IMG/VR virus record: IMGVR_UViG_3300047548_000985
Span: 1 to 64,000 of that record
DNA: 64,000 bases
Direction: 5' to 3' (one strand)
From: an uncultured virus (IMG/VR IMGVR_UViG_3300047548_000985)
Taxonomy: Duplodnaviria; Heunggongvirae; Uroviricota; Caudoviricetes
The position numbers and the translations under genes are program-made. The notes below the pieces were generated by a model. It saw only the letters and a list, made by a program, of their open reading frames with translations. It did no database searches and was not told the DNA's origin. Of this stretch, positions 1 through 64,000 are shown piece by piece; position 1 is the first letter of the stretch; each line of letters begins with the position of its first letter.

Positions 1-1
1 G

Positions 2-298
2 GGAGGGGGCGCTCGTTCTACTAATGCCACAAATATCTCTGGTGGAGCAGGAGGATCTCCAGGTGGAAGCGCCGGTGGAGCAGGTACAATTTCAAGCGCA
101 GGTTCAGGTGGAGCCGGAGGAAGTGGAGTAGGTGGCTCAGGTGGAGCAGGTGCAAACTTTGGCAGTGGTGGAACAGCAGGAAGCACTGGAACGGGCGGAT
201 CAGCTGGTGGAAGCGGTGGCACTGTAGGTGCCGCCGTAATAGGTAATACAATTCCATATTGGTATTCGACTGGCGAAAGATATGGCGGTATCTCATAA
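2..298 (+). CDS. 3' end of glycine-rich tail fibre/adhesin-like protein (partial, runs off the window)
   Basis: Frame 2 is open from base 2 to TAA at 296-298 and reads GGGARSTNATNISGGAGGSPGGSAGGAG...GAAVIGNTIPYWYSTGERYGGIS. It is missing from the ORF track because it has no start in the window. Confidence 0.75.
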   Translation, partial: GGGARSTNATNISGGAGGSPGGSAGGAGTISSAGSGGAGGSGVGGSGGAGANFGSGGTAGSTGTGGSAGGSGGTVGAAVIGNTIPYWYSTGERYGGIS

Positions 299-302
299 AC
301 AA

Positions 303-309
303 CTAAATA
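303..309 (+). promoter_or_regulatory. possible late promoter (CTAAATA variant)
   Basis: CTAAATA lies upstream of AGAGGA SD and the ATG at 331; it is a variant of the ATAAATA motif seen before other genes. Confidence 0.4.
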
Positions 310-330
310 AAAGCAACAAAAGAGGACAAA

Positions 331-708
331 ATGAGTAACGGAATAACATATAAAATTGTAAAAGCATTCGATGAAACCGGGCAACTGGAGGTTGAATACT
401 TTGACCCTAACAATATTTCATTAGGAAGATGGGCATACGATGTTCCTATCGTAGATGGTCACTTCATATCAACAACTGAACTTCACGAAGACATCATGAG
501 GCGAGCCCCAGTTTGGGTAATAACTCGTAAACAAGAAATTCAAACAGCAACAGGATTCGATCAAATAAAGGCTCTAATCCCACCTGAACCAGAACCAGCC
601 TCGGTTGCTGCCTCAGACGGACAAAATATGGTCGGGGATTTCAATGAAGAATACTTGAGAGCAGTTATATTTCAGGTACTAGAAGAAACTAAAGACTCTA
701 CAGTATAA
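331..708 (+). CDS. hypothetical protein, probable tail-fibre-associated/chaperone
   Basis: 125-aa ORF with AGAGGA SD, directly after the Gly-rich fibre gene; weakly similar to 3292..3675 (ETGQLEVEY/ETGETVEY, PIVDGHFISTTEL/PLPEGEFVQYEQL). Confidence 0.7.
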   Translation: MSNGITYKIVKAFDETGQLEVEYFDPNNISLGRWAYDVPIVDGHFISTTELHEDIMRRAPVWVITRKQEIQTATGFDQIKALIPPEPEPASVAASDGQNMVGDFNEEYLRAVIFQVLEETKDSTV

Positions 709-719
709 GGAGATATTAC

Positions 720-1238
720 ATGATCTCAGAACAACTTTTTAATTCAAACAATCAAGCAGTAGTAAGAGTAGGAAGAGCCTTTAAATGGGTAATTACTTTT
801 AGAGATTATCCAGCAGAAAGCTATCAGGTTATCCGCGGCAAAGAAATGATGTCTGAAGCTATTACTCTTTTTACAAAAGGACGAGCAGAATTTTTTCTTG
901 ATGACGTAAAAAGAGGAGATCGGGTTCCAGGTATACTTTCTACTGAGCATGAACTCGTAGGTGAAGATGGTACTTTTAAACTTGTTTACACTGAACCAAC
1001 TACTCGTCTATGCATTTATGCAGGTAACAATAAAGACAAACTCCCGATTGTCAACAAACTAGAAATTAATGCAGGCGAATCTGTAATTTTACAGCCTGGA
1101 TTTAAGGGTTTAGTTTGTTTAGGCTCAGTTACCATAAACGGAAAGGTGTTTGACGAAGAAAGAACCTTCATTGTAGGTTCTGTAGAACGTGAATGTGTAG
1201 CCAACAGTAAAGTGATTATACTAGAATTCTTATCATAA
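720..1238 (+). CDS. hypothetical beta-rich (cupin-like) protein, paralog of 2766..3290
   Basis: AAGGAG SD; 172 aa; motifs align by eye with 2766..3290. Confidence 0.75.
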   Translation: MISEQLFNSNNQAVVRVGRAFKWVITFRDYPAESYQVIRGKEMMSEAITLFTKGRAEFFLDDVKRGDRVPGILSTEHELVGEDGTFKLVYTEPTTRLCIYAGNNKDKLPIVNKLEINAGESVILQPGFKGLVCLGSVTINGKVFDEERTFIVGSVERECVANSKVIILEFLS

Positions 1239-1969
1239 TGAAAAGAACTGATAAACTGTTCGGTCATCGCTTGTTGATGACTCCAATCGCTTCCTATATA
1301 GGATACGGTTCTATGTTATACGGAGCATGGGCATTGTTAACGGGATCAGCAAGTCTTTGGTGGATTTTGCCCATGCTATTCTTTACATTCATGCTATTGA
1401 TGGGAGTTACAGTAGGGCTTCACCGACTCTTTTGTCACCAGTCTTTTCAAACTTCAAAAATTTGGCATGTGATCCTAGTGTATTTGGGAACACTTGGGGT
1501 GTATGGATCATCCGTACAATGGTGTGCTATGCATGTTTCTCATCACAAGTATAGTGACACTGAGAAAGATCCTCATTACACCGGAGTTCGTTACTTGTTC
1601 TGGAAAATGAACAACTATACAGAATTCCACAAGAAGACGCTAGTTAGGTTATACAAAGACCCAATGCACAGATTCTTTCATAATTACTATTTTCTTGTAA
1701 TCTTAGCAACTGTGTTTTTACTTTTGCTTATTAATCCATTGGCGTTAGTATTTTGTTACTTAATCCCATTAGGATGGTTACATTTTGTTGGATCTGCACA
1801 TCAAGTTTTTGCTCACAATAAAACTGGTCCTTTGGATCAACCTATTATGGAATTTTTGTTATTCACTGGTGGTGAATGGTTACACAAGCATCATCACATG
1901 AACGGCAGAGATCCAAAGTTTGGAACATTAGATGCCGGATATCATTTTATCAATCTGATAAAATCGTAA
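1238..1969 (+). CDS. membrane fatty-acid desaturase (delta-9/acyl-CoA desaturase-like)
   Basis: Three His boxes: GLHRLFCH, HVSHHKYSDTEKDPH, GEWLHKHHH; hydrophobic TM segments; TAATG overlap with the upstream gene. Confidence 0.9.
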   Translation: MKRTDKLFGHRLLMTPIASYIGYGSMLYGAWALLTGSASLWWILPMLFFTFMLLMGVTVGLHRLFCHQSFQTSKIWHVILVYLGTLGVYGSSVQWCAMHVSHHKYSDTEKDPHYTGVRYLFWKMNNYTEFHKKTLVRLYKDPMHRFFHNYYFLVILATVFLLLLINPLALVFCYLIPLGWLHFVGSAHQVFAHNKTGPLDQPIMEFLLFTGGEWLHKHHHMNGRDPKFGTLDAGYHFINLIKS

Positions 1970-2560
1970 TGCAAAACTACTACAGACACATCAACTTACC
2001 ATTTGAAGTCGATCTTCTTGAATTTGCGAAGTTTGATTGCAACCTAAAGACGCTAAACTATAGTAAGAAACCTCACGATCTCCCGAAGATTTTAGTTGAT
2101 TTTTTTGGATAGTCGAGGTATGCAAATTGCCAATGTTGATTGTTTTTACACTCCTCCAAAAGGCATGTTGCCGTGTCATGTTGATTTAGATAGAATTTCA
2201 AATTACGGAAAATTGAATTTTTCATACGGTGCACCAAACAGCAGAATGTTTTGGTACGCACTAAAACCAGGATATGAGTTAGAAGTCGAAGTAAACTCAT
2301 CAACAGCAGGAGATTATACCTTGCCTCAAGGTTCAAGAGTATCGTATGTTCATATACCCTTGAATCAATGCATTCTTAAAGAGTCAACTAAAATAAGAAA
2401 ACCGACTCTTATAAATGCCGGACAGCCGCATAGTGTATTGAATTCAGACAACGAATCTAGATGGACTCTCTGTGTTTCTTTTTACGATGCAAGCAATTTA
2501 TCTAAGTTACTCGATTTCGAAGACATTGCTGATCGGTTGTCTGATTGTATCACTACTTAA
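1969..2560 (+). pseudogene. 2OG-Fe(II) oxygenase/cupin-like gene split by a +1 frameshift in a T7 tract
   Basis: ATG 1969 (TAATG overlap) gives MQNYYRHINLPF...ILVDFFG* (TAG 2110-2112). Removing one T from the 2100-2106 run gives ...VDFLDSRGMQIANVDCFYTPPKGMLPCHVD...KLNF...PHSV...RWTL, with an HxD...H metal triad. Confidence 0.65.
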
Positions 2561-2757
2561 ACTTGATCCATCCTAATCACCATTTTTCCACCTGGCTTAA
2601 CATGTAAAGTAAGTAGACCTGCTTCTTTATCGGCCATTATTTGATCTATGATAATCTTAGGGTCATACATTGAAGCTCCGTTTACCTGATTAGTGTTTAC
2701 TTGAACGTCTTTGTAAAACCTGTCGTTAATATAGACTTTTATTGTTTTGGTTATCAT
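2557..2757 (-). CDS. hypothetical protein
   Basis: 66-aa ORF, last gene of the minus-strand block, converging on the previous gene. Confidence 0.6.
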   Translation of the reverse strand: MITKTIKVYINDRFYKDVQVNTNQVNGASMYDPKIIIDQIMADKEAGLLTLHVKPGGKMVIRMDQV

Positions 2758-2765
2758 AATTCATT

Positions 2766-3290
2766 TTACCTTGGAATAAACACAAACCCATAGCATTGAG
2801 TAACTGCGGTTAATGTCTTTGGTGCAGTCGAGTTAACTTCAACCGGCCCACTTACTGAAGAGTTGCCAGATGCTAAAGTTCCATCGCATAAGAAAAGTTT
2901 ATGACCTTGATCAAAGGGTATTGTAATAGATTCCCCTGGTGCTAACTTCAGGGCAGAAACACTTTCTTTACTGATGCTACTAGGTTTATTTTCAACACAC
3001 CAAAAAGTCATATCCTCTTTAATAGTTACCATATACTTCCCTGCTTTTGTATCTCTATCAAGCGAGACAGAACCTGCTTCTAGCGTAAAATCAGGAACTC
3101 CTCCTGTAATAGAGTGGCAAAAAACTTTACCCTTCACAAACATATCAATCTGTGATCTTCGCTGCGGATCTACTATGTCGTTTTTAACGTCTACATAATA
3201 GATACCATTAACTGAACCCGAATGACGCATAATTCGTCTTCCACATGCAGTGAAGCCATCTGATTGTACATCATTTCCTAGGATATTCAT
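2766..3290 (-). CDS. hypothetical beta-rich (cupin-like) protein, paralog of 720..1238
   Basis: 174 aa; IDMFVKGKV ~ ITLFTKGRA; LKLAPGESITI..GHKLFLCDG ~ LEINAGESVIL..GFKGLVCLG. Confidence 0.75.
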   Translation of the reverse strand: MNILGNDVQSDGFTACGRRIMRHSGSVNGIYYVDVKNDIVDPQRRSQIDMFVKGKVFCHSITGGVPDFTLEAGSVSLDRDTKAGKYMVTIKEDMTFWCVENKPSSISKESVSALKLAPGESITIPFDQGHKLFLCDGTLASGNSSVSGPVEVNSTAPKTLTAVTQCYGFVFIPR

Positions 3291-3291
3291 A

Positions 3292-3675
3292 TTAGATCTC
3301 CACTGATGTTACTTCACCAAATACTACCGTCATCGGCTGCGGAGTTTGTGTTGGTGCAGTTACAGTAGCCCAAGGAACAGGCAATTGAGTGATAAGTGGG
3401 GCAGCTTCATTCAATGCTTGATCGATCCAATCCTTAATAGCCTGCATATCTGCCTGTGTTTCTACCCAACCTACTACCTGCGCTTCAGTTAACTGTTCGT
3501 ATTGAACAAATTCACCTTCTGGTAAAGGAGGAGTGATATTTCCGATATATTCTACAGTCTCGCCTGTTTCGGAAGTACCTATCACTTTGAAGTGAATCAA
3601 AACAACCAAATTAGGATACTGTTGGTTATTTTGATCACATGCTATCGAAGTTATAACTGTTGTGTATTGATTCAT
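3292..3675 (-). CDS. tail-fibre-associated small protein (possible chaperone)
   Basis: 127 aa with AAGGA SD, directly downstream of the giant fibre; GEFVQYEQLTEAQVVGWV...LPVPW pattern typical of proteins that follow phage fibre genes. Confidence 0.7.
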   Translation of the reverse strand: MNQYTTVITSIACDQNNQQYPNLVVLIHFKVIGTSETGETVEYIGNITPPLPEGEFVQYEQLTEAQVVGWVETQADMQAIKDWIDQALNEAAPLITQLPVPWATVTAPTQTPQPMTVVFGEVTSVEI

Positions 3676-3690
3676 TTTCTATCCTTATTT

Positions 3691-6600
3691 TTAAACTGCC
3701 GGTGGTGCAGGGATTTCAGTCAAATCTGTTGTCCATGCAAACGTTGCGACACCTGAAACTCCTGCATTTTGATCATTTGAATTGTTTGCAAGTGCACCAA
3801 CCCCGTATGTTGTTCCCATTGCAGGTATCCTGCCAGTTGACCTACCTGCTACTGGTTTTATTCTTGACGTTTCCCAAGATATTGCATTGTTGAAATAATG
3901 ATATCCCATTAAACCACCTGTTCCTGCTTCTTCAGGGGCAACAATATAAATACCGGGCACTGGGTTTCCATCTTTGTCTACAGAAGAAGTCTGTATGACT
4001 TCTACCTTTCCACCAAGACCGCCTGCTCCGCCACCACCGCCACCACCGCCACCATCATATATACTTGATCCAAGTATTGGGTATCTTGCTACAATATTTT
4101 GCTGTCCGTCTCCCTCTTGTCCAGCTTGTATTAGTGTTAATGTATTTTGCAACGCTGAGTTTGCATCGGTGTAATTGCCGTTCTTGTTTAGGTCTAGTGC
4201 AATACGAGCCGAATTTCCTGCGCCACCTCCACCGCCGCCTCCAGGGGCGATTAGCATTGGTTGCCATGTCAAACCATTATCAGTCGAGTATTCTACTGAT
4301 GTTGATCCGCCACCTGCTCCACCTCCACCAGAGCTTGCACCTGAAGTATCCCCCGGAGCACCTCCCCTGCCACCTATGTTATATCCGCCTGCAACTGGGA
4401 CGCCTGCATGAACATACTCACGGCCAGTTTTGCCACCGCCACCGCCTTGACCAACTTTCATTCTTATTCGCTTGGTGTTTGCTGTTGCAGGAAGCTTTGC
4501 CATTGCATACCATGTACCGCCAGCGCCACCGTTACCACCAAACCATCCACCGTCTTGGCTTCCAGCGCCACCTCCTGCACCAACTAAATTAAACGCTATG
4601 TTAACTGCTTCAGTAGTCAAGGTGAATTCTTGCCCAGTTGGAGAAACAGATGTTCCTTGACCTCGGTATATAGTTATCGAAGTGTCCGATATGATAACGG
4701 TCGAGCTTACTGCGATTATAGGTCCAGTAATATTGTTCTTTCTAATGTAGATAAAGAAGTTTTCGCCACCTTCAGTCGTTCTATCTGCGGCAATTGTTCT
4801 TGTTATTGTACCTAGACCATTTACGATTGATACTTCCCCATTTATATTTTTGTCACCAAAGTCGTCCTTGTCTACACCAGTTGACGTAGACCAATATAGT
4901 GTACCGGAGTATGCAGGAGATCCATATACGTTTACAGTAAATACAACCGAACTTCCTTCGCTCACAAAGTCAACAGAAGGTGTAACTGTTGTGTAAGAAG
5001 TATCAACGATTGTCTTAGTTGAAGTAAACGCAGATGTAATTGGGACTGTCATCGCAGCATCCAAATACAACTGAATCTTGAAGCTTTCTAATCTAGTATC
5101 ATAAGTTGTGTCGTCACCTACTATATCATTAACCAATGCCAAAGTACCTGTGAATGTCTGATTGTTTATAGCAATCTTACCAGACAGCACGTTTCCTGCA
5201 ATATCATCGATTGTAGGAGCGGCATATGCTCCGTCTGGTAAAATTCTCCAATAATACTCAGTCGCATTAGGAACGTTAGAAGTAGTTATCGTGACGTTAA
5301 CTGTTTCGCCCTCATTATAAACATCCTTATCCGTCGCAATAGTTACATGCACATCAAGGATCGTGACTTCCGCTGAAGTAGCTACAACCGGGTTAGAGTC
5401 AGAGCCAAGTCTGAAGTCAACCACAAACTTTCTATCTCCTGCTGCCTTTACCCAATCGTAAGGTAAACTAAACGTTAGACTACCTGATGTACCAGAAGTA
5501 ACAAGAGTTCCTTTCAAGCTAGATAATCCCAATGTAGCTGGTGTAACAGTTCCTGCACCAGTAGTTGGTCGTACAGTATAGTATACAGTTGTCCCAGAAG
5601 GTATATTAGTTGTAGTTAATCCAAATGTAATTGACTGCCCTTCTCTTACTGAAGTTGGGCTTCCAACTAACATACTAACATCCTGTATTGAAGTTACTGC
5701 GAACGAAGGAGGAGTAGAGTATGTTATACCATCGACTGTTGCGGATGCCACAAATCTATATACCTCTGGTATTTCTACTTGATTATCGTAAGCTAGATTA
5801 ACTGTAACTGAGGCTGCGTTTGAATTCACGACTGTAGTACCGCTAAGTGTAGCTGGAGAAAAATCAGCACTGTTTAGTGTAGTTGTCCCTGGTGTAATTA
5901 CCCAGTTAACCGTAGTTCCATTTGGAATGTTAGTGGTTGCCAAATTGTATGTTGCTGTTTCGCCCTCTTTTGCTGTTGCAGTGTATGACGTAACTTTGAT
6001 CTCTCTATTCTTAACTGTTACTAGCGGACTAGTACCAATCAATGTCCCAGATGCATTGTTTAATTTAACATTTAAATACAAAGTCTCATCAACTTCTGTG
6101 TCCAAGTCAGTCGCAATTACCTTAGTAAGAGTGAAGGCCCCGGATGAGTTAACGTTGAATGTTCCTGCCATGACTCCATCAAACAGATCAGCGCCAGAAG
6201 TAGTACCAGTTATGTACCAATAGAGAGGAGTACTAGTATCTATGTTACTGGTTTGAATACCAAACGATATGGTTTGTCCTTCGTATATGGTGTTCACTGA
6301 AGGAGTGATTGCACAAGTAACATCCAATATTGTTATTGGTGTTATCGAACGAATCAACGTACCACCTTGACTAGTGTACAAGTTAACTGCTAAAGTTTCT
6401 GAACCTTCAATTAAGCTGTCATTCAATGCAGTCAACGTAAACGACGCTGCTTTATTTGTGAAGTTTAACGTTCCTGAGGTTGGTGTTACATCAGTAGTAT
6501 TTGTGGATTCCCAATACCAGCTAGAAGCATAGGAATTTCTTACTGTTATAGTTGCAGAGTTTCCTTCTTTTATCGAAGGTACTGTTGCTGGCTCAACAAT

Positions 6601-9600
6601 AATCGTAGTATCTTTAACCGTTATAACTCCACTAGTCAATTCAGGTAACATTACAACTGACTGTGCATTGTTGGCTGTTACTCTTAACTGAACCTGCATA
6701 TCACCTTCAATTACTGTATCAGTTTTGAATGTGATTGGAATGTTCACTGTTGCAGGAGTTCCACTAAACGTCCCGCTTCCACTTATCGCACCAGTAACGT
6801 GTTCAGTTAAATTCAATGATGCATCAGTAGAGCCAGTTTTTATTAGACTCCAAGAATAAGTAGTCGCATTACAGTTGGTTGCAGTCAACTGGAATGTTAC
6901 TGTGTCACCTTCGTTAACAGTTGTAGCAGTGTTAGGTGTGATTGCGATTGACCTGTCTGCGATTGTTATGTCTGAAGAACTTCCAATAACAGTACCTGAA
7001 GCACTACCTATTCTAACATCAACTCTAAATCTTTCATTACCCTCAAGATCATTATCAAACTTGATTTGTCTAGTCAATGCGACCGTTGAGCTAGTAGTCA
7101 CGTTAAATGTACCTTCTAGCCCTTCGATGACATAATCAAATTTGTCCAATGATCCGAATGTTGGTTCAATTTTCCAATACAATGTAGTTCCTGCTGCAAT
7201 ACCAAACGTGTCAAATGTAAGAGTGAATGAATCTCCCTCTGCGACAGTCGTTGGTACTGGTTGTTTCTCAACAACGTTGACATCAGAAATTGTAACCGTT
7301 GGGCAAGGAGCGCTCAACGGTATCAATGTTCCTGATCCAGCTGGATTGCTAGTGTACAAGTCAATCACAAAGCTTTCCGTATTCTCTCTGGATGAATCAT
7401 ATGCTGAAGTTAACGTAAACGCCCCTGTTCCATTTGTTAGACTTAGGGTTCCCTCAATTGCTGTCGAGAAATCGCCAGAATTGACTGTACCGGATACTGT
7501 TCTAACTTTCCAATACACGCTTGCTAATGTTGTATCAGCAGTTACAGTAAACGTAACTGATTCATTTTCAGCAATTGCAGTTTTGTTGGTTTGAATAAGT
7601 ATAGACTTGTTCTTAACCGTGATAACACCGCTATTTACAGTAGGTGAAACTGTAGTTCCTTGTGTATTCTTTACTGTTACTGCAAGTTGAACTTGCATAT
7701 CCCCTTCATTGATTGAGTCTGCCTTAAATTGCACAGGGACGTTGACAGTAGCTGAATTACCACTAAATGTTCCGCTTCCACTTACTGCACCAGTAACATG
7801 ATCAACAAGATTCAAGGTAGAACTAGTAGATCCTGTTTTTACAAGTGACCAATTATATCCAAGTCCGTCACAATTAGCAGCAGAAATTTGGAATGTTACT
7901 GTGTCACCTTCGTTAACGGTTGTTGCAGAACTTGGAGTTACACTGAACGATCTATCTGTCATAGTAACTTCAGGTGAACTTCCAATAACAGTGCCTGAGG
8001 CACTACCTATTCTAACATCAACTCTAAACTTATCGTTATTATCTGACTGGTTATCAAATGCAATCTGTTTAGTCCAAGTGCAAGTTAAGTCGGATGCGAC
8101 AGTAAATGTACCCGCTAATGTATTTGGAACAAAGTCAGAACCGTTGACTGTGCCTGATGTAGGAACTACTTCCCAATATAATGTTGTTCCAGCAGTTAAG
8201 CCAAACGTATTGAATTTTACGTTCAATGGCTCGCCTTCAGCAACAGTGATTGCAGATATTGGATCAGCCACTACATTGACATCAGAAATTGTAACTGTTG
8301 GACAAGGAGCATTCAAGGTTATTAATGTACCTGATCCTGCCGGGTTACTTGTATACAAATCGATCACGAAGCTCTCAGTGTTTTCTCTTGACGAATCATA
8401 TATTGAGGTTAGTGTAATTGTACCACTACCTGATGTTAAGTTTAGTGTGCCTTCAACTGCTCCGGCAAAATCGTTTCCATCGACTGTACCAGATACTGAT
8501 CTTAACTTCCAATATACACTACTAACACTAGTTCCTGTTGTCACAGTAAAGGTTACTGATTCATTTTCTTTGATTGCAGTCTTGTTAGATGTAATAGTGT
8601 AGTTTACATCAGTGATTGATATTGTTCCAGTAGAAGCATTTATCACAGTACCTGCAATTGTAGTTGTTGCGTCTACTACAAACGTCTCTGTGCCTTCGAA
8701 TGAATAATCTGAGGCAATTGGAAGATTAAATGTTGCAGCGTTACTGTTGATCTGAACATTACCTGTTGATCCATTTCCAAAGTCAGCAGAAGTGATTCCG
8801 GTAGAAATTCCTCTAACCGACCAGTCTACTACCGTTCCATTTGGTATGTTTTGGCTAGCCAATGTAAAGGTTAGAGTGCCACCTTCTGATACGGTTGTGC
8901 TGCTTGGTGTAATTGTCAACCAACGATTTAGGATAGTTACTGCCTCTGTTGTGTGCAACAATGTTCCAGTTGCTGATCCTAAATAAAAGCTAACAGTAAA
9001 TGTCTCAGAAGTCTCGCTATTGCTATTATCAAGTGCTGCTCTTCTTGAGAAAGTTCCGATGTTATTATTTACTGTAATTGATCCTGATAGTTTTCCATCT
9101 GTAAAATCAGAGCCAGTGATGTTTCCGCCATTTGCTACCCAAAATAGTGTAGTTGGAGATGGCAAGTTGGTAGTAGTTATATCAAATACGACTTCATCAC
9201 CCTCTAGAATTGTAGTTGCAGATGCGACAGAACTAACAGTTACATCACCTATTGTTACTTCTTGACTTGAAACTAATAAAGTTCCACCTGATGAATTAAA
9301 CAAGTCAACTACAAATTTATTATCTACTTCATTTGTTGCAGTATCAACGACTGGTGTTAGAGTAAACGAACCTGTGCCTGCAACCAATGTTATACTACCA
9401 GTCATCGAAGAACTAAAGTCAGCCGAAGTAACTGCGTTTGCACCAGTTGATCTTACTGACCAAAAGTAGGTAGAAGTAGGATTAGAACTTGAATTAACTG
9501 TAAACTTTACGTTTTCACCTTCTCTTACCAAATTCTTATCAGCAATAATGCTAACGGCAAGATCAGTTATGCTTATAACTGGGCTTGTTGCAATAACAGG

Positions 9601-12600
9601 TCCTGTACTTGGATCAACTAATCTTACGTCAACGACAAATTGTTCTAATCCTTCAGAATTAGAATCAACTTTCATTTGTAGAGAAAACGATGCAGTTGTA
9701 TTAGTTGTTACTGCGATAGTTCCTGATACTGGTCCAGTAAAGTCGTTTGAATCGACTGAGTTACCAGTTATTGATCTAACTGCCCAATACAAGTTAGTAT
9801 TGCTTATGTTACCTAATGCTAAGTTAAAGACAATAGGAGTTGTATCATTCTCAGATATTGATGTCACTGACGGTGTAATTACAACAGTTACATCACTTAA
9901 TGTGAATGAAGGTCCTGTTGCGACTTTGTTTGTAAACCCAGAATCAGTGAACAACTCGACCACATAAACTTCTGCGCCCTCTAGCGGAGAAGTAGTCTTA
10001 TCATATGAAGAAGTTATGGTAAGTTTATCTGAGCCAGTTGTTACAAATGACCCACTTGTCTGTGTAAAATCGCTGGTAGCAAGAGTACCAGTGGTTGCTC
10101 TTAGTCTCCAATATATAGTTGTTCCGTTATTGACCCCAGCAAGAGCGACATTATATCTAATCCATTCACCTTCTTTTATTGTAGAAGTTCCAGATGAAGA
10201 TGTGTCGAATGTTAGAGCATAAACCACATCAGTTATTGTAACTTGACTACTTTCTGCAAGCAACGTTCCGCCTTTTGCAGTATACAATTCGATCTTGAAT
10301 CTTTCGTCACCTTCTACGTTTTGTGCTGTTAAGTCTCTTACAATTGATCTAGTCAACGTATAAGTTGAGGAAGATAATGTGAATGTACCCTCTATTGCAC
10401 CGTCACTAAAGTCTGCACCATTGACTGTTCCTAAAGTAGGTACTAATCTCCAATATACGGATGTCCCAATAGAAACGCCAGATGTTGCTATCTCAAAGTC
10501 TACAGATTCACCTTCCTTAACTGTAAGTGTACTTGGAGTAATAGAATAGGTAACATCTGTTATTGACACTGGACTAGAAGTTACTAACACAAATCCGTCT
10601 TGTGTTTTAATATCCATCACAAACTGCTCGGTACCCTCTGAAGAAAGATCATATGCAATTGTCTTGTTCACAACACCAGTACTATTCGAAATAGTTACAT
10701 TACCTGTCAATATTCCGTCAGTAAAGTCAGAAGATGTAATTGAACTTCCATTGTGGCCTCTTATTTCCCAAATAAGATTTGCACCAGTTGTTATATTAGT
10801 TGCAGAAATGTCAAATCTAACATTTGCACCTTCCTTTACAGTCAAAGTAGAAGGAGTTACTGTCGCAACAACGTCCTTGATAGTAATGACCGCCGAATTC
10901 GCAAAAACTGTACCTGAAGTACTTCCAGTTCTGATCTGCACTCTAAAGGTTTCATCATTTTCAACTAACAAATCATTTGCCATATTGATTGTGAACGTAC
11001 CCATTCCTGAGTTAGCCCAGAATGAACCAGAGTTTATTCCATTTCTAAAATCAGATGAATCGACGTTTGCACCAATTACAGTCCAATACAACTGAGTATT
11101 TGCTAAGTTGGTTGCGTTAACAGTACAGTTAAAGCTGCTTCCTTCTGCTACCGTGATAGGTGTAGTTGGTGATACAACAATGCTTGACGTATCGAGTATG
11201 GTGACAACCGTGTTTGCAAGAACCGAATTTGCAAGGTTCTTCAATCTAAAGTTAATCTGTTCAGTCCCTTCTAACTGTGCATCGTTAGATATGGTTTTGA
11301 GAACTGTTCCAGTTCCTCCATTGATCGTAACATTACCTGACAGTCCACCTACCACATCATTAATGTCACCACCTGGATATAAGCTGTTGAACGGTTCTAT
11401 ATCCCAGTTTAGCACTGTGCCATTCGCTACATTAGTTGCAGTTATATTAAATGTTAAGACGTTACCTTCTGTGACAGGATTTGGAGTACCCACTACCGAA
11501 TAAGAAGAGGCACTCTGTGAAGTATCATTAATGGTTATCTCGACAGATTGACCTATAATCTGAACATCACTCTCATTTCTTCTGAGTTCAACTTTAAATT
11601 TCTCTGTAGTTGGTTCAGTTAGATTATCCGCAGTCACAGTAACTGAGAAAGTTCCTGTATTATTGCTTACACTCACTGTGCCCTGAGTTGCTGAAAAGTC
11701 TCCGGGTAAAATGTTATCAGTTGTCCCTACTACTTTCCAATATAAGGTAGTTGCGGGTGATGCTGCCAAGCCAGTTGTAGTAACAGTAAATGTAACTGCG
11801 TTGCCTTCATCAACAGCATTGCCTACCGCATTGTGTGTAATAGCACAAGTAAATGCATCAGTGATGGTAATAGTATTTGTTGATGTTATACCAGTCGTTG
11901 CACTTGCAGTTGCCTTTAATCTTACCTTAAACGTTTCTGCGCCTTCAGTTAACAACTCATCTCTAATTGTCAATGTGATTGGGGTAACTGCCGAGTTTGA
12001 TTGTATTGTGACTGAACCACTTGTTGCAGTAGTGAAGTCATAATTTACAAGACCAGTTGATGCGTCTGTGATATCCCAATAATAAACAGTACCATCTGCT
12101 ACGTTAGTCGTTGTAACTGCTACTGTTAAGGTTTGGCCCTCTGCAATAGTAGTTGCACTTGGTGTGAGTGTAAAAGAAATATCACGCAGTGTTACTTCTG
12201 CACTTTCTGCAAGTGGGTTATTCGAAGAATCTTTCAGAATGAGTTTAAAAGTTTTATCACCTTCAACCGCATTGTTAATTGAGGCAATCTTTGTTACTCT
12301 GCCCTGATCTCCTACTACCTTTACTGTTCCTGTCAATGCAGTTTCAGTAAAATCAGATCCTATGGCAGTCCCTGTAATCTCCCAATTAAAGGTAGTATTA
12401 TCAGGAACATTAGTGGTGAACACATCAAAATTGACTGTTTCACCTTCTTTGATTGTTAGCGCACTTGGCACAACTGAGTAACCAACGTCTCTAATAGAAA
12501 CGTATTCACTAGTTGCAATAACCGGACCTGAATGACTTCCTGTCCTTATTTGAATTGCAAAGTTCTCTGTTCCTTCAGCCGATCCGCCATCAACCACCGC

Positions 12601-15600
12601 AGTTCTATCAATGTAGAAAATATTAGTTGATGTAAATGTGAATGTCCCAGTTAATGTGTTGTCCGTAAAGTCTGCATCCGCAGTTGTACCTATTGTTGTC
12701 CAATATAAAGTCGGAGTTGTTGCAAAGTTTGTTGTCCTTACTGTAAATCTAACAACTTCACCTTCTCGTATAACACTCTTATTGGCTGTAATCGTAACTG
12801 CACTAGTGTCGGCGACATTAATCTTTGGACTAGTGTAGATAATTCCGCCATTTTGAACTGGCCTTAAGTTAATGTAGAAATGTTCTTGACCTTCTTCAAT
12901 CAAGTCGTTAAGAATTGGAACAGAGAACGTTGCAGTACCCGAACCATTAATAGTTATACTTCCCGATAATACAGAGGGTGAAAAATCATTTGCTATTGTA
13001 GTTCCAACGACATCCCAGTAATAAACTCTTCCAGCAGGTACGTTAGTAGTTGTAACAGTTGCAACAATAGTGTCACCTTCGTTGACGCTAATTGTACCGT
13101 CTGCTCCTGTTCCCTTGTCCAAACTAACAACCACAACCTCTGGGTAAACAGAAGTATCTATTATTGAGACTAACGAACTGGTTCTAAGGATTGGACCAGT
13201 TCTTGAATCTCTTCTTACCTGTAGGAAAAATGTCTCAGTTCCCTCAGTTCTAAGGTCAGAAACTACAGCTAAGGTAACCTTTCCTTTATTTCCTAAAATT
13301 TCTACTTCACCTGCAGGTTCTTGCAAACCAAAGTCAGCAATATCAACCATCCCACCTAATGTCCAATAGAAAATAGTTCTATCTGCTACACCAGTTGTGG
13401 TGATATCAAATGTAATAGAACTTCCTTCTGAAACAGTAGTCGGATTTGCAATCAACGTAGTTGTACTGTCTGTTATAAAAATCTCTGGTGATGTTGCTAA
13501 ACTGATCGTGTCCGTCGGGGCAGCAAGAAGATTCAAGAAAAATGACTCTGATCCTTCTTGGATATAGTCCTTAAACGTAGTTAGATTAATTGTACCTTTG
13601 TTATTTGAAACTAGTACACTTCCTGAAATTGCACTAGAAAAGTCATTCGCATCAACAGTGCCTGTAGCCGCAGTTATTTTCCAGTAAAATGTAGTTGGAA
13701 TAGTCAGGTTTGTAGTATTAACTGTAAATGTTATTACGTCACCTTCATTAACTGTAGTAGCCGAAGGAACAATTTGATATGTTGGGCTGGAAAGTGAAGT
13801 ATCATTGACTGTAACTTCTTGACTTGTAGCCAAAACTGTCTTAGACAAGGCAGAAGCTGTCAATTCAATTACAAATTTTTCAACTCCTTCTGTTAGCGAG
13901 TCAGGTCTGACAGTAAGTTGAAATGAACCTGCACCTTCATAAGTAGGCGCATTAGTGTACTCAATCAAAACTTCACCTGAATCAACGTTCTCTACGAAAT
14001 CTGCTTTGTCAACCGATCCTTGTACTGAACGTATCTTCCAATATAGATTTCCTTCAGGTACATATTGAGTAACTACATTGAAAGTAATAGTTGAAGTGCT
14101 TTCGTTGAATGAGGTCGCCGATGCAGCAATGGAGTAAAAAGGATCATTGACTGAAGAATCAACGATAGAAACAATTGTACTTGATAACACTAAGCTTCCA
14201 ATTGAATATGTCGGAGAGGTATAAATCTTCAATACAAACCTTTCAACTCCTTCAGTAGTTCCATCTGCCTTAATAGCGCGAACAATTGATGCTTTATCAC
14301 CAATTACGTTTACTGTTCCAGTTAGTGTATCGTCACTAAAGTCGCCAGCTAGCGGAGTCTTATCATTAATATTTCCAGTCGCTTCGACTCTCCAATACAA
14401 TGGAGTTTGATCTGCTACGAATGCTGTCAATACGTTGAAGGTTACCGTTGCTCCCTCATTCACAACTGTAACGTTTGGAGTAACAGAAATGTAATTTGGC
14501 AAATTCTTGGATGTATCAACAACTGTAATTTCTTGACTTGTTGCAACTACTGGACCAGACACTGAACCTGTTCTAAGTTGAACTGTAAATGTTTCAGTAC
14601 CTTCAGTTTTTAAGTCAGTTAGTAGTTGTCTAGTAAACGTACCTGTGTTATTAGTAATAGAAACATTTCCAGATGCCGATTGATCTGTAAAGTCATCTGC
14701 ACCTGCTGTACCTAATACAGTCCAATATAATGTTCCGCTTCCAAAGTTGGTGGTTGTTACGTTAAAGTTTACTGTTCCTCCCTCATTTACAGAAACAATA
14801 TCTGCGACTACTGCATAAGTCGGAGGTGTCAACGAAGTATCTACAACTGTGACGTTTGTGGAATATGCTTTTACCTGAGCAGATGGATTTACATTAGGAT
14901 CTTCTGCATACAGATTTACTCTGAAAATCTCTGTCCCTTCAGAGCTAAGGTCTCTTGATAGAGTTCTTGAGAACGTTCCTTTTCCTAATGTATCAATTAC
15001 AACTGTCCCAGTTAAAGTAGAATCAACGAAGTCCGCAGCTTCGATTGTTCCGCTTACTGGAATAACAGTCCAATATAATGTAGTACCTGCAAGAACTTGT
15101 GTAGTTGTCACTTCAAAGATTGCGGTACTTCCTTCATTCATACTAGTCAATATTGGACCACCCAAACTGCCAGAGACACGAAGGTCATATGTCGCAGGAG
15201 TAAGAGAAGTATCGTTTATAACAATTGGACTGGAGGTTGCAACTATTCTCCCCGAGATTGAACCAGTTCTAACTTGAATTCTAAAGTTTTCATTTCCCTC
15301 AGTAGTAACGTCTGCATTAGTTGTTATGGTAAAACTACATTGATTGTTGATAACCGATGAAGTGTATCCAGTTGAAAAGTCTGCATTTGATACAGTTCCC
15401 AAAGGTGTCCAATACAATGCAGTTCCATTCTCAAGATTAGTTGTGTTAACTTCTGCAATGATTGTCGATCCTTCATCCATCTCAACAATACCATAGGCTT
15501 TGCCAGTCATTGATCCTGAGGCAGTTGTGAGTGTTTTTACTGATCCACCTTGTGTATCAGAAATCTTGAATTTTGTTTCTGAGACGATGGAATGGACATA

Positions 15601-17034
15601 ATAAGTGGTAGCTAATAGTACTCCACCAAACACAGTTCCAGTAAATTCTATAGGACCATTTTCTACCATGTTCGCAGTAGAACTACAGGTAAATGTATGG
15701 TCGGATGAGCTTGATGCAGTAATTGTAAGTGGTTTGTATACAAATAGCTGGAAAGTCGGTTCGACTGCTGCACCTGCTGTAATAGTTTGTGCAGAAGTTA
15801 ACGGATTAACAGTTACGTTCGTACTAATTGGTCTTAGCTGAGAAATTTTGCTAGTAAGAATTCCAGTATTGTTCTCATCTGGCAATCCTCCCACTGGCAT
15901 TACATAATCGTCAATCGCACTAATAGTAAGAATTACTTGGGTATTATCTGCACTCTTTCTTGCGTAAACTTCAAACCTATTACCTGGATAAAATCCAGTT
16001 GGATCTTCTGTCTTTAGGAAAAGCTGGTTACTAGTTGTTAAATCTTCCCAACCCAAACCATATACTGTTACGTTTGGATCTGATACATTTGCATATGTAG
16101 TGTCGGAGTAATTTATAGAAATAACACCGGTCGCATCATACATTGCGTTCCATGCGTCATTTTTTGGTCTTTCATCATTACCAGTTCTAGATACATCAAT
16201 TAAAAGTTTCCCGCCTGCATTAAAAAAGTATCTTAGATTCTGTGCTGACCCATCGCCTAACGTGCTTCCAGTAATTGTTACAGTATGTGTTAGTGTACCG
16301 TTCCATGCAAGATTTTGAGTTGCTACTGCAAGTAACTCTGACTGCAATTCAGTAGGATCGGCATCTAACCTATCTTGGTCTAAGAAGTCTGCAAAGCTTT
16401 GATATTGTGCTAGGATCTCATCAGAAACTTCAATTCCTGAAGAAATCACTGCTAGATCCTGTCCTGTGTTTCCTGTACCGCTTCCAATAGTTATACCTAT
16501 TTGATGCTGTCTGGCTTTAACCATGTCAGATCGCAAATTATTCCATTGCAAACTGCTAATGTTTGAATTTTGTGCTAATGGTGCTGATCTTACTGTTTGA
16601 CCGTATCCCCTGCTACCTGAACCTTGTCCTAAGACTGCTCCTACTTTAATTGCAATTGCGTTAAAGTCTTCAACTGCGATTGCATCCACTGTCGAAACAT
16701 ACTTAACTTGAAGTATTGCTCCAGCAACTGGCAACGTACCAGACACATAAGTTACTGGTACAGTATAATATGTAGTGTTATTAACTGCAGGACCAGACAA
16801 TTCAAACAATATAATGTTTGTTCCGTCTGTTATGTATACCTTTCCATAATCTGGTGGTGTACCTGTTGCCCCAAAAGTAGCAAGAACAGAACCATTCGAA
16901 AGTCCAGTGTTATCTTTCTCATTTATGTACAAAGATGTAACATCTGCAATCGTTGTATCATCGAATCTTAGTGATCCATTTGTTCCTATTCCTGCTGCTG
17001 TTGATGCGCTAAAAGTATATTTTAATACGGCCAT
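3691..17034 (-). CDS. giant virion fibre/adhesin protein (4447 aa): N-terminal structural domain, ~33 Calx-beta/Ig-like repeats, Gly-rich C-terminal tip
   Basis: Uninterrupted ORF; repeated ~110-aa unit (V.EG..V.F.V.TTN...T.LYW...DF...SG...D..TEG.E.F.V.L...I.D); N-terminal RGYGQ...WNNLR.D...HQ and LRYFFNAGG motifs; poly-Gly C-terminus. Confidence 0.85.
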   Translation of the reverse strand: MAVLKYTFSASTAAGIGTNGSLRFDDTTIADVTSLYINEKDNTGLSNGSVLATFGATGTPPDYGKVYITDGTNIILFELSGPAVNNTTYYTVPVTYVSGTLPVAGAILQVKYVSTVDAIAVEDFNAIAIKVGAVLGQGSGSRGYGQTVRSAPLAQNSNISSLQWNNLRSDMVKARQHQIGITIGSGTGNTGQDLAVISSGIEVSDEILAQYQSFADFLDQDRLDADPTELQSELLAVATQNLAWNGTLTHTVTITGSTLGDGSAQNLRYFFNAGGKLLIDVSRTGNDERPKNDAWNAMYDATGVISINYSDTTYANVSDPNVTVYGLGWEDLTTSNQLFLKTEDPTGFYPGNRFEVYARKSADNTQVILTISAIDDYVMPVGGLPDENNTGILTSKISQLRPISTNVTVNPLTSAQTITAGAAVEPTFQLFVYKPLTITASSSSDHTFTCSSTANMVENGPIEFTGTVFGGVLLATTYYVHSIVSETKFKISDTQGGSVKTLTTASGSMTGKAYGIVEMDEGSTIIAEVNTTNLENGTALYWTPLGTVSNADFSTGYTSSVINNQCSFTITTNADVTTEGNENFRIQVRTGSISGRIVATSSPIVINDTSLTPATYDLRVSGSLGGPILTSMNEGSTAIFEVTTTQVLAGTTLYWTVIPVSGTIEAADFVDSTLTGTVVIDTLGKGTFSRTLSRDLSSEGTEIFRVNLYAEDPNVNPSAQVKAYSTNVTVVDTSLTPPTYAVVADIVSVNEGGTVNFNVTTTNFGSGTLYWTVLGTAGADDFTDQSASGNVSITNNTGTFTRQLLTDLKTEGTETFTVQLRTGSVSGPVVATSQEITVVDTSKNLPNYISVTPNVTVVNEGATVTFNVLTAFVADQTPLYWRVEATGNINDKTPLAGDFSDDTLTGTVNVIGDKASIVRAIKADGTTEGVERFVLKIYTSPTYSIGSLVLSSTIVSIVDSSVNDPFYSIAASATSFNESTSTITFNVVTQYVPEGNLYWKIRSVQGSVDKADFVENVDSGEVLIEYTNAPTYEGAGSFQLTVRPDSLTEGVEKFVIELTASALSKTVLATSQEVTVNDTSLSSPTYQIVPSATTVNEGDVITFTVNTTNLTIPTTFYWKITAATGTVDANDFSSAISGSVLVSNNKGTINLTTFKDYIQEGSESFFLNLLAAPTDTISLATSPEIFITDSTTTLIANPTTVSEGSSITFDITTTGVADRTIFYWTLGGMVDIADFGLQEPAGEVEILGNKGKVTLAVVSDLRTEGTETFFLQVRRDSRTGPILRTSSLVSIIDTSVYPEVVVVSLDKGTGADGTISVNEGDTIVATVTTTNVPAGRVYYWDVVGTTIANDFSPSVLSGSITINGSGTATFSVPILNDLIEEGQEHFYINLRPVQNGGIIYTSPKINVADTSAVTITANKSVIREGEVVRFTVRTTNFATTPTLYWTTIGTTADADFTDNTLTGTFTFTSTNIFYIDRTAVVDGGSAEGTENFAIQIRTGSHSGPVIATSEYVSIRDVGYSVVPSALTIKEGETVNFDVFTTNVPDNTTFNWEITGTAIGSDFTETALTGTVKVVGDQGRVTKIASINNAVEGDKTFKLILKDSSNNPLAESAEVTLRDISFTLTPSATTIAEGQTLTVAVTTTNVADGTVYYWDITDASTGLVNYDFTTATSGSVTIQSNSAVTPITLTIRDELLTEGAETFKVRLKATASATTGITSTNTITITDAFTCAITHNAVGNAVDEGNAVTFTVTTTGLAASPATTLYWKVVGTTDNILPGDFSATQGTVSVSNNTGTFSVTVTADNLTEPTTEKFKVELRRNESDVQIIGQSVEITINDTSQSASSYSVVGTPNPVTEGNVLTFNITATNVANGTVLNWDIEPFNSLYPGGDINDVVGGLSGNVTINGGTGTVLKTISNDAQLEGTEQINFRLKNLANSVLANTVVTILDTSSIVVSPTTPITVAEGSSFNCTVNATNLANTQLYWTVIGANVDSSDFRNGINSGSFWANSGMGTFTINMANDLLVENDETFRVQIRTGSTSGTVFANSAVITIKDVVATVTPSTLTVKEGANVRFDISATNITTGANLIWEIRGHNGSSITSSDFTDGILTGNVTISNSTGVVNKTIAYDLSSEGTEQFVMDIKTQDGFVLVTSSPVSITDVTYSITPSTLTVKEGESVDFEIATSGVSIGTSVYWRLVPTLGTVNGADFSDGAIEGTFTLSSSTYTLTRSIVRDLTAQNVEGDERFKIELYTAKGGTLLAESSQVTITDVVYALTFDTSSSGTSTIKEGEWIRYNVALAGVNNGTTIYWRLRATTGTLATSDFTQTSGSFVTTGSDKLTITSSYDKTTSPLEGAEVYVVELFTDSGFTNKVATGPSFTLSDVTVVITPSVTSISENDTTPIVFNLALGNISNTNLYWAVRSITGNSVDSNDFTGPVSGTIAVTTNTTASFSLQMKVDSNSEGLEQFVVDVRLVDPSTGPVIATSPVISITDLAVSIIADKNLVREGENVKFTVNSSSNPTSTYFWSVRSTGANAVTSADFSSSMTGSITLVAGTGSFTLTPVVDTATNEVDNKFVVDLFNSSGGTLLVSSQEVTIGDVTVSSVASATTILEGDEVVFDITTTNLPSPTTLFWVANGGNITGSDFTDGKLSGSITVNNNIGTFSRRAALDNSNSETSETFTVSFYLGSATGTLLHTTEAVTILNRWLTITPSSTTVSEGGTLTFTLASQNIPNGTVVDWSVRGISTGITSADFGNGSTGNVQINSNAATFNLPIASDYSFEGTETFVVDATTTIAGTVINASTGTISITDVNYTITSNKTAIKENESVTFTVTTGTSVSSVYWKLRSVSGTVDGNDFAGAVEGTLNLTSGSGTITLTSIYDSSRENTESFVIDLYTSNPAGSGTLITLNAPCPTVTISDVNVVADPISAITVAEGEPLNVKFNTFGLTAGTTLYWEVVPTSGTVNGSDFVPNTLAGTFTVASDLTCTWTKQIAFDNQSDNNDKFRVDVRIGSASGTVIGSSPEVTMTDRSFSVTPSSATTVNEGDTVTFQISAANCDGLGYNWSLVKTGSTSSTLNLVDHVTGAVSGSGTFSGNSATVNVPVQFKADSINEGDMQVQLAVTVKNTQGTTVSPTVNSGVITVKNKSILIQTNKTAIAENESVTFTVTADTTLASVYWKVRTVSGTVNSGDFSTAIEGTLSLTNGTGAFTLTSAYDSSRENTESFVIDLYTSNPAGSGTLIPLSAPCPTVTISDVNVVEKQPVPTTVAEGDSFTLTFDTFGIAAGTTLYWKIEPTFGSLDKFDYVIEGLEGTFNVTTSSTVALTRQIKFDNDLEGNERFRVDVRIGSASGTVIGSSSDITIADRSIAITPNTATTVNEGDTVTFQLTATNCNATTYSWSLIKTGSTDASLNLTEHVTGAISGSGTFSGTPATVNIPITFKTDTVIEGDMQVQLRVTANNAQSVVMLPELTSGVITVKDTTIIVEPATVPSIKEGNSATITVRNSYASSWYWESTNTTDVTPTSGTLNFTNKAASFTLTALNDSLIEGSETLAVNLYTSQGGTLIRSITPITILDVTCAITPSVNTIYEGQTISFGIQTSNIDTSTPLYWYITGTTSGADLFDGVMAGTFNVNSSGAFTLTKVIATDLDTEVDETLYLNVKLNNASGTLIGTSPLVTVKNREIKVTSYTATAKEGETATYNLATTNIPNGTTVNWVITPGTTTLNSADFSPATLSGTTVVNSNAASVTVNLAYDNQVEIPEVYRFVASATVDGITYSTPPSFAVTSIQDVSMLVGSPTSVREGQSITFGLTTTNIPSGTTVYYTVRPTTGAGTVTPATLGLSSLKGTLVTSGTSGSLTFSLPYDWVKAAGDRKFVVDFRLGSDSNPVVATSAEVTILDVHVTIATDKDVYNEGETVNVTITTSNVPNATEYYWRILPDGAYAAPTIDDIAGNVLSGKIAINNQTFTGTLALVNDIVGDDTTYDTRLESFKIQLYLDAAMTVPITSAFTSTKTIVDTSYTTVTPSVDFVSEGSSVVFTVNVYGSPAYSGTLYWSTSTGVDKDDFGDKNINGEVSIVNGLGTITRTIAADRTTEGGENFFIYIRKNNITGPIIAVSSTVIISDTSITIYRGQGTSVSPTGQEFTLTTEAVNIAFNLVGAGGGAGSQDGGWFGGNGGAGGTWYAMAKLPATANTKRIRMKVGQGGGGGKTGREYVHAGVPVAGGYNIGGRGGAPGDTSGASSGGGGAGGGSTSVEYSTDNGLTWQPMLIAPGGGGGGGAGNSARIALDLNKNGNYTDANSALQNTLTLIQAGQEGDGQQNIVARYPILGSSIYDGGGGGGGGGAGGLGGKVEVIQTSSVDKDGNPVPGIYIVAPEEAGTGGLMGYHYFNNAISWETSRIKPVAGRSTGRIPAMGTTYGVGALANNSNDQNAGVSGVATFAWTTDLTEIPAPPAV
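4680..15485 (-). repeat. array of ~33 Calx-beta/cadherin-like domain repeats
   Basis: 33 unit starts counted by hand, from EMDEGSTII to FVSEGSSVVF. Confidence 0.8.
6600..8595. repeat. 999-bp (333-aa, three-domain) tandem duplication inside the giant fibre gene
   Basis: gaacttccaataacagt at 6977 and 7976; the YDSSRENTESFVIDLYTSNPAGSGTLI, RVDVRIGSASGTVIGSS and HVTGA.SGSGTFSG motifs each occur twice at this offset. Confidence 0.9.
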
Positions 17035-17046
17035 GGTAATTTTTCT

Positions 17047-18261
17047 TTAGTGAATGATAACTATTGCTTCGACGGTGCCTTCCTCAGTTGAAAGTTTATC
17101 TGCCAAAGCACGACCTATTGAATTGAATGCATTTGCTTCGCCCTTGGCTGCTGCCCTAGCAAAGCCATTGCCTGCACTCACCAGGCGGTCACCCTTCTTA
17201 ATTGTTCCCTTAACTTTGACTTTGACTCGTCCACTGACTGCAACTGCTGGGTGAGTCTCATCTGTTCCTGCTCCACTGTTCATTAAGTAAGCAGCAGTAT
17301 TACTAATGACCCCAAACACATTATCACTAAGGTCATCAACCACCGCGGTGATTTCTTTCTCACCACCAAGCTCGACTACTGTGCCCGGTTCATATATTGC
17401 ATCAGATTCAAAACGTTCTGCTAAGTCAGCGTATGTTGCAGTTAGTCGTGATCCAGGAGTCAATCCCCAAATACCAGAAATACTACCGCCGCCAGTGAGT
17501 AGACTGGTTGTAACGCTAGTTGCTGTAATGTTTCCATTGAAACGCTGTCCCGCAGAATAACCTGTGCTGTTGCCGTTCAAATAAACATAAACATTTGAAT
17601 CACTGTAATTTGATGGGTTATATGGTTGACCGTTTGCGTAGTAATAGTTTGGAGCAAACACACCACTTGGTGTTAGTCGAACATTTGACGTACCACCGGC
17701 AGTATTTGCAATCTGAATTGTATTGTTAACTGTCCATGTTCCAGTTAACGTGCCTGGTGTACCAACTGCGCCTGTTGAAATAATTGCAGTTTCAACTGCA
17801 CCGATTACTGCATTAGTTGTAATATTCGCTGCATTTGCAACTAAACTTTCTGTTACTGTTGCAATTCTAACAGTAATTGTGTCACCATTAAATGCATTCA
17901 GAGATCGAATATTATTCCCAGTGATATTTCCACTGACAATAATATTACCAAAGTTTGTGTCAGAGTATGCGTTTGTTGTAGTTACAACTAACCAAGACCC
18001 TGGATCAGTAGTACCATCAGCAGGACAAACTCTAAGCGTTCCATCGTTTGAGTTAAACCAAAGTTGTCCCTTTAATGGATTTGAGGGGACATTTGCTCCT
18101 GCAAAATTTTCAAGGAGATGAACAAAGTTTGTGTCCAAAACTTGACCATAGCCTGCATAGTTTCTTCCAGGAAGACCTAATGCTGTGCTTGTAGTGTCGA
18201 TAGTACCGTCTTGTATCGTTGTTAACGTTGTACCATCGCTTCTAATTATCGTATACGCCAT
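17047..18261 (-). CDS. virion structural/short fibre protein with C-terminal intramolecular-chaperone-like domain
   Basis: N-terminal LPGRNYAGYG..NFVHLLENFA..NPLKGQLWF; C-terminal YADLAERFESDA.YEPGTVV.LGG..GRVKVKV.G.IKKGD.LV, resembling autocleaving peptidase-G2-type chaperones. Confidence 0.75.
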   Translation of the reverse strand: MAYTIIRSDGTTLTTIQDGTIDTTSTALGLPGRNYAGYGQVLDTNFVHLLENFAGANVPSNPLKGQLWFNSNDGTLRVCPADGTTDPGSWLVVTTTNAYSDTNFGNIIVSGNITGNNIRSLNAFNGDTITVRIATVTESLVANAANITTNAVIGAVETAIISTGAVGTPGTLTGTWTVNNTIQIANTAGGTSNVRLTPSGVFAPNYYYANGQPYNPSNYSDSNVYVYLNGNSTGYSAGQRFNGNITATSVTTSLLTGGGSISGIWGLTPGSRLTATYADLAERFESDAIYEPGTVVELGGEKEITAVVDDLSDNVFGVISNTAAYLMNSGAGTDETHPAVAVSGRVKVKVKGTIKKGDRLVSAGNGFARAAAKGEANAFNSIGRALADKLSTEEGTVEAIVIIH

Positions 18262-18290
18262 TTTAAGTTTGCTCCGCTAAGTGCTTTCAG

Positions 18291-18297
18291 TATTTAT
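18291..18297 (-). promoter_or_regulatory. T4-type late promoter ATAAATA
   Basis: TATTTAT on the + strand, upstream of GGAG SD and ATG 18261. Confidence 0.65.
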
Positions 18298-18304
18298 CAC
18301 TACA

Positions 18305-18925
18305 TTACAATGTAACCAAGTTGGTCAATGATTGGATGCGGATTGTATAGTCGATTTGAAGTTGTCTGTTCAAGCTTTTTTGAACAGGATGAAAAACTGC
18401 ATGACTAATTAGCCTTAGTTGTTCTCCACCTGCTGCATCTAATCCATAACTAACTAACAATCCAAGTTCATCAAAAATATAATCAGATTCCATTTGAGTA
18501 GCATTGTCGAATGCTGCCTGTCCTGAAGGCTCACCATAATCTAAAAGACATTGAATGAGAATGTCAGTATAAACTTTTCCCACAGTGTGAGAAATAAGCA
18601 TCTTGTTTCTAGTGGGGTCTAGATTCAAAACACTGGTATCGTCAATAACTTTTGAATAAGTTTGGTTATATAATGAGGCATTTTGCCCTATTGTATTTGT
18701 TGGCAAGTAAGTTATAATACCCGTTTCGTCTACACTTGATCCCCCATTACCAAATGCCATTCTGAATAGCTGCCCATATCCTCTACTACTAAACGTAGAT
18801 GCGATAGCTTCGCTTATATTCTCATAGTGAATGCCGTTATGTTGGTCAACAAAGACCTCATTGGTGTTAGGATCGCTGATTTTAAAGAATCCCTCGACCC
18901 CTAGTTTTATTGTGGAATTGCTCAC
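18305..18925 (-). CDS. conserved baseplate/tail structural protein
   Basis: 206 aa, GTG start with AGAGGA SD; YIFDELGL...HAVFHPVQKSLNR motif resembling fibre-attachment collar domains. Confidence 0.7.
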   Translation of the reverse strand: MSNSTIKLGVEGFFKISDPNTNEVFVDQHNGIHYENISEAIASTFSSRGYGQLFRMAFGNGGSSVDETGIITYLPTNTIGQNASLYNQTYSKVIDDTSVLNLDPTRNKMLISHTVGKVYTDILIQCLLDYGEPSGQAAFDNATQMESDYIFDELGLLVSYGLDAAGGEQLRLISHAVFHPVQKSLNRQLQIDYTIRIQSLTNLVTL

Positions 18926-18937
18926 GAATGTTCCTCT

Positions 18938-19081
18938 TTATTCATCACCTCGGATTTGAACGTACACTTCTTCATTATTAGGATCAAAAATCTTGATTGC
19001 TGAAGAAAAATGTACGCCCGAAATCTCGTTTGGTTTAGTGTTTTGTACGTCTTTTGACTGCTGTTCAGGTTGATTTTCCAT
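18938..19081 (-). CDS. small 47-aa hypothetical protein (not in ORF track)
   Basis: MENQPEQQSKDVQNTKPNEISGVHFSSAIKIFDPNNEEVYVQIRGDE*; fills the gap exactly and has ATAAATA 6 nt upstream. Confidence 0.7.
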   Translation of the reverse strand: MENQPEQQSKDVQNTKPNEISGVHFSSAIKIFDPNNEEVYVQIRGDE

Positions 19082-19087
19082 ATTAAT

Positions 19088-19094
19088 TATTTAT
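19088..19094 (-). promoter_or_regulatory. late promoter ATAAATA
   Basis: TATTTAT on the + strand in the intergenic gap. Confidence 0.6.
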
Positions 19095-19099
19095 CAATT

Positions 19100-22000
19100 T
19101 CATTGTGGTGGATATTTAGTTAATGACGAAAGATCCGCAATCTCATCTGCCTCTAGCAAACTAAACACAGTAGTAAACGAAGGAATAAATTCTTGCGCTC
19201 CTGTTCCATTTACGCCCCTGGTCAATCCAGAAAGTGTGTTAAGCGCAATCACTGTACCAGTTGCTTGTCCTAAAGTATCACCATTTGCAGTTGCAGTAAA
19301 CGTCACGCCAACTGTATTTGAACTTGCTCCCAGCGATGTAAAATCTGCGTTACCAAGCGTTTGTATAGTGTATTTTCTTCCTATTCGTATTTCTGATACA
19401 TTTTGGGTAGGATTTATAATAGAGAATCGAATCTCTTCTCCATTCACTAATATAAAATTACCAAAGTCTATATCAACTTGAATAACGTCACCGGCTTGTA
19501 CTTTTGCAAAAACAGTATTTTCATCCTCTAATGGAACAAGCATATGGACTTCGATTGCTAGATTTTCTCTTGTCCAATAGAAGTCATTTCTTTGAGTCGT
19601 TGTGCTTTGTACCAAAGTTATTCCTTTTGTCAAGTTGCGAAGAGTCATGTTTTTTATTTCAGTAGTAATACCCGGCAAGTTCAACTCATAAAGTCTATAA
19701 CCCAGTTTTTCATAATACAAGTAGTCATAATCACCGTCATCATCTTCTCTTGCAAGAGTAGTATAGGTTTCGGAGGTAGTTACTCTTGTTACATCGTTAA
19801 GAATAACTTGATTATCGGTTATGAACAAAGGTTCTACTAACCAAGTTTTATTGAATACATTGATGTTATAAGCAGTTGTATTGTTGAGCCTATCAATAAA
19901 CAATCTGTACTCTTGCTGATTTGGAACAACGAACGGGGTCATTGCATTAATAAGAATCTGCTCTGTAGAAGCTACCCCTGTTAATAACCCAACATAGTTT
20001 GTACCTCGATAGTCATAGAAGAAAACCTTGTCTGAGTTTATCCTATTACCGTCTACAGTAACCCACAATCTGTTTGGATCAATCATTGCCCCAAGTTTAG
20101 TATTATTGAGTAGAATTCCTTTTATAGTTTCCCCTGACTTAACTCCCCATATCACCCCATCTGACGAAGTACCAGATGCTAATAGAGGAATATTTACAGT
20201 GTTATCAATATACACTTGATATAATCTTACAGTTTGACTGTCAACAACTTCCACTTGAAGAGGGGTTAAGTTAATCTCAGTAGCGCCTGAAACTCCATTC
20301 AACAAGACAACATCTCCTGTTGTTAAATCATGTGGAGTCTTTGTAGTTACAACTGATACCGAGTTAATACTCTCAAGCGTAGCAATCTCAGCAAAGGTTG
20401 CAGTTGCCGCATCCAATGTCATGTATTGTCCTGTCAAGTTACTAAACGTAATAACTCCTATCTTGTCGCCTACTACTAAAGGAACAGAGTTATCTATGAC
20501 AAGAGTATTACCAGCAAGAGAATACTTAGTATTAGATAAACGCACACCATTAACACTAACGATCAATGTAGAAATTGCATTGGAATCTAAGAAGTTAGTC
20601 AATACAAAATTTCTTGTTGATGTAAACGTGAATACTTCGGCTTCGGGAATGGAATAAACTCCATTTGCATCAGAGTAGATAACGTAAGAAATATAGGTAG
20701 TCTCAGGGTCATATAAACTATTAAATCTGAGAATTGTTCTATTATCCGATGACTTTTCTAAACCAAAAGAACTAGTGGTTAACCGTTGCCCATTAACAAA
20801 AACATAGGTAGCTCCTTGACTTGTTTCGCTGAATAGTTGATCTATATAAATGATAGAATCCCCACTATCTTCTCGAAGAGGTGTATCATCTGTAGTTGAT
20901 CGTACTAACTGCGGGCCATTACCAAGCTCGTAAAGTTCTACCATTATTGAATAAGATGAATCTAATGGGCTTGTGAGAGTGATCTCCTTTGTTACCCAGT
21001 TAATTGTATAATCAATATCTAAGTAGAGCCTTGGACCCCTGTTTGTAGTATCAAGTATCTTGAATATATTAATGCTAGTTGGTGTTTGTATAACGCCACG
21101 GAATGATATTTGATTTGACGCATTAGGTTTAGTAACAAACGAAGTCATCTCAAACCCTAGATATTCATAAGTCTCAGGGTCCCAACCTGCCGATGGTTTT
21201 GTTCTAACGTACATACTAATAGTGTCAGTTATAACGCCAGACATCATTTCCTCAGGGCTGTAACCAGCAGTAAATGTATCGCCAGTTACATTGTACAGGC
21301 TTTCATCGGCAGTGGAAAGAATTCTTCGTTCGGTCCAGTTCAATCCATCTGCACTTACGAACACTACACCATTCGATGATCCAATTAAATATTCTGTTCC
21401 AGACCAAGTAATTGCATATAGGTCGTTTGTAGTATCTATCCCAGTAACATTTGCCCAAGTCATACCGTCAACCGAGGAAATAATTTTTCCATTGTTTCCA
21501 ATCGCAATAAAATTACCATTTTGGTAGATTACGTCTCTCAATGTCTCTGTTGTACCAGAACTAGTAGCTAACCAGTTGTATCCGTTAGTACTGTAAATGA
21601 TAGTGCCTTCTTCACCAACTGCGACAATAACAGAAGAGTTATTTGCTATTGCATTTAAAGAAAGATTTGTCACTGGTGAAATTCTAGTCCAAGTGTTTCC
21701 TTGGTCATTACTTACCGCAATCAAGTCTGTATTTTGAATAGAATAAACACCATCCGTAACGACAGATGTCTGTCCTTTTCCTACCGCAACAAATCCTTCA
21801 AAGAATGAAACATCGATATACTTGACTGCATTAAATTCATTTAACAAATCAACTGCGTTTGAGAATGTAAACACAGGATTCCAGTCCACACCATTAATAC
21901 TTTTGAATATCTCGTATCCAACTGAGATATAAACCCCATCAAAGTAATCGACGGAATTCAATTGAGTAGTTTCAATAGCCAATGCAGAACTATCATACCC

Positions 22001-25000
22001 TTGATCACCATATTCACCTTCATCAAATGAACTTAGCGGTCCTTGTGATATCCAACTTACTGCATCATATGACACTAGCATCGGTGTCGATGAGTTCTTC
22101 ACAGTTACATAGTATTCACGCTTTCGTTGACCCACTAACTCAAATGTTAAATAACCAATACCATCAGTCAAATCTTTGGTCGGACCAGCTAATGTTTCTG
22201 AGATTGTAAACTGAGTTTCATTTTCAATCGACTTAACATAATAAGTTTGACCCACTATGATACCACCAAATGGGACATTACCACTAAAGACGATTGGTTT
22301 ATCAAGTTCAAGATACAAAGTACTTGCACAGGTAATGAAGTCTGAGGTAGCAGAGGATCTTGTTATAGGAATGATTAGATTTTGAGTTTCGCCAGAATAA
22401 AATATGCTACTAACATCAAACTTTTGTGTAGATATCGATTGAATAGACCAATTGATACCGTCTTCACTTATGCAGGTTGACGCGGTAGTCTCTGAGTTTA
22501 AGATAGCGACATACCTATTTCCATCCCAAACTACATCTCTAACAACCTGTTCGATACCATAAAATGGTTTATCTTTTAGAATTGTATCCAGCGGGTATTG
22601 TTCTTCTGGAGCAAATGGATTTCCATAGTAAATGTTGTATGGGTAGGTAAGACCATTAATCAACTGAGTCAAATCTTTTCCTGGCATGTTTACAGTTGGC
22701 CCATAAAATGCAGTAATTCGATCAAGAGCATTTAGGCTAACATCATCACTCTTTACTTCTCTCCATTTATCATAATCAAATTCAACATCACTGTTGCTTT
22801 CAATACATTCATATAAAGAACCGTTGAACATTACTCGACTAGCATCAAAGTTAAATATTTCAGGAATGAATAGATAGGCTTGATTAGTCTCGTAATCGCC
22901 AGTAACAACTTTAGTTGTTAACGTTGGGTTCTCGTACAATGCAAATGAATTTTGATTTTTTTGTACTGCTGTCATCCAAATATTGGAACTACCAGGTAAA
23001 ACACCCATTACACCTTCAGTAATTTCTCCCCAATAATCAGTTTCAGTTGGCAAAGTATTGTTTGGAACTGGTTGAGACGGAGTATAATACTTTCCATCAT
23101 ACCTAACAATGTCACCTAAGGTATACGCTGTATCTAACTCCCAATCACCTAAGTGACTCAATGCATATTGCTGTCCTTCAAAACTTACAATCTGACCGTA
23201 GTAATATGTGGTATTAGCATTCCATTCTCCGATATAATTATTCAGATGCTTAACGTAAAATACCCTTAATGACTCTCTCAGCGGTGCTCCAGTAACGTTC
23301 AATGAGTAAACCACATCTTCAATCGCTGTTTCTGTGTTTTGATCGAAATCCTCATAAGTTTTCATCACAGTAATTGTTACATCGTTTACACCGCTTACTC
23401 CACCAAACTCAGACCCATCGACTTGAACTTGATGTCCAACAGGGAAACCCGAACCTCCATCGGTTACAATCGCACCAAACTTGTTGTAAACATTTCCATT
23501 TGAGAAAAATGGGTAAACAATGTTAACAACCATTGGTGTTCCACCTGGTGTAGGTGATGCGAACGTTTTCGTAACTGAAACTTCCTCAGGTACACCAATT
23601 ACTCTTGCCCCGTCTATCTGTTTAGGACTGAGAGTTGTTCTTGTCAAGTCAACTGACCAAACTAACCCATCATCTTGTATGAATTTTCCTATTAAGAACA
23701 ATAGGTTATTGCTCAGTGAAGAGAACCCGCTAGATGATGCAGTTTCTTCTTGCGTACTCGCCAAAGCGTTAGTTTGATCTATCGCACCAGAGTAAAAAGC
23801 ACCAGACACCCAATCTGTAATATTGGTAGTGAAGGAAGTTCTGTCAAATTTTATCTTTGGCTTAATCTGCTTTGCAGGAGAAGAAGAAACTATAGGAACA
23901 ACCTTAGCAGTCAATGAAAGAGACCCTAACTCCAGCCCTGTTAGCGCGATGCGATGAGTATCGACTGATGCATCGAACTCATAAAAATACAGAGAAATTT
24001 TATTAATACCAACTACACGAACATAATAGTAGTAGTCGTTTATCAATTCACTACCTGGAATTGGATCTTCATTCGTTGAAAACTTAACTAAATCACCATT
24101 AATAAATGAATGATTTTCAATAGTAATAACGTTTTTGCTTGAATCAACGTCATCCGCAACAAAGTTAAATGTCAATGAGGGTTCTATTGTGAGCGTAGGC
24201 TGAACTGCATATCCGTCGCCTGAATCAACTACAACTATATTTGAAACTCGGTCACCTTTCATTTCAACTCTAAACTTCGCTTCCCTTCTAGGTGCGGGAT
24301 ACCTAGTAGTGTCAATTGAAGCAAATACTTTTGGAGTAAATGAATAGAGCCTACCTGAGTTCAAAACAACGACACCAGGTAAATTAGTAATAATTGGCGT
24401 GCCAGGCAAATGAACCGCCGGTTCTGATTCAAATGCTCCTCTAGTTACTCCTTGTAGTTTTCCTGTTATTCGATTGATGCTTGTGTATCCAATCAACTCG
24501 TTTTCAACTTTAATAATACCTGACTCAGGGAAACTATATCCGTTATCAACGAACAACTCAGTAGCAGTAATTGAAACGTATGAAGCTAAAGTTGATACTT
24601 GGAAGTCGTTTACCCCTTCGATTCTTAGACCATAGTTATTGAACCAAGACTGGTAAATTCCACTTTGCCAAATATCTTCGTTAATATTGAAACTGTCACC
24701 AAATGAAGTACCGTACGTTAGCTGCGGCGAAACAAATCTGTCAATGTTTTCGTCGTAGTACGCTGGCAAGTCAAAGTCAGAAATATCACCAAAGTATGGT
24801 TCAAGTTTCTTATACTTTAATTGGAAGTCCTTTATCACAACGTGATAAGGTTTAACTTCATTAATGTACCCAGACAATAATGTTTGATCTGCAAGTTGGT
24901 ATTTTGGAGAGCTTTCTAATTCGCTAACTGTCTGAGTTACATCAACGAACGAGGTTTTGTTTAACCAATTGCTGTATGAGTTTACCAAGTTATTTTCGGA

Positions 25001-28000
25001 CTTGATGTACTCAAACATGAGGATTAAACTCTTATTTCTATGAATGATTAGATCATTGACAAAAATCTCTTCATTCAAAGACCGTATGATGTTCTTTGTT
25101 TCTTCTACTGGAATTTGGTTAAAGGTTTCAGAACCAAAATACCCATCACCAAATCCCTCATTTGTAGATGAATAATCCCATAGCGAAGATTTAAATTGGA
25201 TAGTTCCTTTTTCTAATCCAATTCTAACCCAATTACCTTGAGTAAAAATGTGCGTTTCTCTTAAGCCATTGCCATTCCTTGCAACTGCTGCAATTAGGCC
25301 TTCATATGCTTCAAGCGTATAAAGATCGCTAAATCTTGCAACTTCGACAGTAGGTTTAGTAGTATCGGAATATCCACTTGCCCACCAATTGGTTAATTCC
25401 CAATAAGACGGGGTGTCAACAACTAGATAAGCTTCCCCTCCTTGCTCACTAAATTCTGTTTTGAAGATTAACTGAGGATTTCTAGTCTCAGTGATTGGGA
25501 ACTGCGATAATACCGAGTTTGCATACGTCAAGTAATTCTTCAACGCCTGCAATCTATCAACGAAAAATCCCTGTCTTGGACGAACAAGAACGCCATATTT
25601 TAATGACTCAGGTAATCTATGGTCAGGAACAGTTTGACCGTTACTATCCATTCCTGCCAAGCTGTCAATAAACTTAGCATAAAGTTGAGTCGGTTCTTGT
25701 TGTATTCTTCTAGGCAACCCTGACAAGAAGTCATCCGCATTGCCCTCTCTTATTAGAGAAAACTTCTGATAACTTGTATCGTCTGAAGATCCATTTGCAA
25801 CACCAACGTGAAGAATAGAATCATCCTTTATAAACTCAGCGCAGTTATACAATCCAAATTTATCACTTGAATAGCCTGCAAAATAAGCGATTCCTGAATT
25901 TTGAGGATTCAATATATAAAAGGCGATAATAACATCAGACAATGTTTTGCCCATGTTTTCAAATACAAGCCCGGTGTTTCTAACCCAAAAGTAATATCTT
26001 GGAGAAAGAATATTAGCTGCATTTGTTTCATATCTTGTAACAAAATCAGTTGTATTCTTTGGAACACCTGGTCCTGCATAAGCTTCTGGCTTAACTGTGC
26101 TTTCAATCCATGTATAGACTGCAATATCACTACCAGGGAAAATTGTTCCCCAATATTTACTGTTATAAACTGTATCGTTTTGATGATAATCGACAAATCT
26201 TACGTTAGTTGTGTCAAACCAAATGCGACCAACATAGTGTTTGTCCCAAACTAAATTGCCATTAAGAATCTCTCCGTCTCTGTTATATCCAGCCGGATCA
26301 GTCGAAGTAATGAAGTCAATATTTTGTTGCACTGCACCTAGCAACTTACCTTGTAATGGATCAATGTAGTCTATCAAGCCATACGTTTCTTTTGTATTGC
26401 TACTGAATATTTGTATGTCTTGAAGTTTGTTGACATCAACAATTTCAGACGGGCTTCTGAATACTGACCAGTTTGCCTTGTTGAGAGCATTTTCAAAATG
26501 GAACGCTTTTCCATTAGTTTCACTTACGTTTTCGTAGTCAGGTACACCAACCATAACGTTGTAGTAACTAAAGTCTAGCGATCTACCAAAGTTAGGATAG
26601 ATTCCATTGTGTTCTCTAAAGTCAACAATACTCTGTGCAAATGCAAATTGACCTGGATCATCAATTGATTCATTTACATTTTGTAGGTAATCGTACATGT
26701 AAACGCTTCCTGCATTTACAGTACCATCAACAAACTTAGTAAAGTCATTATCAAAGTAAGTGTCGTTATCCTTACTATCATCAAAGAAGTCAAATGTTGT
26801 GCTTGTAAATCTAGTATCAGCCGGAGCACTTACGATGAACGATCCATATTGATTAAACTTAATGTTATCACCAAATTGACTTGATCCAAGTTTGTGAACT
26901 GAAGTTATTTCCTGAGTCTTTTGGTAAAGAGTAAATCCTAGTGATGTCAAAACACTTGCATCAAAAACACTTACGTTTAACTTATTATGAACTGGATTTA
27001 GGCTTTCGTTTATTAGAGTAATAACTAGTTTGTTTTCTAATGCATAAGCATTTACGTTATTAATTCCACTAGTGTTTATACTGTTAACTACGGTTGCCAA
27101 ATCACCTTGAATCGTCAATCTAAACCCATTGATTAAAATGTCAACTGGGCTACCAATTGTTTGAAAATCAGATGTGGCTTTAATTAGTCCATACTTTTTG
27201 CCACCATTGGTAAAACGATAAACAACTCCTTCCTTTCCGTCAGATGAAATTCTGAACGGAGCACCTGCTAGTAATTCATCACCCGCATAACTTGTGTCCA
27301 GTCCCTTTCCAAATCTAATGTGAGGTCTTCCGTCATTTATTTCAGAGGAGTTAATAGTCTGTATTCTGACAAATTTATTTGTATGAACAGTTATGATATC
27401 TCCCGCGCTTAACTCAAGCCCTTCAATCACTGAAGCATTTACAGAGTAGTCATCTACTTGACGAAGTGGTTCAAAGTTCTTAAGAACTCGCGTAACTGTA
27501 TTAGGTGTCCATCCTAAGTCAACAGAAGTTTCGTTGCTATCTTGAATTTCAAATGTTTGAACTATTCTATCAAAGATATGAACAGTTCCAGTTTCTATCA
27601 AAACCGAAGACTCGTTTGTTTCTGGTGCTGAAACAAATATCTTTGATCCATCATCATTCGTGCTTATTCTATATCCAAATTTATCAGTTGGGATAGAGGT
27701 AGCAGGAACAATGAAATCATCGTCAACCAAATAATAATTATGTTTAGCGAAATAAATTGTTCCAATTGCATGTGGTTGAGTCAATGTAGAAGTAAATGAT
27801 ATCCTTGAGTTTGTCCCATCAAAAGAAACACCGCTAACAAGATAAGTTTCATTTCCACTATTACTAAATGATAGTCTTGTGCCAGGTAGGATCGTAGCAG
27901 TTTGATTTCCAGTAACCGTTACGAATCCTTGACCTACTAGAGTAGCGGAAGTCATTACAAGACCAGTGCTTGAAAATGCCCAATCTTGATTCTTAGCGTA

Positions 28001-31000
28001 AGCATAAACTTTGTTATTTGCAGTTGATCCGACATAAATCCATTGGTTATCTTTAGATATTGCTAGACCAGTTCCCCAATCTGTATCTGACAAATTCGGT
28101 GCATCAATTGTCTGCTGTAATCTAAGTTCCTTTAACCCATTCGAAGTTATTGCTTGATACACATATATTTTTCTATCTGTATCTAACGTACCATTTGGCT
28201 GAGAGATCAACACCATATCATCACTATGGGCAATAGTTGTTCCAAATGTTTCTGAATTAACAATTTCTTCAGGAGATTCCAATTGACCAATCTTGTACAA
28301 GAACGCTTTACCTACGTTCGCTACTGTACCGTCTTTTGGTTCAGTTACAATGAATCCCAAGTTTGGAATGTATGCAACTGCTTCTCCAAATGTTGTATTG
28401 GAATCTTTTTCTAGCGAAAGTACTTCTTTGTAATTCAAAGTTTTTCTATAAACGGCCCACGCTCCTGAAACATCTTCATCAACCCAAACGTCAGTTGAAT
28501 TAAATGCGGTGTTGGTTAACGGCAAACTTGCAATTTCACTTCCCTTGCTCACTCTATGTGGTTGGAACTTAAATGCAAGTCCAGCGCCCCTTACGTTAAG
28601 CATAGAGAATGCAAGTGACTTTGCAACTCTTACTGTGTTAACAGCAGGTGTAGACAATACTGTATAATACCCATCCATCTCAGGCGAGAAGTAGATTAAT
28701 CCAAATGGATCGTCTATTGCTAATCCATGCGGTGCATTAAATACGAGGTTCACTGTACCATCAAGATTATTATTACACTCAACTACGAGAACTCCATTAT
28801 TACAACTTGTACCATCATATGCACCCAAAGATATAGGTGAGTACACTCTCCATGTACCTTTGTAATCTGCTAACCAAACATAGTCATTATGGTACAACGT
28901 AGAAATTGATTCTGTGTTTGATGTTAGGCTTGTCAAGTTGTATGCATTAACTTTAATATCATCAAAATTAACATAACCAGCATACGGAAGTTTTGAGCTT
29001 TCATAGTTGGTTGTGGGCAAGACATTTGCATTTGGAAGCTGTCTATCAAAATTATATACATCGTACAATGGAACTGACTGTTGAACATCCGTCAAGCTAT
29101 TGTTAAAGATCATTCCAATGATATTTGGATTACTAATTAACTTTGACTGATCCAATTTAACATCAAAAAAGCTTGCGTTTAAAACTCCACCGTACTCTCC
29201 AGATTTAATTGCCCAGTTTTCAAAGATATCATAATCGATTGATCCCTGTTGTAAAGTGACTCCATTAAAGTTGTTAGCAGCATTAAATGTTCCCTTTGTT
29301 TTTATCATGTTCTTGTAAACATTAACTTGGGAAACATCAGTCAGATTAGCGTCTGACAAATACTGCCTTGGTCGATAACCAATAGAAGAGAATCCTAGCA
29401 AGTTTGTATCATACTCTAAGTTTGTTCTATTGATATCATAGAAAATAGTACTTTCATATGCCGCTAAACTTGGATTAGGCAACAGGCCCTTTTGAACAGT
29501 ATTATAATCTGTTTTTACCCAATCAGTATCACTAAACGAACTGCTTGGCTGAACTACCTTTGTTGCGACCCAGTAATTGTTTTTGTACTTTACAATCACT
29601 CCCTTAGTGTAACCAATGTTTGGTTTCCATTCTTCAATGTTGTCTTGATTAAGAATGAATCCATAAGCATTTACACTACCATCCCAATCAGCAGTCTTAG
29701 AACCCTTAACCAATATTCGTTGCTGACGTAACCCAGTCGTTAAGTTGTAAATCCTATCATTGAATATCGTAGTGTTATTGAAAACTACCACGTGTTCCAT
29801 ATTAAATAGGTTTGCCTTGAAGAAGCAAAGACTATCACCTTCGTTTAATGCCCTAACATTGAATTCTGTTCCATCTCGGTAAACACAAAGGTCTTTAAGT
29901 TCAATTGGAAGCAGATTCTGATTTAGAACAATATTCTCTTTCAATGTTAAAGGTTGTACGATTGAACTTTCTTTGTTGATTGTTATTACCTTCGCAGATG
30001 GATTGACGTTTATAGTTGCGCCCTCTTCCCAACCAGATTGTGTCCAATACAATACTTCCAGAATCATTTGATTCCAACTTATTGCGTTACCGGATTCAAT
30101 TTGATTAAATTGCATTCCGGCATTTTCTAAATAAACACCATATGATTTCAAGAACTCTGCAACTGCCTGAATTGTGAAGAATTCTGTCCCGTATGGAACA
30201 GCTACAATTTCATCCGTGTACTCTTTGCTTACCTTTACTGTTCTGTTTCCTAGAGTCAAGATTTCAAAAATGCCATTGTTTTTAGGAACGGCAGTCTTAA
30301 AATAAGCTTTGTTTTGCGAATTACCCCAAATCTTATGTCCAGTCCTAGTCTTTTGTATTATGATTGAAGAGTATTCAATATTTTCAAATGGTTGATTATC
30401 ATAAAGCAATACTGAATAACTAGCATCAGGAATCAATAATGATGTATTCTTAGTAGTTGGTGTACTCTTTTCAACATAAAACTTTAACAAGTCTTTGTCA
30501 CTAAAACCAGCCAGTCTATATGCAAGCCTAACATCCAAGTTGTCCTTGACATCAGTCAACATTTCGACCGCATTTATTCCAAACTGCTTTTCGTAATCAA
30601 CGATCCAGTTGATGTAACTATGCTTAGGAATTCCTGACCCGTATATTTCCAAATCAGAAACACGATAATGTCTCCTGTTGTTAAGCAGAAACTGGTTAAA
30701 TTCTTCGTTTAATCTGTATTTGTCAGTATCAATAAACAAGCCAAAGAACTTTGCAGGTTCAGTTAATACAAACAACTTCATCAAGTCAAACGGCCAAGTG
30801 CTACTCTTAATATAAGATGCCTCAGTTGGTCCAACATCACCTACTTCCCATTCATTTTTAAATATTACATCGTTGTAGTTACCTACTATTGTATAAAATG
30901 GAGAGATTAGTTTCCCTTGACTGTCAACTGGAATAATTTTTAGTAAGTCAGGTCTTTTTCTAGTTTCTATAACTCTTGGCGATCCATTGTTCCAATCAAT

Positions 31001-34000
31001 ACCATTTGCTAAGTCATTCCACAAAACCAAGTTATCACTCGTGTATGGTGCAGATCCGTAGCGAGAATCCCACCATACTGGTTTGTTTGAAAAGCCTAGC
31101 ATTTCCCACGGAGCAACGTGAGGTCTATCAGTGTCATACAACCACAAGTAAACTCCTCTCCAACCACCTTGTTCAATTGGAGTTTTTAGTAATCGATTTT
31201 CACTATCAGTATAGTTCCAAGTAAATGGATTATCTTGATCGTAAAATCTAGTTTTAAAGTCTAATCTGTTTTGACCTACCCAGTTTAAGAATCCTAACGA
31301 GTACATTTCATTTAGATCGTGCAAGGGAATAGCTGATCTAAATTGCCCAGGTTTAATGTCATCAGATGACATTGCAGGTTTGACTGGTACTTTAAGGTTA
31401 TTGTAAATTCTCTTTTCAAATTCAAATAATACCTTGTCTCGTATGTCTTGTAGTAAGCCATCGTTATACTCACCATATAACTTGGTTAAGCTACCGTCAT
31501 GCCCTTTTAAGAAATATGTTGGTTGAAGGTAAGTGTCATCAAGATAAACAGTAGGTTCAAATGATTGGTACAATCCTAGTTTAGTTGGTGTGTTTGGAAC
31601 AAAACTTCCATAGGTTTGGTTGTATTCCTTGATTGTGATCACATCACCAATCTGCAAGTCTACATTAACTGTAATAGAAGGACTGTTATCACTTATAACA
31701 TAGTCCTTGTCCTTTACTAGCAGAGTTCTATATGTTAAACCGTCTTGGGTTCTGGTCAAGTAAACCAATACTCCATTGTAGTTTGCAACTCCAAAGTTAT
31801 AAACTCTACTTAAGTTAAATTGACTAGTATCAGTAAAGTTATTAAAGTTGTAACTGTTTATAATATACGGAGTACCCAAAGGCACCATGTCACTCCAAAA
31901 GAATGCACTATCGCTATCTTTTGTGGATGCAATCAGTTCAAGGATAGAATCAAGCATCTCATCAGGTGCATAGATGTTTCCAAAGTTAACTTTTGTAGTG
32001 GTATCAACAATTAATGATTTGAATTTTACATACTCATTTGCATTGTATGTTAGCGCATTAAATATATTGTGGCTAGTGTTTCTTAAGAACATCGCCGAAA
32101 ATACCATAGAGGCACTATGCTGAACTATTTTAGTTCCGTAGTTAATTAGCTTCCCTTGATCTCTGTAGTTATTTGAACCTAGTGAACTTCCAGATATATA
32201 AGGAAAGTTTTTGAAAATTGTTTGATAGTGACCTCTTATCTCACCTATGCTAACAGAGTTTATATCTTCGTTGAATGGGTTATTACTTAAATTAAGAGGA
32301 ATATCAAAATACGCCTGCTTACTAACCATTTCACTCAACAAAAGAACTTGCACTGGAGTGCCTGCACTTACAAGTTGTGAAGTCGTAATAAAGGTGTTAT
32401 TGCCCTCTATCAAAACCGTAAATTGACTAGGTGTTAATCTTGCGTTATCAACGTAAACTTGCACAGGAGCCCAAGGAGTTTGAGTCACTGATTTTGCAGG
32501 AATGTCACAAACAAAAGAGTTAGTAGTTGAAGTCGGGACAATGTTAAAGATTTGATATTGAAAAGAAGGTCCTGCTGCTGTTTCCCAGCCAAGCAACTTT
32601 TTATAATCGTTTAAGGTTTGAAACTCTTGAACATATCCTTCATTAACATTCTTAGTTATTACCTGTCTATTTTGAACATAGGTAAACTTATCCGAATTAA
32701 AATTCGTATCAAAGCTAATGTCACCTAAGTTATAAACAGCACTGTATTTGATTGGGAACCCTAACACTGTATCATTCGCTCCAGTGCCTTCTCCATATGA
32801 GAATAACTTTGTACCTAAGAAAGAACTACTTGGATATACTGTTTGATCAGATAAACTAACTCCGTTTATGTCGATAACATCAAACAAAGGTGGCTGATTT
32901 AGCGTAAGCTTTTCTTGCGAAGTTTCCCACTCAGTACCAGTAAAATAGAAAGCTTTTCCATACTGAGAAACCATGCTAGGAGTATTTGGATATCTAACTA
33001 GTATTTGTTCTCCTACTTGTATGGGCTCTTCGTTCGTCTCTGACAATGTTATGATTGGATTTATCTTCAATGTCCCAATCATAACACCAGTGTCTGCGTC
33101 ACCTGACGAGATATCAATTATAGTCCCTGAACTGTCCTTTAATTTTATAGAAGTTTCATCTATAATTTCAGCAATGTAATAGTTGATAGGTGATAATCCA
33201 CCAAACGGTGTTCCAGACAGGCTAAGCATTGCATCCACTACTAAATCAGCGGTATTGCTAACTGTGATGACATCCGACGCTTCTGTTTTTGTAACAGCAA
33301 CCTTTACTTCTTTTATCTTTTCGATGTTAACAGTATAGATTGTTTTTCTTCTGACACTATCCTCTTCATTTGCAAAGATTACTCTTGCACCATCGAATAG
33401 TGGAACGGCTGCTAAACGAGTTGGATCTTCAGTTGCAGTACCTCTGTTAGTTTGATCACTTGTAAAAAAGAAAACATTGTTTTCAGAATCAACCTCAAAG
33501 CCCGCCACTCTCAATGGACCACTGGATTCAAATGCGTTTCTTACAGAAAAATCTATAAAGTCAACTATGCCTTTGCTTTGAATGCCAGAGTCGAATAATT
33601 TTAGATTTGGATAGAATTCAATAATTGGTCTTTTTGCTCTTGCAGTTTCAGAGTTTAAAACGCCAAGAATAGTTGGATCATTATTATATCGAGCGGTCGC
33701 AGCAATTACGTCATAGTGAAACCAACGATTACTTCTTGACCATGGATTTGCGTCAATGCTTGAACGATTTATAGTAATATAATCCGGGGTGAGCGGGACT
33801 TCTTCCGTTAATTCATAATTCTGTGTATCAAAGGATAAGATGTCAAAAGGAGAATAGACTCCTTGACTAAACTTTTCTAGCACAACTAAAGATTTCACAT
33901 CTATTAGTTTTATCCCAGTTCCTACTCCTTCAACGTAAAACTCTCTGTTTCTATATTGAGGGCTAAATGTATCACCAAAAAAGATTACTTTTAAACCATT

Positions 34001-35824
34001 TGTAAATACTACCCCGTTTGGACTGGTGTAATATCTTTCACCTAGTATGTCTCTTTCAACATCAATAATAGTTTGGAATGTATCATCGACAAGTCTAATT
34101 TTCCCTACTTTATCTGGGTTACTTGAGTCCTGATAATATAAAGTATCTAGTTCTGCTGCTAAGTAAGGTACGAGTGTAATAACACCGTTTGGTGATCGAA
34201 TAAAGTTTCTGTTTATCCACTGTTTACCAAATAATGCTGTTATCTTTTGATCAGTAGGTAATGTTCCTGCTACGGTTAAGTAAATGACTGGATCTTCATC
34301 ACCAAGTAAATTCACTTGGAATAAAGTATTATTCACTACAACGTTTGCGCCATCTTCATAAACACCAGTGTTGGTTGACGCAACCATGAACCCGCTTGAT
34401 ATAGGAAGATTTAATTTACTGCCACCAGGAACAGCAGAAATAGTAAAGCGTGTTTGATCTATTATGTCTTTGATAAAGTATTCGGTATCAGTTGATAGAT
34501 CACCAAAAGAAATTCCGCTAAACGAAATCGACTCGTCTGGTTGGAATCCCACGGTTGAGTTACAAACAAGAACACCAGTTGTAAACGTAGAGAGCGTCAT
34601 TGACCCAACATCAGGTGTAAGCGTAAGTTTAACACCACCTGGAGTTGCCGAAACAGTAAAAGAAGTATCGCTTAGAATTTCTTTTATGTAGTAAGTAGCC
34701 GAAGAAGAAATGCCTCCAAACTCTGTTCCACTAAATGTAATTTCTTCGTTTTCAACAAACCCAGCAGTTGATTGGCAGATGATCGAACTATCACCGTAAA
34801 CTTCAAAAGCAGTATTGGTTAAGGTAGTGGTAGTTATTTCAGTTATATTTGCTGAGATTGGAGTATTGAAAACGGGATCATTTTCACCAAACTCCCCGTA
34901 ACCAAAGAACTTACTTACATATGCTTTAACACCAGGTTCTGTTCCGTAGAACATCAATGACTTGCCGTTTAGTGCTAGCACACTGTCGATTCCGTTTACT
35001 TCACTTATTCTTTTTCCGTTGATTTGTTCGAATGGCAACGAGGAAACAAGGTCTACAGTAAAAGTCCCCGGCACTTTAAATGCTTGCTGTGCGTCTCTGA
35101 AGGGAACGTCAAAGTAAATAACACCGTTGGAAACTCCATTGTTTGAAACACCTAGAATTTCTCTAGTGTTTACGTTTACTTGTATAGGATCATAACCAGT
35201 GACCCCAGGTACACCTTGAATCCACAGTGGGTTTTCTTGGTTTACTCTAAATGAGTAAGTTGATCCCCTCAATAAAAATATAGTAGGATTTATACCTTCG
35301 ATTTCGGAAGAATCACCTGTGATTCGATATCCCAAATTAGTATCAGTAATTGTAAAATCTATGTCACTGGATGCAAGTTCCGTTGTAACTTGAACTGCGC
35401 TAGGACCGGATGGAAGCCAATAATACTGAGAATAGTTAATTAGCTTGTCCAAACAAACAAACGAATCCCATGAATAGAATTGATTTGAAAACAATTTCTC
35501 ATGATTTTCTACGTTGCTGCCCTCGATCTTAACTGAATCTATAAACCCTGGATAGGTTAATAGATCCCTTGCAACGTCTGTATCTTTCTTCAAAAAGACA
35601 ACGGCTGGATCAAGTTGGTAGTCATTTCTTGATTTATTAAACTCAATGACATACTTATCCGATGCGTTGACACCGTACCCAAATTTACTACCAATAAATC
35701 CTTCAATTTTAGTAGTATTACCTGGTTGAACCAGTTGATCAAGCGTGGCGCTTAAAAACTGTTTGTTGTCTTTTGTTCTGAAGATTTCAGGAAGAAAATC
35801 AATAGTGCGAATTTTGGAAATCAT
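19100..35824 (-). CDS. giant multidomain baseplate/tail structural protein (5574 aa)
   Basis: N-terminal RTIDFLPEIFRT..FLSATLDQL, immediately downstream of gp6 (wedge gp7-like position); contains FG-GAP-like propeller blades, Asp-box (SxDGxxW) repeats and W..Y..G.IV.Y.G..Y carbohydrate-binding-like modules. Confidence 0.8.
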   Translation of the reverse strand: MISKIRTIDFLPEIFRTKDNKQFLSATLDQLVQPGNTTKIEGFIGSKFGYGVNASDKYVIEFNKSRNDYQLDPAVVFLKKDTDVARDLLTYPGFIDSVKIEGSNVENHEKLFSNQFYSWDSFVCLDKLINYSQYYWLPSGPSAVQVTTELASSDIDFTITDTNLGYRITGDSSEIEGINPTIFLLRGSTYSFRVNQENPLWIQGVPGVTGYDPIQVNVNTREILGVSNNGVSNGVIYFDVPFRDAQQAFKVPGTFTVDLVSSLPFEQINGKRISEVNGIDSVLALNGKSLMFYGTEPGVKAYVSKFFGYGEFGENDPVFNTPISANITEITTTTLTNTAFEVYGDSSIICQSTAGFVENEEITFSGTEFGGISSSATYYIKEILSDTSFTVSATPGGVKLTLTPDVGSMTLSTFTTGVLVCNSTVGFQPDESISFSGISFGDLSTDTEYFIKDIIDQTRFTISAVPGGSKLNLPISSGFMVASTNTGVYEDGANVVVNNTLFQVNLLGDEDPVIYLTVAGTLPTDQKITALFGKQWINRNFIRSPNGVITLVPYLAAELDTLYYQDSSNPDKVGKIRLVDDTFQTIIDVERDILGERYYTSPNGVVFTNGLKVIFFGDTFSPQYRNREFYVEGVGTGIKLIDVKSLVVLEKFSQGVYSPFDILSFDTQNYELTEEVPLTPDYITINRSSIDANPWSRSNRWFHYDVIAATARYNNDPTILGVLNSETARAKRPIIEFYPNLKLFDSGIQSKGIVDFIDFSVRNAFESSGPLRVAGFEVDSENNVFFFTSDQTNRGTATEDPTRLAAVPLFDGARVIFANEEDSVRRKTIYTVNIEKIKEVKVAVTKTEASDVITVSNTADLVVDAMLSLSGTPFGGLSPINYYIAEIIDETSIKLKDSSGTIIDISSGDADTGVMIGTLKINPIITLSETNEEPIQVGEQILVRYPNTPSMVSQYGKAFYFTGTEWETSQEKLTLNQPPLFDVIDINGVSLSDQTVYPSSSFLGTKLFSYGEGTGANDTVLGFPIKYSAVYNLGDISFDTNFNSDKFTYVQNRQVITKNVNEGYVQEFQTLNDYKKLLGWETAAGPSFQYQIFNIVPTSTTNSFVCDIPAKSVTQTPWAPVQVYVDNARLTPSQFTVLIEGNNTFITTSQLVSAGTPVQVLLLSEMVSKQAYFDIPLNLSNNPFNEDINSVSIGEIRGHYQTIFKNFPYISGSSLGSNNYRDQGKLINYGTKIVQHSASMVFSAMFLRNTSHNIFNALTYNANEYVKFKSLIVDTTTKVNFGNIYAPDEMLDSILELIASTKDSDSAFFWSDMVPLGTPYIINSYNFNNFTDTSQFNLSRVYNFGVANYNGVLVYLTRTQDGLTYRTLLVKDKDYVISDNSPSITVNVDLQIGDVITIKEYNQTYGSFVPNTPTKLGLYQSFEPTVYLDDTYLQPTYFLKGHDGSLTKLYGEYNDGLLQDIRDKVLFEFEKRIYNNLKVPVKPAMSSDDIKPGQFRSAIPLHDLNEMYSLGFLNWVGQNRLDFKTRFYDQDNPFTWNYTDSENRLLKTPIEQGGWRGVYLWLYDTDRPHVAPWEMLGFSNKPVWWDSRYGSAPYTSDNLVLWNDLANGIDWNNGSPRVIETRKRPDLLKIIPVDSQGKLISPFYTIVGNYNDVIFKNEWEVGDVGPTEASYIKSSTWPFDLMKLFVLTEPAKFFGLFIDTDKYRLNEEFNQFLLNNRRHYRVSDLEIYGSGIPKHSYINWIVDYEKQFGINAVEMLTDVKDNLDVRLAYRLAGFSDKDLLKFYVEKSTPTTKNTSLLIPDASYSVLLYDNQPFENIEYSSIIIQKTRTGHKIWGNSQNKAYFKTAVPKNNGIFEILTLGNRTVKVSKEYTDEIVAVPYGTEFFTIQAVAEFLKSYGVYLENAGMQFNQIESGNAISWNQMILEVLYWTQSGWEEGATINVNPSAKVITINKESSIVQPLTLKENIVLNQNLLPIELKDLCVYRDGTEFNVRALNEGDSLCFFKANLFNMEHVVVFNNTTIFNDRIYNLTTGLRQQRILVKGSKTADWDGSVNAYGFILNQDNIEEWKPNIGYTKGVIVKYKNNYWVATKVVQPSSSFSDTDWVKTDYNTVQKGLLPNPSLAAYESTIFYDINRTNLEYDTNLLGFSSIGYRPRQYLSDANLTDVSQVNVYKNMIKTKGTFNAANNFNGVTLQQGSIDYDIFENWAIKSGEYGGVLNASFFDVKLDQSKLISNPNIIGMIFNNSLTDVQQSVPLYDVYNFDRQLPNANVLPTTNYESSKLPYAGYVNFDDIKVNAYNLTSLTSNTESISTLYHNDYVWLADYKGTWRVYSPISLGAYDGTSCNNGVLVVECNNNLDGTVNLVFNAPHGLAIDDPFGLIYFSPEMDGYYTVLSTPAVNTVRVAKSLAFSMLNVRGAGLAFKFQPHRVSKGSEIASLPLTNTAFNSTDVWVDEDVSGAWAVYRKTLNYKEVLSLEKDSNTTFGEAVAYIPNLGFIVTEPKDGTVANVGKAFLYKIGQLESPEEIVNSETFGTTIAHSDDMVLISQPNGTLDTDRKIYVYQAITSNGLKELRLQQTIDAPNLSDTDWGTGLAISKDNQWIYVGSTANNKVYAYAKNQDWAFSSTGLVMTSATLVGQGFVTVTGNQTATILPGTRLSFSNSGNETYLVSGVSFDGTNSRISFTSTLTQPHAIGTIYFAKHNYYLVDDDFIVPATSIPTDKFGYRISTNDDGSKIFVSAPETNESSVLIETGTVHIFDRIVQTFEIQDSNETSVDLGWTPNTVTRVLKNFEPLRQVDDYSVNASVIEGLELSAGDIITVHTNKFVRIQTINSSEINDGRPHIRFGKGLDTSYAGDELLAGAPFRISSDGKEGVVYRFTNGGKKYGLIKATSDFQTIGSPVDILINGFRLTIQGDLATVVNSINTSGINNVNAYALENKLVITLINESLNPVHNKLNVSVFDASVLTSLGFTLYQKTQEITSVHKLGSSQFGDNIKFNQYGSFIVSAPADTRFTSTTFDFFDDSKDNDTYFDNDFTKFVDGTVNAGSVYMYDYLQNVNESIDDPGQFAFAQSIVDFREHNGIYPNFGRSLDFSYYNVMVGVPDYENVSETNGKAFHFENALNKANWSVFRSPSEIVDVNKLQDIQIFSSNTKETYGLIDYIDPLQGKLLGAVQQNIDFITSTDPAGYNRDGEILNGNLVWDKHYVGRIWFDTTNVRFVDYHQNDTVYNSKYWGTIFPGSDIAVYTWIESTVKPEAYAGPGVPKNTTDFVTRYETNAANILSPRYYFWVRNTGLVFENMGKTLSDVIIAFYILNPQNSGIAYFAGYSSDKFGLYNCAEFIKDDSILHVGVANGSSDDTSYQKFSLIREGNADDFLSGLPRRIQQEPTQLYAKFIDSLAGMDSNGQTVPDHRLPESLKYGVLVRPRQGFFVDRLQALKNYLTYANSVLSQFPITETRNPQLIFKTEFSEQGGEAYLVVDTPSYWELTNWWASGYSDTTKPTVEVARFSDLYTLEAYEGLIAAVARNGNGLRETHIFTQGNWVRIGLEKGTIQFKSSLWDYSSTNEGFGDGYFGSETFNQIPVEETKNIIRSLNEEIFVNDLIIHRNKSLILMFEYIKSENNLVNSYSNWLNKTSFVDVTQTVSELESSPKYQLADQTLLSGYINEVKPYHVVIKDFQLKYKKLEPYFGDISDFDLPAYYDENIDRFVSPQLTYGTSFGDSFNINEDIWQSGIYQSWFNNYGLRIEGVNDFQVSTLASYVSITATELFVDNGYSFPESGIIKVENELIGYTSINRITGKLQGVTRGAFESEPAVHLPGTPIITNLPGVVVLNSGRLYSFTPKVFASIDTTRYPAPRREAKFRVEMKGDRVSNIVVVDSGDGYAVQPTLTIEPSLTFNFVADDVDSSKNVITIENHSFINGDLVKFSTNEDPIPGSELINDYYYYVRVVGINKISLYFYEFDASVDTHRIALTGLELGSLSLTAKVVPIVSSSPAKQIKPKIKFDRTSFTTNITDWVSGAFYSGAIDQTNALASTQEETASSSGFSSLSNNLLFLIGKFIQDDGLVWSVDLTRTTLSPKQIDGARVIGVPEEVSVTKTFASPTPGGTPMVVNIVYPFFSNGNVYNKFGAIVTDGGSGFPVGHQVQVDGSEFGGVSGVNDVTITVMKTYEDFDQNTETAIEDVVYSLNVTGAPLRESLRVFYVKHLNNYIGEWNANTTYYYGQIVSFEGQQYALSHLGDWELDTAYTLGDIVRYDGKYYTPSQPVPNNTLPTETDYWGEITEGVMGVLPGSSNIWMTAVQKNQNSFALYENPTLTTKVVTGDYETNQAYLFIPEIFNFDASRVMFNGSLYECIESNSDVEFDYDKWREVKSDDVSLNALDRITAFYGPTVNMPGKDLTQLINGLTYPYNIYYGNPFAPEEQYPLDTILKDKPFYGIEQVVRDVVWDGNRYVAILNSETTASTCISEDGINWSIQSISTQKFDVSSIFYSGETQNLIIPITRSSATSDFITCASTLYLELDKPIVFSGNVPFGGIIVGQTYYVKSIENETQFTISETLAGPTKDLTDGIGYLTFELVGQRKREYYVTVKNSSTPMLVSYDAVSWISQGPLSSFDEGEYGDQGYDSSALAIETTQLNSVDYFDGVYISVGYEIFKSINGVDWNPVFTFSNAVDLLNEFNAVKYIDVSFFEGFVAVGKGQTSVVTDGVYSIQNTDLIAVSNDQGNTWTRISPVTNLSLNAIANNSSVIVAVGEEGTIIYSTNGYNWLATSSGTTETLRDVIYQNGNFIAIGNNGKIISSVDGMTWANVTGIDTTNDLYAITWSGTEYLIGSSNGVVFVSADGLNWTERRILSTADESLYNVTGDTFTAGYSPEEMMSGVITDTISMYVRTKPSAGWDPETYEYLGFEMTSFVTKPNASNQISFRGVIQTPTSINIFKILDTTNRGPRLYLDIDYTINWVTKEITLTSPLDSSYSIMVELYELGNGPQLVRSTTDDTPLREDSGDSIIYIDQLFSETSQGATYVFVNGQRLTTSSFGLEKSSDNRTILRFNSLYDPETTYISYVIYSDANGVYSIPEAEVFTFTSTRNFVLTNFLDSNAISTLIVSVNGVRLSNTKYSLAGNTLVIDNSVPLVVGDKIGVITFSNLTGQYMTLDAATATFAEIATLESINSVSVVTTKTPHDLTTGDVVLLNGVSGATEINLTPLQVEVVDSQTVRLYQVYIDNTVNIPLLASGTSSDGVIWGVKSGETIKGILLNNTKLGAMIDPNRLWVTVDGNRINSDKVFFYDYRGTNYVGLLTGVASTEQILINAMTPFVVPNQQEYRLFIDRLNNTTAYNINVFNKTWLVEPLFITDNQVILNDVTRVTTSETYTTLAREDDDGDYDYLYYEKLGYRLYELNLPGITTEIKNMTLRNLTKGITLVQSTTTQRNDFYWTRENLAIEVHMLVPLEDENTVFAKVQAGDVIQVDIDFGNFILVNGEEIRFSIINPTQNVSEIRIGRKYTIQTLGNADFTSLGASSNTVGVTFTATANGDTLGQATGTVIALNTLSGLTRGVNGTGAQEFIPSFTTVFSLLEADEIADLSSLTKYPPQ

Positions 35825-35852
35825 ATGGTATAATCACTTAAGGTTATACTCA

Positions 35853-35885
35853 TATTTATTGCCGCATAAAACTACTATTATTTAG
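35853..35885 (-). promoter_or_regulatory. tandem late promoters (ATAAATA 35853-35859; CTAAATA 35879-35885)
   Basis: Both motifs lie in the intergenic gap upstream of the 5574-aa gene. Confidence 0.55.
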
Positions 35886-35903
35886 GATCTTCTTCCTTTT
35901 ATC

Positions 35904-38900
35904 TTACGAAGGTAACAATTCTGCGTTTGTAAGCGCGGATACAACAACTATATCAGTTGCTTGTGCAGCGTTGACAAATATTTCATACGGAGCGCATCGT
36001 ATTTCATATAGAGCACCAAACGACAACGTTGGATCTTTTGGAACGATAACAACCGAACTTACATAGTCACCTAACTCTTTATGAAGATATGCAGATAGCT
36101 CAGAGAAGTAGAAAGTGTCTCCGAAGTTCCAATTATCAATATTGAAATATTCGTTGATTGTATCTAACACTGCTGAACGGATTTCTGAGTCGCTTGCTCT
36201 CGTAGAAGAGGATTTTATTACCTTTATGGTAGCTTGCAACTTAGGAGCTGCTTTATTTCCAAACAAAGGTTTAAACTTTACACTGTTAAGAATTACGCTG
36301 TCACTCATCATCTTATAATCGTTGATTTTGCTATATGCGTCAGTTAGCTGATTTATTGTAGGTATCTCTGGCTCAATTAACGTGTCAGTTGTATCCTTGA
36401 TCCAATTGTTATAACTATTGTAATAGGCCTGTGTTACCAAATACAAATCAATGATGTTGGTTGTACCTGGATTAATTCTAGATGTGTTATTTGAATTGTG
36501 CCTATATTGGAAGAAGAATCCTTGTCTACCAGTACTTAGTGTATAGTTCGAAAGTTCAACCACATTCATCAGATTTAAAATAGTATTATCTTTTTCAATT
36601 GTGAAAAACTTATCCATCGCATAAGCGTAGAATACTTGACCTTCAGGGTATTCATACTTTACTGTCTCTATTTGAGATTGATTAGCATAAGTGAAAACTA
36701 CATCCGAAGTTGGTACTACTTGCACTCTGTCTAAGAGGTATGCATCTGTTACTTTTTGGAAGAACGTATACTTTCCAAAAGTCGAGCCACCTTGTTCATA
36801 CCCAGTTAAAGAAGCAAAAAAGTCTGGATCAACGGTGATGTTGCTATTGTCTTGATGAGTGCAAGTAACTTCAACTGAATAGTCATCTGCGTATCCATCA
36901 GCTTGCACTGGTTGTCCAATGATGTTAAGAATATAATCTCTGCCCAATGCGTTTAATGAGTTAGGCTTTGTATTTGTTTTCAGCACGTTGATGTGATCTT
37001 TGAGAATCTTCCCACTCTTTGGATCATACACAAGCTTGTCAGTTTCAAATACAAATCTAGTATCAGCAACGCTTCCAAAGAAGTAAGATATGGATTTGTA
37101 TGTCATGCCATATCTATTGTTTCCTAAACTTGTAAATTTTATAAATGCATTTGGGTCATTGATTTCTGCGATTGACCATCTTTCCTGAACAGTGGTCAAT
37201 GTATTGTCGAATACCAATGAAAAATTTTGTCCAAGTTCAATTCTTCTGATACACTCTTGAATTAGTGATGATGATAAGCTATTACTGAATGATGGTATGA
37301 TTAAAGACATCTTACAACCATCGCTGATTATTCCTTTAAGTGTAATTGGTCCAGTGTTGTCTGACATTGCACCATTGCCAATATTATAACCATCACCAAT
37401 AACATTTAAAATACTTGTCCAATATGAAGTAGTTTGATCTGGGTTTGTTCCTAACGGGACAAGTTTATTCTTTTCGTTAAACGTAAATCCAATAGGCGCT
37501 TCAATTTTAAGAAGGGCGCCCACTGTTGCATATGCAAGGTTCGTCGTAGAATAGATACCAATTGGTACAGGAATCTCAACTGGTTGACCGCTTATAGTTT
37601 CTTTGACATAAAAATATCCAGTGCAATCACTACCATTAACTGAGAGTTGTTTCCAATAAACTGCGGTGGTGTACGGAGTAGCATTTCCAGGAACAAATTT
37701 TGGATCAAATCTTGAAAAAATCTTTTCGTAGTAATGTCTAACCCTTCTACTTCCTAATATGGAAACAAAATCTTCAGTTAAGAACTGAACAACGTCGTTG
37801 ACGCTGTTAACTGTAAAGGAAACGCTACCATCTGAATCGTCTTGAAACAATGCACCATCCGAACTAAAGCTATTTGTACTTGAATACTTGCTAGTAGGAT
37901 CGAGTAGGTCAAAGTTTCTGGCTACTCCAATACTGGTTCTATTAACTGCCTTACTTTTGATTATTGAACTGAAAAGTGTAAACGGAAAACTATTATAATC
38001 TTCTCCGTTTACCATTCTGTTTTGCGTATAGAATCTAGAAGGAGCACGTTCTTTTATATTTGTCAGACTTTCTCTTGCTTGAGCATTAGTTACAGGCAGC
38101 TGCAAGTCTAGTGTCATTGTAAGAGTTTCCACTCGTCCATATCTACTTTGATAAGACAACGAAACTGAAATATTTCTAAGTTCGTTAATCTGAATTGTAT
38201 AGGTAAGTGCGTTGCTCGATCTTAAATAAGCCCTAAACGTTCCAATAGGTATCTCACCAAATACACCGTCACCAAATATAAAACTAATTACATCGTTTGC
38301 ACCTGAATTGACTGAAAATACTTTCTTCTCAGCCGTTGACTTTCGCATAGAGTTATCGTAGATATTCTCTACTTGTGTCCATTGTGTTCTATCACCAGTT
38401 GTATTGTCAACTTGAAACAACCAAGTATCATCGTTATTGATTCCTTCTACGTTAACATCAACTACTTGATTTGAAACCTGCTGGCTGATAGTAAAGTCAT
38501 AGTTGATCAATGAACCTTGTTTGAAATAACAGAAGAACCCAGTGTTTGGAGAACCATAGCCAAGCTTATCATTTCTGTACAGAATATTAAACTTACCATT
38601 AGGTGAAGGAGGTATTTCGTATACAAAATCTTCGTCTAAACTAGTAACACTAACTAGTTCAAAGTTCATAGGTGTTCCGCTTACTGTTCCACTGAAGGGA
38701 ACGATCGGCAAACTATTGCCCGGCAAGCTAATAGAATACTCATCTGTTTTTACATTTTGAATAGTATTGGAATTACCAGGTCTTCCAACACGCTGTGAAT
38801 CAATCAAGGAAGCATTAATGATCGAATGAAACTGCTCAAGCCATTGTGGATTTGCAGGATCATTCCATATGACAGGTACACCACTTAGATTTAAACCATT

Positions 38901-39296
38901 GATGTCTGTTATATTTTCAGTTGTTTGTATGCTTGTTATTTTTATAAATCCGCGAGCGGCTAGATTTCGTTTTGGTGTATAGTTGATTAAGTTGGCTAAC
39001 TTAATTACGCTGTCTCTTCGTTCAGCAGTATCGATGAAATTTTCTCTTGCATTCAAGTCTCCTCTAAATGCAAGTGCTTGTCCCATAAATGCAATTATAT
39101 CTAAAAGAGCAATGTACTCACTACTTTCAGTATAGTCGTTAAAAGTTTCTGGATAGTACAATCGCAAGTAATCAACGAAACTTTTTCTTAACGTTTCGTA
39201 ATCGTAACTTTGAAAATCAGCTTGCCTAAATGTTTGGTAAAGGGTCTTCCAATCATTTGCGCCAAAAATTGCAGACTGTCTTGAACTAGTAGCCAT
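35904..39296 (-). CDS. gp6: baseplate wedge subunit (T4 gp6-like)
   Basis: DFQSYDYETLR...FNDYTESSEYIALLDIIAF...ENFIDTAERRDSVIKLA..INYTP; FGDGVFGEIP; TQNRMVNGEDY; C-terminal WNFGDTFYFSEL. Confidence 0.85.
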   Translation of the reverse strand: MATSSRQSAIFGANDWKTLYQTFRQADFQSYDYETLRKSFVDYLRLYYPETFNDYTESSEYIALLDIIAFMGQALAFRGDLNARENFIDTAERRDSVIKLANLINYTPKRNLAARGFIKITSIQTTENITDINGLNLSGVPVIWNDPANPQWLEQFHSIINASLIDSQRVGRPGNSNTIQNVKTDEYSISLPGNSLPIVPFSGTVSGTPMNFELVSVTSLDEDFVYEIPPSPNGKFNILYRNDKLGYGSPNTGFFCYFKQGSLINYDFTISQQVSNQVVDVNVEGINNDDTWLFQVDNTTGDRTQWTQVENIYDNSMRKSTAEKKVFSVNSGANDVISFIFGDGVFGEIPIGTFRAYLRSSNALTYTIQINELRNISVSLSYQSRYGRVETLTMTLDLQLPVTNAQARESLTNIKERAPSRFYTQNRMVNGEDYNSFPFTLFSSIIKSKAVNRTSIGVARNFDLLDPTSKYSSTNSFSSDGALFQDDSDGSVSFTVNSVNDVVQFLTEDFVSILGSRRVRHYYEKIFSRFDPKFVPGNATPYTTAVYWKQLSVNGSDCTGYFYVKETISGQPVEIPVPIGIYSTTNLAYATVGALLKIEAPIGFTFNEKNKLVPLGTNPDQTTSYWTSILNVIGDGYNIGNGAMSDNTGPITLKGIISDGCKMSLIIPSFSNSLSSSLIQECIRRIELGQNFSLVFDNTLTTVQERWSIAEINDPNAFIKFTSLGNNRYGMTYKSISYFFGSVADTRFVFETDKLVYDPKSGKILKDHINVLKTNTKPNSLNALGRDYILNIIGQPVQADGYADDYSVEVTCTHQDNSNITVDPDFFASLTGYEQGGSTFGKYTFFQKVTDAYLLDRVQVVPTSDVVFTYANQSQIETVKYEYPEGQVFYAYAMDKFFTIEKDNTILNLMNVVELSNYTLSTGRQGFFFQYRHNSNNTSRINPGTTNIIDLYLVTQAYYNSYNNWIKDTTDTLIEPEIPTINQLTDAYSKINDYKMMSDSVILNSVKFKPLFGNKAAPKLQATIKVIKSSSTRASDSEIRSAVLDTINEYFNIDNWNFGDTFYFSELSAYLHKELGDYVSSVVIVPKDPTLSFGALYEIRCAPYEIFVNAAQATDIVVVSALTNAELLPS

Positions 39297-39318
39297 AATT
39301 ATACTCTCAGATGTAGTA

Positions 39319-39325
39319 TATTTAT
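39319..39325 (-). promoter_or_regulatory. late promoter ATAAATA
   Basis: TATTTAT on the + strand upstream of gp6. Confidence 0.6.
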
Positions 39326-39343
39326 CGTCGGAAAAATTAGAGG

Positions 39344-39823
39344 TTACGCAAGTGTAGCGATCCCTGCAGCCTGATCAAAAATAAACTGCAAGTTTAAAAC
39401 TTCGTTGTTTGGTGAGATTGCGATTTCGACTTGTACCAAAATTGTATTGTTGTCGAATGAAACCTCAATGATGTTTGGAATGATCCTAGGATCTTGCTCA
39501 ATGATTCTTCTTACTTCTTGTTCGACTTGATTTTGAACAATAGTTGTATTGGGCTCAAATAAAAGACCCCACAAAGAAGTTCCATACGATGGGTTGCCTG
39601 GTTTTGATCCTTGTGGAATATTAAATGCATTGATTAAATCTTGCACCACTGCTTCATTATCCACTACTGTAAACTTTTTATTGTTAACAACTGGGATTAC
39701 TCCGCCATTGACGCCTCCGTAAACGCCAGTTGTAACTATTCCCATTTCTGAGCTAGTAGAGTTCACGCTCCTGTTTGTTGTTTTACAAGAATTTAACGTA
39801 GAAAACCCAATGTACGTTGGCAT
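39344..39823 (-). CDS. gp25: baseplate wedge subunit gp25-like
   Basis: VVQDLINAFNIPQGSKPGNPSYGTSLWGLLFEP...IIEQDPRI, the gp25/GPW signature; upstream of gp6. Confidence 0.85.
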   Translation of the reverse strand: MPTYIGFSTLNSCKTTNRSVNSTSSEMGIVTTGVYGGVNGGVIPVVNNKKFTVVDNEAVVQDLINAFNIPQGSKPGNPSYGTSLWGLLFEPNTTIVQNQVEQEVRRIIEQDPRIIPNIIEVSFDNNTILVQVEIAISPNNEVLNLQFIFDQAAGIATLA

Positions 39824-39825
39824 AA

Positions 39826-40677
39826 TTATTTAACTCCAGGAATTTGAACTCTTGGGTCAAACATAAGTGCAGCGTCGTAAGCATTTATAGTAGGTACTGA
39901 TGTGACTGTCTTGACTGCTTTAGTTGAAGCCAATACAGGAACTTCTGCACCAAATCCTAATGCGGCTGCTGCGGCTGCTAATCCTGCCATCACTCCAGAT
40001 GGTATAACGGAACTTATTGCATTCATTAAACTACTCCCTGCTGAACTTAATGCACTCGACACTTGACCAGCGATATTTCCTACTGCACTTGTAACACTTG
40101 AAATTGCACCATTTACCATATTACTAATTGATGAAATTCCACCGGTGAGATTATTCAGCCCTGCTGCCAATGACCCGGTTATGTTACTAACCGCGCTTGT
40201 GACTCCAGCGATTGCCTCGCTTGCAGCACCGGCAATCTGACTTCCTATTGCCCCAGCTGCTCCTGCTACCTGTGTAACTGCTCCTTGTACCGCAGATGCA
40301 GCTTGCCCAGCGATTGCAGTTGCTGCGTTTTGTAGCGAAGAAGCCGATCCCGTTACACCACCCAATGCAGATGTAACCGAGTTTATTGCACCAGATACTG
40401 CTCCTTGTGCTTGTGCGGCTGCACCAGACAACGAGTTAACAACGCCTGAAACTTGTGATGAAACTTGCGATACTGCGCTTGACACCGCAGACGTACCTGA
40501 AGAAATCAAATTGGACGCTGACGCAGCAACCCCTGCGACTGGATCAAGAGACCCAACTGCTTGTAGTGAGGCGGAAAGTCCTGCCATACCAGAAAGAGTT
40601 TGGTCTGCTAGATTTGCAGCAAATGTTCCTACGCTGCTTAAACTAGATAGTGATGATACATTAGGTGCGATTGCCAT
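39826..40677 (-). CDS. Ala/Ser/Gly-rich low-complexity virion protein
   Basis: 283-aa ORF tightly packed in the operon, made of amphipathic A/S/G/V repeats. Confidence 0.65.
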   Translation of the reverse strand: MAIAPNVSSLSSLSSVGTFAANLADQTLSGMAGLSASLQAVGSLDPVAGVAASASNLISSGTSAVSSAVSQVSSQVSGVVNSLSGAAAQAQGAVSGAINSVTSALGGVTGSASSLQNAATAIAGQAASAVQGAVTQVAGAAGAIGSQIAGAASEAIAGVTSAVSNITGSLAAGLNNLTGGISSISNMVNGAISSVTSAVGNIAGQVSSALSSAGSSLMNAISSVIPSGVMAGLAAAAAALGFGAEVPVLASTKAVKTVTSVPTINAYDAALMFDPRVQIPGVK

Positions 40678-40678
40678 A

Positions 40679-41233
40679 TTAAATTATCCCATTTTTTCTT
40701 GCTTCTATTGCATGATCCACACTTGTGGTTGCTGCAACGTTTAAAATTCCTGCTACTTTACCCGGTGGATCATCTTCTTGAATGATGTTTCTCATTATCA
40801 ATTGCTTTCGTGTAAATGAAAAAACATCAATCCTAGCATTTACTTGTGCAGTCTTGTTTAACAAAAACTGTGTTACATTATTTATGTAGTATTTACCAGT
40901 GAAAAGATTGGGAGGGATCATAGTTTCTAAACTTTTAGATTCGTCTATTCTTGCGTTAACAATGACATCTGACCCGTTCTTTAGTACACCTGCTATTACT
41001 AACTGAGTAGGTGTTTGCCCAAGATCACCGATTGCTAAAGTAACTTTGCCATCATAGTTATAGAATATTTCAAAGCCTTTTGTTTTTAAATTAGGGAAAG
41101 ACGCAGCAGCAGTTACTGCATTTTGTCCAATTAAAGCAGATGTGACGGTTGAATCAAATGCTCCCCCAATTGCGTTTGGCATAGGAACAGTTGAGATGAC
41201 TGCCTTAGTGACCAAAGCGTCTTTAATTTCCAT
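40679..41233 (-). CDS. hypothetical protein, possibly a degenerate lysozyme-like domain split from gp5
   Basis: TAATG overlap with gp5; GQTPTQL..AGVLK...FTGK..INN..QFL...AQ...VAGIL pattern. Confidence 0.55.
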   Translation of the reverse strand: MEIKDALVTKAVISTVPMPNAIGGAFDSTVTSALIGQNAVTAAASFPNLKTKGFEIFYNYDGKVTLAIGDLGQTPTQLVIAGVLKNGSDVIVNARIDESKSLETMIPPNLFTGKYYINNVTQFLLNKTAQVNARIDVFSFTRKQLIMRNIIQEDDPPGKVAGILNVAATTSVDHAIEARKNGII

Positions 41234-42657
41234 TATCTTACCTCAAAGTTAACTTTTACGTCAACACCAAAATTAGCACCAGTCCAAGGTGAGTGTGCTG
41301 GACATCTCGATGTAATGCTTGGTAATTTTAGTGGCAATGGCCAAAATCCTGTGGGTTTTAGAATAGTCTCGTCGTGCAATTTAATTGGTATAGCCGGGAC
41401 TTTTTGTGGAACAAGACATGTGCTTCCGGAGTTAATATTTACGGGTGATCCATTTATATATGTGGTCGCGCTACTTGCATACGATGCGTCACCACCAGAC
41501 AACATGCTCATGCCTCCATCCACTTTAACGGTGAAACTACTGATCACATACTGGTTAAACGTAGTTCCAACTCTAAAGTTCATATCTTTTTTAGTAGTGA
41601 CATTTAATTGTTCTGCGTAAATGTTCATTTTTTTCTTCGCATGGAAGTTAATGTCTCTATCAGCATGTAAATTGACATCTCCTTCAGAACGAACATTAAA
41701 ACTGTTTGCGGTGTACATGTCAATTGTACCTTCGAGGCCCATTTCTATCCAAGACTTACCACTTGAATGCATAATGAAAATTGATTGAATTGTATCATTC
41801 ATCATAATCATATGACCAGTGGTTGTACGCAAACGCATCAATTGATCCGCACCGCCAGCATCACCATCATCCATTGTAAACGTGTGGCCACCTCGCCTTG
41901 CATCAACGTTTAATGAGGGATCTGATCCTCCAATCCTCGGAGCATCTTTTTGTCCGCCCATATAAACAGGTCGACCTGGAGTACTTATACCAAATACTCT
42001 ACTAGGTGATTCTCTCATTGCACTTGATCCGATTACTCCTCGATCTGGATCACGAATTAATCCTTGATGAAACAGAACCGCTGCATGATATGAATGAACT
42101 GGTTTAATTTCTGTTTCGTAAAAAATTGATCCAGCGATGCTAGGGTCATTATCGTTTATTTCAGTAACAGGAAATCTAGGCACATCTACATATTTCTGTG
42201 CTTCAACTGGATTCAATGTTGCCTCGCTTGGAGGGACAGATCCAATTGCAGGAATCATTTGATTAAATGCAGGTTGCGGGATGCATCCAATATAGTACCC
42301 AAAGTTAATATCACCACGCAAGAAAATACAAACTACATGCGTCTCTAAGTCAGGCGGGGTATACCAAAATCCATAAGAATGGGGATCGTTAATATATTTA
42401 CCTACCCCGGACCTTGGTGAAGGACCGTTTGTTTGTCCATAAAAAGGGGACATATAACTTACTGTTACCCAACTGTTTCTATCATCAGGATCAGATGCAC
42501 CAAACTCGGAGATATAAACTTGTAGTCGACCACTCTTAAGAGAATCGACATTGTTTTTTACAATCCCCAAAACTGGATAATTGACAACCTTTTGACCAGG
42601 TTTATCGGGACTAAACCCTGATGTTACACCCCTAACTTTTGAAACGTCATCTGCCAT
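41233..42657 (-). CDS. gp5: baseplate hub/central spike protein (gp5/VgrG-like OB-fold plus beta-helix)
   Basis: LGIVKNNVD..SGRLQVYI...WVTV.YMSPFYG...SYGFW..PPD....V; GHTFTMDDG..LMRLRTTTGH; beta-helix repeats. Confidence 0.8.
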   Translation of the reverse strand: MADDVSKVRGVTSGFSPDKPGQKVVNYPVLGIVKNNVDSLKSGRLQVYISEFGASDPDDRNSWVTVSYMSPFYGQTNGPSPRSGVGKYINDPHSYGFWYTPPDLETHVVCIFLRGDINFGYYIGCIPQPAFNQMIPAIGSVPPSEATLNPVEAQKYVDVPRFPVTEINDNDPSIAGSIFYETEIKPVHSYHAAVLFHQGLIRDPDRGVIGSSAMRESPSRVFGISTPGRPVYMGGQKDAPRIGGSDPSLNVDARRGGHTFTMDDGDAGGADQLMRLRTTTGHMIMMNDTIQSIFIMHSSGKSWIEMGLEGTIDMYTANSFNVRSEGDVNLHADRDINFHAKKKMNIYAEQLNVTTKKDMNFRVGTTFNQYVISSFTVKVDGGMSMLSGGDASYASSATTYINGSPVNINSGSTCLVPQKVPAIPIKLHDETILKPTGFWPLPLKLPSITSRCPAHSPWTGANFGVDVKVNFEVR

Positions 42658-42661
42658 TTAT

Positions 42662-45094
42662 TTATCCTTGATATTCGAATTGCCCCGCATCTTCATCCTG
42701 ACCTGCGGGAGTTGGTTTGATTTCTTGTTCGATTGGAGTAGGTGCTGATACTGGTGTATCTTGTACATTTGCACCTGCATTTGCCGGGGCTGCAGGAGCA
42801 GACTGATTTGGTGGAGGATTATTAGAAATCACAAAGCCTCCACCGTATACATTGTTTAATCGATCATCTAAAACTAGAAATGCATCCAAATTCTGTGTAA
42901 ATTTTCCTTTACTAAACGAACTTTTAACAGAACGTAGTTGATAAACAAATCCAGTAGGTGCTTCAGTTTTGGCTGAAGCATAGAATCTAATGTCACGGTT
43001 AACATCCATAGTTCCATCATCTTTTTTAAAGTCGGTTACTTGTTGGAAAATAATTTCAACAAAAACCTGTCCTCCTGTTGGATTAATCGTAAAATTATCC
43101 ATACCATAAAACGATTCGAACAGTTTATTTAACCCTGCACTGGTGGAGTAAATTATATAATCTGGATCTCCTGTTATTTGAATGTTAGTTTCTATCGTAT
43201 CACCCGGTGAATAAAGGTCCGTCATAACACCCTCGACTGGAATAGCCGACCTAGCCGATCTATTTGCTTGCATGGCGTCTGGTGCAGCGGTGGTATCAGT
43301 AATACCACCGTATGCTGGATTCCCTACATTATCTGGAGCTGATTTAACGTAATACAAGTTATTAAAATTTTGCTCATAACTTAAAATGTTTGTATTTTTT
43401 CCAGTGTACCAATACTCATATACCTTGTGAGGACCTAAGTATTGAGATGGATTGCCAAATGCTGAACGAAGGTACGGAACTTTATATGTTTGAACCATGT
43501 AGGTTATTTTATAGGTAAAAGTATTTCTTTCTTTTGAAAACCCCTTTACTTCTACCTTTGGAGTAATAGTAAACCATTTCATCGGTTCTGCTGACTTATT
43601 TTCATCATAGCTATTGCCGTTTGGGTTTTGCTCACTACCTGTTCTATTTGTCTTTAAGACTTTCACCATTTTTTCTGGGAAAGAGCTGACTGCAATCATT
43701 TGTTCTATTGTTTGAATAATAGATTGCCCCTCTGGTATTGTAAACGTTTTTGTATTTTTATTAGGAGCTGCTACCTGAGTTAGGTTTTGACTAGAGTTTA
43801 CAGTTTGGTTAATTTTACCTAAATTATTACCGTCTAGTTCTTTTACTCTGTCAAACTCTTTTTTTAGTTTTGAGTTTACTAACAAAGCGTTTTTAATTTC
43901 GGTGATAGCGTCAGGTGAGTATTCAATTTTGTAATCAGTCGTTATAGTAAGCTTTGCATTTTCACCATTTTTTCTAGGTTTTAGAAATTTTTGCTGCTCA
44001 TCATTCATATGATCGATAAAACTTTGAATAGCATCACCCACTGTAATTGCGCTAACTTCACAGTTAGATTTAACTCGACCATCGATTTGTCCTATGCCTA
44101 TTAATTCATTCACGTTTGCGGCTGTTACTTTATAACAAGTGACTCTTCCGTCCAATTTAAATTCTATTTTTGTTATTTTTATTGCAAACACTCGTTCAAA
44201 TAACCCATTCTTATCAACCAAGGAAACATCATTTCCTCCTTTATAAGTATCTCCAGTTACAACATTTCCGTCTTTGTCATACCCAAAGAATCTTATTGCA
44301 ATTGCGTAGTGTTGATTTATTGCGCTTTGACTTTGTGAAATTCCAGGTATTTTTGATTTAGCTAATATGGTTTTGGCCGCAGTTGTAAGTCTATTAACAA
44401 AAGAAATACTATAAGGCTCATAAATATTAAACTCAAAGTCAATCGATGAGGTTGTTGCTGGGTTATTTTCAATCGCAGTTTTTGTATCAAACTTTAAGTC
44501 ATCAATATAAACATCTAACTTTTCAAACCCAGGAGCTCTCTTTACTTTGTCAGGAGTTGGTTGCCCACTACTACCACTTTGACAAACTAAAACTGCTTCC
44601 CCTCTTTCTATCGCTCTAGCTAAACCAGGACCACCTTCTGCTACTAAACTATTTTGTGCTTCCGGGGTAAGCATATAAAGACTAATTTGATATGTAAAAC
44701 TAGAAAAGTCATCAAGCGGATTGCTTTTTCTCCTACCGACTGGTCCAGTTGACGTAGATTTTTTTGGGCTATCTGTTTTATTTACCCCAGTGTTTGTGTT
44801 AGATCGTGAAAGTAAATTAGAAGCGATCTTATTTCTATTTGTAACTGGGGAAAGTAAATTCGTAACTGCTGTTTTGGCCTGACCGGGTGCTGATGAAGCC
44901 AATCTACTGAGTGAAGAAACCCCTGAAGTCACAGAATTAACTGTATTGTTTACAGCACTAGAAATACCTTGAATGCCACCAGTGAGTGAACCGAATGGCA
45001 CTCCTATATCTTCTTGTATTGAATTCTGAGCTTTTGCTAATGCACCAGTTAGTCCGCTTATAAACGGAGGGTCAGTTAGATTGAAAAATGACAT
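42662..45094 (-). CDS. baseplate hub protein (gp27/GpD-like)
   Basis: Lies between gp53-like and gp5; C-terminal IQITGDPDY...V.SSFSKGKFTQ.L pattern. Confidence 0.55.
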   Translation of the reverse strand: MSFFNLTDPPFISGLTGALAKAQNSIQEDIGVPFGSLTGGIQGISSAVNNTVNSVTSGVSSLSRLASSAPGQAKTAVTNLLSPVTNRNKIASNLLSRSNTNTGVNKTDSPKKSTSTGPVGRRKSNPLDDFSSFTYQISLYMLTPEAQNSLVAEGGPGLARAIERGEAVLVCQSGSSGQPTPDKVKRAPGFEKLDVYIDDLKFDTKTAIENNPATTSSIDFEFNIYEPYSISFVNRLTTAAKTILAKSKIPGISQSQSAINQHYAIAIRFFGYDKDGNVVTGDTYKGGNDVSLVDKNGLFERVFAIKITKIEFKLDGRVTCYKVTAANVNELIGIGQIDGRVKSNCEVSAITVGDAIQSFIDHMNDEQQKFLKPRKNGENAKLTITTDYKIEYSPDAITEIKNALLVNSKLKKEFDRVKELDGNNLGKINQTVNSSQNLTQVAAPNKNTKTFTIPEGQSIIQTIEQMIAVSSFPEKMVKVLKTNRTGSEQNPNGNSYDENKSAEPMKWFTITPKVEVKGFSKERNTFTYKITYMVQTYKVPYLRSAFGNPSQYLGPHKVYEYWYTGKNTNILSYEQNFNNLYYVKSAPDNVGNPAYGGITDTTAAPDAMQANRSARSAIPVEGVMTDLYSPGDTIETNIQITGDPDYIIYSTSAGLNKLFESFYGMDNFTINPTGGQVFVEIIFQQVTDFKKDDGTMDVNRDIRFYASAKTEAPTGFVYQLRSVKSSFSKGKFTQNLDAFLVLDDRLNNVYGGGFVISNNPPPNQSAPAAPANAGANVQDTPVSAPTPIEQEIKPTPAGQDEDAGQFEYQG

Positions 45095-45394
45095 TTAGAA
45101 TCCTAATGTTGATTTTAAATTAGTAAGTTTAGGTAAATAGATGTTTGTCCCTGCGACAAAATCAAAAAGAGGATCTTTGAGACGATTGGGATTTCTCTGT
45201 GCAAAGACCCACCATAACCTACTTTCATTATAAAGATCATGAGCCAGTAAATCTGGTCTTAGATGATAAACTTGGTTTATTGTCCATAGCTGATCTGTTG
45301 CATCCATAGGAACTTTTCTGTTTTCCATTACATCGAGGTAAAGATTGTCTACAACTGATGTAAAAAAGTAAGGGCTTACCTTAGAATATGACAT
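45095..45394 (-). CDS. gp53: baseplate wedge protein gp53-like (LysM-like)
   Basis: YHLRPDLLAHDLY...LWWVFAQRNP; start taken as the ATG at 45394 overlapping the upstream TAA. Confidence 0.8.
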   Translation of the reverse strand: MSYSKVSPYFFTSVVDNLYLDVMENRKVPMDATDQLWTINQVYHLRPDLLAHDLYNESRLWWVFAQRNPNRLKDPLFDFVAGTNIYLPKLTNLKSTLGF

Positions 45395-46803
45395 TACCAA
45401 ATTCCTCTTAGTTTTCCTTGTGCGTATTTCTCAACGCTAAAGTTATTGCTGATATCACTTCTAGTGACAATAGGTATGCAAGTTAAGTTAATTTGCATTT
45501 TCGTAGGAACATAAGTTGCATCTGTTCTAGTCAACGATGTGAACTTAGGAGGTGAGGTCGCAGCACCAGGTCGAAGATTAGAAGAAAACAATCTGTTAAG
45601 TCCAGGTACGTTGACATTTTGTTTATACTTGTAGGGATCTAAGGTTACTCCTGTTGTAGCTTTAGGTCCAGTTCTAATATAGTCAACATCATCCGGTAAA
45701 TTATACTGAAATGTATTAACTAACAAAGGATGATTATCAAATTGATACGGACCTAATCCCGTCAAGAAACACAGCGGCGGAGGTGTACCCCTAACTGGAT
45801 TTGCATCCTGTCCATAAAACATTTTTGTTACACTTCTAAAAAAGTGTATCACTGCTAATAAGTAGTTTGCTTCTTCTAAATCTTGGGCTGTAAAATAAGC
45901 AGTTATGTTAATTTGACTTACTTCGCTGTTCTTGTATTGATAGAATTTGTAATTCGTATGTGCTAAGTCAGCCGGTTCATAATTCGCCTGATAAGAAAAT
46001 CCTATTTGAGGTAAGTAAGGGAAAATTACACCATCTGTTTCTTTTAGTGGAAATAAAGGATCATTTGGCTGCGCTGCTCTGTAAAGATAAGTTGCACTCT
46101 TTGCAAGAGACAACTTAACTCTCCAATCACCATTTGCTTTGCTTGTAGGTTCTTCGGATGCTATCTTAGCTGTGTTCGCTCTGTTTAGGTCTGTATTGAT
46201 TCCCAATTCACCTAATGCAGCATCAGTAGGTAAATCAGTATTGATACCCAGTTCTCCGACATCAGCAACCCCATCTGGCACTGGTGGTTCAGTTAATGCT
46301 GTATTGATTCCCAATTCACCTAATGCAGCATCAGTAGGTAAATCAGTATTGATACCCAGTTCTCCGACATCAGCGACCCCATCTGGCACAGGTGGATCTT
46401 CTAACGGTACAGGAGGAGAAGAGGTTTCTTGCAGACTTAATGAGATTCGATTTGTAACTTCATCAATACTGACAGGTGCCCACCCTCTAGCAACAAAAAA
46501 GTTATCTTCTGTTCCGGTGAGTCGTTGATCGGTTACACTCGTGCTGGTTGCGCTTATACCACTAACTATGCCCCTTAGCCCTACACCACCACCTCCTCCT
46601 GCTCCCTCTTGCTCTAATTGTCTTGCTAAGCCGGTAACTATATTATCTAAATTTGTGTTTGTATAACCGAAACTTACGATTTGAGATGCTACTTGCCCCG
46701 TCGGGGCCGTAACAGTAATAGTCTGCTCGTTGGTCACAGTGTCCAAAACACTAGTAGTAACTGTCCCATCAGTGGCTGTGTAAGTACTCGTATATTGTGG
46801 CAT
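45394..46803 (-). CDS. baseplate/tail-tube initiator protein (gp48/gp54-like) with low-complexity N-terminal extension
   Basis: GVIFPYLPQI...HTNY.FYQY.NSEV...PPPLCFL.GLG.YQF...YVPTKMQI; position upstream of gp53. Confidence 0.6.
   Translation of the reverse strand: MPQYTSTYTATDGTVTTSVLDTVTNEQTITVTAPTGQVASQIVSFGYTNTNLDNIVTGLARQLEQEGAGGGGGVGLRGIVSGISATSTSVTDQRLTGTEDNFFVARGWAPVSIDEVTNRISLSLQETSSPPVPLEDPPVPDGVADVGELGINTDLPTDAALGELGINTALTEPPVPDGVADVGELGINTDLPTDAALGELGINTDLNRANTAKIASEEPTSKANGDWRVKLSLAKSATYLYRAAQPNDPLFPLKETDGVIFPYLPQIGFSYQANYEPADLAHTNYKFYQYKNSEVSQINITAYFTAQDLEEANYLLAVIHFFRSVTKMFYGQDANPVRGTPPPLCFLTGLGPYQFDNHPLLVNTFQYNLPDDVDYIRTGPKATTGVTLDPYKYKQNVNVPGLNRLFSSNLRPGAATSPPKFTSLTRTDATYVPTKMQINLTCIPIVTRSDISNNFSVEKYAQGKLRGIW
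46191..46395. repeat. 108-bp near-perfect direct repeat (2 copies, 36 aa)
   Basis: ctgtattgattcccaattcacctaatgcagcatcagtaggtaaatcagtattgatacccagttctccgacatcagc at 46191 and 46299. Confidence 0.95.
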
Positions 46804-46825
46804 ATTAAACTTTAATCCTCAGTTA

Positions 46826-46842
46826 TATTTATCAGATAAATA
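46826..46842. promoter_or_regulatory. palindromic back-to-back late promoters TATTTATC-A-GATAAATA
   Basis: ATAAATA on the minus strand (46826-46832) and on the plus strand (46836-46842). Confidence 0.6.
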
Positions 46843-46872
46843 AAGTACTATTTTTACCTTTCCCTCTTAGGA

Positions 46873-46901
46873 TTGCTTTCTCCTATCAATCCTGTTAAAG
46901 T
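46873..46901 (+). promoter_or_regulatory. sigma70-like promoter facing the 3' end of the homing endonuclease gene (antisense)
   Basis: TTGCTT-N17-TAAAGT with an extended -10 TG at 46893-46894. Confidence 0.45.
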
Positions 46902-46910
46902 CTTACACAT

Positions 46911-47546
46911 TCACAAAAGGATTTTAAACTTGCAATTATCAAAATGATACCTATTCATGTTTGTTACCCCACCCTCTTTTCCACAGTGGGTGCATATTAC
47001 AGTTCTTTGGGGACCTCTAGGTACACCTAATTTTTTTGCACTCAATTCAGGTCTTTTTTTACCTTTTAACTTACTAGGTTTACCAGTCTTTCCAGCACTA
47101 ATTGCAGGATTCTTTTTGCCCTTTCTTGCCCTATTTGACTCTGCTAACTTTGCTGCATGAGACGGAGATTTAGGTTTTCCTTTTAACGGACTAGGTATCC
47201 CTTTCTTAGCATCACTCATCCTTTTTCTAGTCTCTTCACTCCTGATACAACCTGATGCACCTTCACCGCCGTCCGTTTTATTTCTTAAAATTCCTTTGTT
47301 TAGGTCTTTCCTGCCATACCACCTAATCATTCTACGTTCGACGGCAAGAGCACCTAATTCAGTTAAATTGGATTCAAGAATTACAATTCTTTCATTGTTA
47401 TTTGGTGCGCTAATGGGTTCGCATTTCATTTTTATCCAGGCGCGGTGACCTTTGCCCTTCCCAATATAATACGGTGAGCCGTCTTTTCTAAGATAGGCGT
47501 ATACATAAAAACCAAATGGTGGATTTTTTCTTGAATAAATAGACAT
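46911..47546 (-). mobile_element. free-standing GIY-YIG homing endonuclease with NUMOD3-like basic repeats
   Basis: FYVYAYLRKDGSPYYIGKGKG.RAW...E..AL.VER.MI..YGRKD...GILRN.TDGGEG; SEETRKRMS..KKG repeats; C-terminal CTHCGK...RYHFDNC. Confidence 0.9.
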
Positions 47547-47613
47547 GCTGATGCTCCTTCATAGCGTTAGAGTAGTTGGGAATTCCCGTTCCGCGAACTA
47601 CATTCTTATTTAT
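47547..47613 (-). promoter_or_regulatory. late promoter plus structured 5' leader of the endonuclease
   Basis: ATAAATA (47613-47607), then a GTAGTT..GGAA..TTCC..AACTAC stem, then a GCT-ATG-[AAGGAG]-CAT-C-AGC hairpin abutting the ATG. Confidence 0.6.
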
Positions 47614-47622
47614 GCAAAATAT

Positions 47623-47651
47623 TTGATATTTTGCCGTATCTATATTATACT
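47623..47651 (+). promoter_or_regulatory. sigma70-type early/middle promoter for gp55
   Basis: TTGATA(47623-28)-N17-TATACT(47646-51), 25 nt before ATG 47676. Confidence 0.7.
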
Positions 47652-47675
47652 TTCCATACTAAAAGGCAACCATCA

Positions 47676-48590
47676 ATGACCATACAATCCTCCCTACCAC
47701 CTGCAAAAAAAGTAAACTATTTAAATAATAAAGACATCTTGAAAGAGATTCATCTAAGCAAGAACTCATACTGTTCATTCAAGACAGAAGAGGATAACAA
47801 ATATGACCTAATCATAGATTTTCCGCATGAACCTCTAGAGAGGTCGTTTGAATATATGTTAAAAGAAGACACCCTTGAAAAGGCAAAGGAAAAAAGGGCT
47901 GCTAGGATTTTTGTTGAGACTGGAGAAAAAGTCGATTGCTCAACTATCCAAACGTCCGACTTAGTATTCAGAGTCATGACATGGGATCATATTCCACTTT
48001 CAAATAAAAAGCCAAAGAAAGTCGAAGCAAAGAAATCCGTAAAGGAAATATTTGCATTCGAGGAAGACGATAGCGAACCCTCATTTGAAGATTTAGAAGA
48101 TGTCGCAACTAAAGGGGAGGTTGACGACATGGTGCATGTTAAAGTAAACTTTCCTCCATTCCAGCATTTCAAGATTGACAAAAACAACTCAGTCGAGTGT
48201 GTGGGTAAGAGTCATTGGAAAGGTACAATCAACGACGGTGAATTTTGTAAAGATCATGGTCAGATCACCGACAAACTTGCCCGAATATACATTATGATGT
48301 GTGAAAAGTACGCAATGAAATACAACTGGCGAGGGTATACTTATAATGACGAAATGAGAAACAGCGGAATTCTTCAGCTAACTTATGTAGGACTTAGATT
48401 CAACGAAGCCAAAAGTGTAAACCCGTTTTCGTATTTTACACAAGTAATAACAAATAGCTTCTTACGCATTCTTAATTTGGAGAAGAAAGGTCAGAATCTG
48501 CGAGATGATATTCTAGAGATGAATGGGCTAAACCCATCATATACTAGACAGTTTAATAACTCTAGATCGCTGTCATCAGACGGTGACTGA
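47676..48590 (+). CDS. gp55: late-transcription sigma factor (T4 gp55-like)
   Basis: NYLNNKDIL.EI; GQITDKLA...NWRGYTYNDEM...KSVNPFSYFTQ.ITNSFLRILNLEKK; start placed at MTIQ (47676), downstream of the promoter; precedes gp47/gp46. Confidence 0.85.
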   Translation: MTIQSSLPPAKKVNYLNNKDILKEIHLSKNSYCSFKTEEDNKYDLIIDFPHEPLERSFEYMLKEDTLEKAKEKRAARIFVETGEKVDCSTIQTSDLVFRVMTWDHIPLSNKKPKKVEAKKSVKEIFAFEEDDSEPSFEDLEDVATKGEVDDMVHVKVNFPPFQHFKIDKNNSVECVGKSHWKGTINDGEFCKDHGQITDKLARIYIMMCEKYAMKYNWRGYTYNDEMRNSGILQLTYVGLRFNEAKSVNPFSYFTQVITNSFLRILNLEKKGQNLRDDILEMNGLNPSYTRQFNNSRSLSSDGD

Positions 48591-48604
48591 TTCTTCCAAC
48601 CAAT

Positions 48605-48633
48605 TTGCATCTTTCATTCAATTACAGTAAAAT
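48605..48633 (+). promoter_or_regulatory. sigma70-type promoter giving a probably leaderless gp47 mRNA
   Basis: TTGCAT-N17-TAAAAT; ATG begins 7 nt after the -10 box, with no SD. Confidence 0.6.
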
Positions 48634-48639
48634 ACTACC

Positions 48640-49650
48640 ATGAGCAATTTATTTAAAAAAGCGGCAGTTCTTACTGACCTACACGTTGGACTAAAAAACA
48701 ATAGTGTAGTTCATAACGAAGATTGTATTCAATTCGTTGAATGGTTTATTGAATCTGCAAAAAAGGAAGGATGTGATGTTTGTCTTTGTTTAGGTGATTG
48801 GCACAATCATAGGGCTACAATTAACATTCTTAGCCTAAACTACTCTATGCGGTGTTTGGAAAAGCTGAACGCAGGATTTTCCAAAGTCTATTTTATTACT
48901 GGTAATCATGATCTTTTTTATCGTGAGAACAGAACCGTTCATAGCGTAGCTTGGGCAGCGTATCTGCCAAACGTTGAAGTAATTAATGACATTTGGTCAG
49001 AGGGAGATGTTACATTGTGCCCTTGGCTCGTCGGTGACGAGAACAAAAAGTTAAAGAAGATCAAGACCAAATATACATTTGGGCACTTTGAACTTCCCAA
49101 TTTTTACATGAACGCACAAATCTTGATGCCTGATCACGGACAATATACTGAAGATATGTTTAATGGAACTGAACATGTCTTCAGTGGTCACTTTCATAAG
49201 CGTCAAACTAACAAGAATATTACTTACATCGGGAACGCATTCCCACACAACTATTCAGATGTTGGTGATAAAGAACGTGGAATGATGATTTTGGAATGGG
49301 GGAAAGCACCAAAATTTTATTCTTGGCCTAATCAACCATTGTATAATGTGTTTTCACTTAGTGAAATCCTAGACAAGCCAGAAGATTTACTCATACCAAA
49401 AAGTCATGTAAAAGTAAATCTTGATATTCCGATTAGTTACGAGGAAGCAAACTTCATTAGAGAGACTCTGATCCCGCAATACAATTTGCGAGAAATGGCT
49501 CTTATTCCTGCAAAATCAGAGGAGTTATTTGATACTGCATCTGAAACGAAATTTGAAAGTGTAGACAAGACTGTTATTGATCAAATCAATTCCATCGACA
49601 GTAAAACATACGACAAGAAGATTCTATTGGAAATTTATAATTCTCTATGA
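48640..49650 (+). CDS. gp47: recombination endonuclease subunit (Mre11/SbcD-like)
   Basis: Metallophosphoesterase motifs TDLHVG, LGDWH, GNHD, FGHFE, SGHFH. Confidence 0.92.
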   Translation: MSNLFKKAAVLTDLHVGLKNNSVVHNEDCIQFVEWFIESAKKEGCDVCLCLGDWHNHRATINILSLNYSMRCLEKLNAGFSKVYFITGNHDLFYRENRTVHSVAWAAYLPNVEVINDIWSEGDVTLCPWLVGDENKKLKKIKTKYTFGHFELPNFYMNAQILMPDHGQYTEDMFNGTEHVFSGHFHKRQTNKNITYIGNAFPHNYSDVGDKERGMMILEWGKAPKFYSWPNQPLYNVFSLSEILDKPEDLLIPKSHVKVNLDIPISYEEANFIRETLIPQYNLREMALIPAKSEELFDTASETKFESVDKTVIDQINSIDSKTYDKKILLEIYNSL

Positions 49651-51713
49651 TTCAAATCAAACACGTTACGCTAAAAAACTTCCTAAGCATTGGACAAGCA
49701 ACACAATCTGTAAATTTTGACAGCAAAGATTTAACTCTCATCTTAGGTGAAAATTTGGATTTGGGTGGTGACGGTGCTCGTAACGGCACTGGGAAAACCT
49801 CTCTGATCCAAGCATTGTGTTATGGATTGTTTGGTCAACCAATTAACAATATTCGAAAGGATAATCTAATCAATCGTACAAATGGCAAAGCAATGCTTGT
49901 AACGGTTGATTTTAGTGTTGGGAAAAAGAACTACCGAATTGAACGGGGAAGGAAGCCAAACATCCTTAGGTTTTATGTTGACAACGAACAACAAAAAACC
50001 CAGGATGATGCTCAGGGTGAGAACAAAGAGACACAAGCAGCAATTGAAAAAATTCTTTGCATGTCACCTGACCTCTTTAGACACATTGTTGCCTTAAACA
50101 CCTATAGCGAACCTTTTCTGGCCATGAAAACAAATGATCAGAGAATGATTAGCGAACAATTGCTGGGCGTTACTCTACTAAGCGAAAAGGCAGAAAACCT
50201 AAAGACGCTAATCAAAGAAACTAAGGATTCAATCCAATCAGAAGAGTTCAGAATCAAAGCCATTGCGGAAGCAAACAAACGGGTATCTGAACAAATTGAA
50301 AGCCTAAAACGTAGAGAAAAACTTTGGATTGCCAAGCACAATGAAGACCTGAATAAACTTATCACCGAATACGATGAGCTATCCAAAATTGACATTGTAA
50401 CAGAATTGCAGGCGCACAAAGATTTAATGGTTTGGGTCGATGCAAAGAAACACAACGATGATTATGAATCGTTGTTGGCTCGCCAATCTGCTTGGAAACA
50501 AAAGCAACAAACGGATATCCAAACACTAGAAAAAAAGCTTGCGAAACTAAACAACGTTGATATTCTTTCAGAGCTAAAGGCGCATAAGGAGTTGGCGTTA
50601 TACAACCAACTTGTCAAAGATGCTGCAAACCAAGCGACGGAGAAAAAACGCATCATAAAGGATTTGGAGAAAGCCAAATCGCAAGTTACCAAATTCACCG
50701 AAGAGGTACAAACTCTTCTTGATCACAAATGTTATGCATGTGGTCAAGAATTTCATGATGCTAGTCATACTGAAGTACTTGCAAAGAAACAACAGTCCCT
50801 AGCAGAAGCAGAAAGTGATGCTACTCAATTGCAGAGTAAACTATCAGAACTGAATAATTCTGAGATTGTTGTAGGTGAAAAACCCGAAACTCATTATAAG
50901 CTTGAATCAGAGGCGTTTCAACATTCTGGATTGATTCAACAAGTCGAAGGACAAATCCGAGACAAAAAGAATGAGATTGATCCATATGCAGAACAAATTT
51001 CAGAAATGACTCTAATTGAGTTAGGAGAAAAACCCAAAACCCATTATACTACAGAGGCAGAGGCAGTAAAACATAGTTCTCGTGTAGATACTTTGGGATC
51101 GGAAATTTTAAAGAAAACCGAGGAGTCTGATCCATACTCAGAACAAATTTCAGAGATGGAGCAGAATGCAATCCAAGAAGTCAACTTTGATACTATAAAT
51201 GACCTGAATGCAAAATTAGATCATCAAAAGTTCATTCTTGATCTTCTAACCAGTAAGGATAGCTTTGTCAGAAAGAAAATTATTGACCAAAATTTATCAT
51301 ACTTGAATCGAAGGCTTACACATTATCTTGACAAAATGGGACTACCGCATCAAGTTGTTTTCAAAAACGACCTATCAGTCGAGATTACCGAACTAGGTAG
51401 AGACTTAGACTTTCATAATCTTTCCCGTGGAGAAATGTCCCGAGTGATTCTATCGCTATCATGGGCGTTCTTGGACGTTTGGGAATGCCTATACCAACCA
51501 ATTAACCTACTGTTAATTGATGAATTGCTTGATGGTGGCATGGATTCAATTGGAGTAGAAAATGCAATGAGCATTCTAAAAGAAATGAATCGCGGACGTA
51601 AGAAGTCGGTTTGGCTAATTTCTCATCGTGAAGAACTAGTTAGTCGTGTAGGTAGCGTTCTAAAGGTTGTAAAAGAAAATGGTTTTTCTACCTATCAAAG
51701 TGACGAGACATAA
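49647..51713 (+). CDS. gp46: recombination ATPase subunit (Rad50/SbcC-like)
   Basis: KNFLSIG, Walker A NGTGKT, zinc hook CYAC, signature LSRGE, Walker B LLLIDE, ISH. Confidence 0.93.
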   Translation: MIQIKHVTLKNFLSIGQATQSVNFDSKDLTLILGENLDLGGDGARNGTGKTSLIQALCYGLFGQPINNIRKDNLINRTNGKAMLVTVDFSVGKKNYRIERGRKPNILRFYVDNEQQKTQDDAQGENKETQAAIEKILCMSPDLFRHIVALNTYSEPFLAMKTNDQRMISEQLLGVTLLSEKAENLKTLIKETKDSIQSEEFRIKAIAEANKRVSEQIESLKRREKLWIAKHNEDLNKLITEYDELSKIDIVTELQAHKDLMVWVDAKKHNDDYESLLARQSAWKQKQQTDIQTLEKKLAKLNNVDILSELKAHKELALYNQLVKDAANQATEKKRIIKDLEKAKSQVTKFTEEVQTLLDHKCYACGQEFHDASHTEVLAKKQQSLAEAESDATQLQSKLSELNNSEIVVGEKPETHYKLESEAFQHSGLIQQVEGQIRDKKNEIDPYAEQISEMTLIELGEKPKTHYTTEAEAVKHSSRVDTLGSEILKKTEESDPYSEQISEMEQNAIQEVNFDTINDLNAKLDHQKFILDLLTSKDSFVRKKIIDQNLSYLNRRLTHYLDKMGLPHQVVFKNDLSVEITELGRDLDFHNLSRGEMSRVILSLSWAFLDVWECLYQPINLLLIDELLDGGMDSIGVENAMSILKEMNRGRKKSVWLISHREELVSRVGSVLKVVKENGFSTYQSDET

Positions 51714-51749
51714 AAAATATCGTATCATTAGACAATGATAAGTAGTTGT

Positions 51750-52319
51750 ATGCCATCAGCGTCAAAAATTAAAGGATCAGGATTTGAAAGGGAAATTGCA
51801 AAGTACCTTTCAGACCTTTACGGAGAAAGTTTCGTAAGGGCCGCACATTCAGGAGCTTTCGTTGGTGGCACTAACCAGACTCGCAAGGAGTCATTATCTG
51901 AATCACAGATCAGAGGTTTTAAAGGCGACATTATCCCGGGTGACAGTTTCTCTCTGCTAAACGTAGAGTGTAAATTCTACGGAGATTTCGCATTCCATAG
52001 TTTGTTTACTGGAAAACACAGCCAGTTAGACAAATGGCTTGAACAACTTCTTGATGCTGCTGATGAAGGTGATCTATCTGTACTTTTCATGAAGTTCAAT
52101 CGCCGCGGTCGTTATGTTGCAGTTCAAGCTGCATTGACTTGGGTGACTGACTTTTTCTTCTTCTACGGAAGCAAAAAGTACGGAGATTGGTATATTATGG
52201 AAATGGAAACATTCTTTAGGCTCAACAAAGACTTATTTAAGGCATATTCAGGCACCACGCCACAACTCAATACTGACTCAAATAATAGCTCAACTGATAC
52301 CAAATCTAACCCAACATAA
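51750..52319 (+). CDS. Holliday junction resolvase (Hjc-like PD-(D/E)xK nuclease)
   Basis: SKIKGSGFEREIA...F.R...SGA...GDI...VECK; ATAAGTA late-promoter-like motif at 51738-44 supports the ATG at 51750. Confidence 0.75.
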   Translation: MPSASKIKGSGFEREIAKYLSDLYGESFVRAAHSGAFVGGTNQTRKESLSESQIRGFKGDIIPGDSFSLLNVECKFYGDFAFHSLFTGKHSQLDKWLEQLLDAADEGDLSVLFMKFNRRGRYVAVQAALTWVTDFFFFYGSKKYGDWYIMEMETFFRLNKDLFKAYSGTTPQLNTDSNNSSTDTKSNPT

Positions 52320-52340
52320 AACTCAAAATGAGGGCCTTTG

Positions 52341-52902
52341 CAGTTCTAGTCCGATGAAGAAGTAGAGAACTGAGACAATTTGTTTGATCGGGGCTTGCTC
52401 GATCCTCCTTGAGATTGTACAGGTTGTGCTGTGCCGTCAGATTCTGGAGAAGGCGATGTTGCGAAGATAAAGCAACATTCGGAATACCGACAGGGCTCTC
52501 GTTATGAGTGCGAACCCTGAATGAGTCTATAGCTTACTCTGTTTATTGCGGCTATAGAACATGCGTCGATTTCAACTAGTAAACCGTATCACATAAAAAC
52601 TGGTATAGGTTGAAGCTTGAACTGCGGCCCCTATGAATACCTTACAGGTCGACCGGTGGCGGTGCATCAGCCAGATAATAGCTATTTGCATCGAGGGGAT
52701 AAACAGCAAAGGAGGAAACGAAAGTATCTTAACCTTTGGTAGTGCTGAAACAGCACTACCATGGATTCCTCGAAAGTGAGTAAAAGAAAGACAGATTAAA
52801 TATTACTCCTAATCACTTAAAGAATTATTAAGAATAAAAAAGAATCCTGAATGATTGCGAACGTAGTGAGCAAGAATGAAGGATTATTGACCGAAGGTCA
52901 AT
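52341..52902 (+). ncRNA. candidate large, highly structured non-coding RNA of unknown class
   Basis: ~610-nt gap with no ORF of 60 aa or more, GC-richer than its flanks, more than 10 stems including long-range nested pairings; G-U pairs and GAAA loops favour the + strand. Confidence 0.6.
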
Positions 52903-52932
52903 TACCTACTAAGAGAAATGAATAGCTATGGC

Positions 52933-55900
52933 TTAAGCTCTTGCGTAGTCCAACGACTTCCCTTGTAGTCTTGTCGATCTCTCTAGCAGATCAATCACCT
53001 CATCTAACTTACTTAAAATCTCACCTCCCATCTTTAAATTACTAGAATCATCAGGTCTTGCTTGTGCATTTACAGCGGAGATCAATTGATCTAGTTTTCC
53101 TGAAAGAGCGGTTACACCAGACATATCTCCTTGTGATAATTTTTGTTCATTTGCAATGTTCATAGGAGCAGGTGCTCTTGCCATTTGAACTCCAGCTGCT
53201 GTTGCTTGAGGAGGTTCAGTTGGTGGGGTCGGAGCAACTATTGGGGCAGTCGTAGGTGCTGTTGTCGGGGCAGATGCGACTTTAGGTTCAGGTACAGTTA
53301 CAGGCTTGTTTATGTCAGCAGGTATTGAACCAAACTGCGCTCTGTATTCATCCGCAAACGCCTGTGCCGCAGTCGTTGGTTTTTTCCTAGAGTTTGCAGG
53401 TGAAGCAGCCGATGCAACTGCGGTTGATCCAGTTGGTTGTGCTGGAGAGGTTGGAGCAGAGATTGAGCCGTCTAACTGTGCGTGTATATGACCACCGGTT
53501 GCGTTTCTACTGGGGTTATTATACTCATCAATTGCCCCACTGAATCCCATTTGTTTAAGCGCAGCAACAATTTGCTTGCCTTCTTCAACTGTTGGAGGCT
53601 TTGTCAAGGTAAAATCGACTGCTTTACCTTGAGTATGCATACTGTTTGGAGTTTCTCTGATATGGAAACGATCATTAAATCCAGTGAATGCATGGAATCC
53701 AGGAATAGAGGATTGAATCTGTTGGGCTAGCCCTATCATTCTGCTATCTAATGACGCATTAGGTGCCTGAACATCTCCTTGCTTTATTTTCAATCCGGCT
53801 GCTCTTAGCATTTCTTCGCTTGAAGTTATGCTTGAAGCAGCAGAAGCTACGGATGGTGTTGCAGGAGATGAACCTAGAAGAGCCAACGCATTATTTTTTC
53901 TGTTTGCAACTTCAGTCCCGGCTGATCGCTCGTACTTTTTATCTACTACGGCAGCGGCATCTTCTGCGGTTCTTGTTTGACGCAGAGAATCACCTGCTTG
54001 TTTCTCAGTGTTTTTTAGTTCCCAATCAACATATGCAAGTTGTTCTTCAAGGGTGGCAGATTTGACTTCTTTTCCGTACATCTGACGAAACCGTTCAAGT
54101 CTATCATTTCTCCATTGAGCGATTCCTTGTGCATTTTCTTTTTTGTTAAATGCAGTTGTTGACAGATCCTTACCAGATTCTTGTTGGAGATTACCAACAA
54201 TGCCCGCTGCTTGCTCTCTTGTCCATCCCTGTTTGATAAAGAACTCCATTGCTTTAGTAGCGTTTGGAGTTGCGCCTAACCCTGCTGCTGCATTCCCACC
54301 TTGTGTTGCAGCGGGTAACCCGCCTAGTTCCTTCATTCGGGATTGGGCAGCCGCAGTTTCTTTAGCAACACCTAAGTCTACAGCACCCTTCATTCCCATT
54401 GATGAAAGGAAGGTGTTGAATGCTTCGTTGTTTTGTTTAAACTTTAATGGGTCAATCTTTAAATTGGCAAACTCTTCGAATTTTTCGGTTATGGTCTTGC
54501 CGTCAAACTTCTTAGAAAGATTATCTGATATTGTGTTTGCTAACGTTGATCCCTTAACAGCCTTTACGTTAGAGAAGGCTTCCATGCCTTCAGCAAATGC
54601 TTTGAAACCTTCAGCCTTAGTTTTGAAGTCTTCAATGCTGCCCGTGATTTTTATCTCACTGAATTTCAAAAGTTTCTTAGCAAGATCATCAATGTTAATA
54701 CCAGCACCAAAAAAGTCGGCTATCTTGGAGAGCAAGGTACTTGAACCTGTTCCTGCTCCTTGATACGAACTTAATGCTTGATCGAATGCAGCCAATGCTT
54801 CTGCGTTTCTAGTAACTATCTCTTTGCTTACGTTGATAGAGTTAAATGTTTCTATTTTTTTCTTCAATGAGGCAAGATCAACGTTTAGGAAGTCAAAGTT
54901 ATTTAACCAAGCTCCTGCACCTGCACCTGCACCTTGGTAAGAGCTTAACGCTTGATCAAAAGTTTTTAGTATGTCTGCATTTACTATAATCTTTTCCTTA
55001 CTATTAGGACTAAATTGTGCAAATTCATCAATAAAACTTTTTATTCTCTTTGCTAAAGCTTCAAAGTCTACATTCAACGAATCGAAGTTATTTAACCAAG
55101 TACCTACTCCTGCTCCTGCTCCTTTGTATTCACCTATCGCAGAGTCAAACGCCTTTAAAATGTCAGCGTTCGATATTATTATGTCTTTCTTAGATGAGTC
55201 AATCTTTTGATTTTCAAATGATTTAATGAAGCTGTTTATTCTCTTTGCTAAAGCTTCAAAGTCTACATTCAACGAATCGAAATTTCCAAGCCAATTACTA
55301 ATGCTTCCGCCCTTGTAGCCACTCATTGCATCGTTAAATGCCTTCAGAGCGTTTGCATTTTTTGTAATTTTATCAGTGTCACCTAGTTCAAGCTTGCTAA
55401 AATCAATAAATCTATCCCAAGGTGTTTTGACTTCGAAGAACTTCGACAACCCTTCTGCGATTCCGATAGAAATAGTTGTACCACCTTTAAGTTTAGACAT
55501 TGCTTCGGCAAATGCTCTTAATGCTTCAGCGTTAGTTTTTACCTTGGGTGCATTTTCTATTGGTAACTTAGAAAACTCTACAAATCTGTCCCATGGGGTC
55601 TTGACTTCAAAGAAGTTTGCTAATCCTTCTGCAAGAACACCCGAAATTGTTATCCCACTCTTAAGGGCACTCAATCCTTCAGCAAAAGCTCTTAATGCCT
55701 CTGCATTGTTTTTCACCTTGGCAGAATCATCTATTGGTAACTTAGAAAACTCTACAAATCTGTCCCACGGAGTTTTAACGTCAAAAATAGAGAAAAGTTT
55801 TTCTGCTATTGCACCTGTAATTGAAGCACTTCCGTTACTTAGGGCAGCCATAGCTTCCCCGAATGCTAGTAATGCTTCTGCGTTTGTTTTTAGTTTAGGT

Positions 55901-58900
55901 CCGTCTATTGGAAGATTTGAAAAATCTGCAATCTTCTCAAATGGTGTCTTTCCGCCAAAGAACCCAACTAGCCCGTCGACGATACTCGATGCTACATTAG
56001 CAAAGCTTGCTGCCACACCACCGGCAGCAAATACAGCTAATCCACCGCCTAATGCGGTAATTCCTAATCCAACATCAACTAGGTTGTCACCATCGATTCC
56101 TGAGAATGCTGCCACTCCTTCGGCAAATGTTGGAAGTGCCTTGCCTATTAACCACATTGATGCAGCAGCTCCTGCAGAAATCAATGCGATTGCACCGGAG
56201 AAGATTGCGGCTCCTTTAAGTATTAATGGATTAGCGAACGCAGTAAGACCACCTGCAATTCCTTGTAAAATGCCTTGAATTGCTCCACCTGCTCCTGCTC
56301 CAATGCCTTGGATGAATCCTCCTAGTCCCTTTCCTAAGTCAGTTATCTTACTACCAAAGCTAGGTCCGGTGCGTTCTGAAAGAGAGGATAAATTATCCAT
56401 TCCCTTTGCTGACGTAGTAGGTAGATTTCCTGCAATACCTTCTCCGGCTTTTGCTGCTCGCAAGTCTTCAAAGAATTTTTTACGAGCGGCTTTCCCAGCT
56501 TCAGTTGATGCCCTGTTCCTGTATCTGATACTGCCACGTGTTTCCTTGAATGTTTTCAAAAATGCAGCATTATCTGCATCTCTTGCTTGTCGTTTTATAG
56601 AATCTCCTGTCCAACGAGGAGTTCCAATTCCTGTTGCAGCAGTGCTGACTGCCTTAGTAGCATTACCTGCTGTTGCTGCGGTATTTTCGGATAAGGTTGA
56701 TCCTAACTTTCCAGCAGCATCACCTAGTGGTTTTAATAGCTTCTTACTAAGGACAGTGGTAAGAACACCTGCTATTGCTATGCCAGCATAAGACCAGTCT
56801 AGTAACTTATTGGAATCTAATTCAATTCCAGTTTTATCTTTAATCCAATCTCTAAATGTATCTACTGCGGTACTAAATTTGTCAACACCACTATTAAATT
56901 GAGAAGCATTAGTTGCGTATCTTTCAATTGCTGCACCCAATTGAGTAAACACCATAGCTTGAAGCTTTGCTTGTGATTGTCGATCATTCTCAACTGCCCC
57001 AATGTATTTTTCTACATTTGGATCTAATTTTTCACCTCTCTTTTGAGCCTCTCTTTGATCTTCTACAAATTTGGCTATTGTCTCAGCGTCATCTTTTCCA
57101 GTTTTTTCTTTGACTGTTCTTCTCAACCCCTCTTGGGCACGGGTAAAATCATTTGCCGCTGCAAATGTGTCACCAAACAGAGAAGTAAATATGCCGCTAT
57201 CGATCTTAACTCCACCGGCGTATATTTTTTGTTGTTTGGTAAGTTGCTCACCTACCGTTAGCATCGCTTGTGCAGTATCCTGCTTCTCTACTGCCTGCAA
57301 TCCTCCTTGACCCATCATTGTTTGATAGGCTGCTGAATTCTTGTCAACCGCTCCACCTGCGGCGTAGTATCTAGCAGCACCTGCGGCTAGGTTAGTAAGC
57401 CCCTTTGCTTGTAGCTGAGTAGCAATATCTTCCGCTTTTTTTAGTCTAGCTGCCTTTTCGAAATCACCGCTTGCTTCTGCTTCGACTTGTGCAGCTCGCA
57501 ATTCGCTTATAGATTGAATTGCTTTTCGCGCTTCTTCTTGCTCTTTTCTAGTTGCACCTGTTATTGCTGCAAGTTTGTCAAGCTCCTCCATATAAGCATA
57601 TGCGCCTTTTGTAAGGTCTGCTTGTGACTTGTTTGCTAACGTTCCGCGTTTAGCTTCAGCAGCCATGTACTGCACAATATGCTCATTTTGCTCTTCAGTT
57701 GTAATACCTAAGCGTAATAAGCTTTTTCCTAATTCATTTGTGGGGCTCGTTATCGAACTAGCAACAGAAACAAACTTGTCAGCGCCATCCCCAACTGAGG
57801 CACCGAACAATTTCATTTCTTTTGCGTTATTGGTTATTAACGAAGTGTATTGTTCAGTGGAAATACCTAGCTTTTGTTGATTTCTAAAGATATTCTCAAA
57901 ACCGCCGCTAGTTGTTCCAGATACTTTTCCAAGCTCATTGAATGATTTGTATAAATCCTCGCCTTGTTTAGACGCAAGCTCGTTTAACTTTGCACCTGCT
58001 TTTGCCGTAGTACCAAATAATGCAAGCGCACCGCCTGCAAATCTTGCTGCTAGTCCTAATCCAGGAATGAGCATTAATGCGAAGCCGATTCCTTGTGCAG
58101 CACTTCCTAGTGTGTCTGCAAACTTGGTAGTGGCTTCGGCACTAACCATTGCACCTCGTCTACCCTCATAAATTGCAGAGGTGTAGCTCTTTATAGCAAG
58201 AACGCTTCCGCTTATTGCAGCCGTAAGCAGTTGTGTGGTTGCACTAAGGCCTATGTTCTGTTTATTTGTCTCTAAAAACTGCTCTGAAAGCTTTGATGAT
58301 GCTTCTCCTAACGAATTAATTCTCTTTGATGCGTATTGGAATCCTTCTAGGTCTAAATTCTTTTGTCGTTCTATTCTTTCTAAAACTTTTTCTAGCTTGT
58401 CAGTATCAACTTCCGCGCCTTTTCCGATCTGTTCGGCGCCCCTTGGTATTTTTAAACTTTGTCTTTCGGCTTTAGTTAAACCTAGTTCATTTAGCTTTGC
58501 TAGCTGGTCATTATCAAGTTTTACAGTAGATCTACCTTCAACTTTAGCCTTTTCTAAAACGTCGTTTAGGTCAATATCCTTTTCAAGAAGGCCTTTTCTT
58601 TGATTGGATCTAAGATCGTTTACAGGAGATGCAGCAGAGGTAGTAGCTCCTGTTATTTCTACTAACTTTGCCTGAAGATCACCAAATATATCAATCAACG
58701 CTTCTACTTGATTGTTGTATTCCTTTTGAAGAGGTATTGTCTTCTCTTTGGTTAACTTTTCCTCCTCTTCACGAAGCGGAATGGTCTTTTCTTTTGTATG
58801 TTGATCTACTGCTTCAAGAGTTGTGTCGCCTTTGACTGTGGTTTTTAATTCAGGTAGTTTAAATAAAGCAAGTTGGTTTCTAAACAGGTCAAATGCGTTT

Positions 58901-59499
58901 TTTGTTTCTAAAATGGATGCGTTCAATCCACTAGTGTCGATGCTCTTTATTTTTGGTAACGCAAGACTGGCTATCTTTCCTTTAAACTCTTCAAGATCAG
59001 TTTGAATTTTGCCAATTGATTCTGTTAACCCACTGGTATCGATTGATCCAATAGCAGGTAATTCAAACCCTTTTATTAAGTTATTGAAGTTGTCAATCGA
59101 TGATTGTATATCACCTATTGAGCGATTAACTGAAGACGTATCAAACGTAATATTTTCTAGTTTACTTTTGAATGTGGTGGTAGAGGCAAGGATGTCATTA
59201 AAAAATGGATCTAATCTTTTGGCATCAAGAGACGTAACAAACATGTCAAAGACAGTTTTGACATCAGTTAAGCTTTTGTTGAAGTTATTCAGAATAGCCG
59301 CAGTTCTACCTTGAGTAGAAGCTAGCATGCCGAGATTAACTGAAATTTGCCTAAAGTTGTTTTGAAGGTCGCCTTTGGAGCTGTTTAAGTTGTTGTTTAT
59401 CTGTGATATTTCACCTGATGTACCAAGTAATGTATCTCGCATGCCTATTGTAGCGGCACGAAACTCTTCCAACAGTGCATTTAGTTCTTGATCATCCAT
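52933..59499 (-). CDS. tape-measure-like protein with C-terminal phage-tail lysozyme and M15-like peptidase domains
   Basis: Long Ala/Gly-rich helical protein with TM-like segments; AAGIVGNLQQESG..AQGIAQWR..LEEQLAYVDWEL..YERS (tail lysozyme); FNDRFH..SMHTQGKAVDF..GGHIHAQ (Zn peptidase). Confidence 0.8.
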   Translation of the reverse strand: MDDQELNALLEEFRAATIGMRDTLLGTSGEISQINNNLNSSKGDLQNNFRQISVNLGMLASTQGRTAAILNNFNKSLTDVKTVFDMFVTSLDAKRLDPFFNDILASTTTFKSKLENITFDTSSVNRSIGDIQSSIDNFNNLIKGFELPAIGSIDTSGLTESIGKIQTDLEEFKGKIASLALPKIKSIDTSGLNASILETKNAFDLFRNQLALFKLPELKTTVKGDTTLEAVDQHTKEKTIPLREEEEKLTKEKTIPLQKEYNNQVEALIDIFGDLQAKLVEITGATTSAASPVNDLRSNQRKGLLEKDIDLNDVLEKAKVEGRSTVKLDNDQLAKLNELGLTKAERQSLKIPRGAEQIGKGAEVDTDKLEKVLERIERQKNLDLEGFQYASKRINSLGEASSKLSEQFLETNKQNIGLSATTQLLTAAISGSVLAIKSYTSAIYEGRRGAMVSAEATTKFADTLGSAAQGIGFALMLIPGLGLAARFAGGALALFGTTAKAGAKLNELASKQGEDLYKSFNELGKVSGTTSGGFENIFRNQQKLGISTEQYTSLITNNAKEMKLFGASVGDGADKFVSVASSITSPTNELGKSLLRLGITTEEQNEHIVQYMAAEAKRGTLANKSQADLTKGAYAYMEELDKLAAITGATRKEQEEARKAIQSISELRAAQVEAEASGDFEKAARLKKAEDIATQLQAKGLTNLAAGAARYYAAGGAVDKNSAAYQTMMGQGGLQAVEKQDTAQAMLTVGEQLTKQQKIYAGGVKIDSGIFTSLFGDTFAAANDFTRAQEGLRRTVKEKTGKDDAETIAKFVEDQREAQKRGEKLDPNVEKYIGAVENDRQSQAKLQAMVFTQLGAAIERYATNASQFNSGVDKFSTAVDTFRDWIKDKTGIELDSNKLLDWSYAGIAIAGVLTTVLSKKLLKPLGDAAGKLGSTLSENTAATAGNATKAVSTAATGIGTPRWTGDSIKRQARDADNAAFLKTFKETRGSIRYRNRASTEAGKAARKKFFEDLRAAKAGEGIAGNLPTTSAKGMDNLSSLSERTGPSFGSKITDLGKGLGGFIQGIGAGAGGAIQGILQGIAGGLTAFANPLILKGAAIFSGAIALISAGAAASMWLIGKALPTFAEGVAAFSGIDGDNLVDVGLGITALGGGLAVFAAGGVAASFANVASSIVDGLVGFFGGKTPFEKIADFSNLPIDGPKLKTNAEALLAFGEAMAALSNGSASITGAIAEKLFSIFDVKTPWDRFVEFSKLPIDDSAKVKNNAEALRAFAEGLSALKSGITISGVLAEGLANFFEVKTPWDRFVEFSKLPIENAPKVKTNAEALRAFAEAMSKLKGGTTISIGIAEGLSKFFEVKTPWDRFIDFSKLELGDTDKITKNANALKAFNDAMSGYKGGSISNWLGNFDSLNVDFEALAKRINSFIKSFENQKIDSSKKDIIISNADILKAFDSAIGEYKGAGAGVGTWLNNFDSLNVDFEALAKRIKSFIDEFAQFSPNSKEKIIVNADILKTFDQALSSYQGAGAGAGAWLNNFDFLNVDLASLKKKIETFNSINVSKEIVTRNAEALAAFDQALSSYQGAGTGSSTLLSKIADFFGAGINIDDLAKKLLKFSEIKITGSIEDFKTKAEGFKAFAEGMEAFSNVKAVKGSTLANTISDNLSKKFDGKTITEKFEEFANLKIDPLKFKQNNEAFNTFLSSMGMKGAVDLGVAKETAAAQSRMKELGGLPAATQGGNAAAGLGATPNATKAMEFFIKQGWTREQAAGIVGNLQQESGKDLSTTAFNKKENAQGIAQWRNDRLERFRQMYGKEVKSATLEEQLAYVDWELKNTEKQAGDSLRQTRTAEDAAAVVDKKYERSAGTEVANRKNNALALLGSSPATPSVASAASSITSSEEMLRAAGLKIKQGDVQAPNASLDSRMIGLAQQIQSSIPGFHAFTGFNDRFHIRETPNSMHTQGKAVDFTLTKPPTVEEGKQIVAALKQMGFSGAIDEYNNPSRNATGGHIHAQLDGSISAPTSPAQPTGSTAVASAASPANSRKKPTTAAQAFADEYRAQFGSIPADINKPVTVPEPKVASAPTTAPTTAPIVAPTPPTEPPQATAAGVQMARAPAPMNIANEQKLSQGDMSGVTALSGKLDQLISAVNAQARPDDSSNLKMGGEILSKLDEVIDLLERSTRLQGKSLDYARA
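54800..55960 (-). repeat. two families of internal repeats (58-aa KTPWDRF units; 65-aa NFDSLNVDFEALAKRI units)
   Basis: 37-nt identity at 55557/55731 (174-bp period); 47-nt identity at 55040/55235 (195-bp period). Confidence 0.85.
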
Positions 59500-59525
59500 T
59501 TTTTATTTTCTGCCTATTTTTAGCC

Positions 59526-59549
59526 TATAAATACGCTCAGTATATTTAT
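59526..59549. promoter_or_regulatory. overlapping face-to-face late promoters for the divergent TMP and gp26 units
   Basis: TATAAATA on + at 59526-33; ATAAATA on - at 59543-49. Confidence 0.7.
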
Positions 59550-59586
59550 GACCGTTTCGTGCGGTAAAATCTAAACAGGAGCACTT

Positions 59587-60417
59587 ATGCTAGATAATAA
59601 CCCATTAAAACAATATTTTCGTAGACCGGCCCTTTACGTTAAGCTTCCAAGTGAAGGAAAGTACTACAACGCAAATATTGTCGATATGCCTGAAAATGGC
59701 GAACTTCCAGTTTATCCAATGACTGCGATTGATGAGATAACAAGTAAAACACCTGACGCCCTTTATAACGGAATGGCAATTGTCGAGATCATCAAGAGTT
59801 GTATTCCTTGCATCAAAGATCCTTGGCAGATTTCAAGTATGGATTTGGACGCATTGCTAATTGCTATTCGAATGGCTACAAATGGCAACGAAATGGATTT
59901 AGAAAGCACTTGCCCTAGTTGTACAGAAGAAAACAAGTATGGCTTAAACCTATCGCTTATTTTAGGAAGTTTGAAGCCTGGTGACTATACAGCAGAATTA
60001 AAGGTTGATGGATTGTCTATCAAGTATAGACCATTGACATATAAAGAAGCAAATCAGGGAAATACGGCTCAGATTGAAATGCAGCGAGTTCTCAACAATC
60101 TGGCAACTCTTCAGGACGAAGATCAACGTACTAAGGCAAGTAGTGATGGTTTAAAAAAGATTAGTAAAATTAGTATGGAAATCGTTGCGAATACAGTTGA
60201 ATCTATTACATTGCCGGATGGTGTAAAAGTTGAAGACAAGAAGTATATTCTTGAGTTCTTAACCAACTGTGACAAAAAGACCTATGCTGCGGTTAGGGAC
60301 TTTAGCGTTAAGCTAAGAGAAAGTACAGAAATAAAACCTTTACATTTCAAGTGTGCAGACTGCGGGCATGAGTATGATCAACCATTCACGTTGAATATTT
60401 CTGATTTTTTCGAATGA
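59587..60417 (+). CDS. gp26: baseplate hub assembly protein (gp26-like)
   Basis: YVKLPSEG...PMTAIDE...DLDALLIAIR.AT.G...CPSC; IKYRPLTY; C-terminal CADCGHE. Confidence 0.75.
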   Translation: MLDNNPLKQYFRRPALYVKLPSEGKYYNANIVDMPENGELPVYPMTAIDEITSKTPDALYNGMAIVEIIKSCIPCIKDPWQISSMDLDALLIAIRMATNGNEMDLESTCPSCTEENKYGLNLSLILGSLKPGDYTAELKVDGLSIKYRPLTYKEANQGNTAQIEMQRVLNNLATLQDEDQRTKASSDGLKKISKISMEIVANTVESITLPDGVKVEDKKYILEFLTNCDKKTYAAVRDFSVKLRESTEIKPLHFKCADCGHEYDQPFTLNISDFFE

Positions 60418-60641
60418 GGCTTCTACACCTTGACAGCGAAGGTATTCAGAAGCTAATTTCAAGTATGGAAAAAGATTGTGAAATCATCAAGAGGACCGCA
60501 CTAAAGTTCTCTTGGTATATGCGAGGTGGCGTATCCTATGAGGACATAATGAATATGTCTGCGTTTGAAAGGGAAGAAATAGGAAGAATCATAGATTCTA
60601 ATATAGAAACTACCAAAAAGTCTGGGTTAAATTTCTTCTAA
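60414..60641 (+). CDS. gp51: baseplate hub assembly catalyst (gp51-like)
   Basis: SWYMRGGVSYEDIMNMSAFERE motif; ATGA overlap with gp26. Confidence 0.6.
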   Translation: MRLLHLDSEGIQKLISSMEKDCEIIKRTALKFSWYMRGGVSYEDIMNMSAFEREEIGRIIDSNIETTKKSGLNFF

Positions 60642-60649
60642 AGTACAAC

Positions 60650-60656
60650 ATAAATA
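60650..60656 (+). promoter_or_regulatory. late promoter ATAAATA
   Basis: 6 nt before the portal ATG at 60663. Confidence 0.6.
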
Positions 60657-60662
60657 CTGATT

Positions 60663-62462
60663 ATGACATATAAGAAACAGTTTAGAAACCCAAATCCTTC
60701 GGGAACTATGAGTCCCATATCAGGCTCTAATTCCAATTCTGGTGCTTGGAACAGCGCGGGAATGAACAACGAAGTAACTGGTGGTTGGAAAAATTACGAG
60801 TTTGGTTATAAAAATTATCAGTCAAGATTGCCTGAGGTTTATACTGGACACCCCAACAGGATTACTCGTTATAATCAATATGAAATGATGGATGTTGATG
60901 CAGAGATATGCGCCTGCCTAGATATTATCGCTGAGTTTAGTACACAAACTAACGAACAAAATAATACTCCTTTTGAGATAAATTGGCATGAACAGCCAAC
61001 TCCAAATGAAGTTGAGTTAGTAAAAAAGCAATTGCAACAATGGTGTAAACTTAATGAATTAGATACAAGAACGTTTAAGATTTTTAGAAATGTTTTAAAG
61101 TACGGTGATCAAGTGTTCATTCGTGATCCAGAAAACTTTAAGCTTTATTGGGTTGATATGACAAAGGTAACAAAGGTCATTGTCAACGAAAGTAAAGGTA
61201 AAGAACCAGAGCAATATGTTATTAAAGATATTAACATAAATTTAGAAAACTTGAGCGTGGCAGAAAAAACTACTACAGATTTCCAAGCTCAACCTCCCAC
61301 AGCAGGCTATTCTGCACCTTACAGTTATACTGTTCCTAATGAACCATATGGAACTACTGGCAGTAGATTTAGCTTAGGCGTAAATGAAGCAGCAATCGAT
61401 GCAAAACATATTGTTCATCTAAGTCTTACTGAGGGATTAGATAGATATTGGCCCTTTGGACAATCGATCTTAGAAAACATTTTCAAAGTATACAAGCAAA
61501 AAGAACTACTAGAAGATGCAATTCTGATTTATCGTGTACAACGTGCCCCGGAGCGAAGAATATTTAAGATCGACGTTGGCAACATGCCTACTCATATGGC
61601 AATGGCATTTGTTGACAGAATTAAAAATGAAATTCATCAACGAAGGATTCCAAGTGTTCAAGGCGGGCAAAGTGTTTTGGATGCAACATATAATCCTTTG
61701 TCTATTATGGAAGATTACTTTTTCCCTCAGAATTCTGAAGGAAAAGGTTCGACAGTTGATGTGCTGCCAGGTGGACAAAATCTAGGTGAGATTGACGATC
61801 TGAAGTACTTCAACAATAGGCTAGCAAGAGGATTAAGAGTACCTAGCTCATATCTACCGACTGGTCCAGACGATGCACAAACTCCTTTGAGTGATGGGCG
61901 TGTTGGTACAGCGATGATACAGGAATTTAGATTCAATCAGTATTGCGAGCGTCTACAGAAGTATGTTTGTCAAAAGTTAGATGACGAATTTAAGTTGTTC
62001 ATGAGATGGAGAGGATTAAATGTCGATTCAAGTTTATTCGATATTAAATTTAACCCTCCTCAAAATTTTGCAGCTTACAGACAGAGTGAATTAGATAAAG
62101 ATCGCGTTTCAACCTTTCAAGCAATTGAAGCATTGCCTTACATTAGTAAAAGATTTGCAATGAAAAGGTTCTTGGGATTAACTGAAGAAGAGATTGAAGA
62201 AAACTCAACTCTTTGGCATGAAGAACGTTCTGAACCTGAAGATTCTCAAGTTACCGGCAGTGATCTTAGAAACGTCGGTATTGGTATCGGTGATCTTGAA
62301 TCAGATATCCAAGCTGGTGAAGAAATTCCACCTGAAGGGGCGGAAGGTATGGAAGGAATGCCTCCTGAAATGACAGCACCTGTTGCAGGTCCTGAAGGAG
62401 GAGCTGGTATGCCGGCGCCTGGTGGAGGAGCACCGGCAGGTGGTCCAGGATTGGGAATGTAA
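60663..62462 (+). CDS. gp20: portal vertex protein
   Basis: LLEDAILIYRVQRAPERRIFKIDVGNMP; MEDYFFP...GSTVDVLPGGQNLGEIDDLKYF...LRVPSS. Confidence 0.95.
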   Translation: MTYKKQFRNPNPSGTMSPISGSNSNSGAWNSAGMNNEVTGGWKNYEFGYKNYQSRLPEVYTGHPNRITRYNQYEMMDVDAEICACLDIIAEFSTQTNEQNNTPFEINWHEQPTPNEVELVKKQLQQWCKLNELDTRTFKIFRNVLKYGDQVFIRDPENFKLYWVDMTKVTKVIVNESKGKEPEQYVIKDININLENLSVAEKTTTDFQAQPPTAGYSAPYSYTVPNEPYGTTGSRFSLGVNEAAIDAKHIVHLSLTEGLDRYWPFGQSILENIFKVYKQKELLEDAILIYRVQRAPERRIFKIDVGNMPTHMAMAFVDRIKNEIHQRRIPSVQGGQSVLDATYNPLSIMEDYFFPQNSEGKGSTVDVLPGGQNLGEIDDLKYFNNRLARGLRVPSSYLPTGPDDAQTPLSDGRVGTAMIQEFRFNQYCERLQKYVCQKLDDEFKLFMRWRGLNVDSSLFDIKFNPPQNFAAYRQSELDKDRVSTFQAIEALPYISKRFAMKRFLGLTEEEIEENSTLWHEERSEPEDSQVTGSDLRNVGIGIGDLESDIQAGEEIPPEGAEGMEGMPPEMTAPVAGPEGGAGMPAPGGGAPAGGPGLGM

Positions 62463-62490
62463 AGAATAAATAGTTAATAGGAATAAAATC

Positions 62491-62715
62491 GTGAAACTAT
62501 TTGAACTTTATGATCGAGCTATCCCTGGTTATCAAGACTTGGAAGATGATAACAGTAAACCAACTTGGAGAGAACTTAGAAAAACCAAGTTGACTTTGCG
62601 TCAAATAAGAAAGCTTCGAAAAATGCAGGATGTAAGATCGTTTGAAAAAGCAGAAAATCTCAAACGGGTTCGAAAACAATACAAGCCTGCTGATCAATCA
62701 CAACCAATGATGTAA
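62491..62715 (+). CDS. small basic head-module protein
   Basis: 74 aa, GTG start, ATAAATA at 62466-72 and AGGA SD; RKTKLTLRQIRKLRKM. Confidence 0.7.
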   Translation: MKLFELYDRAIPGYQDLEDDNSKPTWRELRKTKLTLRQIRKLRKMQDVRSFEKAENLKRVRKQYKPADQSQPMM

Positions 62716-62718
62716 TCT

Positions 62719-62798
62719 CTAGCATTTTTGATGCTAGCTTGTCAAAACACGCAAAAAATAGCACTTATTTGGCTATTTTTTGCGGTGCCATATAAATA
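62719..62798 (+). promoter_or_regulatory. two hairpins followed by a canonical late promoter TATAAATA
   Basis: CTAGCAT/ATGCTAG stem (62719-37); 13-bp CGCAAAAAATAGC/GCTATTTTTTGCG stem (62750-84); TATAAATA at 62791-98. Confidence 0.7.
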
Positions 62799-62834
62799 AC
62801 TCTATAAAGCCATTTACATTTAGGAGAAATCACA

Positions 62835-63749
62835 ATGGATAACAGGAAATTTGAAAAGCTTATTGATTTAATTATCAATGAGAATGAAGAACAAGCCCGT
62901 GAACTTTTTCACGAAATCGTGGTAGAAAAGTCAAGACAAATCTATGAATCATTGATGGACGAAGAAGATGAATCAATGAGTATGCTTGATGAAATTGGAG
63001 CAGACTTAGATGTCGAGCAAAGTGGCGGAACATTTGAGGATGACGAAGACATGGATATGCCTTTGAGTGATGAGGACGATGGATTTGCTGATGATGAAGA
63101 AATTGATCTTGACGCAGATGAGTTAGATGACATGTCTGATGATGAGGAACTCGAGGATCGTGTTGTTGATCTAGAAGAAAAACTTGATCAACTTATGGCT
63201 GAATTTGAAGAGCTAATGGATCAAGATGATGACATGGGCGACGAAGACATGGACGACGAAGACATGGACATGGGCGACGAAGACATGGAAGACGAAGACA
63301 TGGAAGACGAAGACATGGACATGGACATGGACGACGAAGACATGGACATGGAAGACGAAGACATGGAAGACGATGAAGATTCGTTAGATGAATCTGTTCA
63401 ACTTCAAACAGTAAAGAAAGTTTCACACGGTGACAATGGTGCTTATACAACAAGTCCAACACTAACCAAGCCAAGAGTCGTTGCAACTGGCGCAAAGCCA
63501 ACTGCAATGGGGCAAGCAGGTGAATCTGTTCCAACTTCAGCTAAAGCTGCTAACAACTATGCAACTAAAGGGCAAGGTCAACTTAAGGGTGCAGGACAAT
63601 TTAAAAACGCACCAGGACATAAAGGGCAAGACTTGTCAGCCGCTCCAAAGGCAAAGACTTCACAAGAGTCAGGTGTAAATACTAAGAGCCCTGTTGCAGA
63701 GTCTAGAAGAAGAGCACTTAAGCAACAGTTTGGTGCAAAGAGAAAATAA
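62835..63749 (+). CDS. acidic prohead core/scaffolding-like protein
   Basis: TAGGAG SD; very D/E-rich; lies between portal and protease; candidate gp21-type cleavage sites (LDE/S, VAE/S). Confidence 0.7.
   Translation: MDNRKFEKLIDLIINENEEQARELFHEIVVEKSRQIYESLMDEEDESMSMLDEIGADLDVEQSGGTFEDDEDMDMPLSDEDDGFADDEEIDLDADELDDMSDDEELEDRVVDLEEKLDQLMAEFEELMDQDDDMGDEDMDDEDMDMGDEDMEDEDMEDEDMDMDMDDEDMDMEDEDMEDDEDSLDESVQLQTVKKVSHGDNGAYTTSPTLTKPRVVATGAKPTAMGQAGESVPTSAKAANNYATKGQGQLKGAGQFKNAPGHKGQDLSAAPKAKTSQESGVNTKSPVAESRRRALKQQFGAKRK
63231..63375 (+). repeat. coding microsatellite, 7 copies of GACGAAGACATGG (DEDM)
   Basis: Copies at about 63240, 63255, 63276, 63291, 63306, 63333 and 63354, interspersed with GACATG units. 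Confidence 0.9.
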
Positions 63750-63809
63750 GGTTTCCGAGGTAAATGGCTTTTATTTTTGTGAATATAGAGATAACGGGGG
63801 ATTTTGAAA

Positions 63810-64000
63810 ATGTATAATAAACGAGTATTGTGTGAGTTCATAAGCCCCCGTGTTTTCTCCGGCATTACCGAGTCTGAAGAAATAGAAGTCAATGGTAAAA
63901 AAGAGAAAAATCTCTATCTAAAGGGAATCTTTATTCAAGGCGATGTTTTAAATGCAAATCAAAGAATATACCCGTCAAGGGAAATTGAAAAAGCAGTTCA
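63810..64000 (+). CDS. gp21: prohead core protease (5' part, runs off the window)
   Basis: MYNKRVLCEF...KNLYLKGIFIQGDVLNANQRIYPSREIEKAV, the gp21 N-terminal signature GIF.Q....N.N.R.YP. Confidence 0.88.
   Translation, partial: MYNKRVLCEFISPRVFSGITESEEIEVNGKKEKNLYLKGIFIQGDVLNANQRIYPSREIEKAV

What the first reader, a model, noticed from the sequence alone, without database searches (positions are those of the whole stretch)
52320..52932. Candidate large ornate non-coding RNA between the resolvase and tape-measure genes
Seen: this is the only long ORF-free gap (~610 nt) in an otherwise tightly packed 64 kb, and it is GC-richer than its flanks and full of helices. Local stems: CAGTTCT/AGAACTG (52341/52366), GATCGGG/CTCGATC (52386-52404), ATGTTGC/GCAACAT (52456-78), CAGGG/CCCTG (52491/52515), TCTATAGC/GCTATAGA (52526/52551), TTCAAC/GTTGAA (52571/52609), CGGTGCA/TGCATCG (52660/52687) and a perfect 11-bp TGGTAGTGCTG-aaa-CAGCACTACCA (52737-61). 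Long-range nested pairs close a ~300-nt multibranch domain: TCCTCCTT(52403-10)/AAGGAGGA(52709-16), TGCTGT(52427-32)/ACAGCA(52703-08) and CCCCT(52628-32)/AGGGG(52694-98). The first two 3' partners are contiguous, as expected for coaxial stacking. G-U pairs and GAAA loops point to the + strand. Established: phages encode large ornate RNAs of unknown function (GOLLD, ROOL). Inference: this is such an RNA, possibly a new class, expressed late downstream of the resolvase. I see no tRNA, tmRNA, RNase P or intron core motifs in it.
Basis: partly seen in the sequence, partly recalled or inferred. Interest (0 to 1): 0.88.

Follow-up and report, generated by a model that had tools for sequence, protein, structure and literature searches.

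The report
New large structured RNA in giant phages
A roughly 530-base, intricately folded non-coding RNA gene lies just behind a DNA-junction nuclease gene in this giant freshwater phage and in well over a hundred uncultured relatives. It matches no catalogued RNA family, so it is a strong candidate for a new class of large functional RNA.

Summary
The 613-nt gap is real and is the longest ORF-free stretch in the window. It holds a + strand structured RNA of about 526 nt (52377-52902).

- **Distribution:** the same element follows the same PDDEXK/RusA-like resolvase gene in all 80 related viral contigs kept.
- **Structure:** on 64 sequences under 88% identical, a 77-pair model is 96.4% paired. 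It has 14 helices, including a multibranch junction and two pseudoknots. Shuffled pairing is 82.7% and slid pairing 30-43%. Fifty pairs change on both sides (0/500 shuffles), with at least 362 independent pair switches on a tree.
- **Strand:** G·U outnumbers A·C 181 to 28, which gives the + strand.
- **Known families:** Rfam 15 gives nothing for the window or for 20 relatives. The RNA was not found in one representative genome of each of 185,579 bacterial and archaeal species, or in the cultured relatives PA5oct, SCTP-2 and Phosso.
the idea of a large ornate RNA of a new class holds. Seven of its eight local stems are conserved, but only one of its three long-range helices is.

Function, promoter and expression remain untested.

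The parts
51735..52319 (+). Upstream gene: 194-aa PDDEXK_15 / RusA-like Holliday-junction resolvase. It is the constant left neighbour of the RNA.
   Evidence: Pfam PF24608 E 3.7e-26; phrog_244. It lies directly upstream on the same strand in 111 of 120 motif-found loci; 7 had too little upstream DNA and 2 had under 230 nt. It is also upstream in the 80 loci.
52320..52376 (+). Window-specific 5' stretch with hairpin CAGTTCT (52341-47) / AGAACTG (52366-72). It is not part of the conserved family.
   Evidence: It is absent from the 59 relatives aligned, where the conserved RNA starts 0-25 nt after the stop codon.
52377..52385 (+). Conserved 5' leader (consensus AAAUUnGuu).
   Evidence: Nearly invariant columns. 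It may instead be part of a promoter; this is unresolved.
52386..52404 (+). Hairpin A (52386-92 / 52398-404).
   Evidence: 5 of 6 pairs show double-sided changes. A hairpin of 5 bp or more abuts CUCC in 62 of 64 sequences, with 63 distinct sequences.
52405..52449 (+). Helix P2, CUCC (52405-08) / GGAG (52446-49). It encloses the conserved UUGAG and GAUUCU strands and hairpin B (52417-22 / 52429-34), plus G52413-C52438.
   Evidence: P2 is 100% paired, with C-G changed to U-A in 2 sequences. Hairpin B and its extension are 85.8% paired, and 7 of 8 pairs change on both sides.
52454..52481 (+). Hairpin Hp3. In the window it is a longer stem, ATGTTGC/GCAACAT, with a 9-nt loop.
   Evidence: All 4 basal pairs change on both sides. 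It is capped by a GNRA tetraloop in 93 of 142 family members, but not in the window.
52485..52658 (+). Helix N, UACCG (52485-89) / CGGUG (52654-58). It closes a multibranch junction that holds C, D and F.
   Evidence: RNAalifold found it independently. The outer pair is UA 36, CG 15, UG 5, AU 3; the other 4 pairs never vary. At least 8 independent switches.
52491..52519 (+). Hairpin C: CAGGG (52491-95) / CCCUG (52515-19) plus inner UCG (52499-501) / CGA (52511-13), with invariant internal-loop bases.
   Evidence: 100% paired, and 3 of 5 outer pairs change on both sides.
52521..52562 (+). Hairpin D: base AUG (52521-23) / CAU (52560-62) and stem 52526-33 / 52551-58. Its loop forms pseudoknot E.
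   Evidence: 99.3% paired, and 10 of 11 pairs change on both sides. At least 88 independent switches.
52539..52706 (+). Pseudoknot E: loop of D (52539-43 and 52546) with AAACAG (52701-06).
   Evidence: 99.0% paired, and 5 of 6 pairs change on both sides. At least 35 independent switches. An unbiased column-pair scan also found it.
52565..52653 (+). Helix F, GUCGA (52565-69) / UCGAC (52649-53). It encloses the variable hairpin L (about 52571-52620) and the invariant strands ACUNCNG and UUACAG..ACCGGU.
   Evidence: F is 100% paired, and 3 of 5 pairs change on both sides. L forms 4 bp or more in 64 of 64 sequences and is 12-179 nt long.
52628..52698 (+). Pseudoknot G: CCCC (52628-31) with GGGG (52695-98). 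It crosses helices F and N.
   Evidence: 95.3% paired, and 4 of 4 pairs change on both sides. At least 16 independent switches.
52660..52693 (+). Hairpin H (52660-71 / 52681-93).
   Evidence: 95.4% paired, and 9 of 11 pairs change on both sides. At least 100 independent switches.
52737..52761 (+). Hairpin I: UGGUAGUGCUG-AAA-CAGCACUACCA, followed by the invariant UGG.
   Evidence: 98.4% paired, but the stem sequence hardly varies: 4 pairs never vary and 2 change on both sides. It is conserved as sequence rather than proven by covariation.
52843..52885 (+). Hairpin M: outer stem 52843-48 / 52880-85 and inner GC-GAACGUAGUGA-GC (52857-71).
   Evidence: The loop motif GA[A/G]CG..AG[U/C]GA occurs in 130 of 142 sequences with 30 different stems. 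Within the motif, A..U covaries with G..C, flanked by tandem G·A.
52886..52902 (+). Terminal hairpin J (AUUGACC-GAA-GGUCAAU). It is the likely 3' end of the RNA.
   Evidence: 8-bp stem; 5-7 pairs show double-sided changes. It is present in all 60 sequences. The family profile matches the window at 52370-52904, E 1e-69.
52933..59499 (-). Convergent downstream gene: 2188 aa with a tail lysozyme / tape-measure-like domain. It is not a constant neighbour.
   Evidence: Pfam PF18013 and phrog_9570. It has no similarity to the downstream genes of relatives, which are a 75-aa ORF and a T4_baseplate hub gene.

Best explanation
**Shown**
- The gap holds a gene for a large structured non-coding RNA of a family that Rfam 15 does not hold. 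It is about 526 nt here (52377-52902) and about 420-500 nt in relatives.
- It is read on the + strand, the same strand as the resolvase gene that always precedes it.
- Its fold, from 5' to 3':
  - hairpin A;
  - a CUCC/GGAG helix holding hairpin B;
  - hairpin Hp3, usually with a GNRA loop;
  - a multibranch domain closed by UACCG/CGGUG that holds hairpins C and D and helix F;
  - two pseudoknots: the D loop with AAACAG, and CCCC with GGGG across hairpin H;
  - a sequence-invariant hairpin I;
  - an AU-rich linker, then two terminal hairpins with related C-GAA-G tips.
- The most conserved bases lie in junctions and single strands, not in the helices.

**Inferred**
- It is made as the tail of the sigma factor-gp47-gp46-resolvase transcript, or from a start overlapping the resolvase stop codon. 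The two 3' hairpins then protect it.
- It works in trans through its three-dimensional fold, as the core of an RNA-protein particle or an RNA-only assembly, as proposed for other large ornate RNAs. It does not work by antisense pairing.
- I put about 40% on that mode of action. The biochemical role is unknown.
For: **Conservation**
- 80 of 80 kept loci encoding the resolvase (59-69% aa identity) carry the element after its stop. blastn anchors it in 72 of them, and alignment shows it in the rest that have enough DNA.
All 120 matched the family profile.
- There are 142 distinct sequences; 64 of them are under 88% identical, and pairwise identity goes down to 54%.

**Structure**
- 77 pairs are 96.4% paired, against 82.7% when shuffled and 29.6-43.1% when slid.
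- 50 pairs and 700 cells change on both sides, with 0 of 500 shuffles as high.
- RNAalifold independently returns the same nested helices: 56 pairs, 34 with double-sided change.
- A minimum of 362 independent Watson-Crick switches occur on a tree.

**Strand and coding**
- G·U 181 against A·C 28.
- The longest ORFs have a median of 59 aa, against 54 aa when shuffled. Core lengths modulo 3 are 24/21/19.

**Not a known family**
- Rfam gives 0 hits at gathering score, and nothing credible at E<=10 for the window or at E<=1 for 20 relatives.
- There are no tRNA or tmRNA genes.

**Phage-specific**
- The 11 motif matches in the representative genomes of 185,579 species are all chance: 0 of 11 match the profile.

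**Linkage**
- The resolvase is directly upstream in 111 of 120 loci, while the downstream neighbour differs.

**Signs of a tertiary fold**
- Two pseudoknots.
- GNRA loops on Hp3 in 93 of 142 sequences.
- Invariant junction strands.
Against: - **No expression data.** No RNA run holds the region, so a transcript, its ends and its timing are unshown.
- **No transcription signals.** The consensus scans find no sigma-70-type promoter or intrinsic terminator in the gap. The upstream motif (CATAAAAC here) is not the phage's ATAAATA late-promoter-like motif.
- **Single-sequence folding does not tell the strands apart**.
- **Some helices lack covariation.** Hairpin I, most of helix N, the inner helix of C and most of P2 never vary, so they rest on conservation alone.
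- **Circularity.** The model was partly read from the same MAFFT alignment that was then counted, and the sequences are related. Cell counts therefore overstate the number of events. The slid control, RNAalifold and the tree count reduce this concern but do not remove it.
- **Variable or poorly aligned parts.** Hairpins A and K are out of register in alignment A2. K is missing from the window, so it is dispensable.
- **Mode of action.** Nothing in the data says what the RNA binds or does. The 'trans-acting folded RNA' mode is an inference from analogy.
Confidence: 0.8

Rival explanations
1. It is a ribozyme: the pseudoknotted core catalyses a reaction. One example would be cutting itself out of the resolvase transcript to make its own 5' end.
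For: The size, the two pseudoknots, the multibranch junction, the GNRA loops and the invariant junction bases are the features of large ribozymes. The RNA starts 0-25 nt after the stop codon in relatives, with no recognisable promoter or terminator between, so processing from a longer transcript is plausible. The order F(5')-G(5')-F(3')-hairpin H-G(3') has the same topology as the P3-P7-P8 core of group I introns; that comparison is recalled, not tested.
Against: No Rfam ribozyme or intron model matches. The joining strands differ from a group I core: 14-17 conserved nt lie between G(5') and F(3'), and H abuts G(3'). There are no flanking exons. No cleavage site can be named from sequence.
Confidence: 0.12
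2. It acts only in cis, as a structured 3' untranslated region. It would stabilise the resolvase-operon mRNA and/or insulate two convergent transcription units.
For: It sits at the 3' end of a + strand operon, facing a - strand gene, in the window and in relatives. The two terminal hairpins M and J look like 3' end protectors. It stays with the operon when the downstream gene changes.
Against: Protection or termination needs one or two hairpins. It does not need 14 helices, two pseudoknots and about 60 invariant bases in junctions, kept down to 54% overall identity. No terminator-like site was found.
Confidence: 0.08
3. It is a decoy or regulator of the neighbouring junction-resolving nuclease. 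Its multibranch junction would mimic a branched DNA and hold the resolvase in check until packaging.
For: The RNA is strictly linked to the resolvase gene (111 of 120 loci; 80 of 80). It contains a multibranch junction closed by helix N. Relatives of the resolvase in PA5oct, SCTP-2 and Phosso lack both the RNA and the roughly 25-aa C-terminal tail seen here.
Against: Linkage may be inherited gene order only. The protein family works without any such RNA in cultured phages. The C-terminal tail is Ser/Thr/Asn-rich, not basic. No binding test was possible.
Confidence: 0.05
4. It is a DNA-level element, such as a replication origin, packaging site or recombination hotspot, and not an RNA.
For: It lies next to recombination genes: gp46/47-like nucleases and the resolvase. 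No transcript has been shown.
Against: Compensatory changes keep pairing within one strand, with a 181:28 excess of G·U over A·C. Pseudoknots and GNRA loops have no role in duplex DNA.
Confidence: 0.03
5. It is decayed or very short coding sequence: a pseudogene or a small-protein gene.
For: ORFs of 32-48 aa exist in the gap.
Against: The longest ORFs are no longer than in shuffled sequence (median 59 against 54 aa). Length differences are not multiples of three (24/21/19). Substitutions follow base-pairing rather than codon position.
Confidence: 0.01

Closest known systems
GOLLD and ROOL (large ornate RNAs of bacteria and phages)
   Same: Several hundred nucleotides long, with many helices and pseudoknots. 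Found in phage DNA, conserved by covariation, and without a known biochemical role. A 2024 preprint reports that GOLLD, ROOL and OLE form RNA-only homo-oligomers (10.1101/2024.12.08.627333; I saw only the search listing and the start of the abstract).
   Different: Their Rfam covariance models do not match the window or 20 relatives. No tRNA genes are nearby; tRNA neighbourhood is a recalled trait of those families. This RNA is tied to a resolvase gene in T4-like giant phages. Self-assembly is untested.
OLE and raiA-motif RNAs
   Same: Large structured bacterial non-coding RNAs with highly conserved junction bases. They are thought to act as ribonucleoprotein cores (recalled).
   Different: Those are cellular RNAs of Bacillota and Actinomycetota (recalled). 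Here no Rfam model matches, and the motif scan found no true copy in one representative genome of each of 185,579 bacterial and archaeal species.
Group I intron catalytic core (P3-P7-P8 pseudoknot)
   Same: The strand order F(5') - G(5') - F(3') - hairpin H - G(3') is the same pseudoknot topology. GNRA loops are present.
   Different: The Rfam intron model does not match. No gene is interrupted. There is no P4-P6-like domain, only one variable hairpin L. The joining strands are much longer (14-17 nt) and differ in sequence.
   Same: It describes a large folded RNA of an uncatalogued family in which a hairpin loop forms a long-range pseudoknot backed by compensatory changes. It shares 5 of 101 short words with this RNA. 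It is probably the same family.
   Different: It is an unchecked AI note on other DNA, and I could not see its sequence or coordinates.

Membership tests
GOLLD RNA | Match to the family's Rfam covariance model (sequence plus structure). | tested here: not met
   cmscan of the whole window at gathering score gave 0 hits. The gap at E<=10 gave only 3 weak unrelated matches. 20 divergent relatives at E<=1 gave none.
ROOL RNA | Match to the family's Rfam covariance model. | tested here: not met
   Same searches.
GOLLD / ROOL | Frequent neighbourhood of tRNA genes (recalled trait). | tested here: not met
   ARAGORN finds no tRNA or tmRNA gene in the 64 kb.
OLE RNA / raiA motif RNA | Match to the Rfam covariance models. 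| tested here: not met
Group I intron | Match to the Rfam intron model, and interruption of a host gene with exons on both sides. | tested here: not met
   No model match. The resolvase ORF ends at a stop codon and no same-strand ORF continues after the RNA.
Group I intron | P3-P7 pseudoknot with P8 between the 3' strands. | tested here: inconclusive
   Helices F, G and H have this topology, but the joining strands and the missing P4-P6 domain do not fit.
Group II intron / related ribozymes | Domain V and other domains matched by the Rfam models; often an adjacent reverse transcriptase. | tested here: not met
   No model match. No reverse transcriptase among the 13 neighbouring proteins scanned.
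RNase P RNA / tmRNA | Match to the Rfam models; tRNA-like domain and tag reading frame for tmRNA. | tested here: not met
   ARAGORN negative.
Guide RNAs of mobile-element nucleases (omega RNA / HEARO, bridge RNA) | Next to a TnpB, IscB or IS110-type gene; match to the HEARO model. | tested here: not met
   The neighbours are gp55-like sigma factor, SbcCD-like nucleases, a PDDEXK resolvase and tail genes. No Rfam match.
Large ornate structured RNA (descriptive class, not a homologous family) | More than 400 nt, many conserved helices with covariation, pseudoknots, conserved junctions, no coding potential. | tested here: met

The most novel reading that the evidence does not exclude
This is a new class of catalytic or self-assembling RNA carried by giant T4-like phages. 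It could be a ribozyme that processes itself out of the recombination-gene transcript. It could instead be an RNA that mimics a branched nucleic acid and so controls the adjoining junction resolvase. Either way, a DNA phage would be using a pseudoknotted RNA of about 500 nt as a working part of its replication and packaging programme.
Probability: 0.15. Interest if true: 0.92.

Novelty: new variant of a known kind. Interest (0 to 1): 0.8.

Why it matters
Very few classes of large structured RNA (over 400 nt) are known in bacteria and phages, and each has opened new biology or structural work. This one meets the usual standard for a new class:
- 142 distinct sequences;
- 50 covarying pairs;
- two pseudoknots;
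- phage-only distribution;
- no Rfam match.

It also has an unusually fixed genomic address, right behind a Holliday-junction resolvase gene. That gives a concrete first hypothesis to test. The alignment and the invariant motif can be used at once to annotate these giant-phage contigs. The RNA is a tractable target for probing, cryo-EM and ribozyme assays.

Tried and rejected
- **Anti-Shine-Dalgarno mimic.** I considered that the invariant CCUCCUU after hairpin A copies the 3' end of 16S rRNA. I rejected this. Divergent members read CUCUCCUUGAG or CCCUCCUCGAG. CUCC pairs with an invariant GGAG, with a C-G to U-A switch in 2 sequences.
TCCTCCTT/AAGGAGGA and TGCTGT/ACAGCA are 68.6% and 64.8% paired.
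- **Expression.** The look-up of sequencing runs listed 5 DNA runs and no RNA holder.
- **Cultured relatives.**
  - blastn of the window RNA and of a central member against 50,697 phage records gave no match.
  - PA5oct, SCTP-2 and Phosso have no gap after their resolvase genes.
  - A relaxed motif gave 0 of 3 records.
  - A second motif gave only matches at the control rate.
  - The family profile over the whole PA5oct genome had a best E of 0.64.
- **Cellular genomes.** There were 11 motif matches in the representative prokaryote genomes. None is the RNA.
- **Promoter.** Upstream TAAAAAUU / TATAAAAAUU-like strings overlap the stop codon and differ from the phage's ATAAATA motif. This stays unresolved.
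- **Terminator and sigma-70 promoter scan.** Nothing in the gap.
- **Invariant alternative pairings.** GCGUUGC (52563-69) with GUAGUGC (52739-45), UGGAGU with ACUUUG, and UCCUUG with CGGGGA were seen. They conflict with covarying helices and never vary, so they are left out of the model.
- **Literature.**
  - Four full-text searches found no description of this RNA.
  - A term look-up in preprint 10.64898/2026.10.21.760802 also found none.
  - The supplements of bioRxiv preprints were not visible and might list it.
- **Covariance model.** None was built. A model of the whole RNA exceeds the calibration limit, and pattern and profile searches answered the questions asked.
Full report
**Setting.** The window is 64 kb of a 73-kb IMG/VR viral contig. 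It comes from a T4-like giant myovirus.
- It encodes a gp20-type portal, baseplate proteins, a gp55-like late sigma factor, gp46/47-like SbcCD nucleases, and ORFs of 4447 and 5574 aa.
- Its nearest cultured kin are PA5oct, Atu_ph07, Phosso and SCTP-2, at about 50-55% portal identity.
- DNA runs that hold the region are freshwater metagenomes.

**The observation.** The gap 52320-52932 separates the stop codons of two convergent genes.
- On the + strand is a 194-aa PDDEXK_15 / RusA-like resolvase. On the - strand is a 2188-aa tail lysozyme / tape-measure-like protein.
- The gap is the longest ORF-free stretch in the window; the next is 372 nt.
- It is modestly GC-richer than its immediate flanks.
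- The sequence alone is not decisive. The fold z-score is -2.85 on the + strand and -3.01 on the - strand.

**Not a known RNA.**
- Rfam 15 gives no hit at gathering score in the window.
- At E<=10 the gap gives only three weak, unrelated matches.
- Twenty divergent relatives give nothing at E<=1.
- ARAGORN finds no tRNA or tmRNA.

**Relatives.**
- Searching IMG/VR with the resolvase protein found 115 relatives, of which 80 were kept (59-69% aa identity).
- Nearly all have a 650-760-nt stretch without an ORF of 90 aa or more after the resolvase stop. The truly non-coding part is about 500 nt and ends at a small - strand gene.
- blastn of the window gap finds it in 72 of the 80. Alignment shows the element in the others too, apart from two cut by contig ends.
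All 120 match a profile of the first alignment.
- Together there are 142 distinct sequences: 96 under 95% identical and 64 under 88%, with identity down to 54%.
- The window is a divergent member, 55-66% identical to the others.

**Structure.**
- An unbiased scan of all column pairs was run for runs of pairing columns with double-sided changes. It recovered hairpins A, B, C, D, H and J, the long-range helix F, and two crossing helices.
- I wrote these as a model on the tool alignment A2 (64 sequences).
- RNAalifold, run independently, returned the same nested helices. It added helix N (UACCG 52485-89 with CGGUG 52654-58) and a pair below hairpin B.
- The final 77-pair model gives these counts:

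| Measure | Model | Controls |
|---|---|---|
| Cells paired | 96.4% | 82.7% shuffled; 29.6-43.1% with partners slid by 1-3 columns |
| Pairs changed on both sides | 50 | 0 of 500 shuffles reach any measure |
| Cells changed on both sides | 700 | 62-121 when slid |

- Cells count sequences rather than events, so I also counted the minimum number of Watson-Crick pair switches on a FastTree of the same alignment. The total is 362.

| Helix | Minimum independent switches |
|---|---|
| Pseudoknot E | 35 |
| Pseudoknot G | 16 |
| Helix N | 8 |
| Helix F | 8 |
| Hairpin D | 88 |
| Hairpin H | 100 |
| Helix P2 | 2 |
| Hairpin I | 4 |

- Hairpins A and L vary too much to stay in register in A2. They form in 62 of 64 and 64 of 64 sequences respectively.
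- The 3' part holds two more hairpins, M and J.
  - M keeps a loop motif in 130 of 142 sequences on 30 different stems, and has an internal A-U to G-C switch.
  - J has an 8-bp covarying stem.
- Hp3 carries a GNRA loop in 93 of 142 sequences.
- Hairpin K (loop CAUGGCAA) is present in most relatives but missing from the window.

**Strand and boundaries.**
- Within the modelled pairs, G·U cells outnumber A·C cells 181 to 28. The RNA is therefore read on the + strand, like the resolvase gene.
- The family profile matches the window at 52370-52904 with E 1e-69. This agrees with 52377 (conserved leader) to 52902 (end of hairpin J).
- There is no coding signal.

**Context.**
- The resolvase lies directly upstream on the same strand in 111 of 120 motif-found loci. 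The remaining 9 have little or no upstream DNA.
- The downstream neighbour is not constant. It is a tape-measure-like gene here, and a 75-aa ORF plus a baseplate-hub gene in relatives. The two show no similarity.
- So the RNA travels with the sigma factor-gp47-gp46-resolvase unit.
- No sigma-70-type promoter or intrinsic terminator is predicted in the gap.
- Structural genes of this phage are preceded by ATAAATA. The string before the RNA differs (CATAAAAC here, TATAAAAAUU-like in relatives) and overlaps the stop codon. Whether the RNA has its own start or is processed from the operon transcript therefore stays open.

**Distribution.**
- The motif that found 120 of 120 true copies in viral contigs gave 11 matches in the representative genomes of 185,579 prokaryote species. 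None of them is the RNA.
- The cultured relatives PA5oct, SCTP-2 and Phosso have no gap after their resolvase genes and no motif match.
- The profile finds nothing in the whole PA5oct genome.
- The family thus looks confined to a broad clade of uncultured giant phages.

**What it most likely is and does.**
- Shown: a conserved, + strand, non-coding, multiply pseudoknotted RNA gene of a family not in Rfam 15.
- Inferred:
  - It acts through its fold. The invariant bases sit in junctions and loops while the helices drift.
  - It does not act by antisense pairing.
  - It is produced with or just behind the resolvase transcript.
- I favour a ribonucleoprotein or RNA-only assembly role, at about 40%.
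- The rivals are listed with their tests: ribozyme, purely cis-acting 3' region, decoy for the resolvase, DNA element, decayed coding sequence.
- No data here discriminate among the RNA-level functions.

**Comparison with known families.**
- In kind it resembles GOLLD, ROOL, OLE and raiA RNAs. It fails every membership test that could be run (covariance models, tRNA neighbourhood).
- Its F/G/H pseudoknot has group I-like topology, but not group I joining strands, domains or exon context.
- Four literature searches and one preprint look-up found no description of it.
- An earlier AI note of this scan (e1-5365887), on another giant-phage genome, appears to describe the same uncatalogued family and its loop pseudoknot. 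My pseudoknot E agrees with it.

**Verdict.** Function, expression and transcript ends remain to be shown.

Noticed in passing
window 52916-52931: The motif AAATGAATAGCTATGG lies just before the stop of the downstream gene. It is also conserved in many relatives (GATAAATGAATAGTTACGG) although their downstream gene is different. In relatives its TTACGG may pair with an ACCGTAA upstream of hairpin M, enclosing M and J; the window lacks that partner.
   Followed up: partly
window 52563-52569 with 52739-52745: The invariant GCGUUGC is complementary, with G·U pairs, to the invariant GUAGUGC in the 5' strand of hairpin I (97% paired, no variation). It conflicts with helices F and I and could be an alternative conformation.
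   Followed up: no
window 3691-17034 and 19100-35824 (- strand): Two enormous ORFs of 4447 and 5574 aa lie among the tail and baseplate genes. They were not annotated here.
   Followed up: no
window, upstream of the gene starts at 18261, 35824, 39296, 46803, 59499 (- strand) and 59587, 60663, 62835 (+ strand): A T4-like late-promoter string (A/T)ATAAATA precedes the structural genes. This fits the gp55-like sigma factor encoded at 47631-48590.
   Followed up: partly
window 46911-47546 (- strand): A homing-endonuclease-like ORF (NUMOD3 motif, phrog_314/655) sits between a virion protein gene and the late sigma factor gene.
   Followed up: no
L025 2103-2984: This relative carries a radical SAM gene between the gp46-like nuclease and the resolvase. 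The window lacks it there. Only L025 was checked.
   Followed up: no
alignment A2 columns 430-462 (no window counterpart; would lie near window 52719-52722): Most relatives have an extra hairpin K (stem GGG/CCC or GGU/ACC, loop CAUGGCAA) that is missing from the window. One subgroup has the 8-nt palindrome GCCAUGGC there, which could allow loop-loop dimerisation.
   Followed up: partly
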